Origin: a virus
Lineage: Duplodnaviria > Heunggongvirae > Uroviricota > Caudoviricetes
Direction: 5' to 3' (one strand)
IMG/VR virus record: IMGVR_UViG_3300025875_000002
Location: 1-64,000 of that record
Length of the DNA stretch: 64,000 bases
Below are positions 1 to 64,000 of this stretch, one piece after another. Every line of letters starts with the position of its first letter. Positions within the stretch are counted from its first letter, which is position 1. The notes beneath the pieces were generated by a model. It did no database searches. It had not been told where the DNA came from and worked only from the letters and a program-made list of their open reading frames with translations. A program made the position numbers and the translations under genes.

Positions 1-37
<37 letters not shown>

Positions 38-157
38 TCATGCAAGAGTATCAGGAAAAGCACGAATGCCAGAAGTGTGATTGTACCGCCAACACAGCAC
101 GTGTTTATACTAGTGGAGATAAGTTTTGGACCTGTGATAAGGGCCACGTAAGTAAGG

Positions 158-493
158 ATGAGAATGGCAGACGCGAAGAGTGAACTTTACGAAATCAAGC
201 GCATGGGCGCGGTAGCACAAAAAAATTCCGGCCGAGGGAAGCATGACAAGGGTGATGCTATCTTGGATGGAATATGGATGGTAGATGTGAAAGAATATGC
301 AAAGACATTTGGTTTAAGTACTGCCGTATGGGCCAAAACGTGTACTGACGCATTTCGGGCAGGAAAGAAGGAGCCAATGCTTAAGATCGTATTGGGCGAA
401 GGGAATAATAGAGTACGCTTAGTCGTTATATCAGAGACGATGTTTTCGGACATGAAAGAGGCGTATTTAAAGAATCAGGAAGATGTGGTATAA
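158..493 (+). CDS. hypothetical protein; possible small PD-(D/E)xK-type nuclease
   Basis: ORF track; motif GDAILDG...VDVKEY resembles a D...(D/E)xK nuclease core; weak. Confidence 0.3.
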   Translation: MRMADAKSELYEIKRMGAVAQKNSGRGKHDKGDAILDGIWMVDVKEYAKTFGLSTAVWAKTCTDAFRAGKKEPMLKIVLGEGNNRVRLVVISETMFSDMKEAYLKNQEDVV

Positions 494-826
494 TTGGATA
501 CAGAGGATAGAAGTGCCTCCGAAATAATTTCGGACGTGACTGAGCTAAATGAAATGTCTTTGTATCTAATGGACGAAGATGTTGACGAGGCTATGGCTAC
601 AGTAATTAAGCTGGTTGCAAAACCAAATGTGCCTGCCAATGTTGCAGCGCCCCTCGTTGTTAAGCTTCAAGCTTTGAGCACTAAATTTGCCTTACAGGCA
701 AAGTACTACATGCTGTACGGCAGCGTAGAAACCAAGGAGGAAAAGACTAGAAAGAAGAACACCATGATGACCCTCTCCGCAGAATTGGAGAAGCTGGCAA
801 ACGCGGTTAAGTATCTAGTCAAATAA
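494..826 (+). CDS. hypothetical protein
   Basis: ORF track, ATG immediately after previous stop, acidic N-terminus. Confidence 0.35.
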   Translation: MDTEDRSASEIISDVTELNEMSLYLMDEDVDEAMATVIKLVAKPNVPANVAAPLVVKLQALSTKFALQAKYYMLYGSVETKEEKTRKKNTMMTLSAELEKLANAVKYLVK

Positions 827-829
827 ATC

Positions 830-1639
830 ATGAGTAACAGTCGAAGCGTAATCAAGGGCCTAAAGTTAAAAAGCCAAAAGGGCTTGGACGCCACAGCCAT
901 TGCAAACGCCATTGAACAGGGCTTCCTCGCAAAGCGAAGGCCCGATAAGAATTGGGTCGAAAAGACTACATTTGCACCTTCTACGATTGCCTACGGGCAC
1001 GGAACGTGCGCCAGGTATTGGTATATTGTATTTACAGGTTTAGATACTTACACAGATACAGTAGACGCAATGGGCGTAGCGAATATGTCCCTAGGATCAG
1101 TGTTCCACGATGAGATCCAGTCGGCGATGGAAGCCTCCGGGATGCTAGTAGAAGCCGAGAAGGAAATTAAGATTGAATCGCCTCCGATTAGAGGATATCT
1201 TGACGCCATTGTAAATATTGACGATGAAGATGTAGTAGCCGAAATAAAGACAACACGACAAGAGTCTTTTGCGTTTAAAGAGATTAGTGGGAAGCCAAGC
1301 CCTAATCATCTAATCCAGCTTTTGATCTACTTAAAGGCCACCGGTTTGAAGCGTGGCTTTTTGCTTTACGTAAATAAGAATGATCAGACCTTCCTAGTTA
1401 TCCCTGTGGAACTAGACGAAGTTAACGATAAAATCATTGAAGACGTGTTCGGCTGGCTGAGGACAGTCCGCAAGGCGTACGACGATGAGACTCTTCCACA
1501 GATTCCATTTACGCGAGCTAGGAACTCAGGCGAGCCTAGCAATAAGATTTGCCGCTCATGCCCGGTACAGAAGGCATGCTTTAACGAACTTCCAGCAGGA
1601 GACGTTCTTATTCCTGTAATGGAGGTTCCTACGCTATGA
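830..1639 (+). CDS. Cas4/RecB-family PD-(D/E)xK exonuclease with Fe-S cysteine cluster
   Basis: Motifs DAIVNIDDEDVVAEIK (D..E.K), QLLIYLK (QxxxY), C-terminal CRSCPVQKAC (C-x2-C-x5-C) plus N-terminal Cys (HGTCARYWY). Confidence 0.7.
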   Translation: MSNSRSVIKGLKLKSQKGLDATAIANAIEQGFLAKRRPDKNWVEKTTFAPSTIAYGHGTCARYWYIVFTGLDTYTDTVDAMGVANMSLGSVFHDEIQSAMEASGMLVEAEKEIKIESPPIRGYLDAIVNIDDEDVVAEIKTTRQESFAFKEISGKPSPNHLIQLLIYLKATGLKRGFLLYVNKNDQTFLVIPVELDEVNDKIIEDVFGWLRTVRKAYDDETLPQIPFTRARNSGEPSNKICRSCPVQKACFNELPAGDVLIPVMEVPTL

Positions 1640-1947
1640 CTCTTTTGGCAGAGGAGGTGATCGATTTGAAGAATTGTGCAAATCCCACCTGCAACCTTGC
1701 ATTTAATCCTACTAGACACAATCAGAAGTATTGCAGCAAAGACTGCTGTAAGGTTGTAACCAATGCCAAGATCATGCAACAATATTATGAAAAGAAAGAT
1801 CGTAAATCAGGAAAGAAGCGAGTATGCAAGAAGTGTAAGGTGACAACACTATCCCGATACAATGAAGGCAATGTATGCCAGCCGTGTATCCTACAGGAAC
1901 GAGCCGCTAATAGGCTAGAGCTATTGCAATTGGTAGGGGTAGCGTGA
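1636..1947 (+). CDS. zinc-ribbon protein (two CxxC pairs)
   Basis: CANPTC...CSKDCC and CKKCK...CQPC motifs; overlaps neighbours by 4 nt (operon-like). Confidence 0.4.
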   Translation: MTLLAEEVIDLKNCANPTCNLAFNPTRHNQKYCSKDCCKVVTNAKIMQQYYEKKDRKSGKKRVCKKCKVTTLSRYNEGNVCQPCILQERAANRLELLQLVGVA

Positions 1948-2519
1948 TAACAGAGCTAAAGAAGACGCAGGCGTCGAGGGTCATGGGTATTGATTGCTCA
2001 ACAAAATCTTTGGCGTTCTGCGTGTTTTACAATAGAAGGCCGGTTACGTGGGGGAAGATTCTCTTCGAAGGCGCAACAGTATTCGATAGGTTAAAGGATG
2101 CATCTCAAAAGGTTCAAGCACTCCGTAATCAGTTCGACGTTGACTTTATTGCTATGGAGGGAGCCATCCTTTCCAACAACAAGAATGTCCGCGTCACGAT
2201 TGACTTGTCTTTGGTGTATGGAGCAGTCCTCGCACAACTACTACTCGGACGAGCAAAAGTCATTACCATCAAGCCCTTGGAGTGGCAGAATGCTATTGGT
2301 AATAAGACCTTTTCAAAGGTTGAGACCGCAAAACTAAAGGAGGACTTTCCAGGGAAGTCTGTGTCATGGTATAGTAGCAAGAAGCGTTCCATTAGAAAAC
2401 AAAGGACAATGGACTTCATAAATGACAAATGGCCAGATATGAACATAACTGACGACGACGTTGGCGATGCCTGCGGCCTAGCTTACTACGCCTACTATTC
2501 ATTAACAAGGAGACGATAA
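1944..2519 (+). CDS. RuvC-like Holliday junction resolvase
   Basis: N-terminal GIDCSTKSLAFCV (RuvC motif I-like) and C-terminal DDVGDACGLAYYA acidic catalytic motif. Confidence 0.5.
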   Translation: MITELKKTQASRVMGIDCSTKSLAFCVFYNRRPVTWGKILFEGATVFDRLKDASQKVQALRNQFDVDFIAMEGAILSNNKNVRVTIDLSLVYGAVLAQLLLGRAKVITIKPLEWQNAIGNKTFSKVETAKLKEDFPGKSVSWYSSKKRSIRKQRTMDFINDKWPDMNITDDDVGDACGLAYYAYYSLTRRR

Positions 2520-2789
2520 TGCCCAGCGTTACAAGACCACGTGTCATCAGAATGGCTAGCAATGGAATCGAAACTCTAGATGAAGCTCTGCGTCGGCAGA
2601 AGAGAAATAGGGTTCGAAGGTGGATGGACTTGCCGCCGCTAAAGCCGGGTGAAAAGTGACAAAGCTATATCACAGTAGAATTTGGTTAGAGCGCCAGCGT
2701 AAGAACGGCAAGACGATTGCTGACATTGCTAAGGAATGCGACGTAAGCTACCAAATGATTGATGTATACCTAAAGAAGTTTGGAATCCG

Positions 2790-3239
2790 ATGAAAACGTG
2801 TTCAAGATGTAAAGTAGAAAAAACAATAGACTCGTTTGGACCGTATAAGGCAGCCAAAGACGGTCTACACGTTTGGTGTCGTCCTTGCTCTAACGCTTAT
2901 CATAAGGAATACAAAGAACGCAACGTAGAGAAAGTTAATGAGTGGAGAAGAAAGACGCATCTAAAGGGAAGATATGGCATAGATCAGGCTCAATTTGATA
3001 AGATGCTATCTGATCAAAATAATAGTTGTGCCATTTGTTTTACTCGCGTTACAGAAAGCTCACGAACAGTTAATTTTTACATTGACCATGACCACGCTTG
3101 TTGTCCTGGCCATAAGAGTTGCGGAAAGTGTATAAGAGGATTGCTATGTAATTCTTGCAATACTACTCTTGGTTTTGTTAAAGATAGCGTCGAGACGCTA
3201 GAGGCTATGATAAGCTACTTAAGAAGAGGAGTCAAATGA
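2790..3239 (+). CDS. HNH endonuclease, Endonuclease VII-like family
   Basis: DHDHACCPGHKSCGKCIRGLLCNSCN signature; paralogous to 7488, 13474, 26817, 60123(-). Confidence 0.8.
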   Translation: MKTCSRCKVEKTIDSFGPYKAAKDGLHVWCRPCSNAYHKEYKERNVEKVNEWRRKTHLKGRYGIDQAQFDKMLSDQNNSCAICFTRVTESSRTVNFYIDHDHACCPGHKSCGKCIRGLLCNSCNTTLGFVKDSVETLEAMISYLRRGVK

Positions 3240-3787
3240 AGATTGGATTTACGGGGGCACACGGAACTGGAAAGACCATGACAGCCCAGGCACTAAAGGC
3301 CACAGGCAAGTTCGATGATTTCTATTTCCCTCCATCGTCAGCACGGTTGCTTTTCGGTGACGGCATCAACACATCTGCCACACCGCTTAGTCAGATTCTG
3401 ATTACAATGGACCGGACCAATAACATCGCTGGTCATCAGAATGTAATAACAGATAGAACAGCAATTGATTCATGGGCCTATACAGAGTATCAAATGATTA
3501 CAGTGTGGAGTCCAGACGAAGTCCCTACTGGATATGCTGCGATTACAAATCAGTACGTTGACCGGGCCATGAATGACATCGATTTGTTGGTTTATTTTCC
3601 TCCATTTTGGCTTCCAAAAGATGATGGAATAAGACTTACTGATCGAAATTATCAGCGTAACATTGATGATTTGATAAAAAAGGGCATCAACATGTTTTAT
3701 GCTGGCAGTGTGCTGCACATGAAAAATGAGTCTGTGCAAAGGCGAGTCGAGGCTATTATGTCAGAAATTAAATTCTTGGGCGAGTAA
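3236..3787 (+). CDS. P-loop NTPase, NadR ribosylnicotinamide-kinase-like (AAA_28-type)
   Basis: Walker A GAHGTGKT at N-terminus; length and layout like stand-alone NadR-kinase-domain proteins. Confidence 0.45.
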   Translation: MKIGFTGAHGTGKTMTAQALKATGKFDDFYFPPSSARLLFGDGINTSATPLSQILITMDRTNNIAGHQNVITDRTAIDSWAYTEYQMITVWSPDEVPTGYAAITNQYVDRAMNDIDLLVYFPPFWLPKDDGIRLTDRNYQRNIDDLIKKGINMFYAGSVLHMKNESVQRRVEAIMSEIKFLGE

Positions 3788-3825
3788 GATTTGACATAAG
3801 TCATAGTCAGTTATACAATAACAGT

Positions 3826-4365
3826 ATGACAAAAGAATTAGCTCTGCCTGAGCGTTATGATGAGATGCATCGAGTGATAACTCTGCATCTAGAAGGCCGT
3901 AATGCCTCATGGATAGCTAAGAATCTCAATATGAAGCGTGTCGATGTCTTGAATTATATTCAAGAGTTCAAAGAAATCGCCAAAAGCGATGATCTGCTTA
4001 AGGCGCGTGCGCAAGAGGTAGTTCACGAATTCGACCAGCAGCACAATCGAATCATCGCTAGTCTTTGGGAAGTACACGACGAGGCCGAACAGGCAACAGA
4101 TGGCTTGAAGATTCGTGCAACAGCACTAAAGTCACTTTCAGATATCTCCGCTAAGCGTGTGGAAGTATTGCAAAAGTCAGGACTTCTTTCTGATGCCGCT
4201 CTTGGCGATGAAATGGCAGAGCTAGAAGATCGTCAAGAGAAACTCATTGCTATTTTACGTGAGGTTACGGCTGATTGTAACCATTGCAAGTTTGAAGTGG
4301 CTCGCCGCCTGTCAGACGTTGACGGCAAGGTCGTTCCAGTAAGAGTGGAGGCCGAGCGTGAGTAG
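3826..4365 (+). CDS. putative terminase small subunit / DNA-binding protein
   Basis: Immediately upstream of and overlapping terminase large subunit; HTH-like N-terminal region; coiled-coil C-terminus. Confidence 0.35.
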   Translation: MTKELALPERYDEMHRVITLHLEGRNASWIAKNLNMKRVDVLNYIQEFKEIAKSDDLLKARAQEVVHEFDQQHNRIIASLWEVHDEAEQATDGLKIRATALKSLSDISAKRVEVLQKSGLLSDAALGDEMAELEDRQEKLIAILREVTADCNHCKFEVARRLSDVDGKVVPVRVEAERE

Positions 4366-6190
4366 ATTTGATGACTTTTTGTCTGTACTTGATGATTCTG
4401 AATTTGAAGAAATCCCGGTTGACATTGACACGTTCGTTGAAGACGAGCGTTTTCTTGGCAAGCGCAAGATGAAGCTTTCGCCGGTACAGCGTGAGTGTCT
4501 ACTTATGATGACACAGATTTATCGTAAGGACACACTAGACTCCTACCTAAGTGCAGAAGATGCACAGAAGCGATGGAACACTCTAAAGAACGAAATTATC
4601 CTACAGCTAGGCAAGGGTAGTGGTAAGGACGAAATGAGTGCTATGGCTATTGCCTACATTGTTTATCAGCTATTGTGTCTAAAGGACCCAGCCGCATACT
4701 ACAACAAGCCAGCCGGTGACAACATTGACATTATCAATGTTGCTATTAACGCCGAGCAGGCTTCTAACGTTTTCTTCAAGAAGTTCAGCAACTTCATTAC
4801 TGTTTCACCTTGGTTTGAGGATAAGTATGAGGCCAAGGCAGACCGCTCACCAATGAAGTCTAACCAGTTCAATTTTAACAAGAACGTTAACGTTTACTCC
4901 GGCCACTCTGAGCGTGAGGCTTGGGAAGGCTACAACCTTTTTGCAGCCGTACTTGACGAGATTGCCGCCTTCGCGCTAGAGTCAGCATCAACTCAGGGAA
5001 AGACCGCTGAGGCCGTCTGGAAGATGTATAGAGCTTCTGTCACCAGTCGTTTTGCAGAGTTCGGAAAGGTAATCAGTCTTTCCTTCCCCCGTTACAAGGG
5101 TGACTTCATCACTCAGCGTTACGATAAGGTCATTGCGTCAAAGCAGGTTGTCAAGCGCCGGGAAGTCTTGAAGATCGTTGAAGACTTGCCTGACGGAATC
5201 GCCGGTAATGAACTAGTGCTCGAATGGGACGAAGACCATATTGATGCATACACACAGCGGAAGGTTTACGCACTGCGCAGACCACCCTGGGATGTTAACC
5301 CTATTGCTCGCATTGAGCATTATGTATCTGACTTCGTTGACGACTATGCTGACTGCATGGGTCGTTACTGCTGCATGCCACCCGAGGCTGTTGACGCATT
5401 CTTCAAGGATCGTGACAGAATTGAGCAGGCATTCTCAGGTCAAGTAATTTCAAACGCAGTGGACAATGAAACTGGTGCGTGGACTGACGCTTGCGAACCG
5501 GACTCATCTAAGATATACTTTGTCCACGTTGACCTTGCACAAAAGCACGACCGTTGTGCAGTGTCTTTGGCCCACGTAGAAAAGTGGGAGAGGCGTCAAA
5601 TTAGTAACATAGGTAAGCTAGAGGGACCGGCGCCGGTTGTTTACGTGGACGCTATCCGTTACTGGCAGCCTACCAAGCAGAAAGAAGTTGACTTCGATAA
5701 GGTACGGGACTACATTGTATCTCTACAGCAGAGAGGCTATAATTTAAGACTAGTTACCTTCGACCAGTGGCGCAGTGAGGACATGAGAAAGTACCTTGCC
5801 AGCATCGGTATTCGTACTGACCTTCTTTCAGTTAAGAAGGAGCAGTACGTTGACTTTGCCGTTGTTCTCAACTCGGGCCGGTTGCACGGACCACTAGAAC
5901 CTCTTATTAGAGAGGAACTACTAGGACTAAGACTCTTCCCTAACGGAAAGATCGACCACCCAAGGCAGGGGTATAAGGACCTTTCCGACGCAACGGCTGG
6001 TGCTATCTTCAATGCAATTCGAAGAACTCCTCGGTCGGCAGACACAGAAATTGAAGTAAAGACAGTTAAAGACGTAAGAAAGGTTGCACGGAACGAACTA
6101 CCCAAGAAGACTGGTGTTATTGCTGCTCCTAAGAAGCAAATGCCACCGGAGCTTAAGGCTTTTCTAGAGAGTGTTCCAAGAATAATATGA
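4358..6190 (+). CDS. terL: terminase large subunit
   Basis: 610 aa; Walker A-like GKGSGKD, Walker B-like VLDEIAAF, C-terminal RNaseH-like nuclease motifs (VHVDLAQKHD). Confidence 0.7.
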   Translation: MSRFDDFLSVLDDSEFEEIPVDIDTFVEDERFLGKRKMKLSPVQRECLLMMTQIYRKDTLDSYLSAEDAQKRWNTLKNEIILQLGKGSGKDEMSAMAIAYIVYQLLCLKDPAAYYNKPAGDNIDIINVAINAEQASNVFFKKFSNFITVSPWFEDKYEAKADRSPMKSNQFNFNKNVNVYSGHSEREAWEGYNLFAAVLDEIAAFALESASTQGKTAEAVWKMYRASVTSRFAEFGKVISLSFPRYKGDFITQRYDKVIASKQVVKRREVLKIVEDLPDGIAGNELVLEWDEDHIDAYTQRKVYALRRPPWDVNPIARIEHYVSDFVDDYADCMGRYCCMPPEAVDAFFKDRDRIEQAFSGQVISNAVDNETGAWTDACEPDSSKIYFVHVDLAQKHDRCAVSLAHVEKWERRQISNIGKLEGPAPVVYVDAIRYWQPTKQKEVDFDKVRDYIVSLQQRGYNLRLVTFDQWRSEDMRKYLASIGIRTDLLSVKKEQYVDFAVVLNSGRLHGPLEPLIREELLGLRLFPNGKIDHPRQGYKDLSDATAGAIFNAIRRTPRSADTEIEVKTVKDVRKVARNELPKKTGVIAAPKKQMPPELKAFLESVPRII

Positions 6191-6417
6191 CAGACGATTG
6201 CAAGTGCGTGGAGCGGCACGTCCCACTGCCCACCCACTACAGGTCTTTACAAGTCGGCGGCGAGGTGGTAAGCTTGTGCCCTACAACGTACGAGAACATC
6301 AGGGACCTGTTGATGAGCTTTCAGGTTCATGATACAGTTCCGCCAGGCAAGATTACGAAGCATTACTCAAAGTTTGTTCGTGAGATTTGTTTGCGGTTGT
6401 GGAAAGAGTCTCAGTAG
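6187..6417 (+). CDS. hypothetical Cys-rich small protein
   Basis: ORF track; overlaps terL stop. Confidence 0.3.
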   Translation: MTDDCKCVERHVPLPTHYRSLQVGGEVVSLCPTTYENIRDLLMSFQVHDTVPPGKITKHYSKFVREICLRLWKESQ

Positions 6418-6432
6418 TGGTATAATTACAAC

Positions 6433-6933
6433 ATGACTTGTAACGATGCTAAATGTGATAGCCCTGCCGAAAGGCGGGGCTATTGCCTTAAGCACTACAT
6501 GCATTTTTACAGGTACGGTGCAAATTACGCTGATGTGCCTGCTTGCCGTGACTGTGGCAACCCTACAGGAAGTGATAAAAGGGTAAAGCGGTACTGTGAT
6601 GATTGTGCTATAATTAGAATTAGACAGGATCGGATCAGGGCAAACAACCGTCGCCGGTCACGGTCAGGCAAGGGTGATCACTACACGATCCAGATTCTTC
6701 TTGACTTGGACGGTCAGACGTGCTATCTTTGTGGCACAACGTTGACGGAGAGCCCGTCGATAGATCATGTAATTGCTCTGTCTCTCGGTGGGACAGATAC
6801 AGTAGACAATGTAGCACTTACCCATTGGGAGTGCAATAATCGAAAGAAGGCTAAGAATTTAGATGATACACGCTTAGAGTTTCCACACATGGCAATTCCT
6901 AGCAGAATTAGGGGTGAATTAAGATGCGAATGA
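6433..6933 (+). CDS. HNH endonuclease
   Basis: N-terminal zinc-ribbon cysteines; DHVIALSLGGTDTVDNVALTHWECNNRK HNH core. Confidence 0.75.
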   Translation: MTCNDAKCDSPAERRGYCLKHYMHFYRYGANYADVPACRDCGNPTGSDKRVKRYCDDCAIIRIRQDRIRANNRRRSRSGKGDHYTIQILLDLDGQTCYLCGTTLTESPSIDHVIALSLGGTDTVDNVALTHWECNNRKKAKNLDDTRLEFPHMAIPSRIRGELRCE

Positions 6934-7448
6934 CAATGGATATGACGAAGGCTGAGATTTTTGCCTTCCTAGCGGAACGAGACGGTTACAGGTGCACCTT
7001 CCCAGGTTGCGTCCGTCCTCTTGGTGACCCTAACGACATTGACACACTTGACCACATTTACCCTCAGTTTCTTGCTAAGCAGGCGGGTTGGACTAGGGCT
7101 GAAATTGATGCCTTGGACAACCTACAGATTCAGCACAAGCGGTGTAACGCTATCAAGGGTCACCAGCTTCCGGACGAAAACGGTAACTTCATTGTTCCCG
7201 TTCGTGAGCCTAAGCCCGTGCGTGGTCCGCGTCCTGAGATTTGTGACACGTGTTACAACGGTCGAATCTTGTTCATCGGTGAAGTTTGTCCAGACTGTGA
7301 GTCTGGACCGCAGCCTGCTGCTGCGCCCTCTGCATACAAGAAGACTCCTAAGGAGTGCAGCCACAGCGGTTTCGATCACTGCTGGATGTGCTACCTTGGT
7401 TTTGTTGAGCGTGGCTCTGCCTTGCAGAATTTGATTACTGGCACCTAG
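6924..7448 (+). CDS. HNH endonuclease
   Basis: LDHIYPQF...LQIQHKRCNAIKG HNH core; C-terminal CxxC pairs. Confidence 0.65.
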   Translation: MRMTMDMTKAEIFAFLAERDGYRCTFPGCVRPLGDPNDIDTLDHIYPQFLAKQAGWTRAEIDALDNLQIQHKRCNAIKGHQLPDENGNFIVPVREPKPVRGPRPEICDTCYNGRILFIGEVCPDCESGPQPAAAPSAYKKTPKECSHSGFDHCWMCYLGFVERGSALQNLITGT

Positions 7449-7487
7449 GAAGTGCGACCATAATGCGACCAGTGCTATAATGATCGC

Positions 7488-8105
7488 ATGGCAAATAAAA
7501 ATTGGTCAGAGGACGGCAGGGTGTGTAGGGATTGTAAGGTGTTTCAATCATTAGATCACTTTAATATTCGAAAGAATGGTATTCCTTACACGCTCTGCCG
7601 TCCTTGCCAGACGGCAGACAATAAGAAGAGAGCCGCCCGGAGAACTGTGTTGTCTCCAGACAGCATTAGAGTTTGTAGTGAATGTTTCTTGGAGAAAAGC
7701 ATTTTGGAGTTTCCAAAGAACAAAAATAGCGCTGGTGGGTATTTAAATCTTTGCAAGCCCTGTAATGCTAAGAAAAACTCGATTGCTAAGTGGGGTGTAG
7801 ATGTTACACAATATAGTTATTGTGTGATTTGCAAGGAAACGCTTGTTCCTGGTAGGGGAACCGTAGTTGATCACGACCATAACTGTTGCCCGGGACAAAA
7901 GTCTTGTGGAAGCTGTGTTCGTGGTGTACTGTGTAATCGTTGCAATGTTGGGCTAGGCATGTTTAAAGATAGCCCAGCCTTGCTCATTCAGGCTGCAACA
8001 TATGTATCCGAAACTTTGGGCAGTCGCATAGGATTACGCAGTGGTAAAGATGGTGGCCCCATTTTTCCATACAGGGCCAACTGGAACCTTGACAGCGAGG
8101 ACTAG
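7488..8105 (+). CDS. HNH endonuclease, Endonuclease VII-like with N-terminal Zn-ribbon repeats
   Basis: DHDHNCCPGQKSCGSCVRGVLCNRCNVGLG signature. Confidence 0.8.
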   Translation: MANKNWSEDGRVCRDCKVFQSLDHFNIRKNGIPYTLCRPCQTADNKKRAARRTVLSPDSIRVCSECFLEKSILEFPKNKNSAGGYLNLCKPCNAKKNSIAKWGVDVTQYSYCVICKETLVPGRGTVVDHDHNCCPGQKSCGSCVRGVLCNRCNVGLGMFKDSPALLIQAATYVSETLGSRIGLRSGKDGGPIFPYRANWNLDSED

Positions 8106-8153
8106 AGGGTGTACACTGATGGCATGAACGGAGCCGACACCTAGGAGCTAGAT

Positions 8154-8600
8154 ATGACGACGACCATTGACAACTTTACTGGTCAATACGACTTTCTTTC
8201 TAATTTCTATGCCCGTCCCTTTGAGTGGGAAGGCGAGACTTGGAGAACGTCGGAGCACGCTTTCAACGCAGCGAAAACATTACTACCCGGAGAACGCATT
8301 TGGGTGCGTGATGCAAAGACGCCCGGTGAAGCGAAGCGTCGTGGTCGTGTAGTTACATTGCGTAATGATTGGGATAAGCACTGGCGGTACGTGCTGATGT
8401 ATGATATCGTTCGTACCAAGTTCAGTGATCCTGTCATGCAGGATATGCTTGCGTCAACTCACGATTCCATCCTTGTCGAAGGTAATACTTGGCATGATGG
8501 TTTATGGGGAGTTTGTCGCTGTGCGACCTGCCCGCCCGGCAGGAATTGTTTGGGCATTTTGCTTATGCAAATTCGTTTTGACATAGTAAGAGGCATATAG
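8154..8600 (+). CDS. NADAR (YbiA/DUF1768) family protein
   Basis: Hallmark motifs FLSNFY, WRTSEHAFNAAK, LGILLMQIR match YbiA-like NADAR domain. Confidence 0.75.
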   Translation: MTTTIDNFTGQYDFLSNFYARPFEWEGETWRTSEHAFNAAKTLLPGERIWVRDAKTPGEAKRRGRVVTLRNDWDKHWRYVLMYDIVRTKFSDPVMQDMLASTHDSILVEGNTWHDGLWGVCRCATCPPGRNCLGILLMQIRFDIVRGI

Positions 8601-8704
8601 ATCATCTCCGTTAAAGGAGGTGGTTGCAGTGTAGACTTAGGTATGATAGACTGAATAACATCAGGGAAGTCCTGGGGGTGGGGACTATAATTACCACTCC
8701 ACCA

Positions 8705-8778
8705 TGCAGGCGTAGCTTAGTGGCCTAAAGCTCCCCTCTCTAAAAGGGGGATCGTGAGTTCGACTCTCACCGCCCGCA
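8705..8778 (+). tRNA. tRNA with anticodon CUA (amber-reading suppressor-type); amino acid identity undetermined
   Basis: Clean cloverleaf: acceptor GCAGGCG, D GCTT/AAGC, anticodon stem CCCCT/AGGGG, loop CTCTAAA (U33, A37), T arm GTGAG-TTCGACT-CTCAC, short variable arm. Confidence 0.5.
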
Positions 8779-8779
8779 C

Positions 8780-9136
8780 ATGGTATGGAATGGTTCATTT
8801 TCACCAAACTTGCTAAAGCGTAAGCTGGATGTAAGTCTAGTGTCATGGTCCGCCGGTGAAGTGGACGATGCTCTTTTAGAAGAAATCGATCCAGATTCAG
8901 ACGGTTCAGAAGGAACATTAACTGTGTACTTCACCCCCGGTGGAAAAGAATACAGTTGGTATTGCACTTATGAGAAGTATCAAGAGTTTGAGGCAATGAA
9001 AACGCTCCGATTGAATATGTCGGTGATTGAGGTTGGCCTTACGGTAGAACGGCCCAAACCGGCTGGGCCGCTCCTAAGGGTTGACAACGAAAGTAAGACC
9101 TGCTACAATATGAGTATACATTCTCCCAGAGTGTGA
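8780..9136 (+). CDS. hypothetical protein
   Basis: ORF track. Confidence 0.3.
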   Translation: MVWNGSFSPNLLKRKLDVSLVSWSAGEVDDALLEEIDPDSDGSEGTLTVYFTPGGKEYSWYCTYEKYQEFEAMKTLRLNMSVIEVGLTVERPKPAGPLLRVDNESKTCYNMSIHSPRV

Positions 9137-9432
9137 TGGCAGCACAAAAGATTCTGAATCTTTTAGATGTGGATCGAAACCATGTGGGAGAGCTTGCCTT
9201 CGGGTAAAATTGTAAAATAGGAGGTGCTACATATGGCTAGAGGTAAGGGTAGGTACACACCAAAGCTTAACCAGGCAACAGCCGGTTGGCTTCGTGATAA
9301 GACCAACACAGCTGCTCGCAACGTTGTCGGTAAGTTCAAGTCTCAGTGATCCTAGCGGATTACGCACTTGACAGACAATAGTAGCATCTGATAAGCTGTC
9401 CTGGGACATTGACTTGAAACTGTCCCTCCAAT

Positions 9433-9503
9433 GCGAGTATGATGTAGTGGTAACATAAGACGCTTCCAACGTTTTCTCGCCGGTTCGAACCCGGCTACTC
9501 GCT
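9433..9503 (+). tRNA. tRNA-Gly(UCC)
   Basis: Acceptor GCGAGTA/TACTCGC, D ATGT/ACAT, anticodon stem AGACG/CGTTT, loop CTTCCAA, T arm GCCGG-TTCGAAC-CCGGC. Confidence 0.65.
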
Positions 9504-9542
9504 CTCCACGTCTACCGGGTTACAGACGTTAAACGCCCATAT

Positions 9543-9616
9543 GGTCCGTTGGTCTAGCGGTAAGGATACCAGACTTTCAATCTGAGTGAACGTGGGTTCG
9601 AATCCCACACGGACTG
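9543..9616 (+). tRNA. tRNA-Glu(UUC)
   Basis: Acceptor GGTCCGT/ACGGACT, anticodon loop CTTTCAA, T arm GTGGG-TTCGAAT-CCCAC. Confidence 0.6.
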
Positions 9617-9670
9617 CGCGTACGTGCAAGACATTACTCCTTGTCGTCCTCCGGGACTGGCAAGGCTTTT

Positions 9671-9741
9671 ATCCGCTAAGTGTTACGGAAGCACAGAAAG
9701 CTCCAACCTTTCTAGCGTGGGTTCGACTCCTACAGCGGGTG
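9671..9741 (+). tRNA. tRNA-Trp(CCA)
   Basis: Acceptor ATCCGCT/AGCGGGT, anticodon stem GAAAG/CTTTC loop CTCCAAC, T loop TTCGACT. Confidence 0.55.
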
Positions 9742-9754
9742 CGTAAGTAATAAT

Positions 9755-9825
9755 GTGGGTGTCGTATAGTGGTAAGACGTATGGTTTGGGTCCATATGAC
9801 GTCGGTTCGATTCCGGCCACCCGCA
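9755..9825 (+). tRNA. tRNA-Pro(UGG)
   Basis: Acceptor GTGGGTG/CACCCGC, anticodon stem TATGG/CCATA loop TTTGGGT, T arm GTCGG-TTCGATT-CCGGC. Confidence 0.55.
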
Positions 9826-9874
9826 CGTTCAAACTATGTTTGCGTTTTGAACAGATGTTTATTACAGTTAATGT

Positions 9875-10291
9875 ATGAAAACATGTTCGATGTGTAAGTT
9901 AGAAAAGCCCTTCGATGCATTCGCTAAGGCAACAGGAACAAAAGATTTGTTGCAGCGTGGATGCAAAGATTGTAAGGCAGCGCAGTACAAGGCCAATAGT
10001 GGTAAGTATAAGGCGGGATCGAAAGAGGCAAGGGCGCGCAGGGCTGCTAAGCTAGCAGAACTAAAGTCTGCGCCTTGCACTGACTGCGGTGTTCAATATC
10101 CTTCGTATGTGATGCAATATGATCATATTGGTTTGGACAAGACAGCCCATGTATCATACTTAATGTCAAGAGTTTCTTGGTCTGTAATCTTGGAAGAGAT
10201 TGCAAAGTGTGAGCTTGTGTGTGCGAATTGTCATGCTGAAAGATCACATCAAAGAGCAAAAGATTTAATCGGGAACGAGGAAGATGGTTAA
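9875..10291 (+). CDS. HNH endonuclease (family with 19706..20008 and frameshifted 28775..29282)
   Basis: CTDCGVQYPSYVMQYDHIG...AKCELVCANCH motif; N-terminal Cys pairs. Confidence 0.7.
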   Translation: MKTCSMCKLEKPFDAFAKATGTKDLLQRGCKDCKAAQYKANSGKYKAGSKEARARRAAKLAELKSAPCTDCGVQYPSYVMQYDHIGLDKTAHVSYLMSRVSWSVILEEIAKCELVCANCHAERSHQRAKDLIGNEEDG

Positions 10292-10420
10292 TCCGTCTGA
10301 TTTGGGATCAGAAAAAACGGGGTTCGACTCCCCGGTTCCCGACGCTGGGTAGTCTAGGTTCGAATCCTAGCGCGTCGTAGAATCTAGGAGGTTGCAAACT
10401 TCTAGGGGAAGATAGATGGT
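10292..10420 (+). other. tRNA-like fragments (anticodon-arm + T-arm piece; acceptor/T-arm minihelix CGACGC...GCGTCG)
   Basis: GGGGTTCGACTCCCC and TAGGTTCGAATCCTA T-arm motifs without full cloverleaf directly after HNH stop. Confidence 0.3.
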
Positions 10421-10433
10421 CTAGAACATCTAT

Positions 10434-10613
10434 GAGGCATGTAGTTTAATGGCAGAACAGCCCGGGTCTACTTTGCGGAATCGCGCGGTTTCGTAAGATC
10501 CCTCTAAATGCACATGAGGCTAAATAAGGTGCAGCCTGGGGCAGTATACCCTCACCCTGATAAGGTGTTGAAAGGTTAGCTGGTACCACGTTGGTTCAAA
10601 TCCAACCTGCCTC
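10434..10613 (+). tRNA. tRNA-like gene with ~110-nt internal insertion (interrupted tRNA or pseudo-tRNA)
   Basis: Canonical 5 prime half GAGGCAT-GTAGTTTAATGGCAGAACA and canonical 3 prime GTTGG-TTCAAAT-CCAAC-CTGCCTC-A whose acceptor strands pair; second alternative 5 prime acceptor GGGGCAG at 10528 also pairs with same 3 prime strand. Confidence 0.35.
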
Positions 10614-10665
10614 ACGCAAATCCCTAGGGACTAATCGTAACAAACTCGACTAGTTAGGACGTGCA

Positions 10666-10971
10666 TTGAAGGTAGCTAGTAAGTTGTGGGATCAACTCCC
10701 GAAGTTCATTCATGGTAACAAGACGGTTCGTGCCAAGATCAATAGTGACTCAGGCACGCCGGTACAGTTAACTTATGATGGTGCTCCTGATTGGAAGGAC
10801 ACCGAGATTACCAAGGCGAATATGATCACGTCAAAGATTGACGATGATGACTTCTTCTTTTCCGGTGACGCCCACCGTCCAATTCTTGACATTGATTATG
10901 AAGCTCAGCTAGTGCCTAGTTCAACACCTGGGCACTATCACCTTTCTGAGAGACTTGCAAGACAAGCTTGA
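10666..10971 (+). CDS. hypothetical protein
   Basis: ORF track. Confidence 0.3.
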   Translation: MKVASKLWDQLPKFIHGNKTVRAKINSDSGTPVQLTYDGAPDWKDTEITKANMITSKIDDDDFFFSGDAHRPILDIDYEAQLVPSSTPGHYHLSERLARQA

Positions 10972-11035
10972 CTTGCTCGACGAATGGTGATAGAATATAG
11001 TTAGTTGCGGGGCAGGCGAAATCCTGCCCCCTCAT

Positions 11036-11107
11036 GGGCGCGTAGTTCAGCGGTAGAACAATCGGTTTACACCCGATACGTCGTGGGTTCGATCCCCACC
11101 GTCGCCT
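11036..11107 (+). tRNA. tRNA-Val(UAC), acceptor stem imperfect
   Basis: D arm TAGTTCAGCGGTAGAACA, anticodon stem ATCGG/CCGAT loop TTTACAC, T arm GTGGG-TTCGATC-CCCAC; two acceptor mismatches; preceded by hairpin GGGGCAGG...CCTGCCCC. Confidence 0.4.
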
Positions 11108-11109
11108 AC

Positions 11110-11205
11110 GCACGGTTGAAGAACGGTTCGAATCCGTCTCGTAGTGTAATGGTAGCACGCAGCCTTAAGGTAAGTGCAGGTTCGAATCCTGTCCGGTCCA
11201 CTTTG
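11110..11205 (+). other. degenerate tRNA-like element(s)
   Basis: Two T-arm motifs (ACGG-TTCGAAT-CCGT; GCAGG-TTCGAAT-CCTGT) and a D-arm-like GTAGTGTAATGGTAGCAC but no complete cloverleaf; loop CTTAAGG would give anticodon UAA if real. Confidence 0.25.
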
Positions 11206-11237
11206 GGCCGGTAGTCTAATTGGTAGGACAACCGTAT

Positions 11238-11310
11238 GGGAGAGCAGCACGCTGGTAGGTGCAAGTGGCTTATATCCTCTCGACAGTGGGTTCGATTCCC
11301 ACCTCTCCTA
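11238..11310 (+). tRNA. tRNA-Ile(UAU)-like
   Basis: Acceptor GGGAGAG/CTCTCCT, D GCAC/GTGC, anticodon loop CTTATAT, T arm GTGGG-TTCGATT-CCCAC; preceded by an orphan 5 prime tRNA-half-like segment (GGGCCGGTAGTCTAATTGGTAGGAC). Confidence 0.45.
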
Positions 11311-11311
11311 C

Positions 11312-11701
11312 ATGGCAAAAACTGGTAAGGTAAAGATAGATATTGAGTTCAACCAACCGGCCCCGGAAGGGAGGCAAATTAAGTCACGTTCGGTAAGATA
11401 CTCTAAGTATTATGATGATAAGGGTAAACTATCTAACGAAGACTGGACAGAAGAAGTAACTTTTGAAGATGCTCCGGAAGAAACGGTGAAATCAGCTGAC
11501 CCAAAAGTAGTATCAAACAACTGGAAAGTGGTTGGTCATACTAATGACCCACCCTACTTTAACTTTGTGCCAGATGACGAAGCTGTCAACTATGCAACCG
11601 GTGGTTATGTAGATGGGCACATGAACCATGTTCATTTTGAACCGCTAGATGCTACAAAGCCTGACTTGAAAAAGTCTGATCCCGACGAAATAGAATTCTG
11701 A
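11312..11701 (+). CDS. hypothetical protein (start trimmed to ATG after tRNA)
   Basis: ORF track frame; ATG at 11312 immediately after tRNA 3 prime end. Confidence 0.4.
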   Translation: MAKTGKVKIDIEFNQPAPEGRQIKSRSVRYSKYYDDKGKLSNEDWTEEVTFEDAPEETVKSADPKVVSNNWKVVGHTNDPPYFNFVPDDEAVNYATGGYVDGHMNHVHFEPLDATKPDLKKSDPDEIEF

Positions 11702-11708
11702 GGGAATC

Positions 11709-11797
11709 TGGAAGTACAAGCCGAATGCTGGCCGACGGCATCGCACTTGAAATGCGACGAGGATAAAACCCTTGTGGGTTCGAACCCCACTGCTTCC
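11709..11797 (+). tRNA. tRNA-Ser(UGA), class II long variable arm
   Basis: Acceptor GGAAGTA/TGCTTCC, anticodon stem TCGCA/TGCGA loop CTTGAAA, long variable arm, T arm GTGGG-TTCGAAC-CCCAC. Confidence 0.6.
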
Positions 11798-11850
11798 GCA
11801 TTAAACCCTATTCATCAGAGTGGGGTCCCTTACTAAAGAAGGGAGGGCAA

Positions 11851-12135
11851 ATGAATCTGCTAGTTTGGTTCAGTATCGATAATGGAGAAATTGGTCGCAT
11901 TGTCAAGATGACTGCAATTGATCCTAAGATCGATTTGGACAAGCACTTTGCCAAGTGGTCGGTCAAGTCTGAGCACAGGCAGGCCAACGTATACACCTTC
12001 ACTAGAGAGCACATTGCTGTTCCTGAGCGCATCATGGCCGGTCGCGTTGAAGGTAATGCTCTTATTATGCATTACAATGGAGAGCGCCATAGAGCAATTT
12101 TGCCCTACTTTGTTACGATAGGAGAATTAGAATGA
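11851..12135 (+). CDS. hypothetical protein
   Basis: ORF track; RBS-like GAAGGGAGGG upstream. Confidence 0.35.
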   Translation: MNLLVWFSIDNGEIGRIVKMTAIDPKIDLDKHFAKWSVKSEHRQANVYTFTREHIAVPERIMAGRVEGNALIMHYNGERHRAILPYFVTIGELE

Positions 12136-12371
12136 CTTGGAAGGACAGAATGAATGCGGGCATCGGAGAGTATCTTCGGAGCATAGGGGTTGACGCGATT
12201 GAGGTCACCGGCTACAATGAAGAAGTAGACGTCTACTCCTGGGGTGGATGCGAGACTTGCGGTCCTGAGAAGGACTTTGAGTTGAGCATTTACTACAAGG
12301 ACAGCACTGGTAAGTCAAGGACTTACACGTATGCCAACACGTTCACTGAGTTCCTGAACAACATTACGTAA
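12132..12371 (+). CDS. hypothetical protein
   Basis: ORF track; overlapping start-stop ATGA. Confidence 0.35.
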   Translation: MTWKDRMNAGIGEYLRSIGVDAIEVTGYNEEVDVYSWGGCETCGPEKDFELSIYYKDSTGKSRTYTYANTFTEFLNNIT

Positions 12372-12411
12372 ATTATGCCCCGGTCCTTGGCCGGGGACCG
12401 GGAGGGGTTTA

Positions 12412-13074
12412 ATGCGTTACCGTATTGACCAAGTAAAAACTTGGTATGAAACCATGAATGATGTTATCAACATTGAAATCCTTTACACGGACATGCAAAA
12501 GACTAGCTACAACAAGGATGGTGTTTACATTCAGCTTGCACTGTCTACCCTCGACGCTTATTCAACCAGTGATGCAGCTATTACAGATATGATCTGTAAG
12601 AAGGCAGCGCAAGAGGTTTCGTCACCATACGAGTTCTATGATGCTATGCGGTACTACATGAAGGATATGGAGTACAACGGCAAGAGCTTGTTCGGTAACC
12701 CTAAGCCTAAGCCTTATAGCCCGATACCGTGGGAGACTCCGGTTAACAAGTACGGCTATCTTCTGATAGGCGATAGCATCTCTGGGAGTCCCATTTATTG
12801 GGAACAGGCAGACAAGATTGTTGAGTCCGCCAATATGAAGCCAATTAAGAAGTCCGGTAGTTCTAGTGACTTCGTGCATCAGATTGATCTTCTTCCTGGT
12901 CTTAATGCACGGGTAAAGCACCCGGTCACGAAGGAAGAGGCTCCCATTAAGGATATCATCATTAACCTTAACGACTACCACAAGTGGACCCGCGAGGCTA
13001 TTGCTGACTGGCTAGAAACTTTGGACGTGGACTTGCGCTTCAAGTCCAAGGATGATATCCTGAGGGAGAAGTAA
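12412..13074 (+). CDS. hypothetical protein
   Basis: ORF track; preceded by GC hairpin 12376-12402. Confidence 0.4.
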   Translation: MRYRIDQVKTWYETMNDVINIEILYTDMQKTSYNKDGVYIQLALSTLDAYSTSDAAITDMICKKAAQEVSSPYEFYDAMRYYMKDMEYNGKSLFGNPKPKPYSPIPWETPVNKYGYLLIGDSISGSPIYWEQADKIVESANMKPIKKSGSSSDFVHQIDLLPGLNARVKHPVTKEEAPIKDIIINLNDYHKWTREAIADWLETLDVDLRFKSKDDILREK

Positions 13075-13225
13075 GAGAAGGAGCGGCAGGCCAAGCTAGA
13101 CCAGCTTCGTGCTGATCTAAAGCAGGTCACCGATAAGATTCAGAAGTCCGCAAACGAAATGAAAGCCATGAAGCTAGCGGCTGCAAGTTTCGAAGAACAA
13201 ATCAAACAACTATTGGAGGAAGAAA

Positions 13226-13441
13226 ATGGCAAGGATTGACGAGAAGGCAGCAGAGCTTTCCGAGCAGCTTCGTGCAGAGCTTGGTGCTATTGAGTTGAGT
13301 GCAATGGAGTTCACCCTTGCAGATGCAATTCGTGAGGGTTCCGGTGTTACTACTCATGAGCAGAGCGGTTGGGGTGACGGCGCTAGCGCTTGTGCACTCA
13401 CTGCGGCCCTTGTATCTGCTAAGAGCAGAGGCTACGTCTGA
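13226..13441 (+). CDS. hypothetical protein
   Basis: ORF track; RBS GGAGGAAGAAAATG. Confidence 0.35.
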   Translation: MARIDEKAAELSEQLRAELGAIELSAMEFTLADAIREGSGVTTHEQSGWGDGASACALTAALVSAKSRGYV

Positions 13442-13473
13442 TCCAGTGTAGTTCCTGCAAGGAGCTAAAGCCC

Positions 13474-13920
13474 TTGGAGGCGTTCAGTGCGAACGCCTCC
13501 AAGGCAATTGGTCGTAATGGCGAGTGCAAGTCATGCAAATCAGAGTATGACAAGTCCTACCGTACTAAGAACCCCGAAAGGGTGCGAGAGCAGAGAAAGC
13601 AGTTCCGTAAAGACAATTCTGATCGGCTAAAGGAAAAGCATAAGCGATGGTATGCTGACAATAAGGTGTTAGTCAGGCGACGAGTCAAAGAAAAGACATA
13701 CGGCATACCTTGGTCAGAGGTCGAGTTAATGCTTGACAACCAAGATGGTTGCTGTGCAATTTGTGGCGATGAATTTGGAGACAATGTTCCTCAGATTGAT
13801 CACTGTCATGTGACTGGTAAGGTTCGTGGCCTTTTGTGCCGATCCTGTAACACATCTTTGGGCGGCTTTAAGGACGACGTAAATAACTTGCATGCAGCTA
13901 TAGCATACTTGGAGGATTAG
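13474..13920 (+). CDS. HNH endonuclease, Endonuclease VII-like
   Basis: DHCHVTGKVRGLLCRSCNTSLG signature, CAICG. Confidence 0.8.
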   Translation: MEAFSANASKAIGRNGECKSCKSEYDKSYRTKNPERVREQRKQFRKDNSDRLKEKHKRWYADNKVLVRRRVKEKTYGIPWSEVELMLDNQDGCCAICGDEFGDNVPQIDHCHVTGKVRGLLCRSCNTSLGGFKDDVNNLHAAIAYLED

Positions 13921-14282
13921 TGAGAAATTGGCTTGGACAGGATATCGTTCCTGGTAGTGTTGTCTATCGCGGTGCCCGGCAGGGTAATGGTTCTGATTAT
14001 AAGGTCGGTGTCGTTGAAAGCGTTGACGAATCTCAGGGTACGGCGCGGGTGGTATACAAGTATACTCTTGGCAGTACATACAGGATTACTCCTGATAGGG
14101 AATCAGCCTGGGGGCCGGTTGAGCTAGATTCAAAGGGTAGCCCTTCCATTAATAGTCTTATCGTTCTATCAGACAACGATCTAGCAAGGCTTGACCAAGC
14201 TAGATTCTGGATGCTAAAGTGGAAGAGTGATCCCAGTATGACAAAGGCAGAGTTAAGAGCGGTGCTTGACACTCTGATCTGA
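13920..14282 (+). CDS. hypothetical protein
   Basis: ORF track. Confidence 0.35.
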   Translation: MRNWLGQDIVPGSVVYRGARQGNGSDYKVGVVESVDESQGTARVVYKYTLGSTYRITPDRESAWGPVELDSKGSPSINSLIVLSDNDLARLDQARFWMLKWKSDPSMTKAELRAVLDTLI

Positions 14283-14300
14283 GTCTGCTACAATATAATC
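14264..14300 (+). promoter_or_regulatory. sigma70-like promoter (TTGACA N17 TACAAT) driving tRNA-Glu(CUC) leader
   Basis: gcTTGACActctgatctgagtctgcTACAATataat. Confidence 0.4.
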
Positions 14301-14385
14301 AGTGAGTTAAACAGGGTCAAACCTTCCGTAGATGGATATCTCACGATCACGAGGATGCGGCTTACCTCGCTAAAAACACGTACAT

Positions 14386-14457
14386 GCTCTCATAGGATAA
14401 CGGTTAGTCCGCTGGATTCTCAGTCCAAGAGTCGGGGTTCGATTCTCCGTGGGAGTA
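14386..14457 (+). tRNA. tRNA-Glu(CUC)
   Basis: Acceptor GCTCTCA/TGGGAGT (2 GU), D GGAT/GTCC, anticodon loop TTCTCAG, T arm CGGGG-TTCGATT-CTCCG. Confidence 0.5.
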
Positions 14458-14516
14458 CGTTCCTACCTTAATGTATCTTTGGTTTCGGATAACCATACAA
14501 ACAAGGAGGAAATGCA

Positions 14517-14816
14517 ATGATTAATGATTACAACATGATGATTGATGGCAAGAACTATGGTGTTGTCGCGGAAACGGGACAGTATTCATATGACTGGCAC
14601 ATTGCTGCTTTGTTGCAGGATGATGAGGGAAACCTTTTCTTTGCAGTAGACAGCGGGTGCTCATGCTACGGTTTTGGAGACGACCTTACTGAGAAGGACT
14701 TGATTCCGGTCAAGCACTGGTCAGAAGCTGTTGAGCTAGCCAAGGCAGAAATCGATGGTTATGATTTGACAGAGGATTCAATAGCTCAGTTCGCTGAGAA
14801 GTTGATGAAGGCTTGA
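14517..14816 (+). CDS. hypothetical protein
   Basis: ORF track; strong RBS AAGGAGGA; followed by terminator hairpin. Confidence 0.4.
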   Translation: MINDYNMMIDGKNYGVVAETGQYSYDWHIAALLQDDEGNLFFAVDSGCSCYGFGDDLTEKDLIPVKHWSEAVELAKAEIDGYDLTEDSIAQFAEKLMKA

Positions 14817-14821
14817 CAGGC

Positions 14822-14850
14822 GCTGATGGGACTGGTGCGCTGGTCCCATC
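14822..14850 (+). terminator. hairpin terminator candidate
   Basis: Inverted repeat CTGATGGGA...TCCCATCAG. Confidence 0.4.
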
Positions 14851-14878
14851 AGCAACCCGCTAGTAGATAGGACACACA

Positions 14879-15268
14879 ATGAGTACAATCGTTGCATTGA
14901 TAGGCCCAATCGAATACTGGTGGAACACCCCGGACGACCCGGATCGGTTTAACTCGCGGCCAGCTGTTGAGTACCGGGCATGGCGGATTATGTTACGAGA
15001 TTATCTTGTGAGTAACGGTTATTTGGTTTATAGTCCGCATCTGGCATTTTTAGGAAATTGGGATGAGCGGGCTCAGGCTCACAATGATTTCATTGTTGGT
15101 GTCAGCGATGTGGTTGTTTGCATGCGGCCCTTTGGTATCCCTGGCAAGGGCACCGATCATGAGTTGGAGTTGGCGAGAAAGCTTGGTAAGCCTGTAGTTT
15201 ATGCACCGCCAGGCACTGACCTACAGGATTTCATGGCTGTCATGATTGACACCTTGGTTCCCTGGTAA
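14879..15268 (+). CDS. nucleoside 2-deoxyribosyltransferase-like / Rossmann-fold nucleotide-binding protein (tentative)
   Basis: N-terminal VALIGPI and overall size and pattern resembling NDT/DUF4406-type folds; weak. Confidence 0.3.
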   Translation: MSTIVALIGPIEYWWNTPDDPDRFNSRPAVEYRAWRIMLRDYLVSNGYLVYSPHLAFLGNWDERAQAHNDFIVGVSDVVVCMRPFGIPGKGTDHELELARKLGKPVVYAPPGTDLQDFMAVMIDTLVPW

Positions 15269-15347
15269 GTCAGTAGTATGTGGTAGTGTTCAAGTTTGCT
15301 TTTTGAATCGAACCAAAGTATAATTGTTTCATGGGTTTAAGCGAATT

Positions 15348-15421
15348 GGGGTAATAGCTCATCTTGGTAGAGCGGCACGTTGCCAACGTGCAGGTGGCGG
15401 GATCGTGGCCCGTTTACCCCT
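15348..15421 (+). tRNA. tRNA-Gly(GCC)
   Basis: Acceptor GGGGTAA/TTACCCC, D GCTC/GAGC, anticodon stem GCACG/CGTGC loop TTGCCAA; atypical T loop ATCGTGG. Confidence 0.6.
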
Positions 15422-15423
15422 CC

Positions 15424-15504
15424 GGGTCTAACGCCAAACGGTCAGGCATTGGATTGTGACTCCATGAGTATATCCCACAGAGGGTTCGACTCCCTCTAGA
15501 CCCT
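15424..15504 (+). tRNA. tRNA-like, 81 nt, possible anticodon GUG (His?) with extended variable region
   Basis: Perfect acceptor GGGTCTA/TAGACCC, T arm GAGGG-TTCGACT-CCCTC; internal arms noncanonical. Confidence 0.35.
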
Positions 15505-15536
15505 CCATACTTCCCTACCATAGATAGGATGGCCCC

Positions 15537-15749
15537 ATGTGGGATTACAAGTACCGTACGCAGAAGAAAACGGTAGAGGCCCGAGCGAAATACGCCGGTG
15601 CAGATGTGCTATTGACAACTAGCCGTACATCAGTTAGATTTGCTATGAACGGTGGAATCATGTTCAAGGGCACTAGCGATCTTGAAGATTTCGCAAATGA
15701 TCTACATGCTGCTGCCAAGACAAGCAAAGAGATATTGGAGGCTCAGTGA
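15537..15749 (+). CDS. hypothetical protein
   Basis: ORF track. Confidence 0.3.
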   Translation: MWDYKYRTQKKTVEARAKYAGADVLLTTSRTSVRFAMNGGIMFKGTSDLEDFANDLHAAAKTSKEILEAQ

Positions 15750-16093
15750 GGACAAGTCAGTCCAGAACTTATTACGGTCCGTTTACCCTGGATGACCTTC
15801 GTACAATTGTGAAGGAAACAGAGGGATGGGACGGAAAGAAAATAGTTAGCGTTGAAGTTACTCCCGGTGACCGTCCGTGGGAATCTGACCAAGCGTACAT
15901 TGAGATTGGATAATCATGGGAGTTAAGGTGACGAGGACAGCAAAGGCTGCCGGCTCACAGATCACTCTACAGGACTTAATTGATCTTGTAGAGGCTTGCA
16001 AGGACTTCCCTAAGTCTGCTAGAGTGTCTGTGTCAGCTTCCAATGATATGAGGGAAGGTTCCTTCTACTCACTTACAGTCACGGAGCCCTAAT

Positions 16094-16684
16094 ATGACCA
16101 GAGCACTCATTGTTGTAGATATACAGAATGACTTTGTTGAGGGTGGTTCACTGCCGGTCGAGGGAGGAATCAAGCTCGGTTATCTTATTGCTAACGCTAT
16201 TTCTTCTCTTAAGAGTTTTGGTCTTTACGATCATGTTGTTGCGACAAAGGACTTTCACCTCCCAGGAGACTCCAACGGTGGACACATTTCCGACAACCCT
16301 AATTACGTGAGCACTTGGCCTAGCCATTGCATCCAGGGCACTACGGGTGCTATGTTTGTGCCTCAGGTTGAGGCCATCGCTGATGATTTTGAGGCGATCT
16401 TTTACAAGGGCCAGGGTCGTGCAGACTACTCTGGCTTCCAAGGGGTTGACGTCAACGGTGATCATCTGTACACTTGGCTTACAGCACGGAACGTTGACTC
16501 TGTTGATGTGATCGGTATTGCTACAGACCATTGCGTCAAGGTGACAGCCGAGGACGCAATCATGGCCGGTTTCGCTACGCGGATTCCGGCTTTACTTACT
16601 GTGGCAGTCGGCGGTCCAGATGCGGTTGTTGATACGATTGAGAAGATCAACCGTATGCAGGGACTGAATAGGAGAATCAATTGA
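16094..16684 (+). CDS. pncA: nicotinamidase/pyrazinamidase PncA (isochorismatase family)
   Basis: ALIVVDIQNDF, VVATKDFH, HCIQGT, VIGIATDHCV (catalytic Asp-Lys-Cys and metal-binding His pattern); near colinear with mycobacterial PncA. Confidence 0.85.
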   Translation: MTRALIVVDIQNDFVEGGSLPVEGGIKLGYLIANAISSLKSFGLYDHVVATKDFHLPGDSNGGHISDNPNYVSTWPSHCIQGTTGAMFVPQVEAIADDFEAIFYKGQGRADYSGFQGVDVNGDHLYTWLTARNVDSVDVIGIATDHCVKVTAEDAIMAGFATRIPALLTVAVGGPDAVVDTIEKINRMQGLNRRIN

Positions 16685-16944
16685 CCACAGTCGATAAGCT
16701 TGATAATACCGTAGCCAATGGAGACATTGTTGTTCAGGGCGGTGAATGGGGAATTTGGATGTATCGGGTTCGTCGTGATCCGGAAGAGACAAAGCGTTTA
16801 CACGTTCACGATATCAATGGCAATCATGATACAGTGATTAGTAAGAATCCCAGATATATTCTTAATCTCAGTACCTTGCTGGGCACCATGATGTCTAATG
16901 AGGAGATTGAGGAATTAGTTAAGCAAAAGGAAGACGATGCCTGA
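16681..16944 (+). CDS. hypothetical small protein (paralog set 1/3)
   Basis: Shares GD(I/K)VV...G motif with two downstream ORFs. Confidence 0.3.
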   Translation: MTTVDKLDNTVANGDIVVQGGEWGIWMYRVRRDPEETKRLHVHDINGNHDTVISKNPRYILNLSTLLGTMMSNEEIEELVKQKEDDA

Positions 16945-17167
16945 CGTTCACAGAAAGCCACTGCGGGCCGGTGACAAGGTAGCTTATGGCTCTACCACTA
17001 AGGGCTTAGTTATCGGAACCCTCCGGTATGATGAGGAAGAAAAGCATTCATATCATCTAGAGACACAGCATGGTATGTACTATCCTCAGAAGTGGGGACG
17101 GAACGGTATAGATAAAAACATTTTGAACTTGACATTGTACATGGAGGAACAAGATGCTAGACTGTAG
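16937..17167 (+). CDS. hypothetical small protein (paralog set 2/3)
   Basis: LRAGDKVAYGS...G...G.L..D..E similar to 17154..17387. Confidence 0.3.
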   Translation: MPDVHRKPLRAGDKVAYGSTTKGLVIGTLRYDEEEKHSYHLETQHGMYYPQKWGRNGIDKNILNLTLYMEEQDARL

Positions 17168-17387
17168 GGGAAACCTACTGCGAGAGGGTGACATTGTTGC
17201 CATTGGAGTCAACTCAGGTAACCTATTGACAGGTGAGCTTGTTCATGATCCAGACGACATACGATGGAAGCGCTTGACAGTGAGAGTTGAGGGTGGTAAG
17301 CTAAAGCGAGTTGGTAAGGCAAGCAGACGGGTTGTGAATCTGACAGCGTTCCATGAACAACAGTTTGACAGCCTTACTTATCTTTGA
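17154..17387 (+). CDS. hypothetical small protein (paralog set 3/3)
   Basis: LREGDIVAIGV...LLTGELVHDPDD similar to 16937..17167. Confidence 0.3.
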   Translation: MLDCRGNLLREGDIVAIGVNSGNLLTGELVHDPDDIRWKRLTVRVEGGKLKRVGKASRRVVNLTAFHEQQFDSLTYL

Positions 17388-17395
17388 TACACTAG
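17365..17395 (+). promoter_or_regulatory. sigma70-like promoter (TTGACA N17 TACACT) upstream of leader hairpin and tRNA-Phe
   Basis: tTTGACAgccttacttatctttgaTACACTag. Confidence 0.4.
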
Positions 17396-17451
17396 TTTTA
17401 CAAGGCCGGGAGCTGTCCCTGTAGCGAAAGCAGATCATACAGCCCGGTAAT

Positions 17452-17523
17452 GGCTCTTTGGCAGAGATGGTAATGCACACGGTTGAAGCCCGTGTTATCC
17501 CGGTTCGACTCCGGGGGGAGTCA
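17452..17523 (+). tRNA. tRNA-Phe(GAA)
   Basis: Acceptor GGCTCTT/GGGAGTC (GU pairs), anticodon stem CACGG/CCGTG loop TTGAAGC, T arm CCCGG-TTCGACT-CCGGG. Confidence 0.55.
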
Positions 17524-17580
17524 CTTAGAGTTTGTGGGTTGCTGTAGTCTACTGAAACCTTCTTCTTTTTCCCCTACAGA

Positions 17581-18483
17581 TTGAGGCACAACATGTACTT
17601 TGGCATTGCAATTGTCCTGGGAATCATTTTCATCATTGGCCTTCTTGTTGCCATCTTCTCTAAGTCCGACCGTCGGGGCGATAACTACGGTCGGACCGGC
17701 GGTGCCGGTGCTGCTGTAGCTGCTCTCCTTGTGCTTGGTATCGTGACTGCGTTGTTTAGCGCCACCACGGTCGATGCGCGGTCGGTCGGAATTCAGACCA
17801 GCTTCGGTAAGTACGATGCTACTCTTGATAATGGTTTCCACTGGACGGCTCCGTGGTCTAATGTGGAGCAGTTTTCTACGCAGGTTCAGTATCTAGAGCT
17901 TAAGGGCGACGGCGCTGTGCCGGTTTCGTTCCTGGGCGGTTCCTCTGGTACGGCTTCGGTTGTTGTTCGGTGGAGCATTGACTCTAAGGGTGCTGAGGAC
18001 CTTTGGAAGAAGTACAAGACTTTCGACAATGTTCGAGACCAGCTTGTTCGTTCTGAGGCTCAGAATGCCTTTAGGACTACCTTCTCTAACTACACCCCGG
18101 TTGACGCCATTGATGGTAACAACCTGAACAAGATCACCGCTGACGTGCAGAAGCTCCTTGCGGAGACTCTTGGCAAGAATGGTGTCGCTGTTGACTCCGT
18201 TTCTGTCACCAACGTTGGCCTTGGTGATCGTGCACAGACTAGCCTTGACCGTATCGTTGCTGCTAACGCTGATGTTGAGCGTGCAACTGCGGAGCAGGAG
18301 AAGGCTAAGATTGAGGCTGAGACTGCTCGCATTCGTGCTGAGTCTCAGACCCCTGAGTCTTTGCAGCGCTACTGCCTGGAGGTTATGAACAGTTGGAACG
18401 TTAACAACAACGGTCCTCTGCCTGCTACCTTCAACTGCCTTAGCGGTGACAGCAATGTCCAGACCGTTGTTCCAGTTGGCTAA
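17581..18483 (+). CDS. membrane-anchored SPFH/band-7 (HflK/C-like) domain protein
   Basis: N-terminal TM helix; VGIQTSFGKYDATLDNGFHWTAPWSNV...STQ resembles SPFH core; C-terminal coiled coil. Confidence 0.55.
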   Translation: MRHNMYFGIAIVLGIIFIIGLLVAIFSKSDRRGDNYGRTGGAGAAVAALLVLGIVTALFSATTVDARSVGIQTSFGKYDATLDNGFHWTAPWSNVEQFSTQVQYLELKGDGAVPVSFLGGSSGTASVVVRWSIDSKGAEDLWKKYKTFDNVRDQLVRSEAQNAFRTTFSNYTPVDAIDGNNLNKITADVQKLLAETLGKNGVAVDSVSVTNVGLGDRAQTSLDRIVAANADVERATAEQEKAKIEAETARIRAESQTPESLQRYCLEVMNSWNVNNNGPLPATFNCLSGDSNVQTVVPVG

Positions 18484-18676
18484 TGCCTTGGTGGGTTAAG
18501 GGTCCAGAGGATGAAGAAGATTCTCTAGGCACTTTTTATGAGGACTATGAAATGTCTTCGGCCTTGTCGCACTTCTTTAAGCTAGCGCAAGAGGAAGAGA
18601 CAGCAGACTTGCACTGGTCATTCTGATCTGTTATACTAAGTAGACGCCTGAGCATGCGTGGAAACTGCTCGTTAAT

Positions 18677-18752
18677 GCGTCAATATACCCTAACGCTACG
18701 AACGTTTTGAAAGGTTAATGGACACATGCAGGTTCGAATCCTGTTTGACGCA
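18677..18752 (+). tRNA. tRNA-like (perfect acceptor GCGTCAA/TTGACGC, T arm GCAGG-TTCGAAT-CCTGT; internal arms degenerate; possible ACG loop)
   Basis: 76 nt; acceptor and T arm canonical, D/anticodon arms cannot be folded canonically. Confidence 0.3.
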
Positions 18753-19091
18753 CTTGCATTAAAAGCAGAATAAGGCTATTATGCAGTTATGAATACATAT
18801 ATGGTTTCCGTAATGCTACAGGTACAAGTAGAGGCATTTAGTGATTCAGATGCCACGGAAGTAATTACTGATTGCTTTGGCGAAGGAGACTTCTGCGGAG
18901 TAGACGTACAAAGTGTTGAGGTTCTAGACTTTGAAGAATTGAGTTAAAATGGAGCACGTAATTTGGTGTAATTCTTGTCAATCAGAACCGGCAGTAGTTA
19001 CTATCGAAGTTGAATTTGATGGTGAGTGGGCTCCGCTTGATATAGGTGAGCAGTGCTTGACGAGACTGCAAGAGGATGGTAAGATGAACTA

Positions 19092-19487
19092 ATGGAAAGT
19101 AATCGTAAGGGTGACCTGGCGCAAGCCAGGGTCGAACTAAAAGCCTTAGAAAAAGGATATATAGCTTCTAGACCAGCAGTAGTTGCACGCTATGATCTAG
19201 TTGTAGATGACAATGATAGGCTATGGCGGGTGCAGGTAAAATATGCAGATGCCAAGCCAAGTAATACTCAAACCGCAGTATATGCAAGTTTAAAATACAC
19301 AGATAGGGCAGGAAAAGGACACTCATACACCTCAAAAGAGGTTGATGCTTTTGCAATTTATGTACCAAAAGTTGATGAAGTTCTTTGGTTTACATCTGAG
19401 CAAGCTTGTGGTAAGCTTAAGCTGTCGATCAAGATAGGTGGCAAACGACAGAAAAATAGCAATTGGTATGAAGATTATATTTGGTAA
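19092..19487 (+). CDS. PD-(D/E)xK family nuclease (possible homing endonuclease)
   Basis: KGDLAQARVELKALEKGY...YDLVVDD...LWRVQVKY pattern typical of PD-(D/E)xK core. Confidence 0.4.
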   Translation: MESNRKGDLAQARVELKALEKGYIASRPAVVARYDLVVDDNDRLWRVQVKYADAKPSNTQTAVYASLKYTDRAGKGHSYTSKEVDAFAIYVPKVDEVLWFTSEQACGKLKLSIKIGGKRQKNSNWYEDYIW

Positions 19488-19493
19488 AACAAT

Positions 19494-19567
19494 GATTCAT
19501 TAGCTCAATTGGTCAGAGCACTCGCCTGTCACGCGAGAGGTTGCCGGTTCAAGTCCGGTATGGATCG
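19494..19567 (+). tRNA. tRNA-Asp(GUC)
   Basis: Acceptor GATTCAT/ATGGATC, D GCTC/GAGC, anticodon stem CTCGC/GCGAG loop CTGTCAC, T arm GCCGG-TTCAAGT-CCGGT. Confidence 0.6.
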
Positions 19568-19578
19568 CGCAGTATTAT

Positions 19579-19654
19579 CCTCCGTTAGCTTAGTCAGGTT
19601 AAAAGCGCTTGATTGTCAATCAAGAGAGCACGGGTTCAAATCCCGTACGGAGGA
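19579..19654 (+). tRNA. tRNA-Asp(GUC), second copy
   Basis: Acceptor CCTCCGT/ACGGAGG, D GCTT/AAGC, anticodon stem CTTGA/TCAAG loop TTGTCAA, T arm ACGGG-TTCAAAT-CCCGT. Confidence 0.55.
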
Positions 19655-19705
19655 CTTGGGCAGCCTGGGTGCTGTCCTGGCGAGAGGCAAGACTTGAATA
19701 GGTAT

Positions 19706-20008
19706 ATGACGGAGTTCGCCGGTGTTGTGACAAAGAAAGACAAACGGCGAACTTCCCGTAAGTTGATAATCCAACTTAAAACAGGACGATCTTGCATAGA
19801 CTGCAAGGAATTTTACCCGCATTACATGATGGACTTTGACCACGTGCGAGGCATCAAAATCGGAAACATTTACGATCTGGCAAAAACCGGAGATATAGCT
19901 AAGCTCTTAGCAGAAGTTGCTAAGTGCGATTTGGTGTGCTCAAACTGCCATAGACACCGTACGTTCATGAGAGCGGCGGGGGTTGACAGGAAGGCAAAGA
20001 GCAGCTAG
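19706..20008 (+). CDS. HNH endonuclease (start trimmed to ATG downstream of tRNAs)
   Basis: CIDCKEFYPHYMMDFDHVRG...AKCDLVCSNCH; paralog of 9875..10291. Confidence 0.65.
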   Translation: MTEFAGVVTKKDKRRTSRKLIIQLKTGRSCIDCKEFYPHYMMDFDHVRGIKIGNIYDLAKTGDIAKLLAEVAKCDLVCSNCHRHRTFMRAAGVDRKAKSS

Positions 20009-20040
20009 ACTGATGCCAACGACAATGAAGGAGGGCCTCA

Positions 20041-20244
20041 ATGATTGATGTTAGCCGTGGGGATAAGGTTCGTGGCAGCTTCGGGGTTGCGTATGTTACT
20101 GACGTAGGGTATGGTTTCATTACTGACCCTGCGACGGATGAGCAGGTCGGCCCGGTTGACAGGCTGGTCCGTATCCTACAGTACCGTGGTGACAAGCCGG
20201 TGTATAAGTACACGAACCGAAGTGAGATTGAGGAGATTTTGTGA
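20041..20244 (+). CDS. hypothetical protein
   Basis: ORF track; RBS GAAGGAGGG. Confidence 0.35.
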   Translation: MIDVSRGDKVRGSFGVAYVTDVGYGFITDPATDEQVGPVDRLVRILQYRGDKPVYKYTNRSEIEEIL

Positions 20245-20423
20245 ATGAAGTCAATGCCGTCAAGTTTGTTGATGAAGCTACTCGTAGGGCGGAAGATTTT
20301 GTTATGCAAGTCTTTGATAAGTCAGGCACGAAGCTCGACGAGCATGAAATGAGAGCATTAAAGACCGGCATTTTGGCCGGTGTCGCATCGACGCTAGAGA
20401 TGGTTGGTGAGCAAACACCATGA
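20241..20423 (+). CDS. hypothetical protein
   Basis: ORF track, overlapping GTGA. Confidence 0.3.
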   Translation: MNEVNAVKFVDEATRRAEDFVMQVFDKSGTKLDEHEMRALKTGILAGVASTLEMVGEQTP

Positions 20424-20647
20424 GCTTTCTTATTTTCATTACATTAGTCTATGCTGCTTATTTGCTTTATATGCTTAATGATAACCTTGTTAAGTTTGGT
20501 GAAAACTTTAACGACTGGGTAATTGATCAGCTAGAGTCAGAAGTTAATGAGCCTGAATATGTCATGACAGTCAATAGCGCTGTTGGTGAGACCGTCCAGG
20601 AAACTTTTGATCGTCACGCTCAAAATCGTATTACCCGCGAGGGTTGA
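20420..20647 (+). CDS. small membrane protein
   Basis: N-terminal hydrophobic helix FLIFITLVYAAYLLYML. Confidence 0.3.
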   Translation: MSFLIFITLVYAAYLLYMLNDNLVKFGENFNDWVIDQLESEVNEPEYVMTVNSAVGETVQETFDRHAQNRITREG

Positions 20648-20672
20648 CAAGCACAACACAACCTGCTAGAAT
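20644..20672 (+). promoter_or_regulatory. sigma70-like promoter (TTGACA N17 TAGAAT)
   Basis: ggTTGACAagcacaacacaacctgcTAGAATat. Confidence 0.4.
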
Positions 20673-20822
20673 ATAGAGACAAGAACTTCTCGCCAGGCGT
20701 CGGCGGGATATGGAAGAGAGAGTGTAAGAAGCTCGACACTACTCAGTGTCACAATAGGTTAAGATCACCACCGGCAGTATTGTTGCTAAGTCTGCGGAAC
20801 CTAAAACCTCTTCCCCTTTATG

Positions 20823-20894
20823 GGCGTATAGTAGCAATGGTAAAACTTGGGTCTCTTACACCTAAATTCTCGGTTCGAATCCGAGTGCGCCTAC
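20823..20894 (+). tRNA. tRNA-Lys(CUU)-like (weak D stem)
   Basis: Acceptor GGGCGTA/TGCGCCT, anticodon stem TGGGT/ACCTA loop CTCTTAC, T arm CTCGG-TTCGAAT-CCGAG. Confidence 0.4.
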
Positions 20895-21013
20895 GTGACT
20901 ACAATACAATGTCAGCTAAATGGCTGCTACAGAAGAGAACAAGAGTTGGGGACGTTTGCCTCGCTAAGCTTCATGTGGTTTTGCTCTCAGGAGCATTACG
21001 AAAAGGGTAAGGT

Positions 21014-21442
21014 ATGGGCAGAAGAACGTGGTCTTGCTTGGGACGAGAAAAAGGTATATGTGGGATAATGCCTCCTTCAAACATGAAAGAGTATATGCTT
21101 GCCCGCTACCACCGGCGTAGACAAGAATGGATTGACTCACAAGGGGCTAAATGCGCTAATTGTGGAGCAACGGAAGAATTAGAAATTGACCACATCAATC
21201 GTGAAGATAAGTCCTACAATATAGGACAGATTCTCACAAGCGGCAATGAAAATATGTTGCGGGCAGAGCTTGCCAAGTGTCAGGTTCTGTGCCATACTTG
21301 TCACAAGGATAAGTCAGCGCAAGAGGCCGCTGTAGAGCATGGTGGTGGTAAGGCTGGTAAAAAGAATTGCAAGTGTGATCCTTGCAGGCTAAAGAAAAAT
21401 GAATACTTGCGCGAATGGAAGCGAAAGAATCGTGCAAAATAA
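21014..21442 (+). CDS. HNH endonuclease (family with 32997..33350 and 46606..46962)
   Basis: KCANCGATEELEIDHINRE...AKCQVLCHTCHKDK; stop abuts tRNA-Lys 5 prime end. Confidence 0.7.
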   Translation: MGRRTWSCLGREKGICGIMPPSNMKEYMLARYHRRRQEWIDSQGAKCANCGATEELEIDHINREDKSYNIGQILTSGNENMLRAELAKCQVLCHTCHKDKSAQEAAVEHGGGKAGKKNCKCDPCRLKKNEYLREWKRKNRAK

Positions 21443-21515
21443 ACCGCTCTGGTGAAATGGCAATCACCCTGGACTTTTACTCCATGAGTTGTGGGTTCGA
21501 CCCCCACGGGCGGTA
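21443..21515 (+). tRNA. tRNA-Lys(UUU)
   Basis: Acceptor ACCGCTC/GGGCGGT, D GTGA/TCAC, anticodon loop CTTTTAC, T arm GTGGG-TTCGACC-CCCAC. Confidence 0.6.
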
Positions 21516-21516
21516 C

Positions 21517-22023
21517 ATGACTAAATATGATAATCTAGTGTTCGTAGACGTAGAAGCAACGGACCTAACGCCATTCAGCGGAGAAATGACAGAGTTTGGC
21601 GCAGTACACTACGGATCAAGAAAGACTTTCCACGGCGTCTTGTGGGATGCGATTCCTAATCCAGAGATTCCAGCAAAGCCAATGATTGTTGGAGAGGCTT
21701 ACCCTTTGGAGCCGGTCATGGCCGGGTTCAGAAGTTGGCTAAAGACAAATGTCAAAGGTAGACCAGTATTCGTAAGTGATAATCCAGCATATGACTTCAT
21801 GTGGATAGCTTATTACTTCGACAAGGCTCTGCGAGATAATCCTTTTGGTCACTCTGGCCGTAGGATTTCTGACTTTTGGGCCGGTCTCCAAGGAGATTGG
21901 TCACGCACACAGCAATGGAAAAAGTATCGTGTAACAGTACACGATCATAATCCCGTCAATGATTCAATGGGTAATGTTGAGGCTTTTGAAAAGATCATCA
22001 AGACCTACGAATCAATAGTCTGA
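21517..22023 (+). CDS. DEDDh-type 3 prime-5 prime exonuclease (DnaQ-like)
   Basis: Exo I-like LVFVDVEATDL motif at N-terminus; start placed at ATG right after tRNA. Confidence 0.5.
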   Translation: MTKYDNLVFVDVEATDLTPFSGEMTEFGAVHYGSRKTFHGVLWDAIPNPEIPAKPMIVGEAYPLEPVMAGFRSWLKTNVKGRPVFVSDNPAYDFMWIAYYFDKALRDNPFGHSGRRISDFWAGLQGDWSRTQQWKKYRVTVHDHNPVNDSMGNVEAFEKIIKTYESIV

Positions 22024-22172
22024 AAGGTTACTAATGGCAAACAGTGAGATGGTCACGATCCCTATGACTGAGTATCTTTCGCTTAAGGAAGATTCACTTT
22101 GGCGAAGCTGTGTTGAAGATGCAGGGGTTGACAACTGGGAAGGGTTCAGCTATGCTATGAGAGACTTCTACA

Positions 22173-22358
22173 GTGAGGATGACGATGACTGATCTTAAGA
22201 CTCCCGAAGAATGGCAGGTTATCAAGGGATTCCGGGTTTATGATCCTGATGGTTGGCGCAGGGCTGGTGATCCCGCTTGGGACGAGCCAATTACTGAGGC
22301 TGACTTCGATCTTCGTGCAGGACAGAGTACGATTGGTCCGCTTAATTTAGGTTCCTAG
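22173..22358 (+). CDS. hypothetical protein
   Basis: ORF track. Confidence 0.25.
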   Translation: MRMTMTDLKTPEEWQVIKGFRVYDPDGWRRAGDPAWDEPITEADFDLRAGQSTIGPLNLGS

Positions 22359-22382
22359 TTACCTTAATAACTAGGTGGTGGA

Positions 22383-22400
22383 GGACGAGATTTCTCGTCC
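22383..22400 (+). terminator. hairpin terminator candidate
   Basis: GGACGAGAtttCTCGTCC. Confidence 0.35.
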
Positions 22401-22707
22401 CTAGACTGGCCCGGTCTTAACAATGGGCACTTAAACTAAGGAGACAACATGATAATGTTCGTATGGTGGGTGATGGAAAAGCTCGACCAGGCTTATCATG
22501 CTGGGTTTATTCCAGAGCCTCTTGGCAAGAAGATTTGCAACGCTCTTGACAACTACTACACATCGGAGTAATATATGATGATAGTGTGGAACGATGGTGA
22601 TGAATGCATCATCGTTATGGACAAGGGCAAGAAGGGTGAAATTTTTGGAGTCCTTGATTTAGACATCATAGATGTTATTGAACTTTACAACAAGCTTAAC
22701 AAGATTC

Positions 22708-22736
22708 TTGACAAGCGCGGGTTGATAGAGTAGAAT
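22708..22736 (+). promoter_or_regulatory. sigma70-like promoter (TTGACA N17 TAGAAT) driving ORF-free RNA locus
   Basis: cTTGACAagcgcgggttgatagagTAGAATgt. Confidence 0.4.
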
Positions 22737-22744
22737 GTAAGACA

Positions 22745-23260
22745 GAGCAGAAATGCTCTCATGAGTGTGCGCCGAAGCGGGAGAGTCGGGGGTGGCTGTA
22801 ACCCATTTGCAATTGCTGAGTGGGTTCGAATCCTATCACACTTACGTAAGGTTCCGATATTCGAATAGGAGCCTAGGCAGAGATAAGCCCTTGTGTAAGC
22901 GGGGTCGGCACCCGTCACCGGCAGTCGTCGGTGGTTTCTGGCAACAGCACAAGCAAACTGTTAGTGAAGTTAGGCCGATGAAACTGCTAACCCATTTTAG
23001 CCCGCTAGTCCAACGGTGATATTGGACGACCAGTGTCTGATGCCCCAACGGTTCGGGGCGGCGGTTGTAACCCGTTGTATTCATCAACTCAGTTCGATTC
23101 TGAGCAGGCGCACTACCCCCGGTCCCAAGGGGAATGACTAAGTATCGGGCACGTATTCTCGTGGGCTAACTGTTGGTAGTTAGAATGGTCCGTTAAACCA
23201 TTACTCCGTAGGTTCGATCCCAGCTGTGAGAGCATTACTTAGAGTGACATTTCTATCCTT
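22745..23260 (+). ncRNA. ORF-free, promoter-driven structured RNA locus with tRNA-like modules (function unknown)
   Basis: ~500 nt without credible ORF; T-arm-like motifs GGGTTCGAATCC, CAGTTCGATTCTGAG, AGGTTCGATCC; repeated TGTAACCC; multiple hairpins; 82-nt tRNA-like element 22762..22843 with pairing termini GAGTGTG/CACACTT. Confidence 0.35.
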
Positions 23261-23269
23261 AGAGTGAGC

Positions 23270-23298
23270 TTGACACCTAATAGATTCAGTCTATAATC
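23270..23298 (+). promoter_or_regulatory. sigma70-like promoter (TTGACA N17 TATAAT)
   Basis: cTTGACAcctaatagattcagtcTATAATcaagg. Confidence 0.45.
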
Positions 23299-23331
23299 AA
23301 GGTGTAAGAAAATTTTAAGGAGGTCATAAAT

Positions 23332-23883
23332 ATGGCTGATTTTATCAATGTCCTGTTTGCATATAATGTGCAAATGTTGGACATTTTAAAGGGGGTGAGA
23401 AGAGAAATGTCAAGTTTAAATGAGCAGGTAACAGCATTGCGTGAGGCAGTTGCAGCACTTGCAGACAGAGTTGTTGACCAGCCTGCCGCCGTGACAGAGG
23501 CACTTGCAACCGCAAGAGCTGAGCTAGAGGTTGAGCGTGCACAGTACGCCAACCTTGTAGCAGCAGAAGATGCTGAGGACATTACACAGAATGCAGCACT
23601 TGATGCCGCACTTGACGAGGCAGACGCAGCAGCCGCAGAAATTCAGGCAGCAGTTGACGAGCTAAATGCAGTTGCAGTTCCATCCGAGGAGGATGCACCA
23701 GCAGCAGACGAGCCAGTTGCGGGAGATGATGCACCCGTTGCAGACGTCCCAGATGAGGATGCACCAACACCAGTTACTGACATTCCAGATGCAGATGCAC
23801 CAGCACCTGTAGTTGAGGAAGAGCCAGCACCTGAGGAAGATGCACCAGCAGCAGAAGATGAGGACCCGCTACACACAGTTTGA
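23332..23883 (+). CDS. acidic Ala/Asp/Glu/Pro-rich coiled-coil protein
   Basis: ORF track; strong RBS AAGGAGG; low-complexity acidic C-terminus. Confidence 0.4.
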   Translation: MADFINVLFAYNVQMLDILKGVRREMSSLNEQVTALREAVAALADRVVDQPAAVTEALATARAELEVERAQYANLVAAEDAEDITQNAALDAALDEADAAAAEIQAAVDELNAVAVPSEEDAPAADEPVAGDDAPVADVPDEDAPTPVTDIPDADAPAPVVEEEPAPEEDAPAAEDEDPLHTV

Positions 23884-23895
23884 TTTAAACCCATT

Positions 23896-23917
23896 GGGAC
23901 CGGTTTCGGCCGGTCCC
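23896..23917 (+). terminator. hairpin terminator candidate
   Basis: GGGACCGGtttcggCCGGTCCC. Confidence 0.4.
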
Positions 23918-23941
23918 TTTGGCATCTAAAGGAGGTGTAAT

Positions 23942-24253
23942 ATGTCAGTAAATGTAACAGAGCAAAGTTTTAACAGTGCGGTCGCGGACGGCTTAGTTCT
24001 AGTAGATTTCTGGGCCGCGTGGTGTGGTCCCTGCAAGATGCTTAGCCCAACACTTGATAGGATAGAAGATGAGCTAGACGGCCGGTTGACAGTGGCGAAG
24101 GTCAATGTTGATGAAGAGTCAGGACTAGCAAGAGACTATCGTGTGATGAGTATACCGACTATGGTCCTATTCAAGGACGGCGAGCCAGTAAAGACCATCG
24201 TGGGAATTAAGCCACAGAAGCAACTTATGGATGAGTTGTCTGATTTCCTGTAA
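23942..24253 (+). CDS. trxA: thioredoxin
   Basis: WAAWCGPCKM active site; 103 aa; RBS AAGGAGG. Confidence 0.85.
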   Translation: MSVNVTEQSFNSAVADGLVLVDFWAAWCGPCKMLSPTLDRIEDELDGRLTVAKVNVDEESGLARDYRVMSIPTMVLFKDGEPVKTIVGIKPQKQLMDELSDFL

Positions 24254-24416
24254 TTGATTAATTACAGACGGTGACCTTGACAAATTATAACATTATGTCA
24301 TAATTAAGGTAACATAAGAACTTGTAGTGCATGGAAGCACAATTCATCACGGACGATGAGCAAGGGGGAAGCTTTGCAGGCAATACAGGTCCTTAACTTC
24401 GAAAGGACTGATTTAA

Positions 24417-25469
<1,053 letters not shown>

Positions 25470-25521
25470 CAGACCGGGGCCGGTCGTGTAAGCTAGTCTC
25501 AACGAACAGAGAGGCAAGGAT

Positions 25522-25989
25522 ATGAAGCTAAGAGTTAGTGTAGATACAAGGACTTGGGTAACCGATCCTGGTGATCCTGACGATAAGTGGGACAGGGATA
25601 ACACAGCACAGTCTATTGAAGGTGTTAGTGTTTATGCTAATGATGAGGACGACAGAGGTTATTATTCCTGGGGTTATCCTACGCCAGAGCTAGATGTTAA
25701 TATTGGTGACACGGTTTACGTAGTCATCATTCGGTATTCTGATGGTGATACTTTCGGAAACGATGAAGGTCAGCATGCAGTTGCTGATGTATTCAAGGAC
25801 GAGATTGATGCTCTTGAATTGCAGAACTGGTATGAGGGATGGACAACCACAGAACACATGCGTTATGGTGGCGGTAAGGTTGTTCCCTTTCAGGAGAGTT
25901 TTAAGGGCAAGGAATATCGTATTCCTTGGGCCGGTTACTTTGAACGGTATGAATCCGTAAACATTTATGAATGTAAGGTCAGGGGGTGA
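25522..25989 (+). CDS. hypothetical protein
   Basis: ORF track. Confidence 0.35.
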   Translation: MKLRVSVDTRTWVTDPGDPDDKWDRDNTAQSIEGVSVYANDEDDRGYYSWGYPTPELDVNIGDTVYVVIIRYSDGDTFGNDEGQHAVADVFKDEIDALELQNWYEGWTTTEHMRYGGGKVVPFQESFKGKEYRIPWAGYFERYESVNIYECKVRG

Positions 25990-26227
25990 TTACATGGACG
26001 GTGGAGGTATTGCAGTCCCGTTGACGATTGTATTCATTCTCTTGAAGGTTTTTGGTGTGATCACTTGGTCTTGGTGGTGGGTCTTTAGCCCCATTCTGAT
26101 CAGCCTTGCGCTTGGTGTGCTTGGTGTGGTACTGTTCTTCGTCGTGGCTGCGGTCATGGTGCTGGTGTTCCACAAGAGCGCACCGAAGTTTAAGGTGCCT
26201 GGCCCTGCGGGTCGCTTGACTCGCTGA
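25967..26227 (+). CDS. small 2-TM membrane protein (holin candidate)
   Basis: Two hydrophobic helices; located downstream of lysin. Confidence 0.3.
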   Translation: MNVRSGGDYMDGGGIAVPLTIVFILLKVFGVITWSWWWVFSPILISLALGVLGVVLFFVVAAVMVLVFHKSAPKFKVPGPAGRLTR

Positions 26228-26256
26228 GAAAGATGTGATAGACTAGTAAGACAAGA

Positions 26257-26324
26257 GGGGCTGCCAAGATGGGAGTCCTTGCGGACTGCAAGAGGGAGGA
26301 CGCTCCCCGGTCAGTCCAGCCCCT
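26257..26324 (+). other. tRNA-like structured element (acceptor-type stem GGGGCTG/CAGCCCC, no T loop)
   Basis: Perfect 7-bp terminal helix, D-like hairpin CAAG/CTTG, nested hairpin GGGAG/CTCCC; immediately upstream of tRNA-Arg. Confidence 0.3.
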
Positions 26325-26329
26325 CAATT

Positions 26330-26401
26330 GGCTCTGTAGCGTAGGGGAAACGCGACGGTCTTCTAAACCGTTAAACGTTGGTTCGAATCCAACCAGGGTC
26401 A
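26330..26401 (+). tRNA. tRNA-Arg(UCU)
   Basis: Acceptor GGCTCTG/CAGGGTC, D GCGT/ACGC, anticodon stem ACGGT/ACCGT loop CTTCTAA, T arm GTTGG-TTCGAAT-CCAAC. Confidence 0.6.
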
Positions 26402-26470
26402 CTCAAACAGAAGGGTTCCGGGTGGCCAGGTAACTATCCGACACAGGGTTGTGACCCACCATCAAACAAT

Positions 26471-26546
26471 GCCTTTGTAGCTCAGTCTGGTCTAGAGCAA
26501 CCGCCTCTTAAGCGGTGGGTCGTAGGTTCAAATCCTACCGGGGGCA
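26471..26546 (+). tRNA. tRNA-Lys(CUU)
   Basis: Acceptor GCCTTTG/CGGGGGC, D GCTC/GAGC, anticodon stem ACCGC/GCGGT loop CTCTTAA, T arm GTAGG-TTCAAAT-CCTAC. Confidence 0.6.
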
Positions 26547-26650
26547 CAACAATCGTTGCTAGACGATGCAGGGTATGAGATTAAGGTTGGCTAAAATCAT
26601 ACCAGTTCGACAAGGCCGAGCCAAACGCACCTGTCGGAATCTAGCGCAAT

Positions 26651-26723
26651 GCCGCAATAGTTCAGTGGATAGAGCAGGACTTTCCTAAAGTCAAGGTCGG
26701 GGGTTCGAATCCCTCTTGTGGCA
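26651..26723 (+). tRNA. tRNA-Arg(CCU), CCA encoded
   Basis: Acceptor GCCGCAA/TTGTGGC, D GTTC/GAGC-type, anticodon loop TTCCTAA, T arm GGGGG-TTCGAAT-CCCTC, followed by CCA. Confidence 0.6.
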
Positions 26724-26816
26724 CCAACCTGAGGAAAGCTCAGGAGAGCCCGGTTCCGAGGCCGAATATCGGAACAACACTTGACATTGTAATGTTTATC
26801 ATGTATAGTACATGAT

Positions 26817-27158
26817 ATGCCGAATGTTAGAGGAACAAAGCACCGCGTCAAAGCAAAGGGTGAAGCTAACAAGTCTCGTAAGGAGCTGGCTGTATGGTCA
26901 GATTATAGACTAACTTTGGCTGAATATGAAGCTTTGCTCGCAAATGGTTGTTCGATTTGTGGTTCGATGGAAAATCTTTGTGTGGACCATGATCATAAAT
27001 GTTGTCCAAGGGTTAACCCAGCGACAGGAAAGAGAACGAACAGGACTTGCGGACAGTGCATCCGTGGTGTACTATGTAGGAGACACAACTTGGCGGAAGG
27101 ACACCTTAACGGTGATCTTGCTGAGGTACAAGCTTTGTTAGATTATCTAACAAGATAA
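26817..27158 (+). CDS. HNH endonuclease, Endonuclease VII-like
   Basis: DHDHKCCP...CGQCIRGVLCRRHN signature. Confidence 0.8.
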   Translation: MPNVRGTKHRVKAKGEANKSRKELAVWSDYRLTLAEYEALLANGCSICGSMENLCVDHDHKCCPRVNPATGKRTNRTCGQCIRGVLCRRHNLAEGHLNGDLAEVQALLDYLTR

Positions 27159-27159
27159 A

Positions 27160-27900
27160 AGTAAATGAGGTATGGCTCAATAAGCTATGGTGACATAGTG
27201 AAAGGCAGACTGGTTGTCTGTCGCCCAGCAATGGGTAGTCCATACAAAGCATTGGTCGTTGAGCAATCGGACACCCCGGTTGCAGCGATGTGAGCGTCCC
27301 AGGCGAATGGTCGAATGACTGTAGCCACCCGGCAGGGTAAGACGGGGTTCTACGTAAGCATCACGTTCGATAATGCGAGGAAAGATAGTCCGAGACCGCA
27401 ATCAAGGGCGCTTTCCATGAAGGTTAAGTAGCTGGACCGGCAGGTTCGTGAAAGACTAGAGATTTGAGTAGCCCCGCAAGGCGAAAGATATTGAGGCGTG
27501 TAGTATTCTTAGGCTCAAAAGGTCTCGGAACTACGCGGAGAAGCACGTCTCTCACCACATACCCACCCCGGTTAGGGGACTGTATATTGGAATACAAATT
27601 CAAATAAGCAAAAGACTTCTCCTGTCGTAAAGCAAAAGTGCCTTAATGGCTGACCTTCGGGAATCAGCCCACCTAAAAGCTCGCAAGGCCAAGGGTGTTC
27701 GTGTACAAGTAGTGCAGTGAAGGGGTTTAGCGGCCCTTACACGAATCGAAAGTAGCGGAGTAGCTCTACGTCATGAAGAGTGATCAGCTATACTGATCAG
27801 GCACGGCAGGTCCGGTAGGGATACCGGGGAAAGGTTGGGAAACAATAATCCAACTAAAGCCTGTCACGGGAGGGTGAATTCTAAGCCCTCCCAAATTTTA
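27160..27900 (+). ncRNA. large ORF-free, highly structured RNA candidate (~740 nt); identity unresolved (GOLLD/ROOL-like phage RNA or degenerate ribozyme-like element)
   Basis: No credible ORF on either strand; many hairpins incl. GNRA/UUCG-type loops; long-range complementarity AGTCCGAGACC (27387-97) with GGTCTCGGAACT (27521-32); flanked by tRNAs. Confidence 0.4.
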
Positions 27901-27901
27901 T

Positions 27902-27975
27902 GGTGGCAGACAAGCAAGGCTGCTGAAAGAGTCTCATAATCTCTTGTATGCCGGGTTCGATTCCCGGTGCCACTA
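27902..27975 (+). tRNA. tRNA-Met/fMet(CAU)-like, D arm noncanonical
   Basis: Acceptor GGTGGCA/TGCCACT, anticodon loop CTCATAA, T arm CCGGG-TTCGATT-CCCGG. Confidence 0.35.
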
Positions 27976-28083
27976 CTAGCGCGGATGGAGAAAAGGTGTC
28001 TCGCCAGCCTCATAAGCTGGAAATCAGGCTGGTCGGAGCAGCCCCGCGCTCCCACGTATTGGAACAACAGAAAGGCAATCCTA

Positions 28084-28316
28084 TGGAGCACGTTAAGGAA
28101 ATTCTTGCCGGTTTGGCAGTTTTTATTGTTGTTCTAGCTATTGTTGCTGGCATCTTTTTGGTTCCAACAAAGATTGCCCATGAGAACAATCAGAAGCAGC
28201 AGCATATGAATGAGATTTGTATTGCTAAGGGCTACATTGGTTGGAGTGACCAGCGGACCGTTCGTGACGGACCTGACCTCCCGGCCGGGTGTGTAAAGGA
28301 GAAGAGTGATAACTAA
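28084..28316 (+). CDS. small membrane protein
   Basis: ATG after tRNA; TM helix LAVFIVVLAIVAGIFLV. Confidence 0.35.
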
Positions 28317-28319
28317 GCC

Positions 28320-28526
28320 GTGATAGGAGAAAAGGGAATCAGTAAGCTTCCTACGCCTAGATACAAAATAGGTGATACGATGACAGTGTATATAAACGGT
28401 AAGCCTTATCCTGCTAGAGTGTATGGCGTAACAATACAAACTGTTAAGTGTTATTATCAAGTTGAACTTATGAAGATACCTATGATGCAGGTAGATGAAT
28501 CAGGTAGTATCGTTTATCAATTTTAA
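28320..28526 (+). CDS. hypothetical protein
   Basis: ORF track. Confidence 0.3.
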   Translation: MIGEKGISKLPTPRYKIGDTMTVYINGKPYPARVYGVTIQTVKCYYQVELMKIPMMQVDESGSIVYQF

Positions 28527-28774
28527 GGAGAATGGAATGACTAACACCAGTTGACTTCCCTAGACCAACAGTCTAGGGAAGGAGGTGAGGCATAATGGCC
28601 GGACCTAACTCGTCACCTTGCGGTGACAAAACTCTTGTGGATAACACGCAGATTCACTGCGCGCCCTGCAAGGGCTGGTTCCGAAAGCGGGACCACCTGG
28701 CTAAGCATGGAAAGCTTAGGACAGGAAAGACTAAGTAATTTGCTTTTGAATTATCATGGTGTTATTATCATGGC

Positions 28775-29282
28775 ATGAAGAAATGCTATAAGTGTGAAGA
28801 GGTAAAGCCTCATGCTGAGTTTTACAAAAATAAGGCTCAGCATGATGGTCTTTATCCTTTATGCAGGCAGTGTACAAAAGCAAAGAATGATGCTTACTCT
28901 CGTGCAAAGGGTAAGCCGGTCAGAAAGATGATCGGTAAATCTAAGGCTCAGTATGCTACGGAATCTAAACGGCAGGCAGTTGAAAGAAACAGAGACTACA
29001 TAATTAATTATCTCTCAACTCATCCTTGTGTTGATTGCGGAAACACTGACTATAGAATATTGGAGTTCGACCACCGGCCCGGGACTGAAAAAGTTAAAGG
29101 GTGTTGCCAAGCTAGTAAGCAATGGAATGAGTTTAAAAACCATTGATGTAGAGATAGCTAAGTGCGACGTTCGGTGTAGAAACTGCCATACGATCAAGAC
29201 TTATGAACGTCTTGGTGGTTCGTGGCATGACAAATATTTGGAGGTAATAATGACTCAGGAGGTTGACCATGCGAATAATTAG
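28775..29282 (+). pseudogene. HNH endonuclease interrupted by a frameshift at an A5 run near 29097 (pseudogene or slippery site)
   Basis: N-terminal part in frame A (..CVDCGNTDYRILEFDHRPG..) and C-terminal part (..KGVAKLVSNG...AKCDVRCRNCH..) in +1 frame; colinear with intact paralogs 9875 and 19706. Confidence 0.5.
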
Positions 29283-29591
29283 ATAACCTGAGGAGGTGAC
29301 TAAATTCGTATGGCATCATCACCATCCGGCTTGAAGGGCAACCCAGCCTCCAAGCGTATGAGCAACGCCCACCGCAAGGCATACCGCGCGGCACTATGGG
29401 CAAAGCAGAAGAAGCGTGCAGCAGCGCGTCAGGCAAAGCAGGACGCAGCACACGCCGCAAAGCAGAGGTGAGTATGGCGGGGTTGACAAGTTCAACCCCG
29501 CCTGCTACACTTAACATGGCAGATTGGCCGAGGGAAGGTACGCGCCTGCAAAGCGTTGTCACACGGGTTCGTAACCCGTATCTGCCTCCAC

Positions 29592-29657
29592 GCTCTCAGT
29601 AAGGAACAGAACGATCTTCCGAAGTTCGTGATCAGGGTTCGATTCCCTGTGAGAGCA
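29592..29657 (+). other. 66-nt tRNA-like element lacking a D arm
   Basis: Perfect acceptor GCTCTCA/TGAGAGC, T arm CAGGG-TTCGATT-CCCTG, single central hairpin. Confidence 0.3.
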
Positions 29658-29765
29658 CGGGGCCGGTTGTGCGGCCAACTAATATGACTCTGATTCTATT
29701 GGGATTGGGTTGGAGTCGAATAGGTGAGATATAGTAGCCCAATTGAGGCTCACCTACACAACCTA

Positions 29766-30073
29766 AGGGGCTGAAATGGTATCGACCTCTGAAAAGAAAT
29801 AATGTACGCAGCCCGTCTTTGAGGTAGAGACGTTAAACGACTTCAAAAATAATAAATGCAGACTACGATGTAGTTGCAGAGGCTGAGGCAATTCTTGCCG
29901 AGGCTTCTCTAATTTCTGCCTAATCGCGGATTGAGGGGCAACTCCTTAGAAACAGAAAGTTGCAACGCAATACCCCGCACTGCCAAGTAAGACCCGCCGG
30001 GGTTACGGAATGGCTGTAATAATGATATTATGGAAGATCAGAGGGACAGGGGTTCAAATCCCCTCAGCTCCAC
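29766..30073 (+). ncRNA. ssrA: tmRNA (ssrA)
   Basis: 5 prime GGGGCTGAAATGGTATCGAC resembles tmRNA 5 prime end; 3 prime GGACAGGGGTTCAAATCCCCTCAGCTCCA resembles tmRNA tRNA-like 3 prime end; internal tag frame GCA GAC TAC ... GCC TAA preceded by A-rich tract. Confidence 0.6.
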
Positions 30074-30101
30074 ATAGCAGTAAAGTACAGAAGGGCTATC
30101 C

Positions 30102-30497
30102 ATGTATGATGTTAAGTTACTCAGAGTAATTGATCTAGACCCTTTAACCATAATCAATTGTAAGCGTTTGTCGTATGGTGACGAGGGCTATATGTGTGAA
30201 GATTTAGATGCAGCAATTGCAAAGGATAAGGCCAGCAGACGCCGGTACAGATATAGCATGGCCTGCCTGGTATATGATCAAGGCACACTAGTTGGATGGT
30301 CTCTTATTGAACCAGTCGCCCGATCACCACGATATGTCGTTCAGATGTTCGTTGACCCAAATTACCGCCGCAAGGGCATCGGCAGATATCTATTGCAACA
30401 AGCAAACTACATGAGCAAGCGAAAGCCGCTTGTGTATCTAGACGATGACAATGAAGGATTCTTCCATAAGAATCCAGACCTATACGCAGAGGTGTGA
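30102..30497 (+). CDS. GNAT-family acetyltransferase-like protein
   Basis: RRKGIGRYLL (Q/R-x-x-G-x-G/A) motif. Confidence 0.4.
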   Translation: MYDVKLLRVIDLDPLTIINCKRLSYGDEGYMCEDLDAAIAKDKASRRRYRYSMACLVYDQGTLVGWSLIEPVARSPRYVVQMFVDPNYRRKGIGRYLLQQANYMSKRKPLVYLDDDNEGFFHKNPDLYAEV

Positions 30498-30730
30498 TGA
30501 AGGCTAAGAATTTGTACTACAAGGGCACGGATGAGCATTTGAGGACTCTTGCAGAAGAGTACAACGACGCCGGTTTTGATACCGAGATTGTCGAAGGCGA
30601 ACTTACAGTATTTGCTGGTAAGCGTCCACAGCCCACGAAGAAGAAGGGTAAGGGCAATGAGCAGAGCGACCGATGGTCAAAGCGAGAGCGAAACTTTGGC
30701 TATGCAAGAACGACTGAGCGTAAGGATTGA
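30494..30730 (+). CDS. hypothetical protein
   Basis: ORF track. Confidence 0.3.
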   Translation: MMKAKNLYYKGTDEHLRTLAEEYNDAGFDTEIVEGELTVFAGKRPQPTKKKGKGNEQSDRWSKRERNFGYARTTERKD

Positions 30731-30980
30731 GCCAACCCCCTTACCTGGCCTATATTCCCTTTCTTTAAAGAAAGATGGACCTGCTACATTTCGTAGCATA
30801 GTGTGGTTTGAAAATTGGTATTGTTTCGGTAGAAACTGGGCAGAGGCCAAGGCTAAGCGCATTATTAAGCGCAGAGCGCGGGTAGAAATTGATGGATCGT
30901 GGGTCGTAACTTTAGATAGAAATGATTCTGAACTTGCCTGATCCTGTGTTACAATATACACACGGAAGGGAGGTGTATTT

Positions 30981-31220
30981 ATGCCTAAGACAACTAGCGT
31001 TGCAGAGGGTTACTGGCGTTCCGAAGATGGTCTCTATGAGATTCAGGAAAACGCCGGTGTATTTTTGGTTAGCGAGCGTCGTGATGACCAGTGGGTTACC
31101 ATTGCTACTGCTAAGACAAAGACAGAAGCCGACAAGGAACTAAATAAGCTTGACAAGCAGGAGGCAGAGGCTCCCGTTCTCACTACTGAGGACGTAGTCG
31201 CTGTAACTCCCAAGGGTTGA
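30981..31220 (+). CDS. hypothetical protein
   Basis: ORF track; RBS GGAGG. Confidence 0.35.
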   Translation: MPKTTSVAEGYWRSEDGLYEIQENAGVFLVSERRDDQWVTIATAKTKTEADKELNKLDKQEAEAPVLTTEDVVAVTPKG

Positions 31221-31272
31221 CAGGTCCCCTAGTCTCATGTAGGCTAGGGGCACACCAACCAAGGAGGTCAAC

Positions 31273-31650
31273 ATGCAGGAGTTTTTCGCAGCTAAGCGCA
31301 ACTACGATCAGACCGAGGGCCGTGGCCCGATGATCACGATGGGTGTTTTCACCACCATTGAGCCTGCTTACTGGCTAGTCAAGGGCCAGGGTGTTATGGG
31401 CTACAATGACGGCGACATTGATGTTATCCGTGTGTTTGATACCGTGGATGAAATGAAGCAGTTTGAGAAGGGTCGCAGCCGTCTGGACGATAGGGTTTAC
31501 AGCGGCTGGAAGAAGAAGTGGACGCCTGGTTACGAGATTCATGACCCGCGTGCCGCAGACCCTGAGTGGCAACTTCTCATCGAGAAGCAGCGTGAGCAGA
31601 AGGAACTTGCTGCTGAGGTTGATCGCCTGGCTGAAAAGTTTAAGGATTGA
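31273..31650 (+). CDS. hypothetical protein
   Basis: ORF track; RBS AAGGAGG. Confidence 0.4.
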   Translation: MQEFFAAKRNYDQTEGRGPMITMGVFTTIEPAYWLVKGQGVMGYNDGDIDVIRVFDTVDEMKQFEKGRSRLDDRVYSGWKKKWTPGYEIHDPRAADPEWQLLIEKQREQKELAAEVDRLAEKFKD

Positions 31651-31707
31651 TCTGCCCTTGCGCCTGTCACCAGCGCGACAACCACTGTATGTGGTGCACT
31701 GATAAAG

Positions 31708-31923
31708 ATGCCCGCGAATGCGACGACTTTTACGGAGAATAATATGGCTAAGTACGTCTACAATGTAGTGTTTGAGCAACCTCTTGGCAAGACGGGCCGG
31801 TTGTCCATTGACGGTGTCTCTATACAAGACAGTCAGACTATGCTATTCTGGAAGCTGCCCGATGGAACGATCAAGGGCATTCCTATCTCTCGTATCTACG
31901 AGCTTGAAGTCAAGGAGGTCTAA
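31708..31923 (+). CDS. hypothetical protein
   Basis: ORF track. Confidence 0.3.
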   Translation: MPANATTFTENNMAKYVYNVVFEQPLGKTGRLSIDGVSIQDSQTMLFWKLPDGTIKGIPISRIYELEVKEV

Positions 31924-32417
31924 TGCAGAAGTTCGCTACACTCAGTGACGCAATTACTCTTGCAGAGTTTGCTCACCGCAACCAGCTTGATAAGGCTGGC
32001 CTACCCTACATTGATCACCCGCGCCGGGTGCTCGCAAAGGTTCAGGCCCAGGGAGGCTTGCCTTACGTCCAGATCGCTGCTATACTTCATGACGTGACCG
32101 AGGACACCAAGTTCACTCACGAAATGCTACTGGCACTTGGGTTCAGCGAGGCTGCGGTGCGTTTGGTGCGGCTGCTTGACAGGGATGATAGTCTTGCTAG
32201 GTACAACAGTCAGGTGTGGCAGAGCGCCGGTATCCAGGCAATTACCCCTGACGAGTTTTACTATGACGGCATTAAGTCAGACCCTGGTGCTAAGATGGTT
32301 AAGCTTGCTGATATTGAAGATAACCTTAGTGACTGGCGTCTATCTTATCTTAGTGACGAGACTCAGGCCCGGTTGAGGTTGAAGTATTTTAAGGCAAAGG
32401 AGCACATCAATGGATAA
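31923..32417 (+). CDS. HD-domain (p)ppGpp hydrolase, small alarmone hydrolase (RelA/SpoT HD family)
   Basis: FAHRNQLDKAGLPYIDHPRRV...AAILHDVTEDT motifs of SpoT/Mesh1-type HD domain. Confidence 0.65.
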   Translation: MQKFATLSDAITLAEFAHRNQLDKAGLPYIDHPRRVLAKVQAQGGLPYVQIAAILHDVTEDTKFTHEMLLALGFSEAAVRLVRLLDRDDSLARYNSQVWQSAGIQAITPDEFYYDGIKSDPGAKMVKLADIEDNLSDWRLSYLSDETQARLRLKYFKAKEHING

Positions 32418-32814
32418 TAACATTCGTAAGCAGTGGGTTGACAAGCTGCGCAGCGGCGAGTACCCTCAGGCTAAGGGAGTGCTTCGGAAATCTGACGGCG
32501 GCTTTTGTTGCCTTGGTGTTCTCTGCGAGCTAGCAGTTGAGCAAAAGGTGATTGAGCCTCCTACCCTTCACGGTAGCTCGTATTTCTATCAGGACGACAA
32601 GTCGGACGACGCCTACGATGCATGGCTGCCTCCCACGGTTCGTAAGTGGGCCGGTTTGCAGACTGACGAGGTTCGTCTTGCTGAGTACCGGGTAGTTAAC
32701 GAGGTAGCAATCAACACCCTTAGCGCGATGAATGATCGTGGCCTTACCTTCACCGAGATTGCTGATTTCATTGAGTCTGATGACTTCGTGGAGGCAGTTG
32801 ACAAGTCTAAGTGA
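32410..32814 (+). CDS. hypothetical protein (paralog of 50771..51214)
   Basis: Shared motif W(V)xxLRSGxxxQxxGVL...GGxCCLGVL. Confidence 0.35.
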   Translation: MDNNIRKQWVDKLRSGEYPQAKGVLRKSDGGFCCLGVLCELAVEQKVIEPPTLHGSSYFYQDDKSDDAYDAWLPPTVRKWAGLQTDEVRLAEYRVVNEVAINTLSAMNDRGLTFTEIADFIESDDFVEAVDKSK

Positions 32815-32835
32815 GTCTGCTACACTATACTCACT
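32800..32835 (+). promoter_or_regulatory. sigma70-like promoter (TTGACA N17 TACACT) upstream of tRNA-Asn
   Basis: gTTGACAagtctaagtgagtctgcTACACTatact. Confidence 0.4.
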
Positions 32836-32905
32836 GGCCGATCATGAGCGGCTGACTACTAACCGCCCCTGCTCCCGAGGGTTCGAAAGTATCGGGGGAC
32901 CACAT

Positions 32906-32978
32906 TCCCCTGTAGCTCAGTTGGTAGAGCGTCGCTCTGTTAAAGCGAATGTCACTGGATCGAAGCCAGTCGGGGGAG
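32906..32978 (+). tRNA. tRNA-Asn(GUU)
   Basis: Acceptor TCCCCTG/CGGGGGA, D GCTC/GAGC, anticodon stem TCGCT/AGCGA loop CTGTTAA, T arm ACTGG-ATCGAAG-CCAGT. Confidence 0.65.
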
Positions 32979-32996
32979 CCTAAAGAAAGGAAAGTA

Positions 32997-33350
32997 ATGC
33001 CATACGCAGATAAAGAGGCCCAAAAAGAGTACGTTAGAAAGTGGGCCGCAAAGCGTAGAGCAGATTTCTTTGACGGAAAATCTTGTGTTAGATGTGGTTC
33101 GGTTGATAGGTTAGAGCTTGATCACATAGACCGCAACACTAAGGTAACAAATTCTATCTGGACATTCTCTGAGAAGCGTCGAGAACAAGAGATTGCCAAG
33201 TGCCAAGTCTTGTGCTACACTTGTCACAAGGAAAAGACGAAGGACGAGCGAGCGGGTGACCGTAAGCACGGTAGGACAATGTATAAGTATGGTTGTCGTT
33301 GTGGTGTGTGCAAAGAAGTACAGAGATTGCACAATGCACAACGAAGTTAA
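32997..33350 (+). CDS. HNH endonuclease (start trimmed to ATG after tRNA-Asn)
   Basis: SCVRCGSVDRLELDHIDRNTK...AKCQVLCYTCHKEK; stop 1 nt before tRNA-Thr. Confidence 0.7.
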   Translation: MPYADKEAQKEYVRKWAAKRRADFFDGKSCVRCGSVDRLELDHIDRNTKVTNSIWTFSEKRREQEIAKCQVLCYTCHKEKTKDERAGDRKHGRTMYKYGCRCGVCKEVQRLHNAQRS

Positions 33351-33351
33351 T

Positions 33352-33422
33352 GCCACCTTAGCTCAATGGTAGAGCAATGCCTTTGTAACGCATAGGTTGT
33401 CAGTTCGATTCTGACAGGTGGC
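33352..33422 (+). tRNA. tRNA-Thr(UGU)
   Basis: Acceptor GCCACCT/AGGTGGC perfect, D GCTC/GAGC, anticodon loop TTTGTAA, T arm GTCAG-TTCGATT-CTGAC. Confidence 0.6.
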
Positions 33423-33658
33423 TCGTAGTTCAGTGGGGGTTCGACTCCTCATGCGGCCGCAATTCTCCGGGAAGGCTGAACTAGCAATGGGCGTTAAGTG
33501 TCAAGGGTTGCACGTCGGTGTTGCATACCGAAAGATAGGGTTCAACTCCCTCACTGTCCACACCTAGAGGAAACCAGGGACGCTTGGTGAAATCGAAAGT
33601 CAGCCGGATGGAGGCTGAGAGCATAAGGAGACCTAATGGTTGGTCCCACCATCGCAAT

Positions 33659-33731
33659 GGGGAATTAGCTCATTTGGGAGAGCGCTTCGCTTGCAACGAA
33701 GAGGTAACGAGTTCGATCCTCGTATTCTCCA
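33659..33731 (+). tRNA. tRNA-Ala(UGC)
   Basis: Acceptor GGGGAAT/ATTCTCC, D GCTC/GAGC, anticodon stem CTTCG/CGAAG loop CTTGCAA, T arm ACGAG-TTCGATC-CTCGT. Confidence 0.7.
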
Positions 33732-33732
33732 C

Positions 33733-34359
33733 GTGAAAGTTTGCTATAAATGCAAAGAAGAAAAGCCAGCTACGGCACAATTTTTCTATAGGGATAAATC
33801 AAGAAAAGATGGTTTGACTCCACGATGTAGGGACTGCATATATGCCAAGAAAGAAACTGGTCCTCGCAGATGGGATGAAAAGCCTGACCGCATCCGATGC
33901 TTGGCTTGTAAAGAAGAATATGATTACACATCAGAAAACTTCTACGTAGATAAAGACTATAAGTTTGGCCTACAAACTACACGATGTAAGCTTTGCAAGG
34001 ATAAAGCTTCTGCTCAATGGAGAGTTGATAATAGAGAGTATGACCTAGAAAGACAAAAAGAAAAGTCTAGACTCTGGCGTCAAAATAATCCAGAAAAAGC
34101 TAGAGCAAAATGGCAATTACGAAAGGCCCGCAAGAAATCAAATGGTGCTTATGAGTATGTTGACTACATTACTGTAGCGGAACGAGATAGATGGGTTTGT
34201 CAAATTTGTCAGGAAGAAGTTGATCCTGAAATAAAACATCCCGATAGGCAGTCTGGATCGTTAGATCATGTCGTGCCACTTTCAAAGGGTGGTGCTCATA
34301 CTTATGATAACACACAGCTTGCCCATCTCTTTTGTAACATGAAGAAAAGCAACAAATAG
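33733..34359 (+). CDS. HNH endonuclease (GTG start directly after tRNA-Ala)
   Basis: Multiple N-terminal CxxC pairs; DHVVPLSKGGAHTYDNTQLAHLFCNMKKSN HNH core. Confidence 0.65.
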   Translation: MKVCYKCKEEKPATAQFFYRDKSRKDGLTPRCRDCIYAKKETGPRRWDEKPDRIRCLACKEEYDYTSENFYVDKDYKFGLQTTRCKLCKDKASAQWRVDNREYDLERQKEKSRLWRQNNPEKARAKWQLRKARKKSNGAYEYVDYITVAERDRWVCQICQEEVDPEIKHPDRQSGSLDHVVPLSKGGAHTYDNTQLAHLFCNMKKSNK

Positions 34360-34366
34360 TATTATG

Positions 34367-34426
34367 GGCGTACCCTGGGAGGGTTGCAAGCGCGTACTGG
34401 CGGGGTTCGACTCCCCTCACGTCCAC
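34367..34426 (+). other. ~60-nt tRNA-like minihelix element (acceptor + T arm, no D arm)
   Basis: GGGCGTA...CGGGG-TTCGACT-CCCCT-CACGTCC; too short for tRNA. Confidence 0.25.
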
Positions 34427-34621
34427 AAACCGGCCGAGGTAGGTCGGGGTTTTCGAAGCAAAGTGCTGGCGTTGGTCATACCAGTATGCGGTGGACTTAA
34501 ATCCTTGTCCCTAGGCACCCGTCTTTGGAAACTCATATTCCCATAGTGTAACGGCAGCACAAGAGCCTTCGGTTCGATCCCGTCATTCTCCACTGGCAAC
34601 ACCACAGATTGCCGATTTGAT

Positions 34622-35137
34622 GTGTTGCTATTAATATGGTATGATTTCAACATGAGATCATCACCATTACATGACGAGGACAGACTAAGAAAGCTTTGCG
34701 CAGAATCATACTCCATTAAGGAGGTTCTTGACAAGCTTGGACTCAGGGCTGCCGGTGGCAATTACAAGCAGTTAAAAATGTATGCAGAAAAATTTGGCAT
34801 CACCCTGCCCCAGCAGGACGCCCAGCATCTTCAAAGAAAGACTGAGGGTGCAAGGCAGGCTAGAAAAGTTTCAGATGAGCTTGTGTTCTGTGCCGAGTCA
34901 GAGTATACTAACAGGTACCAAATCAAGCGTCGGTTGAGAGCTATGGGATGGAAATGGATTTGCTCAACTGATGGGTGTGGCGTAAGCGAAGAGTGGTTGG
35001 GCAAGCCAATGTCTCTTCAACTTGACCACATTAACGGAATCCATAACGATAACAGAATAGAAAATCTTCGTTTGTTGTGTCCTAATTGTCACTCGCAAAC
35101 AGAAACATTCGCTGGCCGTAAAGGCTGGCTAATCTGA
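34622..35137 (+). CDS. HNH endonuclease (family with 39311..39789)
   Basis: LQLDHINGIHNDNRIENLRLLCPNCHSQTE. Confidence 0.65.
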   Translation: MLLLIWYDFNMRSSPLHDEDRLRKLCAESYSIKEVLDKLGLRAAGGNYKQLKMYAEKFGITLPQQDAQHLQRKTEGARQARKVSDELVFCAESEYTNRYQIKRRLRAMGWKWICSTDGCGVSEEWLGKPMSLQLDHINGIHNDNRIENLRLLCPNCHSQTETFAGRKGWLI

Positions 35138-35213
35138 GGTTACTCTGTTGGCAGGGGTGATCTGACTTTGAATCAGAGCAGGACGTAGGTTCGATTCCTA
35201 CCCTCAGAGCAAC
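35137..35213 (+). tRNA. tRNA-Gln(UUG)-like (D region irregular)
   Basis: Acceptor TCTGAGG/CCTCAGA, anticodon stem TCTGA/TCAGA loop CTTTGAA, T arm GTAGG-TTCGATT-CCTAC. Confidence 0.35.
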
Positions 35214-35233
35214 ATGGCCCGTCACTGGCAGAA

Positions 35234-35488
35234 ATGTCGCTGGCGGGTTTTTCTACTATTAATGGAGGCACTGTGGAGTATCCTAAGGGCAACGGACAAA
35301 TGTTCAAGGCTGTTCCCATGCAGAACACCCACTGGTATAGGTTAGGAGGCCGTGAGGGCTGTACAGCCAACCCCAGGTATGCCCCACAAGCTGAGGTCAA
35401 GAGGGTTGGACTTCACGATTGCGATGTGCTACGCTGTGCTAGTAAGCACGTAGGAACGAAGGCCGACTACGAAAAGAGGGTAAAGTGA
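35234..35488 (+). CDS. hypothetical protein
   Basis: ORF track. Confidence 0.3.
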   Translation: MSLAGFSTINGGTVEYPKGNGQMFKAVPMQNTHWYRLGGREGCTANPRYAPQAEVKRVGLHDCDVLRCASKHVGTKADYEKRVK

Positions 35489-35739
35489 AGTTGCTAATGC
35501 TGCTTGAACTTAACTATTACGATGGTCCGGTTGAGTTTATTGCACAGGATCCTGAGGCCGATGGTCTGAATAAGTACCGGGCTATTCATGGAATGTACCA
35601 GTACGATGTTGTTGCCCCCGATGGGTACAGCACGCGGGTTTTTAGACTGACTACCCTACCGGCATTGGATGATTACGGACACCCCAATGCCTTCCAAGAT
35701 GTCCGAGAAGATCAGATTGAGTGGATAACAAATGATTAA
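35485..35739 (+). CDS. hypothetical protein
   Basis: ORF track. Confidence 0.3.
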   Translation: MKLLMLLELNYYDGPVEFIAQDPEADGLNKYRAIHGMYQYDVVAPDGYSTRVFRLTTLPALDDYGHPNAFQDVREDQIEWITND

Positions 35740-36184
35740 GAGTCTTATTAAAAACATTAGGTTTGGTCTAGCTACCAACTCTAGTTCTAGCCACTCTCTT
35801 GTTTACCGTAAGACCCCCGGTGATGACACCGTTTGGGAGAGCGGTAGCATGTATGATACAGAGTATGGTTGGAACCACTTTGTACTAGACAGCCTTGGTG
35901 AGAAGTTAATGTATGCCCTTACCGGTGCACTGGGTAGCCAGCATTGGTGGAGTGATGACATTGATGAGGCTGAGATTGATCGTCTCATGGCAGAGTATGG
36001 CCCAATGTTCCCTGAGCTAAACCGCAGCCACTTTGAGCAGGCTCTTCGTGGTTACATTGATCATGAGTCTCAGGGTCTTGCTGATGTTGCAGTGGCACGT
36101 GATCCTCACGTTGAGATTCACGGCGGTAACGATAATGGCGACAGCGGTTGCTCTGACTGCTCTTCCGGAGACTATTACTACTGA
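35732..36184 (+). CDS. hypothetical acidic protein
   Basis: ORF track. Confidence 0.35.
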   Translation: MIKSLIKNIRFGLATNSSSSHSLVYRKTPGDDTVWESGSMYDTEYGWNHFVLDSLGEKLMYALTGALGSQHWWSDDIDEAEIDRLMAEYGPMFPELNRSHFEQALRGYIDHESQGLADVAVARDPHVEIHGGNDNGDSGCSDCSSGDYYY

Positions 36185-36194
36185 TAGGGGTACC

Positions 36195-37067
36195 ATGATT
36201 AAGGTGCGGCGTGACAAGAACGCAGTTGTTCTATTCAATCAGGTGACGGGTCATAAGATCCGTCTCGCCATTGGTAACTACACCAAGGCAAAGCGTCCGG
36301 AGCTAGTCGATATCAAGATTACTGACTACTGCCCTTTCGCTTGCACCTTTTGCTATCAGGACTCCACCTTGCAGGGTGAGCATGCATACAATGTGAGCAT
36401 GGGCCTTATCATTGAGCGTCTTGCCAAGGCTAAGGTATTTGAGGTGGCGCTTGGTGGTGGAGAGCCAACCGATCATCCGGCGTTTATTCAGATTCTTCGT
36501 GACTTCCGTGCTGCTGGCATTGTGCCTAACTTCACCACCAAGTCTCTCGGCTGGGTTAAGCGTAATTGGACTAAGATCGAAGACGTTGTTGGTGCTTTTG
36601 CATACTCTGCTGAGACTGTTAAGGATCTAGAAAGCGCAGATAAAATGTTTGCTGAGATTCCTCGGGATCGAATTAACATTCACTACGTCATGGGTCTACA
36701 GGACAAGGCCGGTTTCGTAAGTTTTATGAAGCGTGCAAGTGAGCTTGGGTTCCGTGTTACTCTTCTAGGATACAAGACTACTGGTCGTGGTAAGGACGTT
36801 ATTCCTGAGCCTTATGACTGGTGGATTGAGGCTGTCACGGTACTTGCAGCCCTTGGAAAATGCCCCACGATGAGTATTGACACGCCGCTTGCAGAGCAGT
36901 ATGATGGTATCATGCCAGTAAGCAGCCAGGTTTACCACACCCGCGAGGGTTTCGTAAGCATGTACATTGATGCGGTGTCTATGCAGATGGGCGCTTCTAG
37001 CTTCGATGCGGCGGTTGAGTTGGTTCCCTTTGACGACAAGTGGCTTGACCGCTACAAGAGTATTTAG
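36195..37067 (+). CDS. radical SAM enzyme
   Basis: CPFACTFCYQ (CxxxCxxC), glycine-rich ALGGGEPT motif; start at ATG 36195. Confidence 0.6.
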   Translation: MIKVRRDKNAVVLFNQVTGHKIRLAIGNYTKAKRPELVDIKITDYCPFACTFCYQDSTLQGEHAYNVSMGLIIERLAKAKVFEVALGGGEPTDHPAFIQILRDFRAAGIVPNFTTKSLGWVKRNWTKIEDVVGAFAYSAETVKDLESADKMFAEIPRDRINIHYVMGLQDKAGFVSFMKRASELGFRVTLLGYKTTGRGKDVIPEPYDWWIEAVTVLAALGKCPTMSIDTPLAEQYDGIMPVSSQVYHTREGFVSMYIDAVSMQMGASSFDAAVELVPFDDKWLDRYKSI

Positions 37068-37075
37068 GAGACAAC

Positions 37076-37639
37076 ATGCCTTGCAATAGCGACTACATGA
37101 TGCCCAGCCAGCAGGAGATTAAGCGTCTTGGCGAGAAGTCTGAGGCTCTAAAGGATATCGCTGATCAGATGGTGTACTCTGCCGATGTGATCCGTGAGAT
37201 TGTCCTTAAGACCTTCGGTCATTTCAGCAACCTTGATGTGGCTACTGCCCTAGAGCTTAGCCGTCGGGTTACTTCCTGGGAGGCTCTGTCTGCCAAGGGT
37301 GATAAGCTCGTTGACGATATCAAGAATGAGTACGCCTACGGCAACGATAGTGGTGGAAAGAAGCGCGGTAACAAGGTTTTGGCCGGTTACGAGGCTTCCA
37401 AGCAGAGCTTTAAGGTTGCAGTCGATGGTGGCTCTAACCTTATGAACGACGTTAAGCTTTCTCCTGAGACGTATGAGAAGATTGAGAACGATCAGATTCA
37501 TCACCGCATGGAGGACGTTAAGCGTCTCATCCCTATCTTTTCCGAGCGGGGCGATTTCAAGACCGTTGTCAAGCTTTCGCAGGTTGACTTTACTCAGGAG
37601 CTAGAGCCGCAGCTTGGTTTCAGCCCTGACGACTTCTAA
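37076..37639 (+). CDS. hypothetical protein
   Basis: ORF track. Confidence 0.35.
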   Translation: MPCNSDYMMPSQQEIKRLGEKSEALKDIADQMVYSADVIREIVLKTFGHFSNLDVATALELSRRVTSWEALSAKGDKLVDDIKNEYAYGNDSGGKKRGNKVLAGYEASKQSFKVAVDGGSNLMNDVKLSPETYEKIENDQIHHRMEDVKRLIPIFSERGDFKTVVKLSQVDFTQELEPQLGFSPDDF

Positions 37640-37647
37640 GGAGTAGT

Positions 37648-38025
37648 ATGATCAATGGTTGGATTGAAGTAACTGAACAAAAGCTTAACGCGCATAGCAC
37701 TGGTTGGCAGAACCGTTGGGTTAATGTTCCTACCGGTGAGCAGGAGTGTCCTGATTGTAAGTTTCGCACAAGCGTAAACGATCTTTTCGGTTCTCACAAC
37801 TGCCCGGAAATGAGAGACTGTCATGGTAACATTATGGCGGTTGATGACATTGCCTATGCTTATTCCAGTAGCAAGATTCGTAAGGTTAAGATTGTAAAGT
37901 ACAAGAAGGAAACCGATAACATCGGTGTGGAAGAACTAGATAATCCTGGCGATCTTCGTGAGGACGGCCAGCCGCGCCGGTATACAGTTACCGATCATGG
38001 TAAGATTTTGAGGATAGATGAATAA
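37648..38025 (+). CDS. hypothetical Cys-containing protein
   Basis: ORF track; CPDCKF, CPEMRDCHG. Confidence 0.35.
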   Translation: MINGWIEVTEQKLNAHSTGWQNRWVNVPTGEQECPDCKFRTSVNDLFGSHNCPEMRDCHGNIMAVDDIAYAYSSSKIRKVKIVKYKKETDNIGVEELDNPGDLREDGQPRRYTVTDHGKILRIDE

Positions 38026-38180
38026 GCAGACAATTACTGACATATTAAAGAAGCATCTTCAAAATGAAGAGTTTATAAATCTTTGGTGGGACTTAAAACT
38101 ACCGGGCCTGGGAATGGCAAGCCCCAATGAAGTATGGGAGCGAGACCCAGAAATTGTATTAGAATACGCACAGGGCTATG

Positions 38181-38209
38181 GAGATCATGCTTGACCAACC
38201 GGCCCGGTT
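38181..38209 (+). promoter_or_regulatory. sigma70-like promoter (TTGACC N17 TAGAAT)
   Basis: cTTGACCaaccggcccggttgtgcTAGAATat. Confidence 0.35.
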
Positions 38210-38347
38210 GTGCTAGAATATAAGTACCGGAGGGATGGGTGCCAATTCCCATTACCAATCAGGGTGACAGACTTGAACAAGTACGCTTAGCGAAAAGTTC
38301 TAACTTGAAGCCATGTTGGAATAGCTCGTAGTCGAGCACCGGACTCT

Positions 38348-38431
38348 GGAAGGTAACCGATTGGTCTAGGAGTCGCACTGCTAATGCGATACGGGTGTAT
38401 GCCCAGGTGAGTTCGATTCTCACGCTTTCCG
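38348..38431 (+). tRNA. tRNA-Ser(GCU), class II
   Basis: Acceptor GGAAGGT/GCTTTCC, anticodon stem TCGCA/TGCGA loop CTGCTAA, long variable arm, T arm GTGAG-TTCGATT-CTCAC. Confidence 0.6.
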
Positions 38432-38459
38432 CATAAGAAAAAGATGGTACAATAACAGC

Positions 38460-38870
38460 ATGATGACGATACGGCGAGTTAAATCTTTCTTAAACAACCG
38501 GCCACTCTGTGTAATTGGCATGCTGTCGGGATTGAAAGACATACTTGTGGGTACCGGATTCCTGTTCCAATTTAATCAAGTTACACGAACTCATCTATTT
38601 CAAAACTTTAACGAATTAATTCCTGGTTATAGCGGATGGATAGTGGGAATCTTTTTCATTCTTTCAGGGATTGTGGTAATCACAGGCGAATCAATTAATA
38701 AAATGAAACTGGCCCGGTGGGGATTGAGATACCAAGCCTACGCTTGGCTATTTTCCGGTATTATGTATACCTTAGACCAAGAATGGATATTAGCATTAAT
38801 TCTTGGTGGGTTCTTTAGTGTAGTTTCTGGATACACTGCTTATTATTACAAGTATAAGACCCGTAGTTGA
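38460..38870 (+). CDS. membrane protein (4 predicted TM segments)
   Basis: ORF track; hydrophobic segments. Confidence 0.4.
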   Translation: MMTIRRVKSFLNNRPLCVIGMLSGLKDILVGTGFLFQFNQVTRTHLFQNFNELIPGYSGWIVGIFFILSGIVVITGESINKMKLARWGLRYQAYAWLFSGIMYTLDQEWILALILGGFFSVVSGYTAYYYKYKTRS

Positions 38871-38940
38871 CACACCGGCTCGATTCTGCTAGACTTGTAC
38901 TACGAGAGAGGGAGGGGCTAAGGCTTTTCCCACTCTCCAA

Positions 38941-39021
38941 GCCTAAGTGGTGGAATGGCATACACAACCGACTCAAAATCGGTCGCGGCAACGCATGAGG
39001 GTTCGACTCCCTTCTTAGGTA
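38941..39021 (+). tRNA. tRNA-Leu(CAA), class II
   Basis: Acceptor GCCTAAG/CTTAGGT, anticodon stem ACCGA/TCGGT loop CTCAAAA, long variable arm, T arm GAGGG-TTCGACT-CCCTT. Confidence 0.55.
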
Positions 39022-39087
39022 CGCGGTGCAGTTTTCTAGAGTGTGCTGTACTAGCAACCATTGGTCCGTACAACCAATGGACAATGA

Positions 39088-39195
39088 ACAAATGTGCCGG
39101 AGTGGTTTAACGGAAGCCCCGTGGAGGGGCTGTCTATGTATCGGCCCAAGGCGGGTGCGTTGCATAGACCGCTGGTTCGAATCCAGTCATTTGTT
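39088..39195 (+). tRNA. atypical 108-nt tRNA-like gene, anticodon GGA (Ser?) with ~40-nt extra arm
   Basis: Perfect acceptor ACAAATG/CATTTGT, anticodon stem GCCCC/GGGGC loop GTGGAGG, 7-bp extra-arm stem GTCTATG/CATAGAC, T arm GCTGG-TTCGAAT-CCAGT. Confidence 0.35.
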
Positions 39196-39199
39196 CGAT

Positions 39200-39271
39200 G
39201 CGTGCGTAGGCCATCGGCGAGCCGCCAGATTTAGGTTCTGGTGTATGTGGGTTCGACTCCCATCGCACGTA
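39200..39271 (+). tRNA. tRNA with anticodon UAG but class I (short variable arm) architecture
   Basis: Acceptor GCGTGCG/CGCACGT, D GGCC/AGCC, anticodon stem CCAGA/TCTGG loop TTTAGGT, variable TGTAT, T arm GTGGG-TTCGACT-CCCAT. Confidence 0.5.
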
Positions 39272-39310
39272 CGCTTGACTTTGGTAGGCTAGCTTGCTAT
39301 AATCATAGCA

Positions 39311-39789
39311 TGACTTCCAGAGTAGGATATAAGCATAAGTATACAGAAGAAATGTTGCGTGATGCTGTTACCAATTCATTTTCTTTAGCTAATGTGTTGA
39401 GAATATTAAACATTCCACAAGCGGGTGGAAATCAAACTCACATTAGAAAGAGAATTAATTTCTTCGGTATCGACACTACGCATTTTACAGGCGCAGTTCA
39501 CAACAAAGGAAAGCCTGCTAGAAATAGACTTAGCTTAGAAGAAATATTAATTGTCCTACCAGCAGGATCGGCTAGACCAAAGCGCAAACAGCTAAAGCGA
39601 GCAATGTTAGAGTCAGGCTTGCTATACCAGTGCCGATGTGGTAACCTTGGTAAGTGGCAGGGCAAGGAGCTTTGCTTAGAAATTGATCACATAAATGGTG
39701 ACTGGCTGGACAATAGATTAGAAAATCTTAGGTTTCTCTGCCCTAACTGTCATAGTCAAGAGCCGACTAGTCACAGACAAAAGAAATAA
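39311..39789 (+). CDS. HNH endonuclease
   Basis: LEIDHINGDWLDNRLENLRFLCPNCHSQE; start ATG after tRNA. Confidence 0.7.
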
Positions 39790-39794
39790 ATAAT

Positions 39795-39877
39795 GCCCCC
39801 TTGGTGAAATCAGGTAAACACGGCGGACTTAAAATCTGCTGCCCACGGGCTTGTCGGTTCAAATCCGACAGGGGGTA
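39795..39877 (+). tRNA. tRNA-Leu(UAA), class II (bldA-like)
   Basis: Acceptor GCCCCCT/AGGGGGT, anticodon stem GCGGA/TCTGC loop CTTAAAA, long variable arm with GCCC/GGGC stem, T arm GTCGG-TTCAAAT-CCGAC. Confidence 0.6.
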
Positions 39878-39924
39878 CGTCAAGCTAGGAACGCAACGGT
39901 GGCGACCGTCCTTCTTGGCATCAC

Positions 39925-39997
39925 GCCTACATAGTCCAACGGTAGAGACAAACGGCTTAGACCCGTTGTGTTGGGGGTTCGAATCCCTCTGTAGGCA
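39925..39997 (+). tRNA. second class-I-architecture tRNA with anticodon UAG
   Basis: Perfect acceptor GCCTACA/TGTAGGC, D GTCC/AGAC-type, anticodon stem AACGG/CCGTT loop CTTAGAC, variable GTGTT, T arm GGGGG-TTCGAAT-CCCTC. Confidence 0.5.
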
Positions 39998-40161
39998 CCG
40001 AGCGGTAGTGTAAGTGCGTATAAAGCGTTCGATTTCAGGCACCCTGGGGACGGCAATCCTAACAGAGTTTGCGGGTCGTTCGAAAAACGTAGCCTCTTTG
40101 CCGAGGGGAAGCACACTGGACGTTAATCCAGTAGTGAGGTATCAAATCCTCCCAATCGACT

Positions 40162-40233
40162 CGGATGTGTAATTCATTGGTAGAATGCTTCGTTGACACC
40201 GAAGTCGTAGGAGGTTCAATTCCTCTCACATCC
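40162..40233 (+). tRNA. tRNA-Val(GAC)
   Basis: Perfect acceptor GGATGTG/CACATCC, D ATTC/GAAT, anticodon stem CTTCG/CGAAG loop TTGACAC, T arm GGAGG-TTCAATT-CCTCT. Confidence 0.65.
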
Positions 40234-40288
40234 ACCCGGTCCCTATATACTACCATGATATAGGGACTTTTTCTTTGAAGGGAAGTCT

Positions 40289-40981
40289 ATGAGAATACTT
40301 GACCTCTATTGCGTAGCTGGTGGGGCCGGTAAAGGCTACCATGACGCCGGTTTTGAAGTAGTAGGCATTGACATTAAGCCACAACTCAACTACCCTTTCG
40401 CTTTCAGCCGGATGGTAGCACTAGAAGCCCTACAAATCCTTATTGACGGTGGTTCTATTATTACGACTAAGGGTCTATTTAAGTTAGAAGATTTTGATTT
40501 CATTCACGCCTCCCCACCGTGCCAGTCAAGTTCAGCCTTGACAAAGGGCACCAACTACGGTAAGTTTACTTATCCAGACCTTATCGAACCAACCCGTGAC
40601 CTACTAAAGGAGACCGGCCTTCCGTACGTTATTGAAAACGTTGCCGGTGCAGCAATCGACAAGGACATTATGCTCTGTGGAGAAATGTTCGGACTTGCCG
40701 TTATTCGTCATCGCTTCTTTGAATTGGGTGATTGGAAAGCTTATCAACTCCCACATAGGAAGCACCGAGGCCGGGTTGCCGGTATGAGGCATGGAGTTTG
40801 GTATGAAGGCCCATACTTTGCTGTATACGGAGACGGCGGTGGCAAGGGCACGGTTGCCCAATGGCAAGATGCTATGGATATACACTGGACTAACGTTCGT
40901 AAAGAGATTGCAGAGGCGATTCCGCCGCTTTATTCGAAGTACATAGGCGAGCAGCTTATGGTCTGTTTGCAAAGGGGATAG
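40289..40981 (+). CDS. DNA (cytosine-5)-methyltransferase, unusually short (230 aa)
   Basis: Motif I LDLYCVAGGAGKGY, motif IV SPPCQ, motif VI VIENV; no obvious TRD/motif IX-X region. Confidence 0.65.
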   Translation: MRILDLYCVAGGAGKGYHDAGFEVVGIDIKPQLNYPFAFSRMVALEALQILIDGGSIITTKGLFKLEDFDFIHASPPCQSSSALTKGTNYGKFTYPDLIEPTRDLLKETGLPYVIENVAGAAIDKDIMLCGEMFGLAVIRHRFFELGDWKAYQLPHRKHRGRVAGMRHGVWYEGPYFAVYGDGGGKGTVAQWQDAMDIHWTNVRKEIAEAIPPLYSKYIGEQLMVCLQRG

Positions 40982-41174
40982 TAATGGGTGTTTGGGCAGA
41001 AAATTATACTCCAAGTCATGAAGATGTTATCACAATGATCTTGCGTGACAACGTGTGGACACCAGCACAGGACTTGCCATGTGGATGCAACCCTGCTAAG
41101 CTTTGTGCAGAGCACGCAAGAATCCGGGCCGTGGAGCACTACCATCCTGAGACTATTCCAGCCCGGTTCAGGTC

Positions 41175-41204
41175 TTGACAAACTGTCGTACCCCCGTGCT
41201 ACAC
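41175..41204 (+). promoter_or_regulatory. sigma70-like promoter (TTGACA N18 TACACT) upstream of rIIA-like gene
   Basis: cTTGACAaactgtcgtacccccgtgcTACACTaa. Confidence 0.4.
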
Positions 41205-41236
41205 TAAACCTAACAAAAACAACACTAGGAGGCTTC

Positions 41237-43198
41237 ATGGAAACCCCCGTTTCTAGCATTACTTCCCAGGGCGACCTGGGCGGTCAGAAGGTCAAGATGA
41301 GCTTTGACGAGAATTCTCTCGCTCACCTGATGAGTGTCCTCACCGACCTTTATTCTGACCCGCAGCTTGCGGTCATCCGTGAGTACAGCACCAACGCGCT
41401 TGACGCGCACATTGAGGCTGGTATCACAGACCCGATTGAGGTTTTCACTCCTTCGGCTTACTCTCCGTACTTCAAGATCGTTGACCACGGTGTCGGCCTT
41501 TCGGTGGACGACATTACGGACATGTACTCTAAGTACGGTGCCTCTTCTAAGCGTGGAACTAACGATCAGGTTGGTATGCTTGGCCTTGGTGCTAAGTCTG
41601 CTCTGACTTTGGTCCCGCAGTTTACTTTAGTTTCCGTCAAGAACGGTGTAAAGATCAGCGTTAGCATCAGCCGTAACTCTGATGGTGCTGGTCAGATGGA
41701 GATTATTGATACTGTTTCGACTACAGAGAGTAACGGTGTTACGATTCAGATTCCTGTTCCTCGTAACCACACCTTCACTCAGAAGTGTGAGGACTTCTTC
41801 CGCTTTTGGAAGAAGGGAACCGTCCTCGTTGACGGTAAGGAGCCTGCTTTCATTGAGGGCCGACTGGTTGGGACTGACTTCATTGTTAACCAGAAGCTTC
41901 GCCAGGACTACATCGTTATGGGTAACGTTCCCTATCCGGTGAAGGAATCGCTGTACGGTAACAGCTATAGCTCGCTGGGTGTTGTTGCTTTCGTCAAGAT
42001 CGGTGACGTTAACTTCACTCCTTCCCGTGAGCAGCTTCACTACACGACCAAGACGAAGGAGACCATTGCGCGTTTGCGTAAGGACTTCTCCGACCAGCTT
42101 CTTGCGTCGATCCAGAAGGACATTGACACCGCTCCGGACCACCACACCGCGTGGGCGCGCGCAACGGAGTGGAGAGATTCTTTCGGTAACCAATTCAAGG
42201 CTTTGAGCTACAAGAACTCTGTTATTCCTAGCCACATTAGCTTCACAAGCTACATGGCTAAGGACGCAGCAGGTAACGCTTTCACTAAGAATGTCAATGC
42301 TAAGAGCATCAGCATTTTCAGCAACAGCCGTTACAACTATTCATTTCCTAGCGGCGTGAACAACGCTGATGGACCGAAGCACATTTACATTACCGGTTTC
42401 GCTGAGTCTTTGAAGGCCAGCCCGGTTCAGCGTGAGAAGGTTGCCTCTTATCTAGAGAGTCAGGGCATCCCTACAGTCAAGAACATGGTTATCACTAACC
42501 ACGATAGATTCTTCACTACTGATGATGAGAAGTGGCTTAAGGGCTTCCATTTCGCTGATTGGAAGACTGACATTGCTCCGATTAAGATTACTCGGAACAA
42601 GTCTGGTAACAAGGTTATCCGCACTGATCCTTATGACCTTTATGATGGACAGTACGGTAGCAAGCAGGTTCCCAACCTTGACCTTGCCAAGCCAATCGTG
42701 TACTATTCTACTGCCGACCTTCGCTACCCCGTGTGGCTGCCGAAGATGGTTGATGATGACGCACAGATTGTCATTCTGAGCAAGAACCGTTGGGATAAGT
42801 TCAAGCGTGATTACCCGACTGCGATGGAGTACCGTAAGGCTATCATCGCAAAGCAGGAGAAGCTGATTAAGCAGATGACCCTTGCTGATCGTATTCTCTG
42901 GCACCACAGCGGGTACCGTCACATTGTTCGCAGGCTTGATTGGAAGAAGATTAACGATCCTGACCTGCATGAGTTTGTTAAAGTTTTGTCTACGCCTGAC
43001 CTTGAATTCTCTGATGCTGCGAAGGTTCTTAGGGACGAAATGTCACGTCGTGAGGCTCCTAGCCCTGACGTTTCCATTCCTGTCAACCCCCTTACTCGCT
43101 ATCCTCTTCTCGGCAACATGCGTGAAACAGATGTTGAACATATTTATTGGTACTTGAATTCTTATTTAAAGGAGCTTAAGATTGCCAACAAGCTGTAA
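41237..43198 (+). CDS. rIIA-like protein with N-terminal GHKL/HATPase-like fold
   Basis: N-box-like IREYSTNALDAH, G-rich GMLGLGAKSAL; RBS AGGAGG; ~650 aa. Confidence 0.5.
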   Translation: METPVSSITSQGDLGGQKVKMSFDENSLAHLMSVLTDLYSDPQLAVIREYSTNALDAHIEAGITDPIEVFTPSAYSPYFKIVDHGVGLSVDDITDMYSKYGASSKRGTNDQVGMLGLGAKSALTLVPQFTLVSVKNGVKISVSISRNSDGAGQMEIIDTVSTTESNGVTIQIPVPRNHTFTQKCEDFFRFWKKGTVLVDGKEPAFIEGRLVGTDFIVNQKLRQDYIVMGNVPYPVKESLYGNSYSSLGVVAFVKIGDVNFTPSREQLHYTTKTKETIARLRKDFSDQLLASIQKDIDTAPDHHTAWARATEWRDSFGNQFKALSYKNSVIPSHISFTSYMAKDAAGNAFTKNVNAKSISIFSNSRYNYSFPSGVNNADGPKHIYITGFAESLKASPVQREKVASYLESQGIPTVKNMVITNHDRFFTTDDEKWLKGFHFADWKTDIAPIKITRNKSGNKVIRTDPYDLYDGQYGSKQVPNLDLAKPIVYYSTADLRYPVWLPKMVDDDAQIVILSKNRWDKFKRDYPTAMEYRKAIIAKQEKLIKQMTLADRILWHHSGYRHIVRRLDWKKINDPDLHEFVKVLSTPDLEFSDAAKVLRDEMSRREAPSPDVSIPVNPLTRYPLLGNMRETDVEHIYWYLNSYLKELKIANKL

Positions 43199-43778
43199 AA
43201 TCGAAGGCTGCGATAGCAAGATTGAGGCAAGAGGTTGGTGTAGCAAGCATTACCAACGATGGAGAAGGCATGGTGATCCACTCTACACTGAATTTTGTGT
43301 TGATGAGCTAACTGTAAAAGAAATTCTGTCAAACTGCACGGCCATGACTAATGGATGCCTAGAATGGAATCGTGGCCGTGTGACAGGAGGGTACGGAACT
43401 TTCATATTTGAGGGAAAAATTCACGCCTCTCATCGGGCCGTGTTAGAGTTAAGTCTTAATCGGTCGTTAGCACCAAAAATGCTAGCTTGTCACAAGTGCG
43501 ACAATCCTCCATGCTGTAATCCAGATCATTTATTTGAGGGATCATCGCAGAAAAATATTGATGATATGTTTTCTAAAGGGTGCAACAAAGCGCTTTTCGG
43601 AGAAAGTCATGGTAACAGTAAATTGAACGAGGCAAGCGTATTGGAAATAAAGATGCTCTTGCAATCCGGTGAAAGTTGTGCTAGCATTGCTAGGAGACAC
43701 AATGTGAACCCTCGCACAATATTGGACATTAAGCATGGATTAACATGGAAGCACACAAATTTTGGAGGTTTTAAATGA
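43182..43778 (+). CDS. HNH endonuclease (HNH_3-type with N-terminal Zn ribbon and C-terminal HTH)
   Basis: CKIEGCDSKIEARGWCSKH; CHKCDNPPCCNPDHLFEGSSQKN; sits between rIIA-like and rIIB-like genes. Confidence 0.55.
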   Translation: MPTSCKIEGCDSKIEARGWCSKHYQRWRRHGDPLYTEFCVDELTVKEILSNCTAMTNGCLEWNRGRVTGGYGTFIFEGKIHASHRAVLELSLNRSLAPKMLACHKCDNPPCCNPDHLFEGSSQKNIDDMFSKGCNKALFGESHGNSKLNEASVLEIKMLLQSGESCASIARRHNVNPRTILDIKHGLTWKHTNFGGFK

Positions 43779-44686
43779 AGTATAATTTGGTACAGAACGA
43801 TGAACTTGGTAGTCTTACGGCATTTTTCGATGGTCAGATGTACGTTGCTGATAACACGCACGCCTCTTGGCCGCAGCTTGTGGCCCAGGTCACGGCTGCT
43901 GATGACAGCACGGACCTTACGGCGCTAGCGCGTCTGTTCGATCCTGCTGTTGCCGTTGCAGACTTCTTCACTAAGGTTTCCGAGCGTGTCTCAGTTGCCG
44001 GTGGACACGTTTTCTTCGACGGCGAAGAGGTTAATGACGGTCTTGCCGACCACATTATCCGCTTCATGAATGAGGGTAATGACGCCCTGCCACTGGTTAG
44101 GTTCATGGAGAACATCATGACCAACCCCAACGAGAACAGCCGTACTCAGTTGTTCGATTGGCTGAGCAAGCGTGACTTCACCATTACGCCCGAGGGAACC
44201 TTCCTTGCGTACAAGGGTGTTGCTGCACGCACCAGCGGAGACGATCTGGATAAGTACCCTTACCAGTCTATCTCTAGCGGTAAGGCTATCGTTGACGGCA
44301 AGGTCTACGACGGTGCCATTCCTAACGGTGTCGGTGCTGTTGTTGAAATGCCTCGCGGTGAGGTTGCGCACGACCCTGACGTGGCTTGCCACACTGGTCT
44401 GCACGCCGGTAACTACCGTTACGCTTCCAACTTCGGTCGGATTCTGTTGATCGTTGAGATTAACCCGCGTGACGTTGTTTCCGTTCCTCACGACAGCAAC
44501 AGTGAGAAGATTCGTTGCTGCCGTTACACCGTTAAGGACGTTCAGAACAAGGAGTTCACCACTTCTTACTATGGCGGCTACTCTGCGCCGGTAGTTGACG
44601 ACGAGGATGACCTTGACGATCTGGACGAGGACTACTCCTATGACGCTCCGTACTATGGTGATGACGAGGATGACGACGGATTCTGA
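43775..44686 (+). CDS. rIIB-like protein (tentative), acidic C-terminus
   Basis: Position after rIIA-like gene, size ~300 aa, RBS GGAGG; no motif-level proof. Confidence 0.35.
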   Translation: MKYNLVQNDELGSLTAFFDGQMYVADNTHASWPQLVAQVTAADDSTDLTALARLFDPAVAVADFFTKVSERVSVAGGHVFFDGEEVNDGLADHIIRFMNEGNDALPLVRFMENIMTNPNENSRTQLFDWLSKRDFTITPEGTFLAYKGVAARTSGDDLDKYPYQSISSGKAIVDGKVYDGAIPNGVGAVVEMPRGEVAHDPDVACHTGLHAGNYRYASNFGRILLIVEINPRDVVSVPHDSNSEKIRCCRYTVKDVQNKEFTTSYYGGYSAPVVDDEDDLDDLDEDYSYDAPYYGDDEDDDGF

Positions 44687-44993
44687 TTCAACAGCGGTAG
44701 CCCTTCCTAAGTTAGCGGATGGCTACCGCTGGAATATCGTTAAGCAGCAGTATTCCTACACAGACCTTTGGGTTAACCTAGAGAAGCTGACACCGCGCCG
44801 GTTTCTAAAGCCTAAGTGGAAGATTGTTGCCACAGGAGACACTGAGCAACCTTGGAATCGTGACAAGCCTTTGCCAGAAAGAACACTCATGGCGGCTAAT
44901 GATGCTCTAAAGGCTTATGAGGAAAGAACAAAGCGTGAGGAAATCATTTCTAGCCTGACCGGGGTTTATGAGGAAGGTAAGGACGATCTGTAA
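44658..44993 (+). CDS. hypothetical protein (LPDGYRW paralog 1)
   Basis: Shares LP(K/E)L(A/P)DGYRW(N/K) motif with next ORF; start uncertain. Confidence 0.3.
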   Translation: MMTRMTTDSDSTAVALPKLADGYRWNIVKQQYSYTDLWVNLEKLTPRRFLKPKWKIVATGDTEQPWNRDKPLPERTLMAANDALKAYEERTKREEIISSLTGVYEEGKDDL

Positions 44994-45286
44994 TGGATAT
45001 GCCAGAGCTACCTGATGGCTACCGCTGGAAGGTAAAGCCAGATCGTTGTGATCACAGTTGGTCATTTTCTAGTTATCTTGGCCTAAAGGTCTGTTTGCAA
45101 AAGCGTATCGGCCCCGTGTGGGTCACACGCATGTATGATTGTGTTAAAAAGGGCCGGAACAGAGAGACAAAGCAAGTCATGGTTGTGCGTCACGCCTGCC
45201 ATGTGCTAGACTCCTACACAGAGCAAGAGGCTGAGTTCCGAGAGAAAGAGGCCCTAATTGGCGTCTACAAAACACCTCAGGTCTAA
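44993..45286 (+). CDS. hypothetical protein (LPDGYRW paralog 2)
   Basis: MDMPELPDGYRWKVK. Confidence 0.3.
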   Translation: MDMPELPDGYRWKVKPDRCDHSWSFSSYLGLKVCLQKRIGPVWVTRMYDCVKKGRNRETKQVMVVRHACHVLDSYTEQEAEFREKEALIGVYKTPQV

Positions 45287-45623
45287 GCGTGGTTTGTTAG
45301 AGAATTCTAGACCTGATGGTGATTGTGTGCGCTGGAATGGCTATGTCGATGACAGTGGATACGGTAGGATATATCGACTAGGTGCTCCTGTCAATGTGGC
45401 AAAAGATTATGTGACAGCCAGAAGAAGCGACGAGCCAAGGCAAAGGAGAAGAAAGATGCCCTACGCAAACAACATCAAGTCTAAGCCTTGCGCAACCCTC
45501 GGTTGCAAGGGTAAGGTCATGACGGACGAGGCGCACCGTGGCTTTAATGCTACAGGCAAGAACGGTAAGATTATCTGTCCTGACTGCAAGGTGGCTGAGA
45601 TTTATGAGAGGTATGGACTATGA
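45258..45623 (+). CDS. hypothetical Cys-containing protein
   Basis: ORF track; CVRWNGYVDDSGYGRI; CKGK...CPDCK. Confidence 0.3.
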   Translation: MASTKHLRSKRGLLENSRPDGDCVRWNGYVDDSGYGRIYRLGAPVNVAKDYVTARRSDEPRQRRRKMPYANNIKSKPCATLGCKGKVMTDEAHRGFNATGKNGKIICPDCKVAEIYERYGL

Positions 45624-45793
45624 GTTACTTGACCTATCAGGTCGTAATCCGCACGAACACTGAGCTTACCGATTGGGAGCTTGACGAGCTTCGTCAGACT
45701 GTGGTAGACTTTCTGTCACCAGATGAAGAAACAGAAGTTGAAGTTGTCGAGCAGGACTAACATAATCAGATCGCTAATATTTGGGGGTGAGAA

Positions 45794-45982
45794 ATGAATA
45801 AGGAAGATTTCCTCCGTAAGTTCAAGGAAGAGGGCGGAATGGATGAGGTCATTGGCCTGCTTGGTGACATTGAGACTGAGCTTACCGTTGCCTCTACGAA
45901 GATTCCGCTGGCCGTTCAGGATCGTATCCTGGCTGCACGCAACTACGTGCACGGCCTAAAGGCTAAGGCCGAGGCGCTCTAA
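45794..45982 (+). CDS. hypothetical protein
   Basis: ORF track. Confidence 0.3.
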   Translation: MNKEDFLRKFKEEGGMDEVIGLLGDIETELTVASTKIPLAVQDRILAARNYVHGLKAKAEAL

Positions 45983-46040
45983 TTTGTCTTTTGAACATTC
46001 CCCTGTTATACTGTGCGTAACAGGAGGAGGTGTTTAATAA

Positions 46041-46448
46041 ATGAGTGAGCCAATTGTAGGACCAGCAGTGGTACAGCCACCAGCGGAAACCCCAGCACAG
46101 CGTGCAGCCCGTGATCTAGAGCAGCAGCGTGGTGATTGGAACAACCACCCTGATCCAGACAACGATAACCTAGTTTACGTTGCCCGTACATCAGAAGGTG
46201 CACGTTACGAGCGTACTTACGAGCGTCGTCGTGGCGATGTGTACTACGTATACAACGAGGACAACCAGCCAGTAAGGCGTTACGCTGAGGATGGTCGTAA
46301 CCAGCGTATCTATGCTGATTATGACACGGGAGTTAGTGCTGTAGCAGGCACAGCACACCCACGTTACAACCAGTTTAAGACCAGGGAAGTTCCAGCTTAC
46401 GTTGCCCAGCCAGGCGATGTAGTAGAGTCAACTTTGCCAGGTGCGTAA
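46041..46448 (+). CDS. hypothetical protein
   Basis: ORF track; RBS AGGAGGAGG. Confidence 0.4.
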   Translation: MSEPIVGPAVVQPPAETPAQRAARDLEQQRGDWNNHPDPDNDNLVYVARTSEGARYERTYERRRGDVYYVYNEDNQPVRRYAEDGRNQRIYADYDTGVSAVAGTAHPRYNQFKTREVPAYVAQPGDVVESTLPGA

Positions 46449-46475
46449 TCCGTAGAACTTTATACCGGCGGTCCC

Positions 46476-46505
46476 TTGACACAGAGGGACCGCCGGTGCT
46501 ATACT
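46476..46505 (+). promoter_or_regulatory. sigma70-like promoter (TTGACA N18 TATACT) upstream of tRNA-Thr
   Basis: cTTGACAcagagggaccgccggtgcTATACTaag. Confidence 0.4.
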
Positions 46506-46516
46506 AAGAGTAACAT

Positions 46517-46589
46517 TCCCTGGTAGTGATAACGGTTAGCACACGGTCTTGGTAAGACTGTAGTCGCAGTTCGATTCTGCGTCGGGGAT
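46517..46589 (+). tRNA. tRNA-Thr(GGU)
   Basis: Acceptor TCCCTGG/TCGGGGA, D GTGA/CAC-type, anticodon stem CGGTC/GACTG loop TTGGTAA, T arm CGCAG-TTCGATT-CTGCG. Confidence 0.6.
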
Positions 46590-46605
46590 CAAACAAAGGA
46601 AGATA

Positions 46606-46962
46606 ATGCCTTACTTAGATAAAGATAAGCAACGAGAGTATCAGCGCTTGTGGAGAGCAAAAAGACGAGCAGACTATCTTGCAGACAAGTCTTGTGCTCA
46701 GTGTGGCTCATGTGATAGACTAGAAGTTGACCACATTGACCCAGCGACAAAGCTAACCCACAATGTTTGGTCATGGACTGAGAAGCGCCGGGAGGCAGAG
46801 CTAGCTAAGTGCCAGGTACTATGCTACACTTGCCACAAGGAGAAGACTTCCCAATGGTACGTAGACAATAGGAAGCATAATATAACAGCATATAACCACG
46901 GGTGTAGATGCCCAATTTGCTTCGCTGCACAACAGAAGCACAATGCTCAAAGATATGCTTGA
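46606..46962 (+). CDS. HNH endonuclease
   Basis: SCAQCGSCDRLEVDHIDPATK...AKCQVLCYTCHKEK; stop codon lies inside acceptor stem of next tRNA. Confidence 0.7.
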   Translation: MPYLDKDKQREYQRLWRAKRRADYLADKSCAQCGSCDRLEVDHIDPATKLTHNVWSWTEKRREAELAKCQVLCYTCHKEKTSQWYVDNRKHNITAYNHGCRCPICFAAQQKHNAQRYA

Positions 46963-47028
46963 TTAGTGTCAGAGGCAGCACGTCGCCTTCGTAATGCGAT
47001 AGGAGCGGTTCAAATCCGCTATCAAGCT
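46957..47028 (+). tRNA. tRNA-Thr(CGU)
   Basis: Perfect acceptor GCTTGAT/ATCAAGC, D GTGT/GCAC, anticodon stem TCGCC/TGCGA loop TTCGTAA, T arm AGCGG-TTCAAAT-CCGCT. Confidence 0.55.
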
Positions 47029-47063
47029 CCATAAGCAACACCTCCTACGAACAAAGGAATAAC

Positions 47064-47297
47064 ATGGATAAGCTACAGTCCTATAACCTCCGGAGTGATC
47101 ATATGCTCCGTTACTTTCTTCCCGAAAAGGACCTGGGTTCCCTGCTGGGCCGGGTTCAGAAGTTCCTTGACCTCCACGACGACCTTTTCCTTATTGACTT
47201 GAACGTCAAGGGGTACTATGATGGTGAGGACGAGCAGGATCAGGTGTGGGAGGCAACTCTCACCTACTTTGGGGAGGTCGATAATGGACAGGACTAA
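47064..47297 (+). CDS. hypothetical protein
   Basis: ORF track. Confidence 0.3.
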   Translation: MDKLQSYNLRSDHMLRYFLPEKDLGSLLGRVQKFLDLHDDLFLIDLNVKGYYDGEDEQDQVWEATLTYFGEVDNGQD

Positions 47298-47378
47298 GAT
47301 CGCATTTTACATCATGATGTGGAATGAGCTTAAGAAGCTCCTTCGTAAGCACTGATTACTAGAGAAAAGAGAACTAAC

Positions 47379-47579
47379 ATGCTTAAGCTTGACTATGATG
47401 CAGCCCATCGATTTGTTGATGGGTATGATGGTGCTCGTTGGGACGGATGGGACGTGCTGCTTTTTAAGCCCACCCCGGCCGGGGCAACCCACCGCAGGGG
47501 CGCATATGTTAACGGCCAGTGGGGCATTCAGACTCGTGTTGTTGCCGATAGTGAAGGAAAGTGGCGTTTGAAGGTATGA
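47379..47579 (+). CDS. hypothetical protein
   Basis: ORF track. Confidence 0.3.
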   Translation: MLKLDYDAAHRFVDGYDGARWDGWDVLLFKPTPAGATHRRGAYVNGQWGIQTRVVADSEGKWRLKV

Positions 47580-47896
47580 CGACTAATCCCAGCTTGCTTG
47601 ATGAATTGGGATTAGACGAGTCAACTCTTTCTTGGTATCAACTTTCTTCTTGTCGTGGTATGGACCTTAATCTCTTTTATGAGCTTTATGAAGAAAATGA
47701 AGAGATAGCAAAGGCAATTGATGAGCGGTGCCTAAGCTGCCCGGTGTTTAAAGAGTGTCTAATGACTGCCACTGACGATAAAGACTATGGTGTTCGTGGA
47801 GCAATTTATCTATCCAATGGTAAGCCAGACAAGCAGCGTAACGCTCATAAGACACCGGAAGTTTGGTCACGAATTCAAGAAAGATTAAGTGAATGA
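47576..47896 (+). CDS. whiB: WhiB-family transcriptional regulator (Fe-S)
   Basis: Cys pattern C-x(n)-CLSCPVFKEC (C-x2-C-x5-C) plus GVRGAIY (G[VI]WGG-like); start at overlapping ATGA. Confidence 0.6.
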   Translation: MTTNPSLLDELGLDESTLSWYQLSSCRGMDLNLFYELYEENEEIAKAIDERCLSCPVFKECLMTATDDKDYGVRGAIYLSNGKPDKQRNAHKTPEVWSRIQERLSE

Positions 47897-48165
47897 TTCC
47901 ACTCAGCCATCCTATTAGAACAATGTTCCAAAGAAATCCACCACCGCCCCGGCCGGTCATGTTAGATTTAGTTTATCATGATGCAGACGAGACGAATGAT
48001 CTCCCTGAGTTTTGGACATTACGCATGTACCGAGACAATCTACGTAAGCTCAATTATAATGCAGAAGACACAATGTCTATTCATAGATGGGTTAATGATA
48101 TAATCAAGAACCTAAGGATGATTGATGAGCACGTATATCTTGAAATCCTTGAAAAGGAGGTTTGA
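47893..48165 (+). CDS. hypothetical protein
   Basis: ORF track. Confidence 0.3.
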   Translation: MIPLSHPIRTMFQRNPPPPRPVMLDLVYHDADETNDLPEFWTLRMYRDNLRKLNYNAEDTMSIHRWVNDIIKNLRMIDEHVYLEILEKEV

Positions 48166-48344
48166 TGAATACAACAGTGTGGATAAAGGATGAGAACGTT
48201 GAGGGAGTTATCTTAACGGAGATGCTACACGGAGCTATCATTGCTTATGACCTGGGCGGGTTTCATCATGAAGTTTTGATGGACAAGGACGACTATATCG
48301 TAAAGGACGAAATATTCTTTGAATTTGAGGAGATTGATGAGTAG
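48162..48344 (+). CDS. hypothetical protein
   Basis: ORF track. Confidence 0.25.
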   Translation: MMNTTVWIKDENVEGVILTEMLHGAIIAYDLGGFHHEVLMDKDDYIVKDEIFFEFEEIDE

Positions 48345-48597
48345 ACCAATTACACAAGGCGTTTCTTGTGAGGTCTGTAACATGCAGCGAGCACCTGGGG
48401 AAATTCATTCCCGAGAATCTCGTTTGTTAAAGGGCACAAGGTTGTTGATCTGTAACAAGTGCGACGTAGCAAAAAAGGAGCCACGTGGCTTTATTATTAT
48501 TGTTGCACAAACCCGTGGCGCCGATGCAGTAGCAGATTATATCAAAAATGAACGTTACGTTGGCAAGCCAATCACCGCTAAGGAAATAACAAAGTAA
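48319..48597 (+). CDS. hypothetical Zn-finger protein
   Basis: CEVCN...CNKCD. Confidence 0.3.
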   Translation: MNLRRLMSRPITQGVSCEVCNMQRAPGEIHSRESRLLKGTRLLICNKCDVAKKEPRGFIIIVAQTRGADAVADYIKNERYVGKPITAKEITK

Positions 48598-48635
48598 CTT
48601 TTGTGTTTTAGCCATAGTGCTGTTATACTGGCGAT

Positions 48636-49046
48636 ATGATACGAATGGGTAAACTACTGTGGCTTGCACGTCATCCGGTGGAGACAACTATATTTATAGT
48701 CTCCCTCGGATTGTTCGTATTCGCTTGTTATATGGTCAGTCCTTGGTATGCCACCAGCTACACTTCTCCTTTGACTGTTAATTTCTCTGAGCGAATTCAA
48801 GAGTATTGTGTTGGCACAATGTTCATCTTTTCTTCACTTCCTGGCCTCATTGCTCCTCTTATAAAAGACGACAACAGGATACGTGCTTTAAAACTTGGTA
48901 GTTTTATGCTATTTCTTTCTTGGTTGTTCCTTTTCATCCTTAGGGTTTTTACTGTCGGTTGGACACCGTGGCACTGGATGCCAATGTTAATCATTTCACT
49001 TCTCATGGGTGTCAATAGGTTATTCTTAGAGGTTAAATCAGAATAA
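48636..49046 (+). CDS. membrane protein (4 TM)
   Basis: ORF track; hydrophobic segments. Confidence 0.4.
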   Translation: MIRMGKLLWLARHPVETTIFIVSLGLFVFACYMVSPWYATSYTSPLTVNFSERIQEYCVGTMFIFSSLPGLIAPLIKDDNRIRALKLGSFMLFLSWLFLFILRVFTVGWTPWHWMPMLIISLLMGVNRLFLEVKSE

Positions 49047-49345
49047 TGGATACTGCGTGGATCGCTCTCATCGGAACTGTATTTGGCGGCGCCGGACTAA
49101 AGATGATTGAAAGCGTTCTTTCTCGTGGACAATCAAAGTCAGACGCAGCCACAGCCATGAGAGAAGAACTACGTAAGGAATCAACCTCACTTAGAGAAGA
49201 AATGCGGGTTGTTGAAAAGGATTTGGACGCTTGGAAGGAAAAATATTTTCTTCTATTGCAAGACTACTTAGAGTTAAAGAGTCAATTCGTTCACAAAGAG
49301 CCAGTAGTAGAAGAAACTAAGAATGATGAGGGGAATAATTGGTAA
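49046..49345 (+). CDS. membrane/coiled-coil protein
   Basis: N-terminal TM, charged coiled-coil remainder. Confidence 0.35.
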   Translation: MDTAWIALIGTVFGGAGLKMIESVLSRGQSKSDAATAMREELRKESTSLREEMRVVEKDLDAWKEKYFLLLQDYLELKSQFVHKEPVVEETKNDEGNNW

Positions 49346-49563
49346 TGCTAGTAATTAAGTTAGACCTAGAAAAGAACAAGATGAATTATAATGCTGCGCT
49401 TGCGGCCTTGTCTGATTTTGATGTTGCAAGCGCAGCGTGGGAAACGGACGAGCCAAAGGTAGCCCCACCGGCAGCGAAGTCAGGTCAGACCGGCAGCGAT
49501 CTAAGCTCCGGACTTTCTGCTGCTATTAAGTTTCTTGCAGATAGTCAAAAGAATAAGCAGTGA
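49339..49563 (+). CDS. hypothetical protein
   Basis: ORF track. Confidence 0.3.
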   Translation: MVMLVIKLDLEKNKMNYNAALAALSDFDVASAAWETDEPKVAPPAAKSGQTGSDLSSGLSAAIKFLADSQKNKQ

Positions 49564-49790
49564 ATTTAGCGAAGGATCTTGCTGAAATCTTCAAAGGGCG
49601 AGAGCTTCATTGGAGTATTGATGGTAAGATGGTAATACCAACCGCAAAAGATATTCAAGAGACTCTTGACAAGGCGAAGGAAGCCTTGTACACTGAACCA
49701 GTACCCAGCCAGATGGAAGTCGGACGCTTGATCGTTCGCCACTGGAAACAAAATCAATTTGATGTCTACCTACAGATAGGAAATCTATAA
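49560..49790 (+). CDS. hypothetical protein
   Basis: ORF track. Confidence 0.3.
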   Translation: MNLAKDLAEIFKGRELHWSIDGKMVIPTAKDIQETLDKAKEALYTEPVPSQMEVGRLIVRHWKQNQFDVYLQIGNL

Positions 49791-50344
49791 TGTCACTCTT
49801 TGAGTACACTCATCACAAGGAAACCCCGGACTCTAGCGTCATCAGTGACCTGTATTATAATGCAAATACTGAGGAGCTTGTTGTTGTCCTTCACGGCGGC
49901 ACTAACGCCGGTTACGATGGAGTGTCACTGATCGTTTACCTTGCCATGATCACTCACTACGACGCCCGCGAGGAGGGTGGATCTGTTGGTGCCTATTGGA
50001 ACACTGGCGTTAAGCCTCTTTTTGATGGCTTTGACACCTCTTGGATTGAGGGTTTTGTTGATGCCAATGGTGAGGACGAGGGTCCTAGCGATTGGGAGCA
50101 GGAAGTCCTTAATGCTCAGGCCCCTGTGAACCTCGACAGCGTTGCTATCAACCAGACGATTGTCATTCCCACCGCCGAGTACAGTATCGGCTTTGCGTTT
50201 GAGACTGCTAGCACTACGTATGAGATTGATCTTCCTGTCTTTGCGGTTGATCCTGACGATGCGCTGAGCCGCTTTAATCGTATTGCTGGCCTGGCCGGTT
50301 ATGAGAAGGTCAAAGTTAAGTCCGTCACTCGCTTTTTTGAGTGA
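49790..50344 (+). CDS. hypothetical protein
   Basis: ORF track; followed by strong terminator. Confidence 0.4.
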   Translation: MSLFEYTHHKETPDSSVISDLYYNANTEELVVVLHGGTNAGYDGVSLIVYLAMITHYDAREEGGSVGAYWNTGVKPLFDGFDTSWIEGFVDANGEDEGPSDWEQEVLNAQAPVNLDSVAINQTIVIPTAEYSIGFAFETASTTYEIDLPVFAVDPDDALSRFNRIAGLAGYEKVKVKSVTRFFE

Positions 50345-50346
50345 TT

Positions 50347-50383
50347 CGTAACCGGCCCTGGTTAGCCGCCAGGGCCGGTTACG
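50347..50383 (+). terminator. strong hairpin terminator (15-bp perfect stem)
   Basis: CGTAACCGGCCCTGGttagccgCCAGGGCCGGTTACG. Confidence 0.55.
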
Positions 50384-50535
50384 TAAGGAACAGCTTATGA
50401 ATGACTATATTATAGTCTGGTGCCCGTCCAATCCAGGTGGTAAGGTAGAAATTCCTAACCGCTGGTGGAGTCGTCGGCGTAAGTTTGCGACCCTAGGCCA
50501 GAGTATCCGCTACTCAAAGAGAAAGAAGTGGGAAT

Positions 50536-50787
50536 ATGACAATTGCTGACGACGTCTTTGGTGTATTGTCCAAGACTTATTCAAGGTATTATGGTGAAGA
50601 TTCGGTAAGGAAGCTTAGCAGATTGATTGCTGATCAGATTCAGATGGGTAAGATTACCTCTCACCAAGCCTTGCAGAATTACATCTGGATGTGGTACAGT
50701 GGTGGCTCCACCGCAAAAGCGGTCAGCTACGAATTCATAGAGAAGTTCCCCAATTACATTAGGAGTAACGATGACGACTCAGATTGA
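50536..50787 (+). CDS. hypothetical protein
   Basis: ORF track. Confidence 0.3.
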   Translation: MTIADDVFGVLSKTYSRYYGEDSVRKLSRLIADQIQMGKITSHQALQNYIWMWYSGGSTAKAVSYEFIEKFPNYIRSNDDDSD

Positions 50788-51214
50788 CGAGTATATTGTT
50801 CCCGAAGAGTTTGTGACCATGAAGCCTGAGGTTAAGGCTGAGTGGGTTGCTGACCTGCGCAGTGGTAATTTCAGTCAGACTCGCGGTGTGCTTTGTAACC
50901 CCATTAAGGGTGGTCACTGCTGCCTTGGCGTGCTTTCTGAGCAGGCCGTTCGTAAGGGCGTTGCCACTAAGGAGGATGACGTTACCGATGGTGTGTCTGG
51001 ATTTAGGATTGAGGCCAATGGTGATCTTGCTCTGACTCAGCTTAGCACTGGCCTTGCTGAGTGGGCCGGTATAATTCCTGCCTACGGTAGTCGTACTACT
51101 CAGAGCATCCTGCCTTTCTTTGACCGCGAAGTGCGGCGCGTTTACCTCGACAACCTGAATGATGACGGCATGCCGTTTTCGCAGATTGCCGATCTGATCG
51201 ATTTTTGGTACTGA
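50771..51214 (+). CDS. hypothetical protein (paralog of 32410..32814)
   Basis: WVADLRSGNFSQTRGVL...GGHCCLGVL. Confidence 0.35.
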   Translation: MTTQIDEYIVPEEFVTMKPEVKAEWVADLRSGNFSQTRGVLCNPIKGGHCCLGVLSEQAVRKGVATKEDDVTDGVSGFRIEANGDLALTQLSTGLAEWAGIIPAYGSRTTQSILPFFDREVRRVYLDNLNDDGMPFSQIADLIDFWY

Positions 51215-51234
51215 CCAACAAATAAGGAGACAAA

Positions 51235-51627
51235 ATGAATAAGATTAAGAAGGCTGCCGTTAGCATGGGAGCAATCGCTGCACTTATCACCGGAGGGGTT
51301 GCTGCCGACACTGCAAATGCTCCCGATGCGAGCGCAGCAGTCGCTCAGGTTTGTCACAGGGGACCATCGACTAATGCTCCCGTTGCAGTTCTAGAGTCTG
51401 GTGGGGCATCCTACCTTGTCTACCCCGGCCACTGTACCTCAGTAAATGTACCCATTTTTGGTTTCCGTCCCTCTCGTTCAGGAGATACTGTTACTTGGGC
51501 TTACGACAGTAGCTACTTTACCAACTACACCGCTGTTTATAAGAGCGGGCAGTGGACTGCTACTCTTAACAAGAGCATTGTGATTAAGAATGTTCATAGT
51601 GGATTTGGTGGTGGAGGCTCTTTCTGA
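51235..51627 (+). CDS. secreted protein of unknown function
   Basis: Signal peptide MNKIKKAAVSMGAIAALITGGVAADTANA; RBS AAGGAGA. Confidence 0.4.
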   Translation: MNKIKKAAVSMGAIAALITGGVAADTANAPDASAAVAQVCHRGPSTNAPVAVLESGGASYLVYPGHCTSVNVPIFGFRPSRSGDTVTWAYDSSYFTNYTAVYKSGQWTATLNKSIVIKNVHSGFGGGGSF

Positions 51628-51807
51628 GCTTGACACAACCGGGCCGGTAGAGTAAGCTCTAGTCAACAGACAAGGGACAGCATGAATGAAAAGAAGCCAC
51701 GAAAGAAGAAGGACAAGCCTAAGGGTGAGGTTCGTAATCTTCTAAAGATCAATGGCACTTTACAGCTTCAAAGTTGACTTTAATTTGAAGCCAGATACAA
51801 TTGGTCT

Positions 51808-52257
51808 ATGAAAATTTGCAGCAGGTGTAAAGTAAGTAAGTCTTTAGAAGAATTCTCTAAAAATAAGACAAAGAAAGACGGCAAGAATACTTTTTGCAAG
51901 CCATGCCATAAAGAGTACGTTGGCGAACACTATCAAAAAAACAAACAAGTATACTTGGATCGTACTGCTCAATATTCTAAGGATAACGCGGACAAAATAA
52001 AACAATACAAGCTTGATTGTCGGTCTGAATATACAGACCTTGAAAATAAACGTCGTGCTAGAAAGAAAAATCAGCTTGGAAAACCATACTCTAGACAGAA
52101 AATTTTTGATAGAGACGAGTGGATGTGCTATCTTTGCGGAGAATCAATCAATCCGGACCTTAAACGCCCGGATATGATGAGCGCATCCATTGATCACGTT
52201 AAGCCTATATCTAAGGGCGGACTTGATTGTGAGAGCAATGTCCGTGCAAGCATCTAA
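51808..52257 (+). CDS. HNH endonuclease
   Basis: N-terminal CxxC pairs; SIDHVKPISKGGLDCESNV HNH core. Confidence 0.6.
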   Translation: MKICSRCKVSKSLEEFSKNKTKKDGKNTFCKPCHKEYVGEHYQKNKQVYLDRTAQYSKDNADKIKQYKLDCRSEYTDLENKRRARKKNQLGKPYSRQKIFDRDEWMCYLCGESINPDLKRPDMMSASIDHVKPISKGGLDCESNVRASI

Positions 52258-52275
52258 TATGTAATGTGAGGAAAA

Positions 52276-52494
52276 ATGCCACATACACCGAAGAGGACCC
52301 CACCTGGTAAGCCAAAGAAAGAAAAGGCTAAAGGTGAGTATAGAAACTTAATGATCGTAAATGGTATCTACACATTTGAAGTCAAGCGTAAGGACAACAC
52401 ATGGACTGCACTCGGAGGGCTATCCGGTGAAACTTCTAAGGCTGATGCAGAAAAGTTTGCGCAGAACACTGCCGAGTCATGGAGGAAGCGGTGA
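52276..52494 (+). CDS. hypothetical protein
   Basis: ORF track. Confidence 0.3.
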   Translation: MPHTPKRTPPGKPKKEKAKGEYRNLMIVNGIYTFEVKRKDNTWTALGGLSGETSKADAEKFAQNTAESWRKR

Positions 52495-52688
52495 AGTATA
52501 GATATCATATATACTATGCGCATAACAATCAGCTCGTTGAGACAATTGACTGCGCAGGTATAGAAATTGTTCATGAAGGCAAGATTTTCAAGGTGTGGGG
52601 CAACAAAAGGCTTGACGGAGAACGTGAAGTGCTGGCTTTAATCCCTACATCACACTTTTATTTTAGATTGGATGACGCCATTGGCTAG
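52479..52688 (+). CDS. hypothetical protein
   Basis: ORF track. Confidence 0.25.
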   Translation: MEEAVKYRYHIYYAHNNQLVETIDCAGIEIVHEGKIFKVWGNKRLDGEREVLALIPTSHFYFRLDDAIG

Positions 52689-52860
52689 CTTTCAAGTTGT
52701 TAGAGTCGAAGATAATGCTATTATCGATGTGATTGAAGATGCTGTTCTTTTCTTGAAGGATGGTGTTTATAAGTTTGCTGACCCGACCGGTAACGGCGGG
52801 GAGGGAAAGGGCAAGGCGTTCTTTCCTGTTCGCTCCTACTATGTAAAGAAGGTGATTTAA
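52672..52860 (+). CDS. hypothetical protein
   Basis: ORF track. Confidence 0.25.
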   Translation: MTPLASFQVVRVEDNAIIDVIEDAVLFLKDGVYKFADPTGNGGEGKGKAFFPVRSYYVKKVI

Positions 52861-52978
52861 CATGCTTGGAATTATTTGGGATGCACTGTGGATCGCTGTA
52901 CCGGCGTGGGCCGGTTGGAAGGGTCATAAGATGGTTTATGGTCCCAAGACTGATCCCAGCCAGAAGGCGATTCGCTGA

Positions 52979-53338
52979 GTGTACGAGTATATTGCCAAGG
53001 TCCGCTCAGAATACGATGGTGACACCATCCGTGCAGATGTGGACCTTGGCTTTAACATGTGGATGATGAATGCAGACTTGCGGCTAAATAGGATTAATGC
53101 TCCTGAGCTTAAGGGTGAGCAGCGTCCGCTTGGCATTGCAACCAGAAATTATATGTTGACTCTCATGCCCCTCGGTGCTACGATCTACATGCGAACGATG
53201 AAGGATTCTACCGAGAAGTACGGACGCTATTTAGTAGATATTTACCCTCTCGGGTTTGATATGTATTGTCTAAATGACCGGTTGGTGTCCGAAGGGTTTG
53301 CGAAATATTATGACGGGACCGGGCCTAAGCCAATCTAA
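52979..53338 (+). CDS. staphylococcal-nuclease-like (thermonuclease/SNase) domain protein
   Basis: YDGDTIRADVD and RLNRINAPE motifs. Confidence 0.5.
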   Translation: MYEYIAKVRSEYDGDTIRADVDLGFNMWMMNADLRLNRINAPELKGEQRPLGIATRNYMLTLMPLGATIYMRTMKDSTEKYGRYLVDIYPLGFDMYCLNDRLVSEGFAKYYDGTGPKPI

Positions 53339-53347
53339 GGAGCACCA

Positions 53348-54127
53348 ATGAAGTATGAGAAGAATCTAAAGAATAACATCCTAGAGGGCGTGGTGATCGG
53401 TGTTGTTTTTACCGGTCTGTCCTATCTCCTTGGCGTTTCTTTCGGATGGATTGACAGCGTTAACTGGCTAGAAGCCTTCGCTGTCTTCACCTCCTACGTG
53501 TGCACGTGGCTGTGTGTTCGTGAGCGTCGGTGGAACTATCCCATCGGTGCACTGTCTACCGCAGCCTACGCTGTAGTTTTTTGGCAGATGGACCTGTATG
53601 CTAGTGCTGCACTTAATGCCTACCTTGTGCCTACGCTGCTTTACGGCTGGTACAGGTGGCGCGATGATGACAACACTCGTCCGATCACGCGGGTTGCGGC
53701 CAAGTGGATTCCTGTCTACCTCGCTGTGACCGCTGCAACTTATGGCGCTGTGCTCTTGATTATAAACGCCTTCGATGCTAAGCTTGCTCTGACAGACAGC
53801 GTGATCCTGGTCGGGTCGATCCTGGCTCAGTTCCTGCTGGACAACAAGAAATTGTCCACTTGGAGCGTTTGGGCTGTGGTCAATGTCCTCGCCATTTATA
53901 CCTATTTCAACGCAGACTTGACCCTCGCTGGCTTCCAATACATTACCTTTTTACTCAACACCGGCGTTGGATATATTGTTTGGAAGAATTCAATGAATAG
54001 GAATAATGATGACCCGAGCCTTTACATTAATGACATGTCTACCCCCAACCCTGGGGCACCTACGATTAATTCAATTCAGCCAGCAGCTAGCACCGACGAC
54101 GGTGATCGTAAGCACGCAGCCGTCTGA
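53348..54127 (+). CDS. pnuC: nicotinamide riboside transporter PnuC
   Basis: Multi-TM; QMDLYASAALNAYLVPTLLYGWYRWRDD closely matches PnuC signature region (LYAS...GWY.W). Confidence 0.8.
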   Translation: MKYEKNLKNNILEGVVIGVVFTGLSYLLGVSFGWIDSVNWLEAFAVFTSYVCTWLCVRERRWNYPIGALSTAAYAVVFWQMDLYASAALNAYLVPTLLYGWYRWRDDDNTRPITRVAAKWIPVYLAVTAATYGAVLLIINAFDAKLALTDSVILVGSILAQFLLDNKKLSTWSVWAVVNVLAIYTYFNADLTLAGFQYITFLLNTGVGYIVWKNSMNRNNDDPSLYINDMSTPNPGAPTINSIQPAASTDDGDRKHAAV

Positions 54128-55034
54128 GCCTTTTCCGATGGAGCGCTACAAGGCAATCAAGGAGGCCATTTCTGGTCAGGGAGTCATGGCAATGCTATAC
54201 AACAGAGAGATTGAGCAGAACCCCGAAGCCCCTGGATTCTGGCAGACATGGCGAGATATCTTTTATCAGTATGGTTTCTCAGAGGGTGACTACATCGTAG
54301 CCAGTGAGCCTTACGGACAGCGTTTGGCAGAAGAGCTTGGTGGTGTGTTTATGCCTTATGACCTTAACCGGTCCATTGACCCAATTAAGGCCACACCGGT
54401 TCGTAATGATCCCCTGACGCTCTGGCGTTGGAGGGATATGGTTCCTGAGTTTCGTAAGTACGTGATGCAGCGAGTTACCATTTTCGGTGCTGAGTCTTGC
54501 GGAAAGACTACTCTCAGTCAGGACTTGGCCGTTGAGTATAACTCTCGGTGGCTGTTTGAGTGGGCACGGCCTTACCTAGAGGCTGTCGGTGCTGAGGTTA
54601 CCGACGAAAAGATGTATGCAATTCACAAGGGTCAGCTTGCTTTGCAGCAGCATGGCCGGTGGAATGTGACAGACGCGCCGGTTCTGTTTCAGGATACAGA
54701 CCTGTTTAGCACTGTTGGTTACTGGAATCTCTGGAAGCCAGAGCACAACATCAATGAACTTATCCTTGATGCGGCTGACAATAAGTCCCAGCTTTACCTG
54801 ATTGCACCCTCTAATATTCCGTTTGAGGCTGATCCTCTCCGGTACGGTGGGCATGAGCGGGAGTCGGCAGACCAGTTTTGGATCGACCTGTGCAAGTCTT
54901 ATGGACTTAACTACAGAGTCTTGACTTCCAGCGACCGGGTTGGTAGAGTGAAGGAAGCGGGCAAGTATATCCATGAGTTGCTGGACGACAACATTGTCCA
55001 GCCGTTGCACTACGAGAGGACGTTCAATGGTTGA
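54006..55034 (+). CDS. nadR: bifunctional NMN adenylyltransferase / ribosylnicotinamide kinase NadR
   Basis: NMNAT motif FTLMTCLPPTLGHLRLIQ (GxFxPxHxGH-like); RWRDMVPEFRKYVMQRVTIFGAESCGKTTL matches NadR RNK-domain Walker A region; 3 prime of pnuC overlaps by ~120 nt. Confidence 0.85.
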   Translation: MMTRAFTLMTCLPPTLGHLRLIQFSQQLAPTTVIVSTQPSEPFPMERYKAIKEAISGQGVMAMLYNREIEQNPEAPGFWQTWRDIFYQYGFSEGDYIVASEPYGQRLAEELGGVFMPYDLNRSIDPIKATPVRNDPLTLWRWRDMVPEFRKYVMQRVTIFGAESCGKTTLSQDLAVEYNSRWLFEWARPYLEAVGAEVTDEKMYAIHKGQLALQQHGRWNVTDAPVLFQDTDLFSTVGYWNLWKPEHNINELILDAADNKSQLYLIAPSNIPFEADPLRYGGHERESADQFWIDLCKSYGLNYRVLTSSDRVGRVKEAGKYIHELLDDNIVQPLHYERTFNG

Positions 55035-55257
55035 GTTTGTTGCTCTTGGAGCGGCAATTGCTCCTGCACTATACGCTACCTATTTCCTCGGAACCAAGCG
55101 GTCAAGGACCATTGAGTATGAGGAACCAGATTGTATCCATGAATGGGGCAAATGGAAGGTTGCAGAAGTAACTGGCAGCAAGGCCGTTTGGGGACAGACG
55201 CGCAATTGCACTAAGTGTGGCTACACTATTTGGAAGAAGGGAACGGTTGACCGTTAA
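54973..55257 (+). CDS. hypothetical small protein with CxxC
   Basis: ORF track; CIHEWGKW...CTKCGY; overlaps nadR end, doubtful. Confidence 0.2.
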   Translation: MSCWTTTLSSRCTTRGRSMVEFVALGAAIAPALYATYFLGTKRSRTIEYEEPDCIHEWGKWKVAEVTGSKAVWGQTRNCTKCGYTIWKKGTVDR

Positions 55258-55717
55258 GGAGGTATTGATGGACGCAGTGATTGTGGATATGGATGGTACT
55301 GCTGCTGACGTAAGGACAATTCGTCATCACGTTACTGGAGCGGTTCACAATTTTCATAAATTTTATGAAGAATCGGTTAATTGTCCGCCCAATATTGAAG
55401 TGATCGATGCTGTCAAGAAGGCTCAGTCTAATGGACTAAAGGTATTAATTGTTACCGCTCGACAGGATCGGTACATGTATCACACTCTTTTCTGGCTGTC
55501 TGGCCCGGAGGTTGATCTATCCTTTGATGACATTTATATGAGAAAGACTAATGATAACCGGCCGGATCATGTGGTAAAGAGGGAGATCCTCGAAAGAATT
55601 TACAAGGACGGATACAATCCTGTCCATGCTTGGGATGATCGGCCTGATATTGCTGCAATTTGGGAAGAGGCAGGCATTCCAACCACTCTGGTGGCTGGAA
55701 TCGGCTTTGAAGATTGA
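55217..55717 (+). CDS. HAD-superfamily phosphatase
   Basis: Motif I VIVDMDGT (DxDG[TV]); size typical of small HAD nucleotidases/PNK-phosphatase domains. Confidence 0.5.
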   Translation: MATLFGRRERLTVKEVLMDAVIVDMDGTAADVRTIRHHVTGAVHNFHKFYEESVNCPPNIEVIDAVKKAQSNGLKVLIVTARQDRYMYHTLFWLSGPEVDLSFDDIYMRKTNDNRPDHVVKREILERIYKDGYNPVHAWDDRPDIAAIWEEAGIPTTLVAGIGFED

Positions 55718-55760
55718 GTATGGTATGCTAGGCTAGAGTCCTACTTAAAGGGAGGCCCTG

Positions 55761-56024
55761 ATGACTGATTTTGATATGGCAATTGATGCTCTTATTAAGA
55801 CCCGTGCAGAGCGTGAGCGACTGCGTAAATTTGCTGAGTGGATTGTCTCTTTAGACGATGACGACCCGGAAAGCCCCGGTCGTCAGGCACGCAAGACAGT
55901 TACTCTAAGTAACATTATTGATAGAGCTAGGAAGGCATGTAAGGTTACAAAGAAGACGGAAGAATTTCACTTTTGTTACCCCGATAGCTGCGAAATATAT
56001 GGAGGTAGTAATGAAGGAAAGTAA
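55761..56024 (+). CDS. hypothetical protein
   Basis: ORF track; RBS AAGGGAGG. Confidence 0.35.
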   Translation: MTDFDMAIDALIKTRAERERLRKFAEWIVSLDDDDPESPGRQARKTVTLSNIIDRARKACKVTKKTEEFHFCYPDSCEIYGGSNEGK

Positions 56025-56292
56025 GAAAAGATTTCTTCTTTGGGGCACTCCTTCCGCTGGAATTATTGGGAGTGCATGGCTTTTTGCTGCTGACAATCCT
56101 ACCATCTTTCTTACGATGATGGTATGTTCTCTTCCTTTCCAAGCGAGGATGTGGAAGGAAGTTGTTTAATTCTATCGACCAACTGTTTTTTCGGTTCATC
56201 ATGTGGCTGTTCTTCCCTAAGTTGAAGAAGCTACTTGACGGGGACCAACCTCTAGGGTAGACTATCCCTACGTCCACAAGAAGGGGGTACAG

Positions 56293-57156
56293 ATGATCCT
56301 CAGCACTATCATTGACATTGCTACCGTTGCCGGTCCCACCGTGGCCGGTTACGTTGGCTTGAAGATCGTTGACAAGAAGATGGAGCAGCCGAAGCAGAAG
56401 GCAATCGCTGGTCCCACCCTAATTGATGGACGCACTAAGGACGAGTGGTACGGTCTTATTGAGGGGATGGGCAAGGAGAATTACGAGCAGCTTTCTATGC
56501 CGCCTCTTGATGGTCTAGAGCGTTCCACTGAGATTACTTGGGATGTTGAACCTCTCATGGGCACCTTTAACTACACCCAGCTTATGCGTCGTTGGTATCC
56601 TGAGCAGTTCTGTGAGTATTGCTCCAAGCGTGGTTGCGAGCAGACCTGCTGGGAGTATGAGGATTACGTTGAGGAACAGCGCGAGCGAGAGCGTGATGCT
56701 AAGCGTCGTGCGCTACAGGCCCAGCGTCGTAAGGATCAGGAGGCCCGTGACCAACAGAGGCTAAAGAAGGCTCTTGTCGAGAAAGGCAAGCCCCGAGATA
56801 TTATTTCCAAGCGTGAGTTCAACTATGAAGATGAACTTGATATGATTCAAAAGAAAATAAATAAGCTTAATCAGGTGGCAAATAATATTCACTTGTCCGA
56901 AAATATAGAGGATGTTAATACTCCTTCTGGGCCTGTGACGTTTACCATCAAGAAGGAAGAAAACTGGCCTAACTTTTATATTGTCACTGCGAATCGTAAT
57001 GGACTTTCAGCCAGCCGTAAAGTTGCGGTCATTACAATTGAATTCAGCATGAACCTGGTCAAGGAAGCTCTTATTGAAGAGCTTGATAAGCTGGGCGCAA
57101 TAGTTTCTCGTACTACCATCCAGTGGAAAGATAAAACTTACTATATTATTTACTGA
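56293..57156 (+). CDS. hypothetical protein with N-terminal hydrophobic segment and Arg/Gln-rich coiled coil
   Basis: ORF track. Confidence 0.4.
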   Translation: MILSTIIDIATVAGPTVAGYVGLKIVDKKMEQPKQKAIAGPTLIDGRTKDEWYGLIEGMGKENYEQLSMPPLDGLERSTEITWDVEPLMGTFNYTQLMRRWYPEQFCEYCSKRGCEQTCWEYEDYVEEQRERERDAKRRALQAQRRKDQEARDQQRLKKALVEKGKPRDIISKREFNYEDELDMIQKKINKLNQVANNIHLSENIEDVNTPSGPVTFTIKKEENWPNFYIVTANRNGLSASRKVAVITIEFSMNLVKEALIEELDKLGAIVSRTTIQWKDKTYYIIY

Positions 57157-57390
57157 GAGTAGTCAATAGTTATCAGATTGTTGCATTGACGTAGGCACGT
57201 GCTCGTGCTACACTCTAACCATACCGGAGGAAATGATGACTGTTTTGATTCGTATTTTCTGCAACGCTTGTCATGGCATGGCAGGGGTTGGTCTTGATTT
57301 TTCTCACGCCAAGTTTAATGTCAGGGAGACTGGCGGGAGGATTTTTGGGTCCAGGGTAGCTGTCTGTTCAGGATGTGCTAAGGCCACTGC

Positions 57391-57870
57391 ATGACGCTGG
57401 GTACCGAGGAAGAAGCACGGCTGATCTACCGTAGGCGCAGAAATGGGCGAGGACCACTCCCAAGGGGCTGGAAGAAGCTAGGTGAGGGGGCATCCCGATC
57501 AGCTTACCTTTCCCCCTTGGGAGTGGTATATAAGATTAATAAGCCCCATCTTGATGAGGACTATAATCTTTCGGAAGTATTTAACTTTAAAAGGTTTAAA
57601 TCCAGCAAGAAGAGACTGCCGACGGGCTGGCGAATTGCTAAAATTAATCTTTACAGTTTTAAGCACGAAGGTGATACCATTAATGTAGTAGCAATGCAGT
57701 ACATTCAAGGTCGTCATGAAGTTTTATGCTCTTATGAGCAAGAAGAATCGTTTTATAAAAATTCCGGCGCTTTGAGGGCCTGGAAGGTTTTGGAATTAAA
57801 CGATGTGCACGAGGGTAATTTTGTAATCACCCCAGAGGGAACGAAAGTCATAATTGATCTAGGAGAATAG
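57391..57870 (+). CDS. hypothetical protein
   Basis: ORF track. Confidence 0.35.
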   Translation: MTLGTEEEARLIYRRRRNGRGPLPRGWKKLGEGASRSAYLSPLGVVYKINKPHLDEDYNLSEVFNFKRFKSSKKRLPTGWRIAKINLYSFKHEGDTINVVAMQYIQGRHEVLCSYEQEESFYKNSGALRAWKVLELNDVHEGNFVITPEGTKVIIDLGE

Positions 57871-57871
57871 C

Positions 57872-58111
57872 GTGACGAGACGGCGTATGTCGGCAACAAT
57901 AAAAGAGTCACTTGATCAGCAGGGTCTGCCACTTACCGAAGAAACTAAGGCGGTCGCAGACGCTGCTGTCGATGCTGCCCTAGATTATCTGTTGGCATTC
58001 GCCCAAGACGTTAGTGAAGAATTAGCAGGAAACGAACTATTTTCTGAGGCAATGGTTGCGGGTGTCTTTGCTCGCAAATTCAAAAACCTCAAAACTGATG
58101 ATTTAGCATAA
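57872..58111 (+). CDS. hypothetical protein
   Basis: ORF track. Confidence 0.3.
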   Translation: MTRRRMSATIKESLDQQGLPLTEETKAVADAAVDAALDYLLAFAQDVSEELAGNELFSEAMVAGVFARKFKNLKTDDLA

Positions 58112-58125
58112 CTACATGGTAAAAT

Positions 58126-58341
58126 ATGTCTAGGTCACAAACAATAGGAGGCACAGACATGAATACAGAATACTGCGACCGCTGCGGAGCGGCGGGTAAG
58201 GTTCAGATTATTCTCGCCAATGGACAGGATTTGGTCTTTTGCGGGCATCACGCTAGAGAATATAAGCACATAATTTGGGATCTCGCTTGTGATGTAATCT
58301 ATGACGACGAAACTCTAATTGAAGACCTACAGCCAGTTTAA
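58126..58341 (+). CDS. hypothetical Zn-ribbon protein
   Basis: CDRCGAAG...CGHH. Confidence 0.3.
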   Translation: MSRSQTIGGTDMNTEYCDRCGAAGKVQIILANGQDLVFCGHHAREYKHIIWDLACDVIYDDETLIEDLQPV

Positions 58342-58350
58342 GGAGATATC

Positions 58351-59013
58351 ATGAGGGTACTTGATCCAAGGGTTCGTAATCCTCTGTACCGTCTCTATAG
58401 CCGTATGAACCATACCATCGGGGACGGCGGAACTTTAGCAACAATTGGTGCTCTTGGTTTCGCCGCCCCGGTGGGGTCAAGCTTTTTTGCAGATACCGCC
58501 TTTGCTTTTGGTGCGGCAGCCGGTGCAGCAGGTCTCTTGACCTTTGCCGGTTATGCTCAGCAGACCAAGCAGAAGGCTCGACTAACTAAGTTGGTTACCA
58601 TTAAGGGCCAACTACCTGAGGGTTATCAGAGAATTATTGATCCCCTCATTGATGAGGTGTACCACTGCACCAACAGCCACTTTTCCTTTAAGCGTGGTAG
58701 GCAGGGAATCCAATATGGTCATACTGTTGACGGATACTCTCAGACATTCTATCTTGATAAGGAAAGCAAGGCTGAGTGGAAGGCCCGTGACGCACGTGAG
58801 GAATTGCTTGCGCTGGGTCACTCTTGCGAGTATTGTGGACAGCGTGTCCAGGCCGCGCAGCTTCTTTTGGAAGAATGTAAGACTGCCCAGGTCGATGATG
58901 ATAGCTCTGTACAAACCGTCCTGCGTGTGGTAGACTCTCAGAGAGAAGCCAACAAGCAGATTGCGGCAGTGCGAGAGAGCACCCGCCAAGCATATAAGGA
59001 GCTAACCCAATGA
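58351..59013 (+). CDS. membrane protein
   Basis: Hydrophobic segments near N-terminus; RBS AAGGAGA. Confidence 0.4.
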   Translation: MRVLDPRVRNPLYRLYSRMNHTIGDGGTLATIGALGFAAPVGSSFFADTAFAFGAAAGAAGLLTFAGYAQQTKQKARLTKLVTIKGQLPEGYQRIIDPLIDEVYHCTNSHFSFKRGRQGIQYGHTVDGYSQTFYLDKESKAEWKARDAREELLALGHSCEYCGQRVQAAQLLLEECKTAQVDDDSSVQTVLRVVDSQREANKQIAAVRESTRQAYKELTQ

Positions 59014-59225
59014 GAATTCCTGAGGTTCCCCGCGAGCGTATTGGTCATTCCTACCTCGGCGCTATACTTATGATCGTCTTGGCCCTTATGAATGTGGGCG
59101 GTTTTGTGCTTACAATTTTCGGTTTCGGTCTGCTCGTCTGGACTGCTATCTCTGACCATGATGATGACAATCACATCGACCCGCCCGGTACTGAGTATGT
59201 GAATAACAGGGAGGTGCGTACGTGA
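59010..59225 (+). CDS. small membrane protein
   Basis: Two TM helices. Confidence 0.35.
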   Translation: MRIPEVPRERIGHSYLGAILMIVLALMNVGGFVLTIFGFGLLVWTAISDHDDDNHIDPPGTEYVNNREVRT

Positions 59226-59737
59226 GAATCGTAAAGCCCAGCCGGGGTGGTTGGACCCGGTTCAGTAAGTCAGCAATTGAGTCTGGCGATGGTGTATGGT
59301 ACTCCTTTATGGGTACAATTGCTACTGCGGGTAGTATTCCCGGTGCAATTCTGCCTTCCATCGTAACCGGCAATCCTGGGTTCATGCTTATTGCTGTGCC
59401 TGCTGCTTTGTTCCTCAGTACAGTTTTCGGTTACGTTTCCGGTACTGAGAAGGTTGACGGCGGTCGTGCAAAGCTGTACGTTGAGGCCAACAGGCTGCTG
59501 CCTAAGATTACTGGCGTGCTAGAGCGTCCAATTGCTGAGAGGCTGGTCGAAAACATTTGGCTGCACACTCTTGACAATCACTACTCTAACTGCGAGACTT
59601 GTACCGAGCGTGTTACCATGCTTAAGGAGCTTGCACCTAATCAGATTAAGAACAGAGAAGATATTGAAGAGGCTAAGCTAATGCTGGAAACCCGGCGTGA
59701 GGTTGCGTCGTGGTCGGAGAGGAAGCAAATTGGATAG
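59222..59737 (+). CDS. membrane protein
   Basis: Hydrophobic segments; overlapping starts with neighbours (operon). Confidence 0.4.
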   Translation: MRIVKPSRGGWTRFSKSAIESGDGVWYSFMGTIATAGSIPGAILPSIVTGNPGFMLIAVPAALFLSTVFGYVSGTEKVDGGRAKLYVEANRLLPKITGVLERPIAERLVENIWLHTLDNHYSNCETCTERVTMLKELAPNQIKNREDIEEAKLMLETRREVASWSERKQIG

Positions 59738-59936
59738 GATATGTGCTTTCTGCGGGGCAGAATGTAGCCCTGCAATTGGAGTGTCCCAGGAGCTTATGAC
59801 TAAGTTTTGGGGTGGAAAGACCGGTTTTAAGATTCAGTATACGGGCAGGCAGGACCTATTCTTCTGTAATGACCGGCACCGGTCTGCTGCCCTTTATCCA
59901 AAGCCAGAGATTACGGAGAGTGACGATGAAGATTGA
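59697..59936 (+). CDS. hypothetical Cys-containing protein
   Basis: CAFCGAEC...CNDRH. Confidence 0.3.
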   Translation: MRLRRGRRGSKLDRICAFCGAECSPAIGVSQELMTKFWGGKTGFKIQYTGRQDLFFCNDRHRSAALYPKPEITESDDED

Positions 59937-60122
59937 GGTCGTAATTGAGGAAGGCTCTGCTGGTGTTTGGCATTGGTTCCTTAAGCCTGACTTTAGTTAC
60001 GCTGAATTTGCTAGCCCGATAGCAGGGTGGGCAACTGATCCTGGCGAGGCGGGTAATACTGCCATGAATGCTTTAGTCCGGTTGAATTACTGGTACTGGC
60101 AAACCCAGCAGGGTGAGCTTTT

Positions 60123-60536
60123 CTAATTTCGGTTTAGGTAATCAATAGCCTTTCGTAATGTCTCTATGTTGTCCTTCGCCATTCCAAGCATGATGTTGCA
60201 GCTATTGCATAGCAACCCACGAACATCGCCGGTCGTATGGCAGTGATCCACATATAGTGAGTCACCCCTTACGGGTGCAGGAACTTCTTTACAAATAGCG
60301 CAAAGTCCTTGCTGCTTTACTATCATGGAGTTATAGTCTTCCATGCTTATACCATATTTGCTAAGGAAGTGTGAACCCTTTTTGTATGGGTAATGCTTAC
60401 GACGGCAAGCACTACACTTGTAGTCATAGCCAGAAGTTGCTGCCTTGTTGACAGGGAAGTTTTCTACTGGTAGCATTTCACGACACATCTTGCATAGCTT
60501 CTTTCCATCAATGATGGGATACTTTTCGTTTGGCAT
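60123..60536 (-). CDS. HNH endonuclease, Endonuclease VII-like (only clear minus-strand gene)
   Basis: CAICKEV...DHCHTTGDVRGLLCNSCNIMLG signature. Confidence 0.8.
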   Translation of the reverse strand: MPNEKYPIIDGKKLCKMCREMLPVENFPVNKAATSGYDYKCSACRRKHYPYKKGSHFLSKYGISMEDYNSMIVKQQGLCAICKEVPAPVRGDSLYVDHCHTTGDVRGLLCNSCNIMLGMAKDNIETLRKAIDYLNRN

Positions 60537-60578
60537 GATGTAGTCGTACCAAATTTCAGTTTAAAACACAAATGAAAC

Positions 60579-60641
60579 CAATTTTCGGTTTTAGTTTTCG
60601 GCTTCATTTCATTTCAATTTTCGGTTTTAGGGAGAGATTTC
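60579..60641. repeat. direct repeats CAATTTTCGGTTTTAG (x2) with four TTTTCGG cores in divergent intergenic region
   Basis: 60579-60594 and 60626-60641 identical 16-mers; additional TTTTCGG at 60596 and 60648. Confidence 0.5.
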
Positions 60642-60644
60642 GGT

Positions 60645-61016
60645 ATGAGTTTTAGAATACTGGTGAGCGGGAGCCGCGAGTGGGACGATCCTCTTGCCAT
60701 AGAGAACGCTATCATTGATCTAAAGAATTGGTATCCGTTCATATGGGAGGACGTAGTAATTGTTCATGGTGATTGCCCTACCGGGGCCGATGCTATGGCA
60801 CAAAAGTTTGCCGATGAGGTAGACCTAATTACTGAACGTCACCCTGCTGATTGGAAACAATTCGGTAAGTTCGCCGGTCCAAAGCGTAATCAAGAGATGG
60901 TTGACAGTGACATTAACGTCGTGTTAGCGTTTCCTAAGGGATTGTCCAAGGGCACCCGAGGAACAATCAAGATGGCTAAAGAGGCCGGTCTTGTAGTTAA
61001 AGTTTATGAGGGATAA
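60645..61016 (+). CDS. SLOG-fold (DprA/Smf-like, DUF2493-type) nucleotide-binding protein
   Basis: ILVSGSREW...VVIVHGDCPTGADAMAQKFA...AFPKGLSKGTRGT pattern typical of SLOG/DUF2493 Rossmann-like proteins. Confidence 0.45.
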   Translation: MSFRILVSGSREWDDPLAIENAIIDLKNWYPFIWEDVVIVHGDCPTGADAMAQKFADEVDLITERHPADWKQFGKFAGPKRNQEMVDSDINVVLAFPKGLSKGTRGTIKMAKEAGLVVKVYEG

Positions 61017-61036
61017 CCCCATCTAAGGAGAACAAA

Positions 61037-61327
61037 ATGACGAATCCATTTGTACCAAAGACTAGCTTTACTTTTGCAGAAATGCAGGAGAGTGTTACCA
61101 ATGTAGTCAATGCCTTCACTGATGCTGTAGATGAGCACATTGATGACGAAGGTATTAAGATGAAGATTGCTATTTCGTTTGCTGCCAATGTGTTCAAGAC
61201 CACCATGCGTGTAGCGCTAAAAAAGCAGAAGGACGCCGAGCAGACCACCGGGGCATCCAATGAGGAACTTGATGGTCTCTTTAAGAATGATGCGGATTAC
61301 TTCAAGAGGTTTTTTGATGGGCTCTGA
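61037..61327 (+). CDS. hypothetical protein
   Basis: ORF track; RBS AAGGAGA. Confidence 0.35.
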   Translation: MTNPFVPKTSFTFAEMQESVTNVVNAFTDAVDEHIDDEGIKMKIAISFAANVFKTTMRVALKKQKDAEQTTGASNEELDGLFKNDADYFKRFFDGL

Positions 61328-61544
61328 TAAAGAACTTATTCTAATTGATGTAGCAGTAGAGGGCATGGCCATGGTGAAGCAATCGTTTCTAATGGCCATG
61401 GCAAGCGAAGGTTATTCTCTTGTTGATATAATTCGTATTAATGATGCTGCTGAAAAGCTTAAGGTTGATTGGGTTGCAAAAATGCAACTAAAGAGCCTGT
61501 TGCGTGACCTTGGAGAGAATACAGAAGAGCCCTCGTCAAATTGA
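61260..61544 (+). CDS. hypothetical protein
   Basis: ORF track; overlaps previous ORF in another frame, one of the two may be spurious. Confidence 0.25.
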   Translation: MRNLMVSLRMMRITSRGFLMGSDKELILIDVAVEGMAMVKQSFLMAMASEGYSLVDIIRINDAAEKLKVDWVAKMQLKSLLRDLGENTEEPSSN

Positions 61545-61551
61545 CGGGGGC
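61531..61551 (+). terminator. hairpin terminator candidate
   Basis: CCCTCGTCAAATTGACGGGGG. Confidence 0.4.
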
Positions 61552-61675
61552 TTCGTAATACTCCGGTCAATTTTCTCGGAATTCGTAATATTTTAAAAAC
61601 TTTCCGTTAATTTTTGACTCGGTTCGTAATAGCCTAAAAAAACTTTCCGTTAAAATTCTAGACCTTTCGTAATGG
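61552..61675. repeat. tandem ~43-nt imperfect direct repeats with TTCGTAATA (x4) and AAACTTTCCGTTAA (x2) cores
   Basis: TTCGTAAT at ~61552, 61582, 61623, 61666; AAACTTTCCGTTAA at 61596 and 61640. Confidence 0.5.
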
Positions 61676-62316
61676 AGCTGTTTTTGGGGGCGGCTAAAAA
61701 TGATCTTTGGGCCGGGACGGGTTTTCGCCCCAGCCCGGCCCGTCCGTCACTCTGCGTGATAGCGCCGCCATTCCCGCTTTTCGCGGTGCTTGACCCTACG
61801 CCTCTCAGACTTTACACCACTAGGCGGAATGTCGCAACACGTGCACTGCACTGAGTCTCGGCGGTTTCGCTTGCTCATCACGATTGCCATACCCCTAGCT
61901 TACACGAAAACCGCCCGGTTGCAAGTATTGACTTATCAGACTTTGGGGTTTATACGTGCGTGCACACACAGAGAACAGCCTTAAAAGATCTTGAAGTTAA
62001 GGGTTGTGATCTTGGTATGGTGCGTGTAATGTTCTCCCTGTCAGAAGGTAGCGGCTAAAGCGAAAGCCGCTAGCGAGGTAGCCACCAAAACGGCCTACTG
62101 ACACCGCACGGAACATCCTAGGCGCGTCAAATCACCTAGGCTCGCTAGCAGACCGTGATACGGATAGTCTGCCCTTGACACACCCACCAACCTCCTATAG
62201 AGTAGGGATCATGCGAAACTACTTCAAGCGTTACCGTTCCACCGGGCGACACACCTCCCGGTTCGTTGAGCGAAACACTGTCGGCCTTTCCATCTTCTCC
62301 TGATAGGATCACACAC

Positions 62317-62739
62317 ATGAATACTGTTGCAGAGTTGACCGGCATCGGTTTTGATGCTACCCTCGCACAGCACGTGCTTGACTACGTTGAGCGGCTTAAC
62401 GGTAGTGACGCTATCGGGCCGGGTAAGAATCATAAGGGTGGACGCTACATGAGCTTTAGCGTCGATTCTAAGGCTACCCGTGCCAATAAGTATGTGCGTA
62501 TCATCGGTGACACCGGTGGTCCCTATGGGAAGTCTGTGCATGCCTTTATCGTTAAGGCAACCGGGCAGGTGGTCAAGCCTGCCGGTTATAAGGCACCGGC
62601 TAAGTCTACAGCGGCCGGTAAGGTTGGTGAATTTCTTTCCAACTACACCTTGACCGATGATGACTCACGTGCTAAGCTCTGGAACCTGCTTGCTACGGAC
62701 GCCGGTTGTTTTGCCGGTGGATATCTTTACCAGCGGTAG
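62317..62739 (+). CDS. hypothetical protein (start uncertain; ORF track gives 62266)
   Basis: ORF track frame; ATG 62317 preceded by AGGA. Confidence 0.3.
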   Translation: MNTVAELTGIGFDATLAQHVLDYVERLNGSDAIGPGKNHKGGRYMSFSVDSKATRANKYVRIIGDTGGPYGKSVHAFIVKATGQVVKPAGYKAPAKSTAAGKVGEFLSNYTLTDDDSRAKLWNLLATDAGCFAGGYLYQR

Positions 62740-63243
62740 GGGTTGACAGACCGAGAAACAGGGTCTAAGCTTTAGATGTAAGGCCGAAACGGAAGCCCCG
62801 GTTAAGCGGGCGAGAATAACTGTGAATGTACTGTAACCTATTAAGGGAGTCATCATGGATACTCAGTCCCGGGCATGAATTAAACTGCCTCGCCATTTAA
62901 TTTTAATCGAAAGTGGCACTAATAGAATTGGGCAGGATCGGGACCGGGGAGCCTATCATTACAGACGGCAAATCCGACGGCGGGGTTTAATGCATACCCT
63001 CCCACAAAATGCATAAGTAATACCGGGCCGGTGCGACAGGCAAAACCGTGAAGCACCGTGAGTTTGTCGCTACCGTGTAAAAATGTATTCCGGCCTACGG
63101 CCCTTCCTCACCGAGACTAAATCGGCCGGTTTAGTTGTTGACGTGAGTATGGCACTGTAGTACGCTGTAGGTTCGGGCTGATCACCTCATAGCCTATGGT
63201 TGTACGCAATACGGGACCGGTTTGAATCCGGTAAGGGTCACGC

Positions 63244-63275
63244 TTGACAGGCACGACAGGGTGTGATTATACTGA
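63244..63275 (+). promoter_or_regulatory. sigma70-like promoter (TTGACA N18 TATACT)
   Basis: cTTGACAggcacgacagggtgtgatTATACTg. Confidence 0.35.
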
Positions 63276-63300
63276 TCACACACCAACAAACGGAGGAAAT

Positions 63301-63715
63301 CGTGAGCACTGTACTTGACGCACGTGAGTGGCTGGCATCTCTTACCCCGCCGCTTGCAATCGCTAACACCCGTGGGCGGTTCAGTAATGCCGCTAAGGAA
63401 GCGCTAGCGGCTGCTGCTAAGGATGGCATAGTGTTTTCCACTAGTGCCACGCCTACGGCCACCGTGACCGTTACAGTGGAGAATGGCGATAAGGTTACGG
63501 AGCGGCGGGAAATCAATATCTACGCGCCGCACGCTGATCCTATCCGATCCGGTACGCTGGTCTTTGTTGACGGAAAGCGAAAGCGCTTCAATGCTTCCGC
63601 AACGGAAGCGTGCGCGCACTGTTCAATGTCTTTCGGCTGGTGCTACTGTGACATTCCGACATTCCGTGTGTGGCAGTCCGATACCATTCTCCGTTTGGAG
63701 TCGGCCATTGCCTAA
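63301..63715 (+). CDS. hypothetical protein (GTG start after promoter and RBS GGAGGAAAT; ORF track gives 63263)
   Basis: ORF track frame, RBS AACGGAGGAAATC. Confidence 0.3.
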
Positions 63716-64000
63716 GGTGACTGCCGAAAAGAAGCTTGCCGATACGATTGGGAATGCTCTTGATTCCCTTTCGTTCCGGCCAGAGCTAATTGTCTTTGCA
63801 TTCCATGATAAGGGGACGGCAATTAATATGCGTCTCTTTGATCTTATCATGGCTTTCCTTACCAATTGGTCTGATCGGTATAGGGATAATGAAGTCACGC
63901 CGGATATGCGAATGTATCGTGCGTGCGAAATGTCCCATCGCATGCTGTCATCACTCTATGATACCGAAAGTAACACAAAGTAGTTGTTGACAAACTAGGA

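What the first reader, a model, noticed from the sequence alone, without database searches (positions are those of the whole stretch)
16094..16684. Nicotinamidase PncA encoded by the phage, part of a dispersed NAD-metabolism gene set
The ORF is nearly colinear with bacterial PncA and retains the catalytic and metal-binding residues. Nicotinamide is the product released by NADase defence effectors, so PncA could channel it into host Preiss-Handler salvage. In the same window sit a NadR-kinase-like P-loop protein (3236..3787), NADAR (8154..8600), pnuC-nadR, and a SLOG protein (60645..61016). Five or more NAD-related functions in one window is far more than chance for a phage accessory region.
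Basis: partly seen in the sequence, partly recalled or inferred. Interest (0 to 1): 0.7.

Follow-up and report, generated by a model that had tools for sequence, protein, structure and literature searches.

The report
Phage nicotinamidase tied to NAD salvage
A large actinobacterial phage carries an intact, conserved copy of nicotinamidase (PncA), the enzyme that turns nicotinamide into nicotinic acid, and related phages place this gene beside known NAD-rebuilding genes, which suggests an untested extra route for phages to restore NAD during infection.

Summary
The ORF at 16094..16684 (+, 196 aa) is real and is a PncA-type nicotinamidase. Its best solved-structure match is M. tuberculosis PncA (E=3e-52). 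The Asp9/Lys105/Cys147 triad and the Asp53/His55/His64/His78 metal site are intact. The AlphaFold model (pLDDT 96) matches only nicotinamidases at the top. The gene is not a stray passenger. It sits in conserved synteny in seven inspected phage contexts (contigs of 8-140 kb), pairwise dN/dS is 0.13, its GC matches the phage, and it falls in a clade separate from bacterial PncA.

The "five NAD functions" claim is overcounted. Only PncA, PnuC and NadR are NAD-salvage genes, and pnuC-nadR is the published NARP3 module. NADAR is common to the whole phage lineage. The SLOG gene is common in actinophages. The P-loop protein resembles a thymidylate kinase, not the NadR kinase.

The PncA-NAD link gains independent support elsewhere. 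Other viral contigs carry contiguous pnuC-pncA-nadR cassettes, and two carry pncA clustered with a nicotinate phosphoribosyltransferase.

Most likely role: the enzyme recycles nicotinamide through the Preiss-Handler route and complements NARP3. The enzyme itself is ordinary. The association is a new, untested variant of known phage NAD-reconstitution systems.

The parts
16094..16684 (+). pncA: PncA-type nicotinamidase, 196 aa (triad D9/K105/C147; metal site D53/H55/H64/H78)
   Evidence: ORF; PF00857 54 bits; 3PL1 E=3e-52; invariant catalytic residues; AF2 pLDDT 96.1; Foldseek top 18 hits are all nicotinamidases, 3PL1 TMq 0.88; dN/dS 0.13.
16083..16086 (+). Shine-Dalgarno GGAG, 7 nt upstream of the pncA ATG
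   Evidence: Read directly from the sequence.
53348..54127 (+). pnuC: nicotinamide riboside transporter, 259 aa (NARP3-type component)
   Evidence: PF04973 E=8.7e-40; TIGR01528 75.5 bits against a cutoff of 42.45; homologs annotated PnuC in Microbacterium and Sinorhizobium phages.
54006..55034 (+). nadR-like bifunctional NMN adenylyltransferase / ribosylnicotinamide kinase without an HTH domain, 342 aa (NARP3-type component). The first 122 nt overlap the end of pnuC.
   Evidence: AAA_28 at residues 156-308; matches NadR structures 9x6f, 6gye, 1lw7, 8x7f over residues ~44-333; TIGR01526 match over residues 10-310; invariant PPTxGH and GxxxxGKT motifs in 31 homologs.
14879..15268 (+). 129-aa protein with a nucleoside 2-deoxyribosyltransferase / DNPH1-like N-glycosidase fold, syntenic with pncA in this phage clade. 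Its substrate is unknown and its membership in the NAD set is only a possibility.
   Evidence: Family of 49 proteins that shares contigs with PncA homologs (gene maps); AF2 pLDDT 88.9; Foldseek top hits are NDT/DNPH1; weak DUF4406 and PHROG 355 signals.

Best explanation
The gene encodes a catalytically competent, metal-dependent nicotinamidase (EC 3.5.1.19) that hydrolyses nicotinamide to nicotinate plus ammonia through the Cys147 thioester mechanism of PncA. The phage lineage has kept it for a long time as an auxiliary NAD-salvage gene. During infection, nicotinamide is released by NAD-consuming enzymes, including NADase defence effectors such as Sir2/TIR types. The enzyme would deamidate it so that a nicotinate phosphoribosyltransferase can convert it to NaMN and on to NAD through NadD/NadE (Preiss-Handler route). 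That transferase would be host PncB here, and it is phage-encoded in some other phages. This internal recycling branch would complement the phage's NARP3-type PnuC-NadR module, which makes NAD from imported nicotinamide riboside. Shown here: enzyme family, intact active site, fold, purifying selection, conservation in a phage clade, co-occurrence with pnuC-nadR, and physical linkage to pnuC/nadR/NAPRTase in other phages. Inferred: substrate, direction of flux, dependence on host PncB/NadD/NadE, and any anti-defence benefit.
For: Enzyme identity:
- E=3e-52 to Mtb PncA.
- Triad, metal site and substrate-stacking Trp invariant in 120/120 homologs.
- pLDDT 96 model whose 18 best PDB fold matches are all solved nicotinamidases.

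Maintained function:
- dN/dS 0.13 at dS 0.65 against the closest relative, and 0.11-0.20 in the other computable pairs.
- Gene GC 49% against window GC 47%.
- Seven inspected phage contexts (contigs from 8 to 140 kb) share the synteny terminase ... pncA - Band_7 - lysin - thioredoxin.
- In an NJ tree these sequences form a clade apart from Mycobacterium/Saccharothrix PncA.

Link to NAD salvage:
- pnuC-nadR lies in the same genome, and this pair was experimentally shown to be the NARP3 counter-defence (PMC13464706).
- PncA and NadR homologs share contigs of 133313, 136544 and 63398 bp.
- In IMG/VR, 4 contigs appear in both the PncA and the NadR scans.
- L040/L031 and L032 carry contiguous pnuC-pncA-nadR. 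L024 carries pncA-pnuC-nadR-NAPRTase. L020 carries pnuC-nadR ... NAPRTase-orf-pncA.
- The linked PRTase scores 374 and 355 bits on the NCBIfam nicotinate-PRTase equivalog NF005529 (cutoff 378), and its only significant PDB matches are NAPRTases.
- The cassette PncAs keep all catalytic residues. They are partly closest to bacterial PncAs, which implies repeated acquisition and repeated linkage.

Host: WhiB, and terminase 54% identical to Streptomyces phages, point to an actinobacterial host. From established knowledge, such hosts typically salvage nicotinamide via PncA-PncB rather than NAMPT.
Against: - No biochemical or genetic data exist for any phage PncA in the searched literature.
- In this window pncA lies 37 kb from pnuC-nadR and is not co-transcribed with it.
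- No NAPRTase, NadD or NadE was found in the 64-kb window or the next ~7 kb, so the route depends entirely on an unidentified host. About 62 kb of the source contig could not be inspected.
- Removing nicotinamide would also relieve product inhibition of Sir2-type NADases, which could help the defence rather than the phage.
- The NCBIfam PncA equivalog cutoff is not reached (87 vs 174 bits). This is uninformative, because authentic Mtb PncA also fails it (120 bits).
- Only 5 of 69 PncA-bearing viral loci have NadR within 10 kb, so the linkage recurs but is not general.
Confidence: 0.6

Rival explanations
1. The enzyme is a true nicotinamidase, but its selected role is to remove nicotinamide rather than to rebuild NAD. 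By lowering nicotinamide it would relieve product inhibition and base exchange on NAD-consuming enzymes the phage relies on (its own or host Sir2-like deacylases or ADP-ribosyltransferases), as in the yeast Pnc1-Sir2 relationship.
For: In L024 a Sir2-family protein (PHROG 2162, E=1e-38) lies about 2 kb downstream of the pncA-pnuC-nadR-NAPRTase cluster. Nicotinamide inhibition of sirtuins and its relief by Pnc1 is established knowledge. NADAR, an ADP-ribose-related hydrolase fold, is present in the genome.
Against: No Sir2 or ADP-ribosyltransferase domain appears among the Pfam calls for the window plus 7 kb. The recurrent neighbours are NAD-synthesis genes (NadR, PnuC, NAPRTase), which points to synthesis. 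Lowering nicotinamide would equally disinhibit defence NADases.
Confidence: 0.17
2. The protein belongs to the PncA subfamily but acts on a different amide in the infected cell, such as a pyrazinamide-like or modified-base precursor or NMN/NR, so its link to nicotinamide salvage is only apparent.
For: The isochorismatase-like hydrolase superfamily is functionally diverse: lower-ranked fold hits include carbamoylsarcosine, maleamate, biuret and triuret amidases. PncA enzymes are known to accept analogues such as pyrazinamide. A conserved N-glycosidase-fold protein lies 0.8 kb upstream. The protein scores below the NCBIfam equivalog cutoff.
Against: It is 49-55% identical to Mtb PncA and keeps every active-site, metal-binding and substrate-stacking residue. 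The Asp-His-His(-His) metal site is characteristic of nicotinamidases. The 18 best fold hits are all nicotinamidases. Authentic Mtb PncA also misses the NCBIfam cutoff. The genomic neighbours in other phages are NAD-salvage genes.
Confidence: 0.08
3. The gene is a recently captured host gene with no function for the phage (a neutral passenger).
For: Its closest characterised relatives are actinobacterial chromosomal PncAs. It lies in an accessory region rich in tRNAs, homing endonucleases and small ORFs. Cultured relatives lack it.
Against: dN/dS is 0.13, and synonymous sites are saturated between clade members while all catalytic residues stay invariant. The position is syntenic across phages whose PncAs have diverged to about 50% identity. 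Composition matches the phage. The phage sequences form their own clade.
Confidence: 0.04

Closest known systems
Mycobacterium tuberculosis PncA (pyrazinamidase/nicotinamidase, PDB 3PL1)
   Same: Colinear, 49-55% identical, with the same Asp-Lys-Cys triad, Asp-His-His-His metal site, Trp68-equivalent and cis-peptide positions. Predicted fold TMq 0.88 / TMt 0.93.
   Different: Encoded by a phage rather than a chromosome. About 10 residues longer, with short insertions (for example 'SNGG' before His64) shared by the phage clade. GC content is about 49% rather than high-GC actinobacterial. Activity is untested.
NARP3 (phage PnuC-like transporter plus HTH-less NadR-like enzyme; Bas30_87/Bas30_86; Sci Adv 2026, PMC13464706)
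   Same: The window carries an adjacent pnuC-nadR pair with the same domain content. The NadR-like protein's best PDB match is 9x6f, 'nicotinamide-nucleotide adenylyltransferase'. The purpose is the same: raising NAD during infection.
   Different: NARP3 as published is a two-gene module in Enterobacteriaceae phages that uses imported nicotinamide riboside, and the paper does not mention PncA. Here a nicotinamidase is added, unlinked in this window but inserted between pnuC and nadR in other phages. Gene order is pnuC then nadR, and the host is probably an actinobacterium.
NARP2 / KVP40 NadV-NatV (NAMPT plus NMNAT-Nudix)
   Same: Also recycles the nicotinamide left by NAD cleavage back into NAD (PMC13464706 introduction; PMC9503650).
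   Different: NARP2 keeps the amide (Nam to NMN to NAD) and is self-sufficient. The PncA route deamidates (Nam to nicotinate to NaMN to NaAD to NAD) and needs NAPRTase, NadD and NadE, none of which was found in this window.
Preiss-Handler gene clusters of gut jumbo phages (pncB-nadD-nadE; Microbiome 2024, PMC11662467) and the PncA-like gp275 of phage G (PMC12484599)
   Same: These are computational reports that phages can encode deamidated-route NAD genes. 'Phage-encoded ... pncA' is mentioned, and phage G has an annotated PncA-like ORF.
   Different: Those are jumbo phages over 200 kb. pncA is mentioned only in passing, with no conservation, linkage or mechanism analysis. Here the gene defines a clade in ~130-140-kb actinophage-like genomes and is linked to NARP3-type genes.
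Yeast Pnc1 (nicotinamidase controlling Sir2 through nicotinamide clearance)
   Same: Same enzyme family and fold (3v8e/2h0r are among the fold hits). It is the precedent for a regulatory rather than purely biosynthetic role.
   Different: It is eukaryotic and only about 25% identical. No Sir2 gene was seen in this window.

Membership tests
PncA-type nicotinamidase (isochorismatase-like hydrolase superfamily) | Isochorismatase-like domain (Pfam PF00857) above the gathering score | tested here: met
   54.3 bits against a cutoff of 27, residues 4-165.
PncA-type nicotinamidase (isochorismatase-like hydrolase superfamily) | Catalytic triad Asp-Lys-Cys (Mtb D8/K96/C138) | tested here: met
   D9/K105/C147 align and are invariant in 120/120 homologs. 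Also seen in the HMMER alignment to 3PL1.
PncA-type nicotinamidase (isochorismatase-like hydrolase superfamily) | Divalent-metal site Asp-His-His(-His) (Mtb D49/H51/H57/H71), which separates nicotinamidases from other superfamily members | tested here: met
   D53/H55/H64/H78 are present and invariant in 120/120 homologs.
PncA-type nicotinamidase (isochorismatase-like hydrolase superfamily) | Oxyanion-hole cis-peptide residues (Mtb I133-A134) and the substrate-stacking Trp68 | tested here: inconclusive
   I142-A143 and W75 are conserved in sequence. The cis-peptide geometry was not examined in the model.
PncA-type nicotinamidase (isochorismatase-like hydrolase superfamily) | Overall fold closest to solved nicotinamidases | tested here: met
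   pLDDT 96.1. Foldseek ranks 1-18 are nicotinamidases from Mtb, Pyrococcus, Acinetobacter, Leishmania, yeast, Bacillus, Streptococcus and Drosophila.
PncA-type nicotinamidase (isochorismatase-like hydrolase superfamily) | NCBIfam equivalog NF008623 score at or above the curated cutoff | tested here: not met
   87 bits against 174. The control shows the model is narrow: experimentally proven Mtb PncA scores only 120 bits, so this failure does not argue against function.
PncA-type nicotinamidase (isochorismatase-like hydrolase superfamily) | Nicotinamide deamidase activity | not testable with these tools
   Needs an enzyme assay or genetic complementation.
NARP3 phage NAD+ reconstitution pathway | PnuC-type nicotinamide riboside transporter | tested here: met
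   53348..54127: PF04973 E=8.7e-40; TIGR01528 75.5 bits against 42.45.
NARP3 phage NAD+ reconstitution pathway | HTH-less NadR-like enzyme with NMNAT and RNK domains | tested here: met
   54006..55034 matches NadR structures 9x6f/6gye/1lw7/8x7f across both domains. PPTxGH and Walker A motifs are invariant. It is 342 aa with no N-terminal extension for an HTH. The NCBIfam NadR models hit below their cutoffs.
NARP3 phage NAD+ reconstitution pathway | The two genes form one adjacent cassette | tested here: met
   Same strand, overlapping by 122 nt.
NARP3 phage NAD+ reconstitution pathway | PncA is a component of the pathway | tested here: not met
   The defining paper has no occurrence of PncA or nicotinamidase. 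PncA is therefore an addition to NARP3, not a member of it.
NARP3 phage NAD+ reconstitution pathway | Restores NAD+ and overcomes NAD-depleting defence | not testable with these tools
   Needs infection assays.
Complete phage-encoded Preiss-Handler pathway | Phage-encoded nicotinate phosphoribosyltransferase, NadD and NadE | tested here: not met
   No NAPRTase homolog in the window by tblastn. No such Pfam domains in the gene maps covering window 1..~71 kb. NAPRTase is present next to pncA in other phages (L020, L024).

The most novel reading that the evidence does not exclude
PncA, alone or with a phage NAPRTase, defines a further phage NAD+ reconstitution branch. This deamidating Preiss-Handler route would recycle the nicotinamide released by NADase defence systems and would be deployed together with NARP3-type PnuC-NadR as a three- or four-gene module. 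It would be needed for phages to overcome NAD-depleting immunity in hosts such as Actinobacteria that lack NAMPT.
Probability: 0.35. Interest if true: 0.7.

Novelty: new variant of a known kind. Interest (0 to 1): 0.5.

Why it matters
NAD depletion is a major bacterial antiviral strategy. Three phage NAD-reconstitution pathways (NARP1-3) have been proven experimentally, and all of them avoid the deamidated route. A conserved phage nicotinamidase would extend that picture to hosts whose only nicotinamide salvage runs through PncA-PncB, especially one that recurs inside pnuC-nadR cassettes and beside nicotinate phosphoribosyltransferase. That group of hosts includes many Actinobacteria. The finding gives a simple, testable prediction: a benefit that depends on host pncB. 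The enzyme itself is textbook. The value lies in the context and in the candidate cassettes for experiments.

Tried and rejected
- Near-identity DNA search in the phage collection found only 64-bp hits in Streptomyces phage band-7 genes. The genome is not a deposited phage.
- The 'NadR-kinase-like' reading of 3236..3787 was rejected. It shows no similarity to the window's NadR (E=79), no PDB match beyond the P-loop, and no similarity to the positionally equivalent DNMK gene of L013. Its homologs in 89 Streptomyces phages are annotated thymidylate kinase.
- I considered a link between the HAD phosphatase next to nadR and the 'phage phosphatases versus RES NADase' work. That phosphatase is detected in that work as a Macro-domain protein in NARP1 operons, so no link was established.
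- The NCBIfam equivalog failure was set aside as evidence against PncA, because authentic Mtb PncA also fails.
- The single-sequence NadR scan of IMG/VR returned nothing because the patterns were too specific. Repeating it with an alignment worked.
- Look-up of ORF 62266..62739 was not on record. The extension beyond the window came from the SLOG gene instead and showed no further NAD genes up to ~71 kb.
- No supplementary tables were available to count pncA in the jumbo-phage study.
- Rfam found no riboswitch near the NAD genes.

Full report
**1. Observation**

A GGAG motif lies 7 nt upstream of the ATG. The preceding ORF stops 1 nt before the start, and the following ORF overlaps the stop by 4 nt. 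The gene therefore sits in a tightly packed run of small co-directional genes, bounded by tRNA genes at 15348..15423 and 17452..17524.

The window is one end of a 133,313-bp metagenomic contig, ENA ERZ27293403 k141_2035252. All long ORFs are on one strand. The window holds 37 tRNA genes and a tmRNA. The terminase is about 54% identical to those of 127-133-kb Streptomyces phages. A WhiB-domain gene is present, and just beyond the window there is a faint Lsr2 DNA-binding-domain hit. So this is a large phage of an actinobacterial host, with no close deposited relative.

**2. What the protein is**

- Pfam places it in the isochorismatase-like hydrolases (54 bits against 27).
- Against all PDB sequences the best match by far is M. 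tuberculosis pyrazinamidase/nicotinamidase PncA (3PL1, E=3e-52). Next come nicotinamidases from other organisms.
- In an alignment with Mtb PncA and 120 database homologs, these positions are all conserved in the window protein: the nucleophile triad D9/K105/C147, the metal ligands D53/H55/H64/H78, Trp75 and the I142-A143 pair.
- The triad and metal ligands are invariant in all 120 homologs.
- An AlphaFold2 model from a 48-sequence alignment has mean pLDDT 96.1.
- The 18 best Foldseek matches in the PDB are all solved nicotinamidases, led by 3PL1 (TMq 0.88, TMt 0.93). Other amidases of the superfamily rank lower.
- The NCBIfam PncA equivalog is the best NCBIfam hit but falls below its cutoff (87 against 174 bits). 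As a control, the experimentally proven Mtb enzyme also fails (120 bits). That model is simply narrow.

I conclude with high confidence that this is a functional nicotinamidase. Activity itself is inferred.

**3. Is it a stable phage gene?**

The exact protein occurs on four contigs from different samples. The large protein database holds about 65 clusters at 45-86% identity with the same length (196-210 aa) before the bacterial PncAs begin.

I inspected seven genomic contexts across this range: the source contig, contigs of 136, 138, 139.6 and 128 kb, and fragments of 24 and 22 kb. All are phage-like and share the order terminase ... pncA - Band_7 protein - peptidoglycan hydrolase - thioredoxin.

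A neighbour-joining tree puts these sequences and the short-contig sequences in one clade, separate from the Mycobacterium/Mycolicibacterium/Saccharothrix PncAs. The tree has no bootstrap support and covers only the top 120 hits.

Nei-Gojobori dN/dS is 0.13 against the closest relative (dS 0.65). It is 0.11-0.20 for the more distant pairs where dS can still be computed. The gene's GC (49%) matches the phage (47%), not a high-GC donor.

The gene is therefore old in this lineage and under purifying selection. It is rare among cultured phages: a tblastn search of 50,697 phage records gives 7 hits at 36% identity or less, none in Streptomyces phages.

**4. The 'dispersed NAD gene set'**

Two further genes are solid.
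- 53348..54127 is a PnuC transporter (PF04973 E=9e-40; TIGR01528 above cutoff).
- The overlapping 54006..55034 is a NadR-like enzyme. It matches all four solved NadR proteins across the adenylyltransferase and kinase domains, and its PPTxGH and Walker A motifs are invariant.
- This pair corresponds to NARP3. NARP3 was shown experimentally in 2026 to import nicotinamide riboside, convert it to NAD+ and defeat Sir2-HerA. That paper does not mention PncA.

The other three items do not hold up as NAD-metabolism genes.
- The P-loop protein at 3236..3787 hits Pfam AAA_28 (35 bits) but has no similarity to the window's own NadR kinase domain (E=79). It has no significant PDB match. It belongs to a family present in 89 Streptomyces phages that lack PncA, where it is annotated thymidylate kinase.
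- NADAR at 8154..8600 is correctly identified. It occurs in 125 Streptomyces phage records, so it is close to a core gene of the wider lineage. It is an ADP-ribose-related hydrolase fold rather than a salvage enzyme (PMC9503650).
- The YAcAr SLOG protein at 60645..61016 is found in 933 phage records, mostly mycobacteriophages, and is annotated 'DprA-like'.

The count is therefore three genes at two loci, not five or more. The window by itself cannot show that they cooperate.

**5. Independent evidence that phage PncA belongs with NAD salvage**

Using contig length as a fingerprint, PncA and NadR homologs share the contigs of 133,313, 136,544 and 63,398 bp.

More telling evidence comes from IMG/VR. 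Scans with a PncA alignment gave 69 loci, and scans with a NadR alignment gave 40 loci. Four contigs are shared, and in all four the genes are close together.
- In L040 (a 136.5-kb contig; L031 is the same element from a sister sample) and in L032, the order is pnuC - pncA - nadR with gaps or overlaps of a few bases.
- In L024 (a 159-kb contig) the order is pncA - pnuC - nadR - phosphoribosyltransferase.
- In L020 it is pnuC - nadR - two ORFs - phosphoribosyltransferase - one ORF - pncA.

The phosphoribosyltransferase scores 374 and 355 bits on the NCBIfam nicotinate phosphoribosyltransferase equivalog (cutoff 378). Its nine best NCBIfam hits are NAPRTase models, and its only significant PDB sequence matches are NAPRTases.

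The flanking genes are phage-like: HNH and Endo VII nucleases, an exonuclease, a recombination directionality factor, and a protein 39% identical to one in Microbacterium phage Magritte.

The cassette PncAs keep every catalytic residue. Those of L040, L032 and L024 are closest to bacterial PncAs rather than to the window's clade. This suggests separate acquisitions that ended up in the same company.

Across all 69 PncA-bearing viral loci, PnuC lies within 10 kb in 8, NadR in 5 and a NAPRTase-type gene in 8. The association recurs but is not universal.

**6. Mechanism**

The best-supported reading is as follows. The phage enzyme deamidates nicotinamide, the product of NAD cleavage by Sir2/TIR-type defence NADases and by other NAD consumers. 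A nicotinate phosphoribosyltransferase then makes NaMN from the nicotinate, and NadD/NadE complete NAD synthesis. In this phage the downstream enzymes must come from the host: no NAPRTase, NadD or NadE was found in the window or the next 7 kb. Some other phages bring their own NAPRTase.

This internal recycling branch would run in parallel with PnuC-NadR, which uses external nicotinamide riboside. It would make particular sense in Actinobacteria, which typically salvage nicotinamide through PncA-PncB rather than NAMPT (this last point rests on established knowledge and was not tested here).

What is shown: enzyme identity, conservation and gene linkage. What is inferred: substrate, direction of flux, dependence on the host, and any counter-defence benefit.

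The main rival is that nicotinamide clearance itself is the point, relieving inhibition of NAD-consuming enzymes as with yeast Pnc1 and Sir2. A Sir2-family gene lies near the L024 cluster, but none was seen in this window.

The other rivals are a different amide substrate and a functionless passenger gene. The active-site conservation argues against the first, and the selection data argue against the second.

**7. Comparison with what is known, and novelty**

Phage NAD salvage is well established.
- NadV/NadM/NadR surveys: PMC9503650.
- NARP1 and NARP2: bioRxiv 10.1101/2024.02.11.579819.
- NARP3: PMC13464706.
- Preiss-Handler clusters pncB-nadD-nadE in gut jumbo phages: PMC11662467.

Phage pncA has been noted only in passing: one sentence in the jumbo-phage paper, and an annotated 'PncA-like' ORF of unknown role in phage G. 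The NARP papers and the Iyer/Aravind survey do not mention it. Searches for pncA with pnuC, nadR and phage found no description of the cassette.

The enzyme is an ordinary new member of the PncA family. Three things appear new but untested: its fixation in a clade of ~130-140-kb actinophage-like genomes, its co-occurrence with NARP3-type genes, and the pnuC-pncA-nadR(-NAPRTase) cassettes. Together they amount to a new variant of known phage NAD-reconstitution systems.

Interest is moderate. The result is unsurprising in kind, but it gives a concrete, testable extension of an active field.

Noticed in passing
window 27491..27888 (+): Full-length match to GOLLD RNA (Rfam RF02032): 203.5 bits against a gathering score of 150, model positions 1-416. 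It is embedded in the tRNA-rich region of the phage.
   Followed up: no
window 8706..47031 (tRNAs); 29767..30075 (tmRNA): 37 tRNA genes by ARAGORN plus a phage-encoded tmRNA (Rfam 104 bits; tag peptide ADYDVVAEAEAILAEASLISA). One tRNA at 8706..8779 has the amber-reading anticodon CTA, which ARAGORN labels 'Pyl'. It may be a suppressor tRNA.
   Followed up: partly
window 14879..15268 (+): A 129-aa protein whose family (49 members) is confined to this phage clade and shares contigs with PncA. The model (pLDDT 89) has a nucleoside 2-deoxyribosyltransferase / DNPH1-like N-glycosidase fold, with an invariant Glu95 in a GTDHE motif. The substrate is unknown. A role on pyridine nucleotides is only a speculation.
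   Followed up: partly
window 54006..54127: The pnuC stop (54127) lies 122 nt downstream of the nadR start (54006). The conserved NadR N-terminus, with the PPTxGH adenylyltransferase motif, falls inside this overlap. A metagenome gene caller therefore truncated NadR to 298 aa. The overlap is either real and unusually long or reflects an extended pnuC reading frame.
   Followed up: partly
window 55268..55717 (+); L040 12615..13208; L017-L029: A HAD phosphatase (PF25109 HAD_PNKP; weak class-B acid phosphatase signal) lies two genes downstream of nadR. Weak homologs (26-31% identity) lie 4-8 kb upstream of pncA in 10 of the 69 viral PncA loci. A different nucleotidase (NT5C) follows the pnuC-pncA-nadR cassettes of L040, L031 and L032. 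This may be a recurring nucleotidase partner of the NAD genes.
   Followed up: partly
L024 1238..5011 and 7115..7846: A 159-kb viral contig carries a four-gene cluster pncA - pnuC - nadR - nicotinate phosphoribosyltransferase. About 2 kb downstream is a Sir2-family protein (PHROG 2162, E=1e-38), an NAD consumer that releases nicotinamide.
   Followed up: partly
window 2790..3239, 6433..6933, 7488..8105, 13474..13920, 33640..34359, 34622..35137, 39241..39789, 60123..60536(-): At least eight HNH or Endonuclease VII genes, probably homing endonucleases, are scattered through the window. One of them is the only clearly minus-strand gene.
   Followed up: no
window 36033..37067, 40289..40981, 41045..43198, 43775..44686, 47576..47896: Other accessory genes: a radical SAM enzyme, a faint cytosine-C5 DNA methylase match, RIIA- and RIIB-like proteins, and a WhiB-family regulator. 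WhiB supports an actinobacterial host.
   Followed up: no
L005/L007/L009 (relatives of the window phage), about 4-6 kb upstream of pncA: Several related phages encode a Ro60/TROVE plus vWA protein upstream of pncA. No such gene was seen in the window.
   Followed up: no

Follow-up and report, generated by a model that had tools for sequence, protein, structure and literature searches.

What does a phage transcribe from about 500 nt of DNA that lies behind a promoter of its own and carries no conserved reading frame? We examined this question in a 64,000-nt stretch of an uncultivated virus genome (hereafter the window), in which a sequence-only reading had proposed a promoter-driven noncoding unit. 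The unit begins with a strong sigma-70-type promoter on the + strand (22708-22736, 11 of 12 consensus matches), with TTGACA at 22708 and TAGAAT at 22731 separated by the proposed 17-nt spacer, and its -10 element ends 26 nt upstream of the first tRNA gene. A scan of 4 kb returned 13 promoter-like sites versus 5.7 ± 2.7 in shuffled sequences, and the identical TTGACA-17-TAGAAT promoter at the equivalent position of the related contig L106 (6794-6822) argues more tellingly than this count that the site is beyond chance. The next gene has its own + strand promoter (23270-23297; TTGACA 23270-23275, TATAAT 23292-23297, 12 of 12 matches), which is also kept in L106 (7274-7301); it lies where it had been placed but with a spacer of 16 nt instead of 17, and it marks the downstream limit of the noncoding unit. 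No intrinsic terminator was predicted between the last tRNA gene and this promoter. The proposed lack of a plausible ORF was borne out in that no ORF is conserved, but ORFs of 77-84 aa do span the region, running through the tRNA genes, and a 52-aa ORF (22575-22733) ends inside the upstream promoter, which shares its last codons. The analysis thus supports a promoter-driven, noncoding, + strand unit, in the order promoter, tRNA-Tyr, an element that we term X (22846-23032), tRNA-Tyr and tRNA-Asn. Scanning found no equivalent promoter within about 380 nt in the related locus L117, and the sole candidate in L002 lies about 100 nt upstream; a dedicated promoter is present only in the window and L106, so a dedicated unit is not a constant feature. 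A TTGTAT-N18-TATAAT site read by eye in L002 was dropped, as the promoter scan gave no confirmation.

The tRNA-like features that had first drawn attention to the region, namely three T-arm-like motifs (GGGTTCGAATCC at 22822, CAGTTCGATTCTGAG at 23090 and AGGTTCGATCC at 23210), a repeat (TGTAACCC at 22797 and 23066) and an 82-nt element whose GAGTGTG at 22763 pairs with CACACTT at 22837, were all located, and all of them belong to three tRNA genes, the 82-nt element being the first tRNA-Tyr. ARAGORN resolved these modules into separate cloverleaves for Tyr, Tyr and Asn (22761-22845, 23033-23113 and 23157-23233), each with a 7-bp acceptor stem, D, anticodon and T arms and a 7-nt anticodon loop, and relatives show compensatory changes in the stems, which speaks against a decoy and against tRNAs that are fused or degenerate; resolution by a tRNA finder was also the outcome that the sequence-only reading had named as refuting it, and for these modules it came about. 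tRNA-Tyr(GUA) #1 (22763-22844, + strand), which ARAGORN drew 2 nt out of register, is class II-like with a 13-nt variable region and discriminator A, and its acceptor stem GAGUGUG/CACACUU (G1·U72) is clean in the cmscan register. Its score with the Rfam tRNA model RF00005 was 31.0 bits (E = 2e-4; gathering threshold 29 bits), but only in an 801-nt search, and it was unlisted in the gathering run on the whole window. It is 88% identical to the first tRNA-Tyr of L109, which itself scored 26.6 bits with the Rfam tRNA model, and about 80% identical to the tRNA-Tyr genes annotated in Microbacterium phage Cece and Arthrobacter phage Racecar (blastn against deposited phages).

The second tRNA-Tyr(GUA) (#2; 23033-23113, + strand) is atypical, with A8, a 5-6-bp D-stem and very small D-loop resembling those of tRNA-Sec, and an unstructured 10-nt variable region. 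It had no Rfam tRNA match in the window, and its L109 orthologue reached 38.5 bits on the tRNA-Sec model. Its counterparts in L106 and L109 are 69-88% identical with covarying acceptor, anticodon and T stems, the acceptor stems across loci reading GUGUCUG/CAGGCGC, GCGUUUG/CAGACGC, GCUGGUA/UGCCAGC and GCUGGUA/UACCAGU. tRNA-Asn(GUU) (23157-23233, + strand) matched only tRNA-Sec in Rfam (18.7 bits) and carries three acceptor G·U pairs, an A·A mismatch in the T stem and C33 in the anticodon loop; in its L106 orthologue (87% identity) the T stem is perfect and acceptor pair 4 has changed in a compensatory manner. The tRNAs show T-loops and GG, and position 8 is C in tRNA-Tyr #1 (cmscan register), A in tRNA-Tyr #2 and G in tRNA-Asn. 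Since orthologues in L106, L109 and L117 are conserved and carry compensatory stem changes, the three modules are genuine tRNA genes despite their poor Rfam scores and form an ordinary part of the locus, where they probably provide tRNA-Tyr and tRNA-Asn, or substitute for those of the host, during infection. Many further tRNAs of the same phage are similarly irregular in their core nucleotides.

The sole part of the unit that is not tRNA is the stretch between the two tRNA-Tyr genes, which the sequence-only reading, mentioning only "several hairpins", had not singled out. None of the motifs listed there lies in X, but X carries a T-arm-like hairpin of its own, and to this extent the notion of a tRNA-like RNA that is not a tRNA holds. 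In the window X is present in a long form of 187 nt on the + strand, and homologues were found in L002 (13257-13445), L106 (6917-7071), L109 (9763-9918) and L117 (9763-9917), giving a family of five distinct sequences of about 155-190 nt, all from uncultivated metagenomic actinophage-like contigs. In L002, this spacer alone was detected as conserved by blastn; a CM built from two copies (R1) then recovered the other three with scores of 56-72 bits (E between 1e-18 and 1e-24), and with the subsequent model (R2) the five copies scored 120-154 bits, the next match being a tRNA at no more than 18 bits. The core shared by all five copies extends from 22846 to about 23000, and the junctions are the same in all five loci, running from the discriminator of the upstream tRNA through a single C into X and then directly to position +1 of a tRNA-Tyr(GUA). 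The copies are 61-75% identical overall, and between the window and L106 X is better kept (71%) than tRNA-Tyr #1 (57%). Every reading frame is interrupted in at least one of the five copies and the indel lengths are not multiples of three; stop codons and indels together rule out a protein-coding reading of X.

Four helices, P1, P2, the T-arm-like P3 and P6, are common to all copies. Across the five sequences, canonical pairs fill 103 of 105 helix cells, and compensatory changes occur at 14 of 21 helix positions; in a pair-count test 99% of cells were paired and 13 of 20 pairs had double changes, and none of 500 shuffles reached any of these measures, statistics that are inflated by relatedness because only five distinct sequences of one phage lineage contribute. 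When the helix registers were slid, pairing dropped to 22-50%. A MAFFT alignment gave 100% pairing with 9 of 14 pairs compensatory, and RNAalifold independently predicted P1-P3. The helices contain eight G·U cells and no A·C cells, which assigns the RNA to the + strand. Single-sequence folding did not find the window copy significantly more stable than shuffles (z = -1.39).

P1 (22849-22874, + strand) is a 7-bp helix with all cells paired and five of seven pairs compensatory, and it closes the near-invariant 12-nt loop GAUAUUCGAAUA, identical in four of the five copies, which holds both a UUCGA T-loop-like pentamer and the 8-nt palindrome AUUCGAAU, self-complementary and present in every copy. 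P2 (22876-22889, + strand), a 3-bp helix GGC/GCC (UCC/GGA in L002) with two of three pairs compensatory, closes the 8-nt loop AGAGAUAA, invariant in all five copies. P3 (22899-22915, + strand) has a covarying 5-bp stem and a 7-nt loop, which reads UUCGAAU (L109), UUCGAUC or UUCGAUG in the short-form copies and GUCGGCA in the window, and which in the window and L002 does not follow the T-loop consensus; the L109 copy gave sub-threshold Rfam matches to the T-arm regions of YrlA, mascRNA and tmRNA. Directly 3' of P3 lies P4 (22916-22933, + strand; CACCGGC-AGUC-GUCGGUG in the window), a hairpin found at the equivalent position in every copy with a sequence that is not conserved. P6 (22960-22991, + strand), a helix of 5-7 bp (GUUAG/CUAAC in the window) with all cells paired and five of six pairs compensatory, encloses a conserved loop of about 21 nt, (U)GAAG..GGCC..GAAACUG, in which GAAACUG is invariant and GGCC, found in four copies, is replaced in L002 by the likewise palindromic GCGC.

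The two long forms (window and L002) have in addition a 3' extension (23000-23032 in the window, + strand), composed of GCCCGCU, 2 nt, a hairpin and GACCA and arranged like the 5' third of a tRNA. It shows no covariation and is missing from L106, L109 and L117. Its CCCGC can pair with GCGGG of P3, an alternative long-range helix that RNAalifold preferred for the two long forms; this helix and the 3' hairpin were rejected as core parts, since three copies do not have them, and a CM that included the hairpin had placed it on the D-arm of the following tRNA. Other candidate contacts and mimics were likewise set aside: a pseudoknot joining the P6 loop, through its GCC, to a GGC upstream of P6 fits the window, L109 and L002 but not L106 or L117; P1-loop/P3-loop kissing reaches 7 bp in L109 only; a GUA in the P2-P3 linker, considered as an anticodon mimic, is not conserved (CUAG in L109, CAAAG in L117); and CUGAUGA...GAAA does not fit a hammerhead core. 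Collectively, X is a conserved folded RNA and not spacer.

Searches for known families and for further relatives returned no additional members. Rfam assigned no family to X, either in the gathering run on the window or at E ≤ 10 with the window, L109 and L002 copies, in which RF00005 also had no match, and ARAGORN in default, lowered-threshold and intron modes found no tRNA in 22846-23032. Among deposited phages, blastn at near and distant sensitivity gave chance matches only. An exact 33-mer and three degenerate patterns retrieved from IMG/VR only the L002 contig, besides an AT-rich coding false positive (L082). In JGI metagenomes one of 23 pattern matches was real (L101, the same contig as L002), the others representing one conserved protein-coding gene and chance matches, while two patterns run against GTDB genomes gave zero and then three chance matches (≤19 bits, no tRNAs nearby). 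CM searches of about 1.7 Mb of related phage tRNA regions yielded no members beyond the five, the motifs of X are missing from all 66 other gaps of 100-260 nt between tRNAs of these arrays, and X was not found by CM in many close relatives (L001, L110-L116, L120 and L124-L126), which indicates that it is dispensable. Two gaps upstream of tRNA-Tyr considered as diverged copies were discarded, that of L110 hiding a tRNA missed by ARAGORN and that of L001 being without the motif. The T-box leader (RF00230) and riboswitches had no Rfam match at E ≤ 10 in three copies, the 3' end has no terminator-like hairpin with a U tract, and the downstream "gene" is a tRNA, so that X does not have the architecture of a T-box or riboswitch. 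We take X to be a member of a family of structured noncoding RNAs not described before.

Our preferred reading, to which we assign a probability of roughly 0.6, is that the locus is a small phage tRNA operon in which X, representing this new family, would be released by tRNA enzymes and act in trans. Judged from the sequence, X is most likely a stable RNA cut from a tRNA precursor by RNase Z and RNase P. Following the established bacterial tRNA maturation pathway, one precursor would be transcribed from the whole operon; a cut by RNase P where the downstream tRNA-Tyr begins would generate the 3' end of X, and RNase Z, or another endonuclease followed by trimming, would generate its 5' end at the upstream tRNA, which lacks an encoded CCA. 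X abuts tRNA structures on both sides in all five loci, and cuts at the flanking tRNAs would free it as a discrete RNA of about 156-188 nt, equimolar with the tRNAs and with no need for a terminator of its own. Such use of flanking tRNAs is familiar from mitochondrial tRNA punctuation, MALAT1/mascRNA and plant tRNA-snoRNA precursors, where RNase P and RNase Z cuts produce exact RNA ends; these systems are eukaryotic or organellar, whereas X resides in a bacteriophage and its release is proposed from zero-spacer junctions. The freed RNA might then act in trans through its invariant loops, the weakest step of the proposal. Its T-loop-type sequences, its self-complementary loops (AUUCGAAU; GGCC or GCGC) and its constant partnership with tRNA-Tyr suggest as the likeliest modes the mimicry or binding of a factor that handles tRNA, or RNA-RNA association with itself or with a tRNA. 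As a precedent, a tRNA-Tyr expressed from a strong promoter counters a defence that degrades tRNA-Tyr (PMC11555353).

Four other explanations were weighed against this reading. X might work in cis as a leader, acting within the precursor 5' of tRNA-Tyr to help the odd tRNA-Tyr #2 fold or be processed, or to determine in what order or how fast RNase P cuts, before being discarded. Its invariable position directly 5' of a tRNA-Tyr(GUA) with zero spacer fits this, as do the atypical form with the Sec-like D-arm that the downstream tRNA-Tyr takes in three lineages and the fact that no trans partner was identified. However, L002 keeps X even though the tRNA-Tyr that follows it there is another one, a canonical class II tRNA of only 52% identity, inspection of the sequences revealed no stretch by which the invariant loops could pair with the downstream tRNA in a conserved manner, and a 155-nt multi-helix fold with three invariant loops far exceeds what known tRNA leaders need; we therefore regard a purely cis role as unlikely. 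That the element is instead non-functional spacer or tRNA pseudogene debris in an ordinary tRNA cluster, its similarity reflecting recent ancestry, appears highly improbable. Gaps of 100-260 nt are numerous in phage tRNA arrays, the 3' extension of the long forms resembles part of a tRNA, and the T-loop-like sequences of P1 and P3 could be relics, but debris would hardly retain nearly complete pairing, with most pairs compensatory, at 61-75% identity, nor loops that stay invariant while stems vary, and X is both better kept than tRNA-Tyr #1 between the window and L106 and the sole blastn-detectable part in L002.

A third possibility is a tRNA mimic or decoy of the YrlA type, in which P3 and P4 would form a permuted tRNA-like domain. 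This domain would serve to recruit, or to sequester, a protein that binds tRNA (Ro60/Rsr, for instance), a modification enzyme or a nuclease that the host directs against tRNA-Tyr. P3 is indeed a T-arm look-alike, down to UUCGAAU in L109, mycobacteriophages carry YrlA RNAs that are processed by RNase P (PMC4201824), and tRNA-Tyr is a known target of defence (PMC11555353). The YrlA model (RF02553) covered only P3-P4 of the L109 copy, with 13.6 bits and E = 5.8, which is far below the gathering score of 69 bits, and it matched neither the window nor the L002 copy. The Ro60 motif GNCGAAN0-1G near the 5' end and a stem joining the 5' and 3' ends define YrlA (PMC4201824), but by regular expression the motif occurs near the 5' end of no copy, being found only at positions 118-119 in L109 and L117, and the ends of X are not complementary. 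A same-strand Ro60/Rsr (TROVE) gene within about 4 kb is a further YrlA criterion; Pfam found no TROVE domain in the flanking genes or the 30 largest ORFs of the 64-kb window, and neither Ro60, RtcB nor a CCA-adding enzyme was present among those 30 ORFs. With no conserved D-arm-like partner, no conserved GUA linker to serve as an anticodon-loop mimic and a P3 loop that is not T-loop-like in the window and L002, this assignment is distinctly unlikely. We consider it more improbable still, judging from sequence features, that X acts on its own, either as a new ribozyme, self-cleaving or processing, that would release the adjacent tRNAs without host enzymes, or as a homodimer or oligomer held by its palindromic loops, in the manner of the much larger GOLLD, ROOL and OLE RNAs. 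In favour of this, X has two conserved loops that are self-complementary, kissing loops are used by RNA-only assemblies (PMC12286853), a GOLLD RNA lies in the tRNA island of the same genome, and the boundaries of X coincide exactly with tRNA ends. Against this, no ribozyme family of Rfam, whether hammerhead, twister, pistol, hatchet, HDV-like or other, matched any of three copies at E ≤ 10, chance alone would place a 4-nt palindrome in a 21-nt loop, no covariation was seen for the supposed intermolecular pairs, and the boundaries need no more than RNase P and RNase Z.

Among known systems, the closest analogues of X are RNAC and RNAD of phage T4. These RNAs, which have lacked an explanation since the 1970s, receive their ends from the tRNA-processing machinery. 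Also called species 1 and 2 RNAs, they derive from the T4 tRNA region, and their role was given as unknown in 2010 (PMC3014915) and again in 2022 (PMC9697503). Like X they are small non-tRNA RNAs inside a phage tRNA cluster, and those of T4 are stable and co-transcribed with tRNAs; they differ from X in size, host phylum and fold, and the strict position between a tRNA and a tRNA-Tyr is particular to X. When the window and L002 copies were searched with blastn (word size 11, E ≤ 10) against the 50,697 records of INPHARED for homology to RNAC/RNAD, only chance matches in unrelated coding regions were obtained; the resemblance is one of genomic setting, not of descent. GOLLD (RF02032) and ROOL (RF03087), which are often near tRNA islands (PMC12286853), are likewise structured phage RNAs, also found in prophages, in or next to such islands, and a GOLLD RNA lies 4.5 kb downstream of X, directly before a tRNA-Met (27491-27888, 203.5 bits in Rfam). 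They are RNAs of 400-800 nt or more with dozens of helices, compared with 155-190 nt for X, their models had no match at X, and their oligomerisation has been shown whereas for X it is conjecture. YrlA (RF02553), of about 100-150 nt, shares with X a T-arm look-alike followed by a variable hairpin and is found in actinobacteriophages as a substrate of tRNA enzymes including RNase P (PMC4201824); its defining Ro60-binding GNCGAA motif, terminal stem, D-arm mimic and neighbouring Ro60 gene were not found for X.

A bolder reading, which we think unlikely, is that X founds a new class of small phage RNAs "punctuated" from tRNA operons. Through its T-loop-type modules and self-complementary loops it would either dock on tRNA-Tyr, or on an enzyme or defence nuclease that handles it, as a tRNA-specific RNA decoy or chaperone, or dimerise as RNA only. 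If this bolder reading is true, X would be a miniature and tractable counterpart, by function and not by sequence, of T4 RNAC/RNAD, GOLLD and ROOL.

Phage tRNA islands repeatedly hold non-tRNA RNAs of long-unexplained purpose, and GOLLD and ROOL, with their spectacular structures, still await a functional explanation. X, at about 155 nt in its core, has defined ends and strong covariation, keeps three loops invariant and is strictly tied to tRNA-Tyr, and because it is so compact and well defined it should be much easier than the giant RNAs to approach by chemical probing, crystallography or cryo-EM, pull-downs and genetics. For genome annotation, the locus indicates that gaps in tRNA arrays should not be presumed to be spacer and that phage tRNAs with low scores can be real. 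To our knowledge, the conflict between phage and host over tRNAs has so far been seen only through replacement tRNAs and protein inhibitors. If X touches tRNA-Tyr metabolism or a defence that targets tRNA, it would add an RNA component to this conflict.

ARAGORN resolved the promoter-driven, ORF-free locus at 22708-23260, which a sequence-only reading had taken to be built from tRNA-like modules, into three separate tRNAs, tRNA-Tyr(GUA) #1 (22761-22845, or 22763-22844 in the cmscan register with the acceptor GAGUGUG/CACACUU), tRNA-Tyr(GUA) #2 (23033-23113) and tRNA-Asn(GUU) (23157-23233), which argues against the fused or degenerate tRNAs or decoy proposed for these modules. Every motif listed in that reading was found where it had been placed: its 82-nt element is Tyr#1, its three T-arm-like motifs are the T arms of Tyr#1, Tyr#2 and Asn, and both Tyr tRNAs carry the repeated TGTAACCC as their anticodon loop. 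None of the three reached the gathering threshold in the whole-window Rfam run, and a small Rfam search gave 31 bits for Tyr#1, no match for Tyr#2 and 18.7 bits, to tRNA-Sec, for Asn. Their irregularities include a base other than U at position 8 and, in Asn, C33 and a T stem containing an A.A mismatch, and many further irregular tRNAs occur elsewhere in the same phage. The Tyr/Tyr/Asn genes are present in relatives, with compensatory changes in the acceptor, anticodon and T stems, and the T stem of the Asn copy in L106, an uncultivated phage contig, is perfect. Judged by these comparisons all three are real genes, so that the tRNA part of the finding is ordinary.

Between the two Tyr genes lies an element of 187 nt (22846-23032), which gave no ARAGORN call, relaxed mode included, and no Rfam match at E<=10. 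When the locus was split into parts and compared by blastn with 80 loci taken from around homologues of the DEDDh exonuclease gene beside it, the element alone was matched, at 65% identity on a second uncultivated contig (L002:13263-13418), and the tRNAs were unmatched. L002 has the same layout as the window (tRNA-Asn, a 189-nt element, tRNA-Tyr, tRNA-Asn), and 13/36 pairs are compensatory between the two copies. When IMG/VR, GTDB genomes and JGI metagenomes were scanned with exact and degenerate patterns, the L002 contig was the only result other than chance matches, and an exonuclease protein search with genomic-context look-up yielded three more distinct copies, in L106, L109 and L117 (exonuclease identity to that of the window 95%, 75% and 69%, respectively); the L106 copy recurs unchanged in L107 and L108, and the L117 copy recurs unchanged in L118 and in part in L119. 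A covariance model from the first two copies detected these three at 56-72 bits, and a second model from all five scored its members at 120-154 bits and the rest of ~1.6 Mb at <=18 bits, the runners-up being tRNAs matched via their T arms. Many relatives that are just as close (L001, L110-L116, L120, L124-L126) lack the element, and it was not found in 66 other inter-tRNA gaps; among relatives it is dispensable. Identity between the window and L106 was 95% for the exonuclease, 88% for Tyr#2, 71% for the element and 57% for Tyr#1, and by such figures the region is mosaic.

The element opens with P1 (22849-22874), a helix whose 7 bp close the 12-nt loop GAUAUUCGAAUA, and P2 (22876-22889), a helix whose 3 bp close the loop AGAGAUAA, followed after a linker of 8-10 nt by P3 (22899-22915; 5 bp and a 7-nt loop), which takes the form of a textbook T arm in the short forms of L106, L109 and L117 (for L109, CCGGG-UUCGAAU-CCCGG). 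Every copy has a hairpin at P4 (22916-22933), with no conserved sequence, and another, short hairpin with a loop of the GCAA or GGAA type separates it from P6 (22960-22991), which encloses a conserved ~21-nt loop, (U)GAAG..GGCC..GAAACUG. A 3' extension of 32-36 nt (23000-23032 in the window) is confined to the long forms, the window and L002, and is lacking in L106, L109 and L117; it is arranged like the first (5') third of a tRNA and can pair through its CCCGC with GCGGG of P3. An extension hairpin assigned to the short forms was rejected, the first model having wrongly aligned it with the D arm of the tRNA that follows.

Across the five copies, 103/105 cells of P1, P2, P3 and P6 were canonical, with double compensatory changes at 14/21 positions, and on the model-based alignment 99% were paired and both sides had changed in 13/20 pairs. 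The covariation score was 0.74 compared to 0.31 in shuffles (0/500 reached 0.74), a statistic inflated, like the other covariation measures, by resting on five related sequences only, and slid registers were only 22-50% paired. A MAFFT alignment gave 100% pairing for P1-P3 with 9/14 pairs changed on both sides, and RNAalifold recovered P1-P3 unaided. Eight G.U cells compared to no A.C cells fix the + strand, and no reading frame is open across all five copies; single-sequence folding is unexceptional (z = -1.39). In 5/5 loci the element starts with GU(A/G), one base (C) past the discriminator of the upstream tRNA (Tyr in 4/5 loci, Asn in L002), and ends abutting +1 of a tRNA-Tyr(GUA), which is atypical in 4/5 loci and canonical class II in L002. 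Comparative sequence evidence thus shows that the element is conserved, folded, non-coding and on the + strand, and that it sits within a tRNA operon at fixed junctions.

A promoter scan located the proposed TTGACA-17-TAGAAT upstream promoter at 22708-22736 (11/12 matches), overlapping the end of a 52-aa ORF, and also the downstream promoter, TTGACA-16-TATAAT, at 23270-23297 (12/12 matches), with a spacer of 16 nt rather than the 17 nt originally read; no intrinsic terminator was predicted after the Asn tRNA. The upstream promoter is common to the window and L106, L002 has only a candidate ~100 nt upstream and none was found in L117, so that what stays constant is the tRNA flanks and not a private promoter.

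Several features accompany the cluster. A second conserved non-coding motif of ~65 nt (window 22373-22436; L106 ~6620-6690; L109 ~9620-9680; L117 ~9490-9550) comprises, in order, an invariant GUGGUGGAGG, a covarying hairpin (GGACG/CGUCC, GGGCA/UGCCC, GGGUG/CACCC, GGGAG/CUCCC), an invariant CCUAGACNGGCCCGGUCUU hairpin and AAUGGGCA. It always lies 32-362 nt upstream of Tyr#1, whichever side of the exonuclease gene holds the Tyr-element-Tyr cluster; its 18-mer is present as a single copy per genome in four genomes that carry the element and in 0/114 other loci, and the only Rfam match nearby was to wcaG, below threshold (22.6 bits vs 42). The D arm of Tyr#2 is tRNA-Sec-like (5-6-bp stem, ~4-nt loop) and U8 is lacking, an architecture kept in four phages, and the tRNA-Sec model outscores the general tRNA model for this tRNA (38.5 bits on tRNA-Sec for the L109 copy, 9919-9998). 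The tRNA-Asn genes of the window (23157-23233) and L106 (7166-7242) carry C for the near-universal U at position 33, and a canonical second tRNA-Asn lies at 32906-32980 (63 bits). The Tyr#2-Asn spacer (23114-23156, 43 nt) holds a CCCC-GGUCCCAA-GGGG hairpin in the window only, the L106 spacer being 13 nt, and the L002 tRNA-Asn(GUU) at 13543-13627 is 85 nt with a long variable arm (class II, unusual for Asn), scoring only 24 bits, to tRNA-Sec.

The window comes from a phage-like genome of large size (47% G+C) whose tRNA island is very large: ARAGORN called 37 tRNAs and a tmRNA, and Rfam also found a GOLLD RNA. Compared by megablast with 50,697 phage records, 20 kb of sequence matched single tRNAs only, and no close deposited relative was found; the top protein match of an rIIA-like protein (717 aa) was 38%, in ~133-kb Streptomyces phages such as Peebs and Teutsch, and an actinobacterial host is also indicated by the fusion of an Rpf-type transglycosylase with an M23 peptidase. 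The GOLLD RNA (27491-27888), a full-length match to the model of 416 positions at 203.5 bits, is followed 90 nt downstream by tRNA-Met (27978-28054) and may be the first ORF-free RNA locus of the sequence-only reading. The tmRNA (29767-30073) encodes the tag peptide ADYDVVAEAEAILAEASLISA, identical in L106 and related in L109 and L117. A CUA-anticodon tRNA (8706-8779), labelled 'Pyl' by ARAGORN and scoring 58.5 bits as a tRNA, is likely of amber-suppressor type, with similar CUA tRNAs in the loci L003 and L110/L111. Rfam called five tRNAs missed by ARAGORN (10538-10614, 11135-11200, 11711-11797, 15424-15504, 33489-33560), and the ARAGORN tRNA-Arg(CCG) at 29590-29658 is probably a false call, given its 1-base overlap with tRNA-Cys, 12 unpaired stem positions and no Rfam support. 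A long variable arm is normally a defining trait of bacterial tRNA-Leu; two tRNA-Leu(UAG) genes here (39200-39272 and 39925-39999; 73-75 nt, 51-60 bits as tRNAs) are without it.

By the standard bacterial pathway, RNase P cutting at the 5' end of tRNA-Tyr would generate the 3' end of the element, and a cut 3' of the upstream tRNA, which lacks CCA, by RNase Z or a different endonuclease would generate its 5' end, the two cuts together freeing an RNA of ~156-188 nt that might act in trans via three invariant loops. The P1 loop contains an 8-nt palindrome, complementary as well to a UUCGAAU T loop, and the P6 loop holds a 4-nt palindrome preserved when GGCC becomes GCGC; such palindromic loops and the T-arm-like P3 would fit tRNA mimicry, docking to a tRNA or protein, or dimerisation. 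Strongly expressed phage tRNA-Tyr is known to counter defences in which tRNA-Tyr is degraded (PMC11555353), and phage tRNAs have been proposed to resist nucleases (PMC10264068); the tRNAs of the operon fit both, and C33 of the Asn tRNA could be linked to evasion of anticodon nucleases (compare PMC10264068).

In setting, the element most resembles T4 RNAC and RNAD, products of the tRNA region of T4 (PMC3014915, PMC9697503), to which no sequence similarity was found. GOLLD and ROOL likewise occupy tRNA islands (PMC12286853), the GOLLD copy lying 4.5 kb from the element, but they are much larger, and by covariance model the element is not related to them. YrlA Y RNAs combine a T-arm mimic with RNase P processing (PMC4201824); the element shares the former, and the latter, known for YrlA, would be expected for it, whereas the element failed every test that defines YrlA (13.6 vs 69 bits, no GNCGAA motif, no terminal stem) and no Ro60 gene was present among the window ORFs scanned. 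Three ordinary, though quirky, tRNA genes account for most of the original observation, and its real content is an undescribed structured RNA between the Tyr genes. The function of this RNA is conjecture, and its structural and comparative support, as an unrecorded family of only five sequences, is solid. Collectively, these comparisons place the element as a new family within the structured RNAs of phage tRNA islands.

Follow-up and report, generated by a model that had tools for sequence, protein, structure and literature searches.

Genomic setting of the locus

The locus lies within a tRNA array of an uncultured tailed phage, in a stretch of 64,000 nt (positions 1 to 64,000 of the IMG/VR record IMGVR_UViG_3300025875_000002, hereafter the window) in which 38 tRNAs and a tmRNA are encoded on the same strand as the RNA described here. 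That RNA is a full-length GOLLD gene of ~727 nt (27167-27893, + strand), delimited by its Rfam match, the homology of its 5' domain and its identity with the nearest relative, and it is preceded by an Endonuclease VII/HNH-type nuclease gene of 113 aa (26817-27158, +; Pfam PF02945, Endonuclease_7, 1.5e-10) and followed by a tRNA-like cloverleaf (27901-27975, +). GOLLD RNAs are among the largest non-coding RNAs of bacteria or phages. An earlier note on this DNA had described 27160-27900 as a hairpin-dense region between an HNH gene and a tRNA; its boundaries nearly equal those of the full-length RNA, and the HNH gene and tRNAs do flank the locus, with tRNAs occurring on both sides.

A sigma-70-like promoter (TTGACA-17-TATAGT, 11/12; 26781-26809, +) terminates 8 nt short of the nuclease gene's ATG, and no other promoter-like site was found on the + strand between 26809 and 27167. 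The nuclease gene upstream of GOLLD is probably an insertion, since it is absent at the equivalent position in the nearest relative of the locus, the GOLLD of the 134.8-kb IMG/VR contig IMGVR_UViG_3300025875_000001 (L010). The two phages share the gene order tRNA-Arg(tct), tRNA-Lys(ctt), GOLLD, two CAU tRNA-like elements and tRNA-Cys, whereas L010 lacks both the HNH gene and the tRNA-Arg(cct) between tRNA-Lys and GOLLD.

The cloverleaf begins 12 nt past the GOLLD 3' end. Its acceptor stem is 7 bp long, its T arm (GGUUCGAUUCC) is canonical and its anticodon loop (UCUCAUAAU) comprises 9 nt; the MFE is -27 kcal/mol (z -2.5). It was not called by ARAGORN and matched the Rfam tRNA-Sec model weakly (24.2 bits, E 0.033; gathering score 47), so that the element is tRNA-like in shape and falls outside tRNA membership. 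L010 has an equivalent element, and the acceptor stem changes compensatorily between both phages. The second CAU-anticodon tRNA(-like) gene (27978-28054, +) was called as tRNA-Met by ARAGORN; the Rfam tRNA model does not detect it. At 10 other GOLLD loci the distance from the GOLLD end to the start of a tRNA is 7-10 nt, and in most loci of the subtype a tRNA, or an element resembling one, begins 7-13 nt past that end, a spacing that points to RNase P setting the GOLLD 3' end.

Elsewhere in the window, an rIIA-like protein is 38% identical to that of Streptomyces phages and a protein with transglycosylase and M23 peptidase domains is encoded, while a megablast search with 24 kb of the window gave tRNA matches only, with no close relative among the sequenced phages of INPHARED.

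Identity of the RNA and its conserved 3' domain

The Rfam scan proposed in the earlier note returned a match to the GOLLD model RF02032 at 27491-27888 (+) with 203.5 bits (E 5.6e-56), well above the gathering score of 150 bits. The match spans model positions 1-416 of 416 without truncation, scores higher than many catalogued GOLLDs scanned alongside, and delimits the conserved 3' domain, the only region of GOLLD that Rfam models. Apart from GOLLD and a weak tRNA-like match, a permissive scan of 27100-28100 (E up to 1) yielded nothing else; the ROOL model gave no match there, nor at its gathering score window-wide. The proposal of a giant ornate phage RNA was therefore borne out in the form of a GOLLD, and not as a ROOL, a divergent member or a new class. 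Moreover, the + strand folds more stably than its shuffles (z -3.56, 0/20 equally stable), whereas the - strand does not (z -1.20).

The remaining properties agree with those of the family: a total length within ~700-830 nt with a structured 5' domain joined to the 3' domain, a location in a phage or prophage beside tRNA genes, a variable linker (27545-27605), and 3'-domain helices that are kept by compensatory substitution, with few non-canonical pairs in the covariance model alignment. All six hairpins listed in the earlier note are present in the sequence, and five of them (27649-70, 27781-99, 27811-26, 27833-53 and 27866-93) are GOLLD consensus helices of Rfam. Tetraloops of the kinds it had pointed out are also present, namely the GNRA loops GUGA (27190-93), GCAA (27228-31) and GGGA (27818-21) and a UUCG loop (27656-59). 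At the sequence level, the locus is a complete, ordinary GOLLD, neither a divergent member nor a new class.

Several elements of the 3' domain were compared with the env-38 GOLLD, an RNA of 833 nt whose 14-mer was solved by cryo-EM (PDB 9MEE; PMC12286853). The mapping of contacts was limited to the 3' domain and is approximate, as the env-38 sequence used was 17 nt short and residue offsets were fitted region by region. The A-run in the loop CUCAAAAGG (27514-27522, +) aligns with A447/A448 of env-38, which are described as donors of the inter-subunit A-minor bridge B6 (supplement, PMC12286853). Within the J13/15 motif AAGCAAAAG (27606-27614, +), GC at 27608-09 can pair with GC at 27682-83 in the CGCAA loop (27681-85) of the L20 hairpin GCU-CGCAA-GGC (27679-27689, +), a complementarity found at the level of sequence that corresponds to the published pseudoknot and kissing contact B7. 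The same two L20:J13/15 pairs are GA:UC in env-38, as compared to GC:GC here, which is a compensatory pattern. In the P21 region (27711-27733, +), AGUGCAG (27711-17) and the loop UUUAGCGG (27726-33) both hold, as mapped by alignment alone, the GC dinucleotide of the env-38 kissing loops, which form the symmetric contacts B8 and B9 between half-shells (PMC12286853).

The hairpin CCGGUA-GGGA-UACCGG (27811-27827, +) carries the GNRA-type loop in place of CAAAAG, the A-rich bridge-B10 loop of env-38, so that the A-minor donors are replaced; the GGGA loop is retained in 23 subfamily members that align across this hairpin. The last GOLLD helix is extended here into the 3'-terminal hairpin GGGAGGG-UGAAUUCUAAG-CCCUCCC (27868-27892, +). 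The linker (~60 nt, +) was recognized as a low-confidence, unpaired stretch of the Rfam alignment, and no nested tRNA was called in it; some GOLLD relatives do carry a tRNA there, and the equivalent region of env-38 is disordered inside the cage.

The L010 GOLLD shares both domains and is 77.6% identical over the full length (positions 3-723), with one additional hairpin in its 5' domain. Its comparison with the window bears on whether the locus could be the non-functional remains of a GOLLD in decay, passively kept within the tRNA array, as might be supposed from the HNH gene inserted directly upstream and from the two atypical neighboring tRNA-like genes. Among 190 consensus pairs, 31 are doubly compensated across the 22% divergence and one was lost, to an alignment gap, although the alifold structure was optimized on this pair of sequences and the count of compensated pairs leans in its favor. 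Together with the whole-model match, whose score is among the higher ones compared, the intact state of all conserved GOLLD loops and motifs, and the 100% identity of the sequence across three other, independent metagenome assemblies, these changes render a remnant improbable. The phage was found in samples JGI 3300004186 and 3300004213 and in ENA ERZ27293392. A full-length GOLLD RNA in the tRNA array of an uncultured phage, distantly related to Streptomyces phages of ~133 kb, is the best explanation overall, to which we assign a probability of about 0.93.

A 5' domain outside the Rfam model

The 324 nt upstream of the Rfam match (27167-27490, +) form a GOLLD 5' domain of an Actinomycetota/Lactobacillales subtype, as determined by alignment and nhmmer. 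More than 20 other GOLLD loci recognized by Rfam, in mycobacteriophages, Mycobacterium, Weissella and IMG/VR contigs, have upstream regions homologous to this half. Covariation, another check proposed in the earlier note, was analyzed in an alignment of 20 non-identical sequences (A1), in which only the helices reliably aligned by MAFFT were tested. The 36 tested pairs were paired in 93.4% of cases, compared to 73.4% in shuffles, and 28 of them showed double (compensatory) changes; the observed values were reached by none of 500 shuffles, and slid controls were paired at 33-42%. Anchored block folding was also applied to this domain. RNAalifold also proposed a pairing between A1 columns 91-95 and 411-415, which was discarded because it is incompatible with both the covarying P1 and the first Rfam helix.

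The domain opens with a cloverleaf-shaped four-way junction (27170-27245, +), recognized from per-helix covariation and MFE (z -3.9) and folding identically in four relatives. It is built from P1 (27170-75/27240-45), P2 with the GUGA loop (27184-99), P3 (27204-22) and P4 with the GCAA loop (27224-35), all on the + strand; the sixth hairpin of the earlier note (27205-19) is the covarying helix P3. For the central part (27246-27371), the support consists of same-shaped folds of individual sequences and the pairwise comparison with L010. A core conserved across A1 follows, AAUGCGAGGAAAGAUAGUCCGAG...GGGC (27372-27409, +), whose local helix (27388-91/27406-09 and 27394-95/27402-03) is 98% paired with four covarying pairs, and whose motif AAUGCGAG is common to the window, env-38 and Nanosmite. 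The domain ends in a conserved element, GGCGAAAGAU (27480-27489, +), identified from the alignment, which we infer to be the counterpart of the conserved GAAA loop L11a described for env-38 (PMC12286853).

The earlier note had also proposed a long-range helix between 27387-97 and 27521-32. The complementarity itself is real in this sequence (11/11 pairs plus a bulge), but it is not a helix conserved among the 20 homologs: the middle pairs can form in no more than 9-13 of them, compensating changes in the 3' partner never occur, and changes in the 5' strand are compensated locally at 27402-09. The outer pairs persist because the motifs AGUCYG and CGGAACU are both conserved.

A profile of the 5' domain recovered loci outside its build set (L045, 2.6e-22; L044, 4.7e-13) and did not detect the 5' domains of env-38 and the phiCbK type; between env-38 and the window, only short motifs match in this half. 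Since profile-level similarity to env-38 is lacking here, its cap contacts are not transferable to the window. In the permissive Rfam scan (27100-28100, E up to 1) the 5' half had no match, BLAST of this half alone against INPHARED gave nothing beyond 40 nt matched in cluster M phages (E 0.09), and a search with the pattern CGCAAGNCGAAAGANAT..TGAGGNGTG recovered L010 only. This near absence of similarity to Rfam and to catalogued phages, and the failure of the profile on env-38, are what one would expect of a new class of large structured phage RNA that is unrelated, or superficially similar, to GOLLD or ROOL. Such a class is nevertheless very improbable, given that the GOLLD match of the 3' half is complete and exceeds the gathering score, that the homologous 5' halves adjoin GOLLD 3' domains recognized by Rfam at more than 20 loci, and that variability of the 5' region is described as characteristic of the family (PMC12286853), of which Rfam covers the 3' region only.

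A self-splicing intron or an RNase P-like ribozyme deserves hardly any credence: all that favored it is that AAUGCGAGGAAAGAUAGUCCG and GUGAAAGACUAGAG look like core elements of group I or RNase P RNAs, as raised in the earlier note, whereas none of the models for group I, group II and RNase P reached E 1 in 27100-28100 with permissive filters, no split gene flanks GOLLD, and the GOLLD 5' domain accounts for both stretches as conserved or structural parts, AAUGCGAGGAAAGAUAGUCCG being a conserved core motif of it.

Equally little speaks for a protein-coding region with its ORF masked by sequencing errors or stop-codon recoding. In agreement with the earlier note, there is no credible ORF: the longest overlapping 27160-27900 have 74 aa (-), 59 aa (-) and 47 aa, and none matched a PHROG family. 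Recoding was examined because a suppressor-like tRNA(CUA) is present in the window (8706-8779), and no sign of it was seen window-wide when TAG, TGA or TAA was read as sense, as the longest + strand ORF stays at ~720 aa and gains are similar on the non-coding strand. Several GenBank mycobacteriophage records label the homologous region "hypothetical protein"; against this, the indels relative to L010 (1, 2 or 8 nt) are not multiples of three, so no reading frame is kept, and the substitutions track base-pairing rather than codon structure. A sequencing error in the GOLLD sequence is countered by the three identical assemblies.

Relation to other GOLLDs, proposed assembly and role

The same 5'-domain subtype occurs in cluster M-type mycobacteriophages (PegLeg, Bongo, Rey and Nanosmite), whose genomes are ~80 kb, and in Mycobacterium tRNA arrays, where GOLLD has been reported by Morgado et al. 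(2020), as cited in PMC12990946. These RNAs share with the window the cloverleaf-like P1-P4 start, the GGAAGGAAC..AGUCYGAG core, and a setting in which HNH endonuclease genes and a tmRNA accompany the tRNA array and a tRNA lies 9-10 nt past the 3' end. The association of tRNA array, HNH gene and GOLLD has been published for Mycobacterium (PMC6582537) and is also found in PegLeg, Nanosmite and Rey. However, the mycobacteriophage GOLLDs are only ~66% identical to the window at the DNA level, and this in the 3' domain alone, and Rey-type GOLLDs carry a tRNA inside the linker, whereas the linker of the window does not.

The env-38 GOLLD likewise adjoins a tRNA-Met and shares with the window the 3' domain, the A-rich L14 loop, the GC dinucleotides of the P21 loops and the L20:J13/15 pair, while its 5' domain is ~90 nt longer and its linker content differs. 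ROOL, a large phage- and plasmid-associated RNA that often lies near tRNAs and forms an RNA-only cage (PMC12286853), is unrelated to the RNA of the window in sequence and secondary structure. The Streptococcus agalactiae GOLLD (700 nt, dodecamer, PDB 9L0R) was compared through its description in PMC12990946, according to which it is similar in length (700 vs ~727 nt), belongs to a Lactobacillales-type lineage and has a tetraloop/receptor contact, L24-P21'', between two planes. The GNRA-type GGGA loop of the window fits such an interplane contact by analogy. The same account reports that the S. agalactiae RNA lacks P21b, whereas in the window the P21 region retains one hairpin (27720-39).

The arrangement of the locus suggests a polycistronic transcript that would start from the near-consensus promoter at 26781-26809 and extend across the HNH gene and GOLLD into the tRNA-like elements that follow. 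The cloverleaf is a probable RNase P site defining the GOLLD 3' end, which would be released by a cut at the cloverleaf 5' end (~27901). The two domains would fold separately, and protomers may assemble protein-free into a closed, dihedrally symmetric cage, with the A-rich loop at 27514-22, the GC:GC pairing of 27608-09 with 27682-83, the P21 GC loops and the GNRA loop at 27818-21 as the predicted determinants of contact. We infer cage formation by analogy with the published cryo-EM structures of other GOLLDs (PMC12286853; PMC12990946), members of 700 nt and 833 nt forming 12-mers and 14-mers, respectively (PMC12990946). As to function, the handling of tRNA or of the translation machinery during lytic growth appears to be the most likely role of such a cage, a view favored by the constant linkage of GOLLD to phage tRNA genes.

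The locus is a new representative of an established class and leaves knowledge at the class level unchanged. It adds a member from an uncultured phage lineage only distantly related to sequenced Streptomyces phages, a compact GOLLD of ~727 nt with a linker free of tRNA. The comparison also yielded an outline, backed by covariation, of the Actinomycetota/Lactobacillales-type 5' domain, which is absent from the Rfam model. For annotation purposes, the region should be labeled as ncRNA (GOLLD) instead of being left blank or given as a small "hypothetical protein" as in several GenBank phage records.

A more speculative and rather doubtful possibility is that, in the lineage of the window and L010, GOLLD and the conserved, non-canonical cloverleaf that follows it form a fixed unit, in which the cloverleaf would go beyond a role in processing and be a dedicated partner or cargo of the cage. 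If this were true, a compact GOLLD with no tRNA in its linker might differ in stoichiometry or function from the two solved GOLLDs. Two observations touch on this idea: the protomer itself opens with a four-way junction that has the size of a tRNA and the shape of a cloverleaf, together with a putative, covarying pseudoknot at its 5' terminus (27167-69/27176-78), and the 9-nt anticodon loop of the downstream cloverleaf is centered on CAU.

A member of the GOLLD family

The RNA encoded on the + strand at 27167-27893 is an additional member of the known GOLLD family of giant phage RNAs (Rfam RF02032). When the whole window was scanned against Rfam 15 at gathering thresholds, GOLLD was the sole match besides tRNA and tmRNA, located at 27491-27888 (+) with a score of 203.5 bits (E = 5.6e-56; curated threshold, 150 bits) and running untruncated through the whole model (positions 1-416 of 416). 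An earlier note, based on the sequence alone, had proposed a large structured phage RNA, perhaps of the GOLLD or ROOL kind, with such a scan as a check, and its leading interpretation proved right. Within 27100-28100, a permissive Rfam scan (E up to 1) gave no match to ROOL, group I or group II introns or RNase P, and added to GOLLD only a weak tRNA-like match at 27901-27975. The likeness of short strings to ribozyme cores (group I, RNase P) that the note pointed out found no support, these strings being conserved or structural elements of the GOLLD 5' domain, and the option of a new class falls away because this family is already described and curated and was found at once by a routine Rfam scan.

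The description of the locus as ORF-free was borne out, as no ORF longer than 74 aa was present on either strand of 27160-27900 and none of its six longest ORFs matched a PHROG family. The + strand of this locus folds with an MFE of -250.3 kcal/mol (z = -3.56; 0 of 20 dinucleotide shuffles as stable), and the - strand is not better than its dinucleotide shuffles (z = -1.20). Five of the six hairpins previously listed correspond to GOLLD consensus helices and the sixth to P3 of the 5' domain. The nearest relative, the GOLLD of the 134.8-kb IMG/VR contig L010 (IMGVR_UViG_3300025875_000001), is 77.6% identical to that of the window over positions 3-723, with indels of 1, 2 or 8 nt; among the 190 pairs of their consensus fold, 31 changed on both sides and still pair, while one was lost to an alignment gap. 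Changes of this kind mark an RNA whose structure is under selection, as opposed to a coding or decaying sequence. Three other metagenome assemblies contain the window's GOLLD sequence at 100% identity. In many GenBank mycobacteriophage genomes the GOLLD RNA is unannotated and the region is given instead to a small 'hypothetical protein' CDS, which is probably a mis-annotation.

The 5' domain and its subtype

Since the Rfam model is confined to GOLLD's conserved 3' region, positions 27167-27490 were tested as a 5' domain. Pattern scans with conserved 3'-domain strings, run twice on IMG/VR and once on GTDB genomes, gave 14, 23 and 4 loci; in Rfam scans of loci from IMG/VR and annotated phage records, the GOLLD gathering score was reached by 25 of 35 loci and, for the window's subtype (L019-L039 as scanned), by 16 of 17. 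The upstream ~335 nt of 20 non-identical loci could be aligned to the window over the full length, sharing the motifs GGYAUGGCYC-AUAAG, GUGAAAGG, CCAUGCAA, GGCGAAU, GGAAGGAAC..AGUCYGAG, AAGGGCGG..UCCAUGA and GAGUAG-CCCGCNAGGCGAAAG, and the variable blocks between these anchors form same-shaped hairpins in every sequence. Covariation among homologs, a check named in the earlier note, was evident in this alignment: 36 pairs in eight helices were 93.4% paired vs 73.4% in column shuffles, 28 of them with changes on both sides, while 0 of 500 shuffles reached any of five measures and slid controls were 33-42% paired. In addition, an nhmmer profile of the 5' domain recovered two loci outside its training set, one in an Actinomycetota MAG (2.6e-22), the other in a Mycobacterium sp. 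(4.7e-13), and one subtype member (L036, identical to L046) came from Weissella paramesenteroides. The profile did not find the 5' domains of the phiCbK type or of env-38, the latter having only short motifs in common with the window, such as AAUGCGAG. The alignment, covariation and profile matches place the 5' domain in the Actinomycetota/Lactobacillales subtype.

The 11-bp long-range complementarity proposed between 27387-97 and 27521-32 is present in the window, but was unsupported in the 20 homologs and is rejected as a conserved helix. Its middle pairs are kept in only 9-13 of 20, the CGGAAC of the 3' strand never shows a compensating change, where the 5' strand varies it is the local partner 27402-09 that compensates, and each strand is already part of a covarying local helix.

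At the extreme 5' end, 27167-69 covaries with 27176-78 and the six intervening bases covary with 27240-45 (P1); as these pairings are not simply nestable, a tight pseudoknot, alternative conformers or an intermolecular contact are possible. The first 76 nt of the 5' domain (27170-27245) fold as a four-way junction of tRNA size and cloverleaf topology (z = -3.9). A second 'tRNA-Asn' is annotated exactly over the homologous stretch in the PegLeg GenBank record (L016 2194-2265), supported by neither ARAGORN nor Rfam.

Conservation of predicted cage contacts

The 833-nt env-38 GOLLD assembles, by cryo-EM, into a protein-free D7 14-mer cage with 5' domains as caps, 3' domains as rings and a variable linker directed inward (PMC12286853). 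The 700-nt Streptococcus agalactiae GOLLD is reported to form a dodecamer, stoichiometry depending on which peripheral helices are present (PMC12990946). The env-38 contact residues of the 3' domain were placed on the window by local alignment. The A-run of loop L14 is kept (CUCAAAAGG, 27514-22; bridge B6), as is the L20:J13/15 kissing pair (27682-83 with 27608-09; bridge B7), which is GC:GC in the window vs GA:UC in env-38, a compensatory pattern. Both P21-region loops, 27711-17 and 27726-33 (bridges B8 and B9), carry GC dinucleotides. The bridge B10 loop is GGGA, of GNRA type, instead of the CAAAAG of env-38; GGGA is common to the 23 subfamily members aligning across the region and fits the tetraloop/receptor contact reported for the S. 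agalactiae RNA (PMC12990946). This B6-B10 mapping argues that the determinants for ring and equatorial contacts are kept in the window sequence. GOLLD has been proposed, among other roles, to encapsulate or store tRNAs or other macromolecules (PMC12286853, PMC12990946), and in our working model the window RNA would be a cage-forming, tRNA-linked, lytic-phase RNA.

Phage setting and probable transcript ends

The window carries an array of 38 tRNA genes plus a tmRNA, all on the + strand, and encodes an rIIA-like protein with 38% identity to proteins of ~133-kb Streptomyces phages, together with a protein that combines an Rpf-type transglycosylase with an M23 peptidase. No nucleotide-level relative was found in INPHARED. 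From these features the source is an uncultured phage whose host is probably an actinobacterium. The flanks previously described, a tRNA array with an Endonuclease VII/HNH neighbor, were confirmed: a 113-aa gene (26817-27158, + strand; PF02945, 1.5e-10) lies directly upstream of GOLLD. A near-consensus promoter (TTGACA-17-TATAGT, 11/12; 26781-26809) ends 8 nt before its ATG, a spacing that would imply a leaderless or nearly leaderless mRNA. Leaderless mRNAs are an actinobacterial habit. L010 has the same order of tRNA-Arg(tct), tRNA-Lys(ctt) and GOLLD without the HNH gene, its counterpart site (6575-6600) lacking both this gene and the tRNA-Arg(cct) of window 26651-27158, which suggests that a mobile nuclease gene was inserted between the tRNA array and GOLLD. 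The association of tRNA array, HNH endonuclease and GOLLD has been published for Mycobacterium (PMC6582537) and recurs in PegLeg, Nanosmite and Rey.

Homology to all relatives starts at 27167 (GAGGUAUGG), and 27892 is the last position of the final helix. A tRNA starts 7-10 nt past the Rfam 3' end of GOLLD in ten related loci (7 nt in L022 and L033; 8 nt in L023, L030, L034, L035 and L039; 9 nt in PegLeg; 10 nt in Nanosmite and Rey). In the window, a tRNA-like cloverleaf lies 12 nt after this end, at 27901-27975 (+), in which a 7-bp acceptor stem and a canonical T arm accompany a 9-nt anticodon loop (UCUCAUAAU) centred on CAU (MFE -27 kcal/mol, z = -2.5); it scores 24.2 bits as Rfam tRNA-Sec, below the gathering score, and ARAGORN called no tRNA there. 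A matching element follows the L010 GOLLD (L010 5764-5836, - strand; T loop non-canonical), and the acceptor stems differ compensatorily (GGUGGCA/UGCCACU vs GGCCCCA/UGGGGCU). In tRNA-like substrates it is the stacked acceptor and T arm that RNase P recognises, so the simplest model would be that the GOLLD 3' end is created by an RNase P cut at ~27901. The GOLLD start of relatives likewise has a tRNA ending a few nt before it; because the HNH mRNA occupies that place in the window, a different nuclease may generate the 5' end, or this end may stay fused.

Elsewhere in the window, a phage tmRNA with the tag peptide ADYDVVAEAEAILAEASLISA lies 1.9 kb past GOLLD, at 29767-30075 (104 bits), a co-location shared by cluster M mycobacteriophages and by several of the IMG/VR relatives. 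An amber-suppressor type tRNA with anticodon CUA (8706-8779; ARAGORN label 'Pyl'; 58.5 bits on the Rfam tRNA model) was found, with no sign of stop-codon recoding in the window, since reading TAG as sense did not markedly lengthen + strand ORFs. Five more tRNA matches above the Rfam threshold (10538-10614, 11135-11200, 11711-11797, 15424-15504 and 33489-33560) were uncalled by ARAGORN, and some ARAGORN calls (e.g., 22761-22845, 23033-23113 and 29590-29658) are missing from the Rfam list, so the tRNA count of the array is uncertain. At 27978-28054, ARAGORN called a tRNA-Met(CAU) with an atypical T loop (GUCGGAG), where the Rfam tRNA model had no match. Both the window and L010 thus carry a tandem pair of CAU-type tRNA-like genes downstream of GOLLD.
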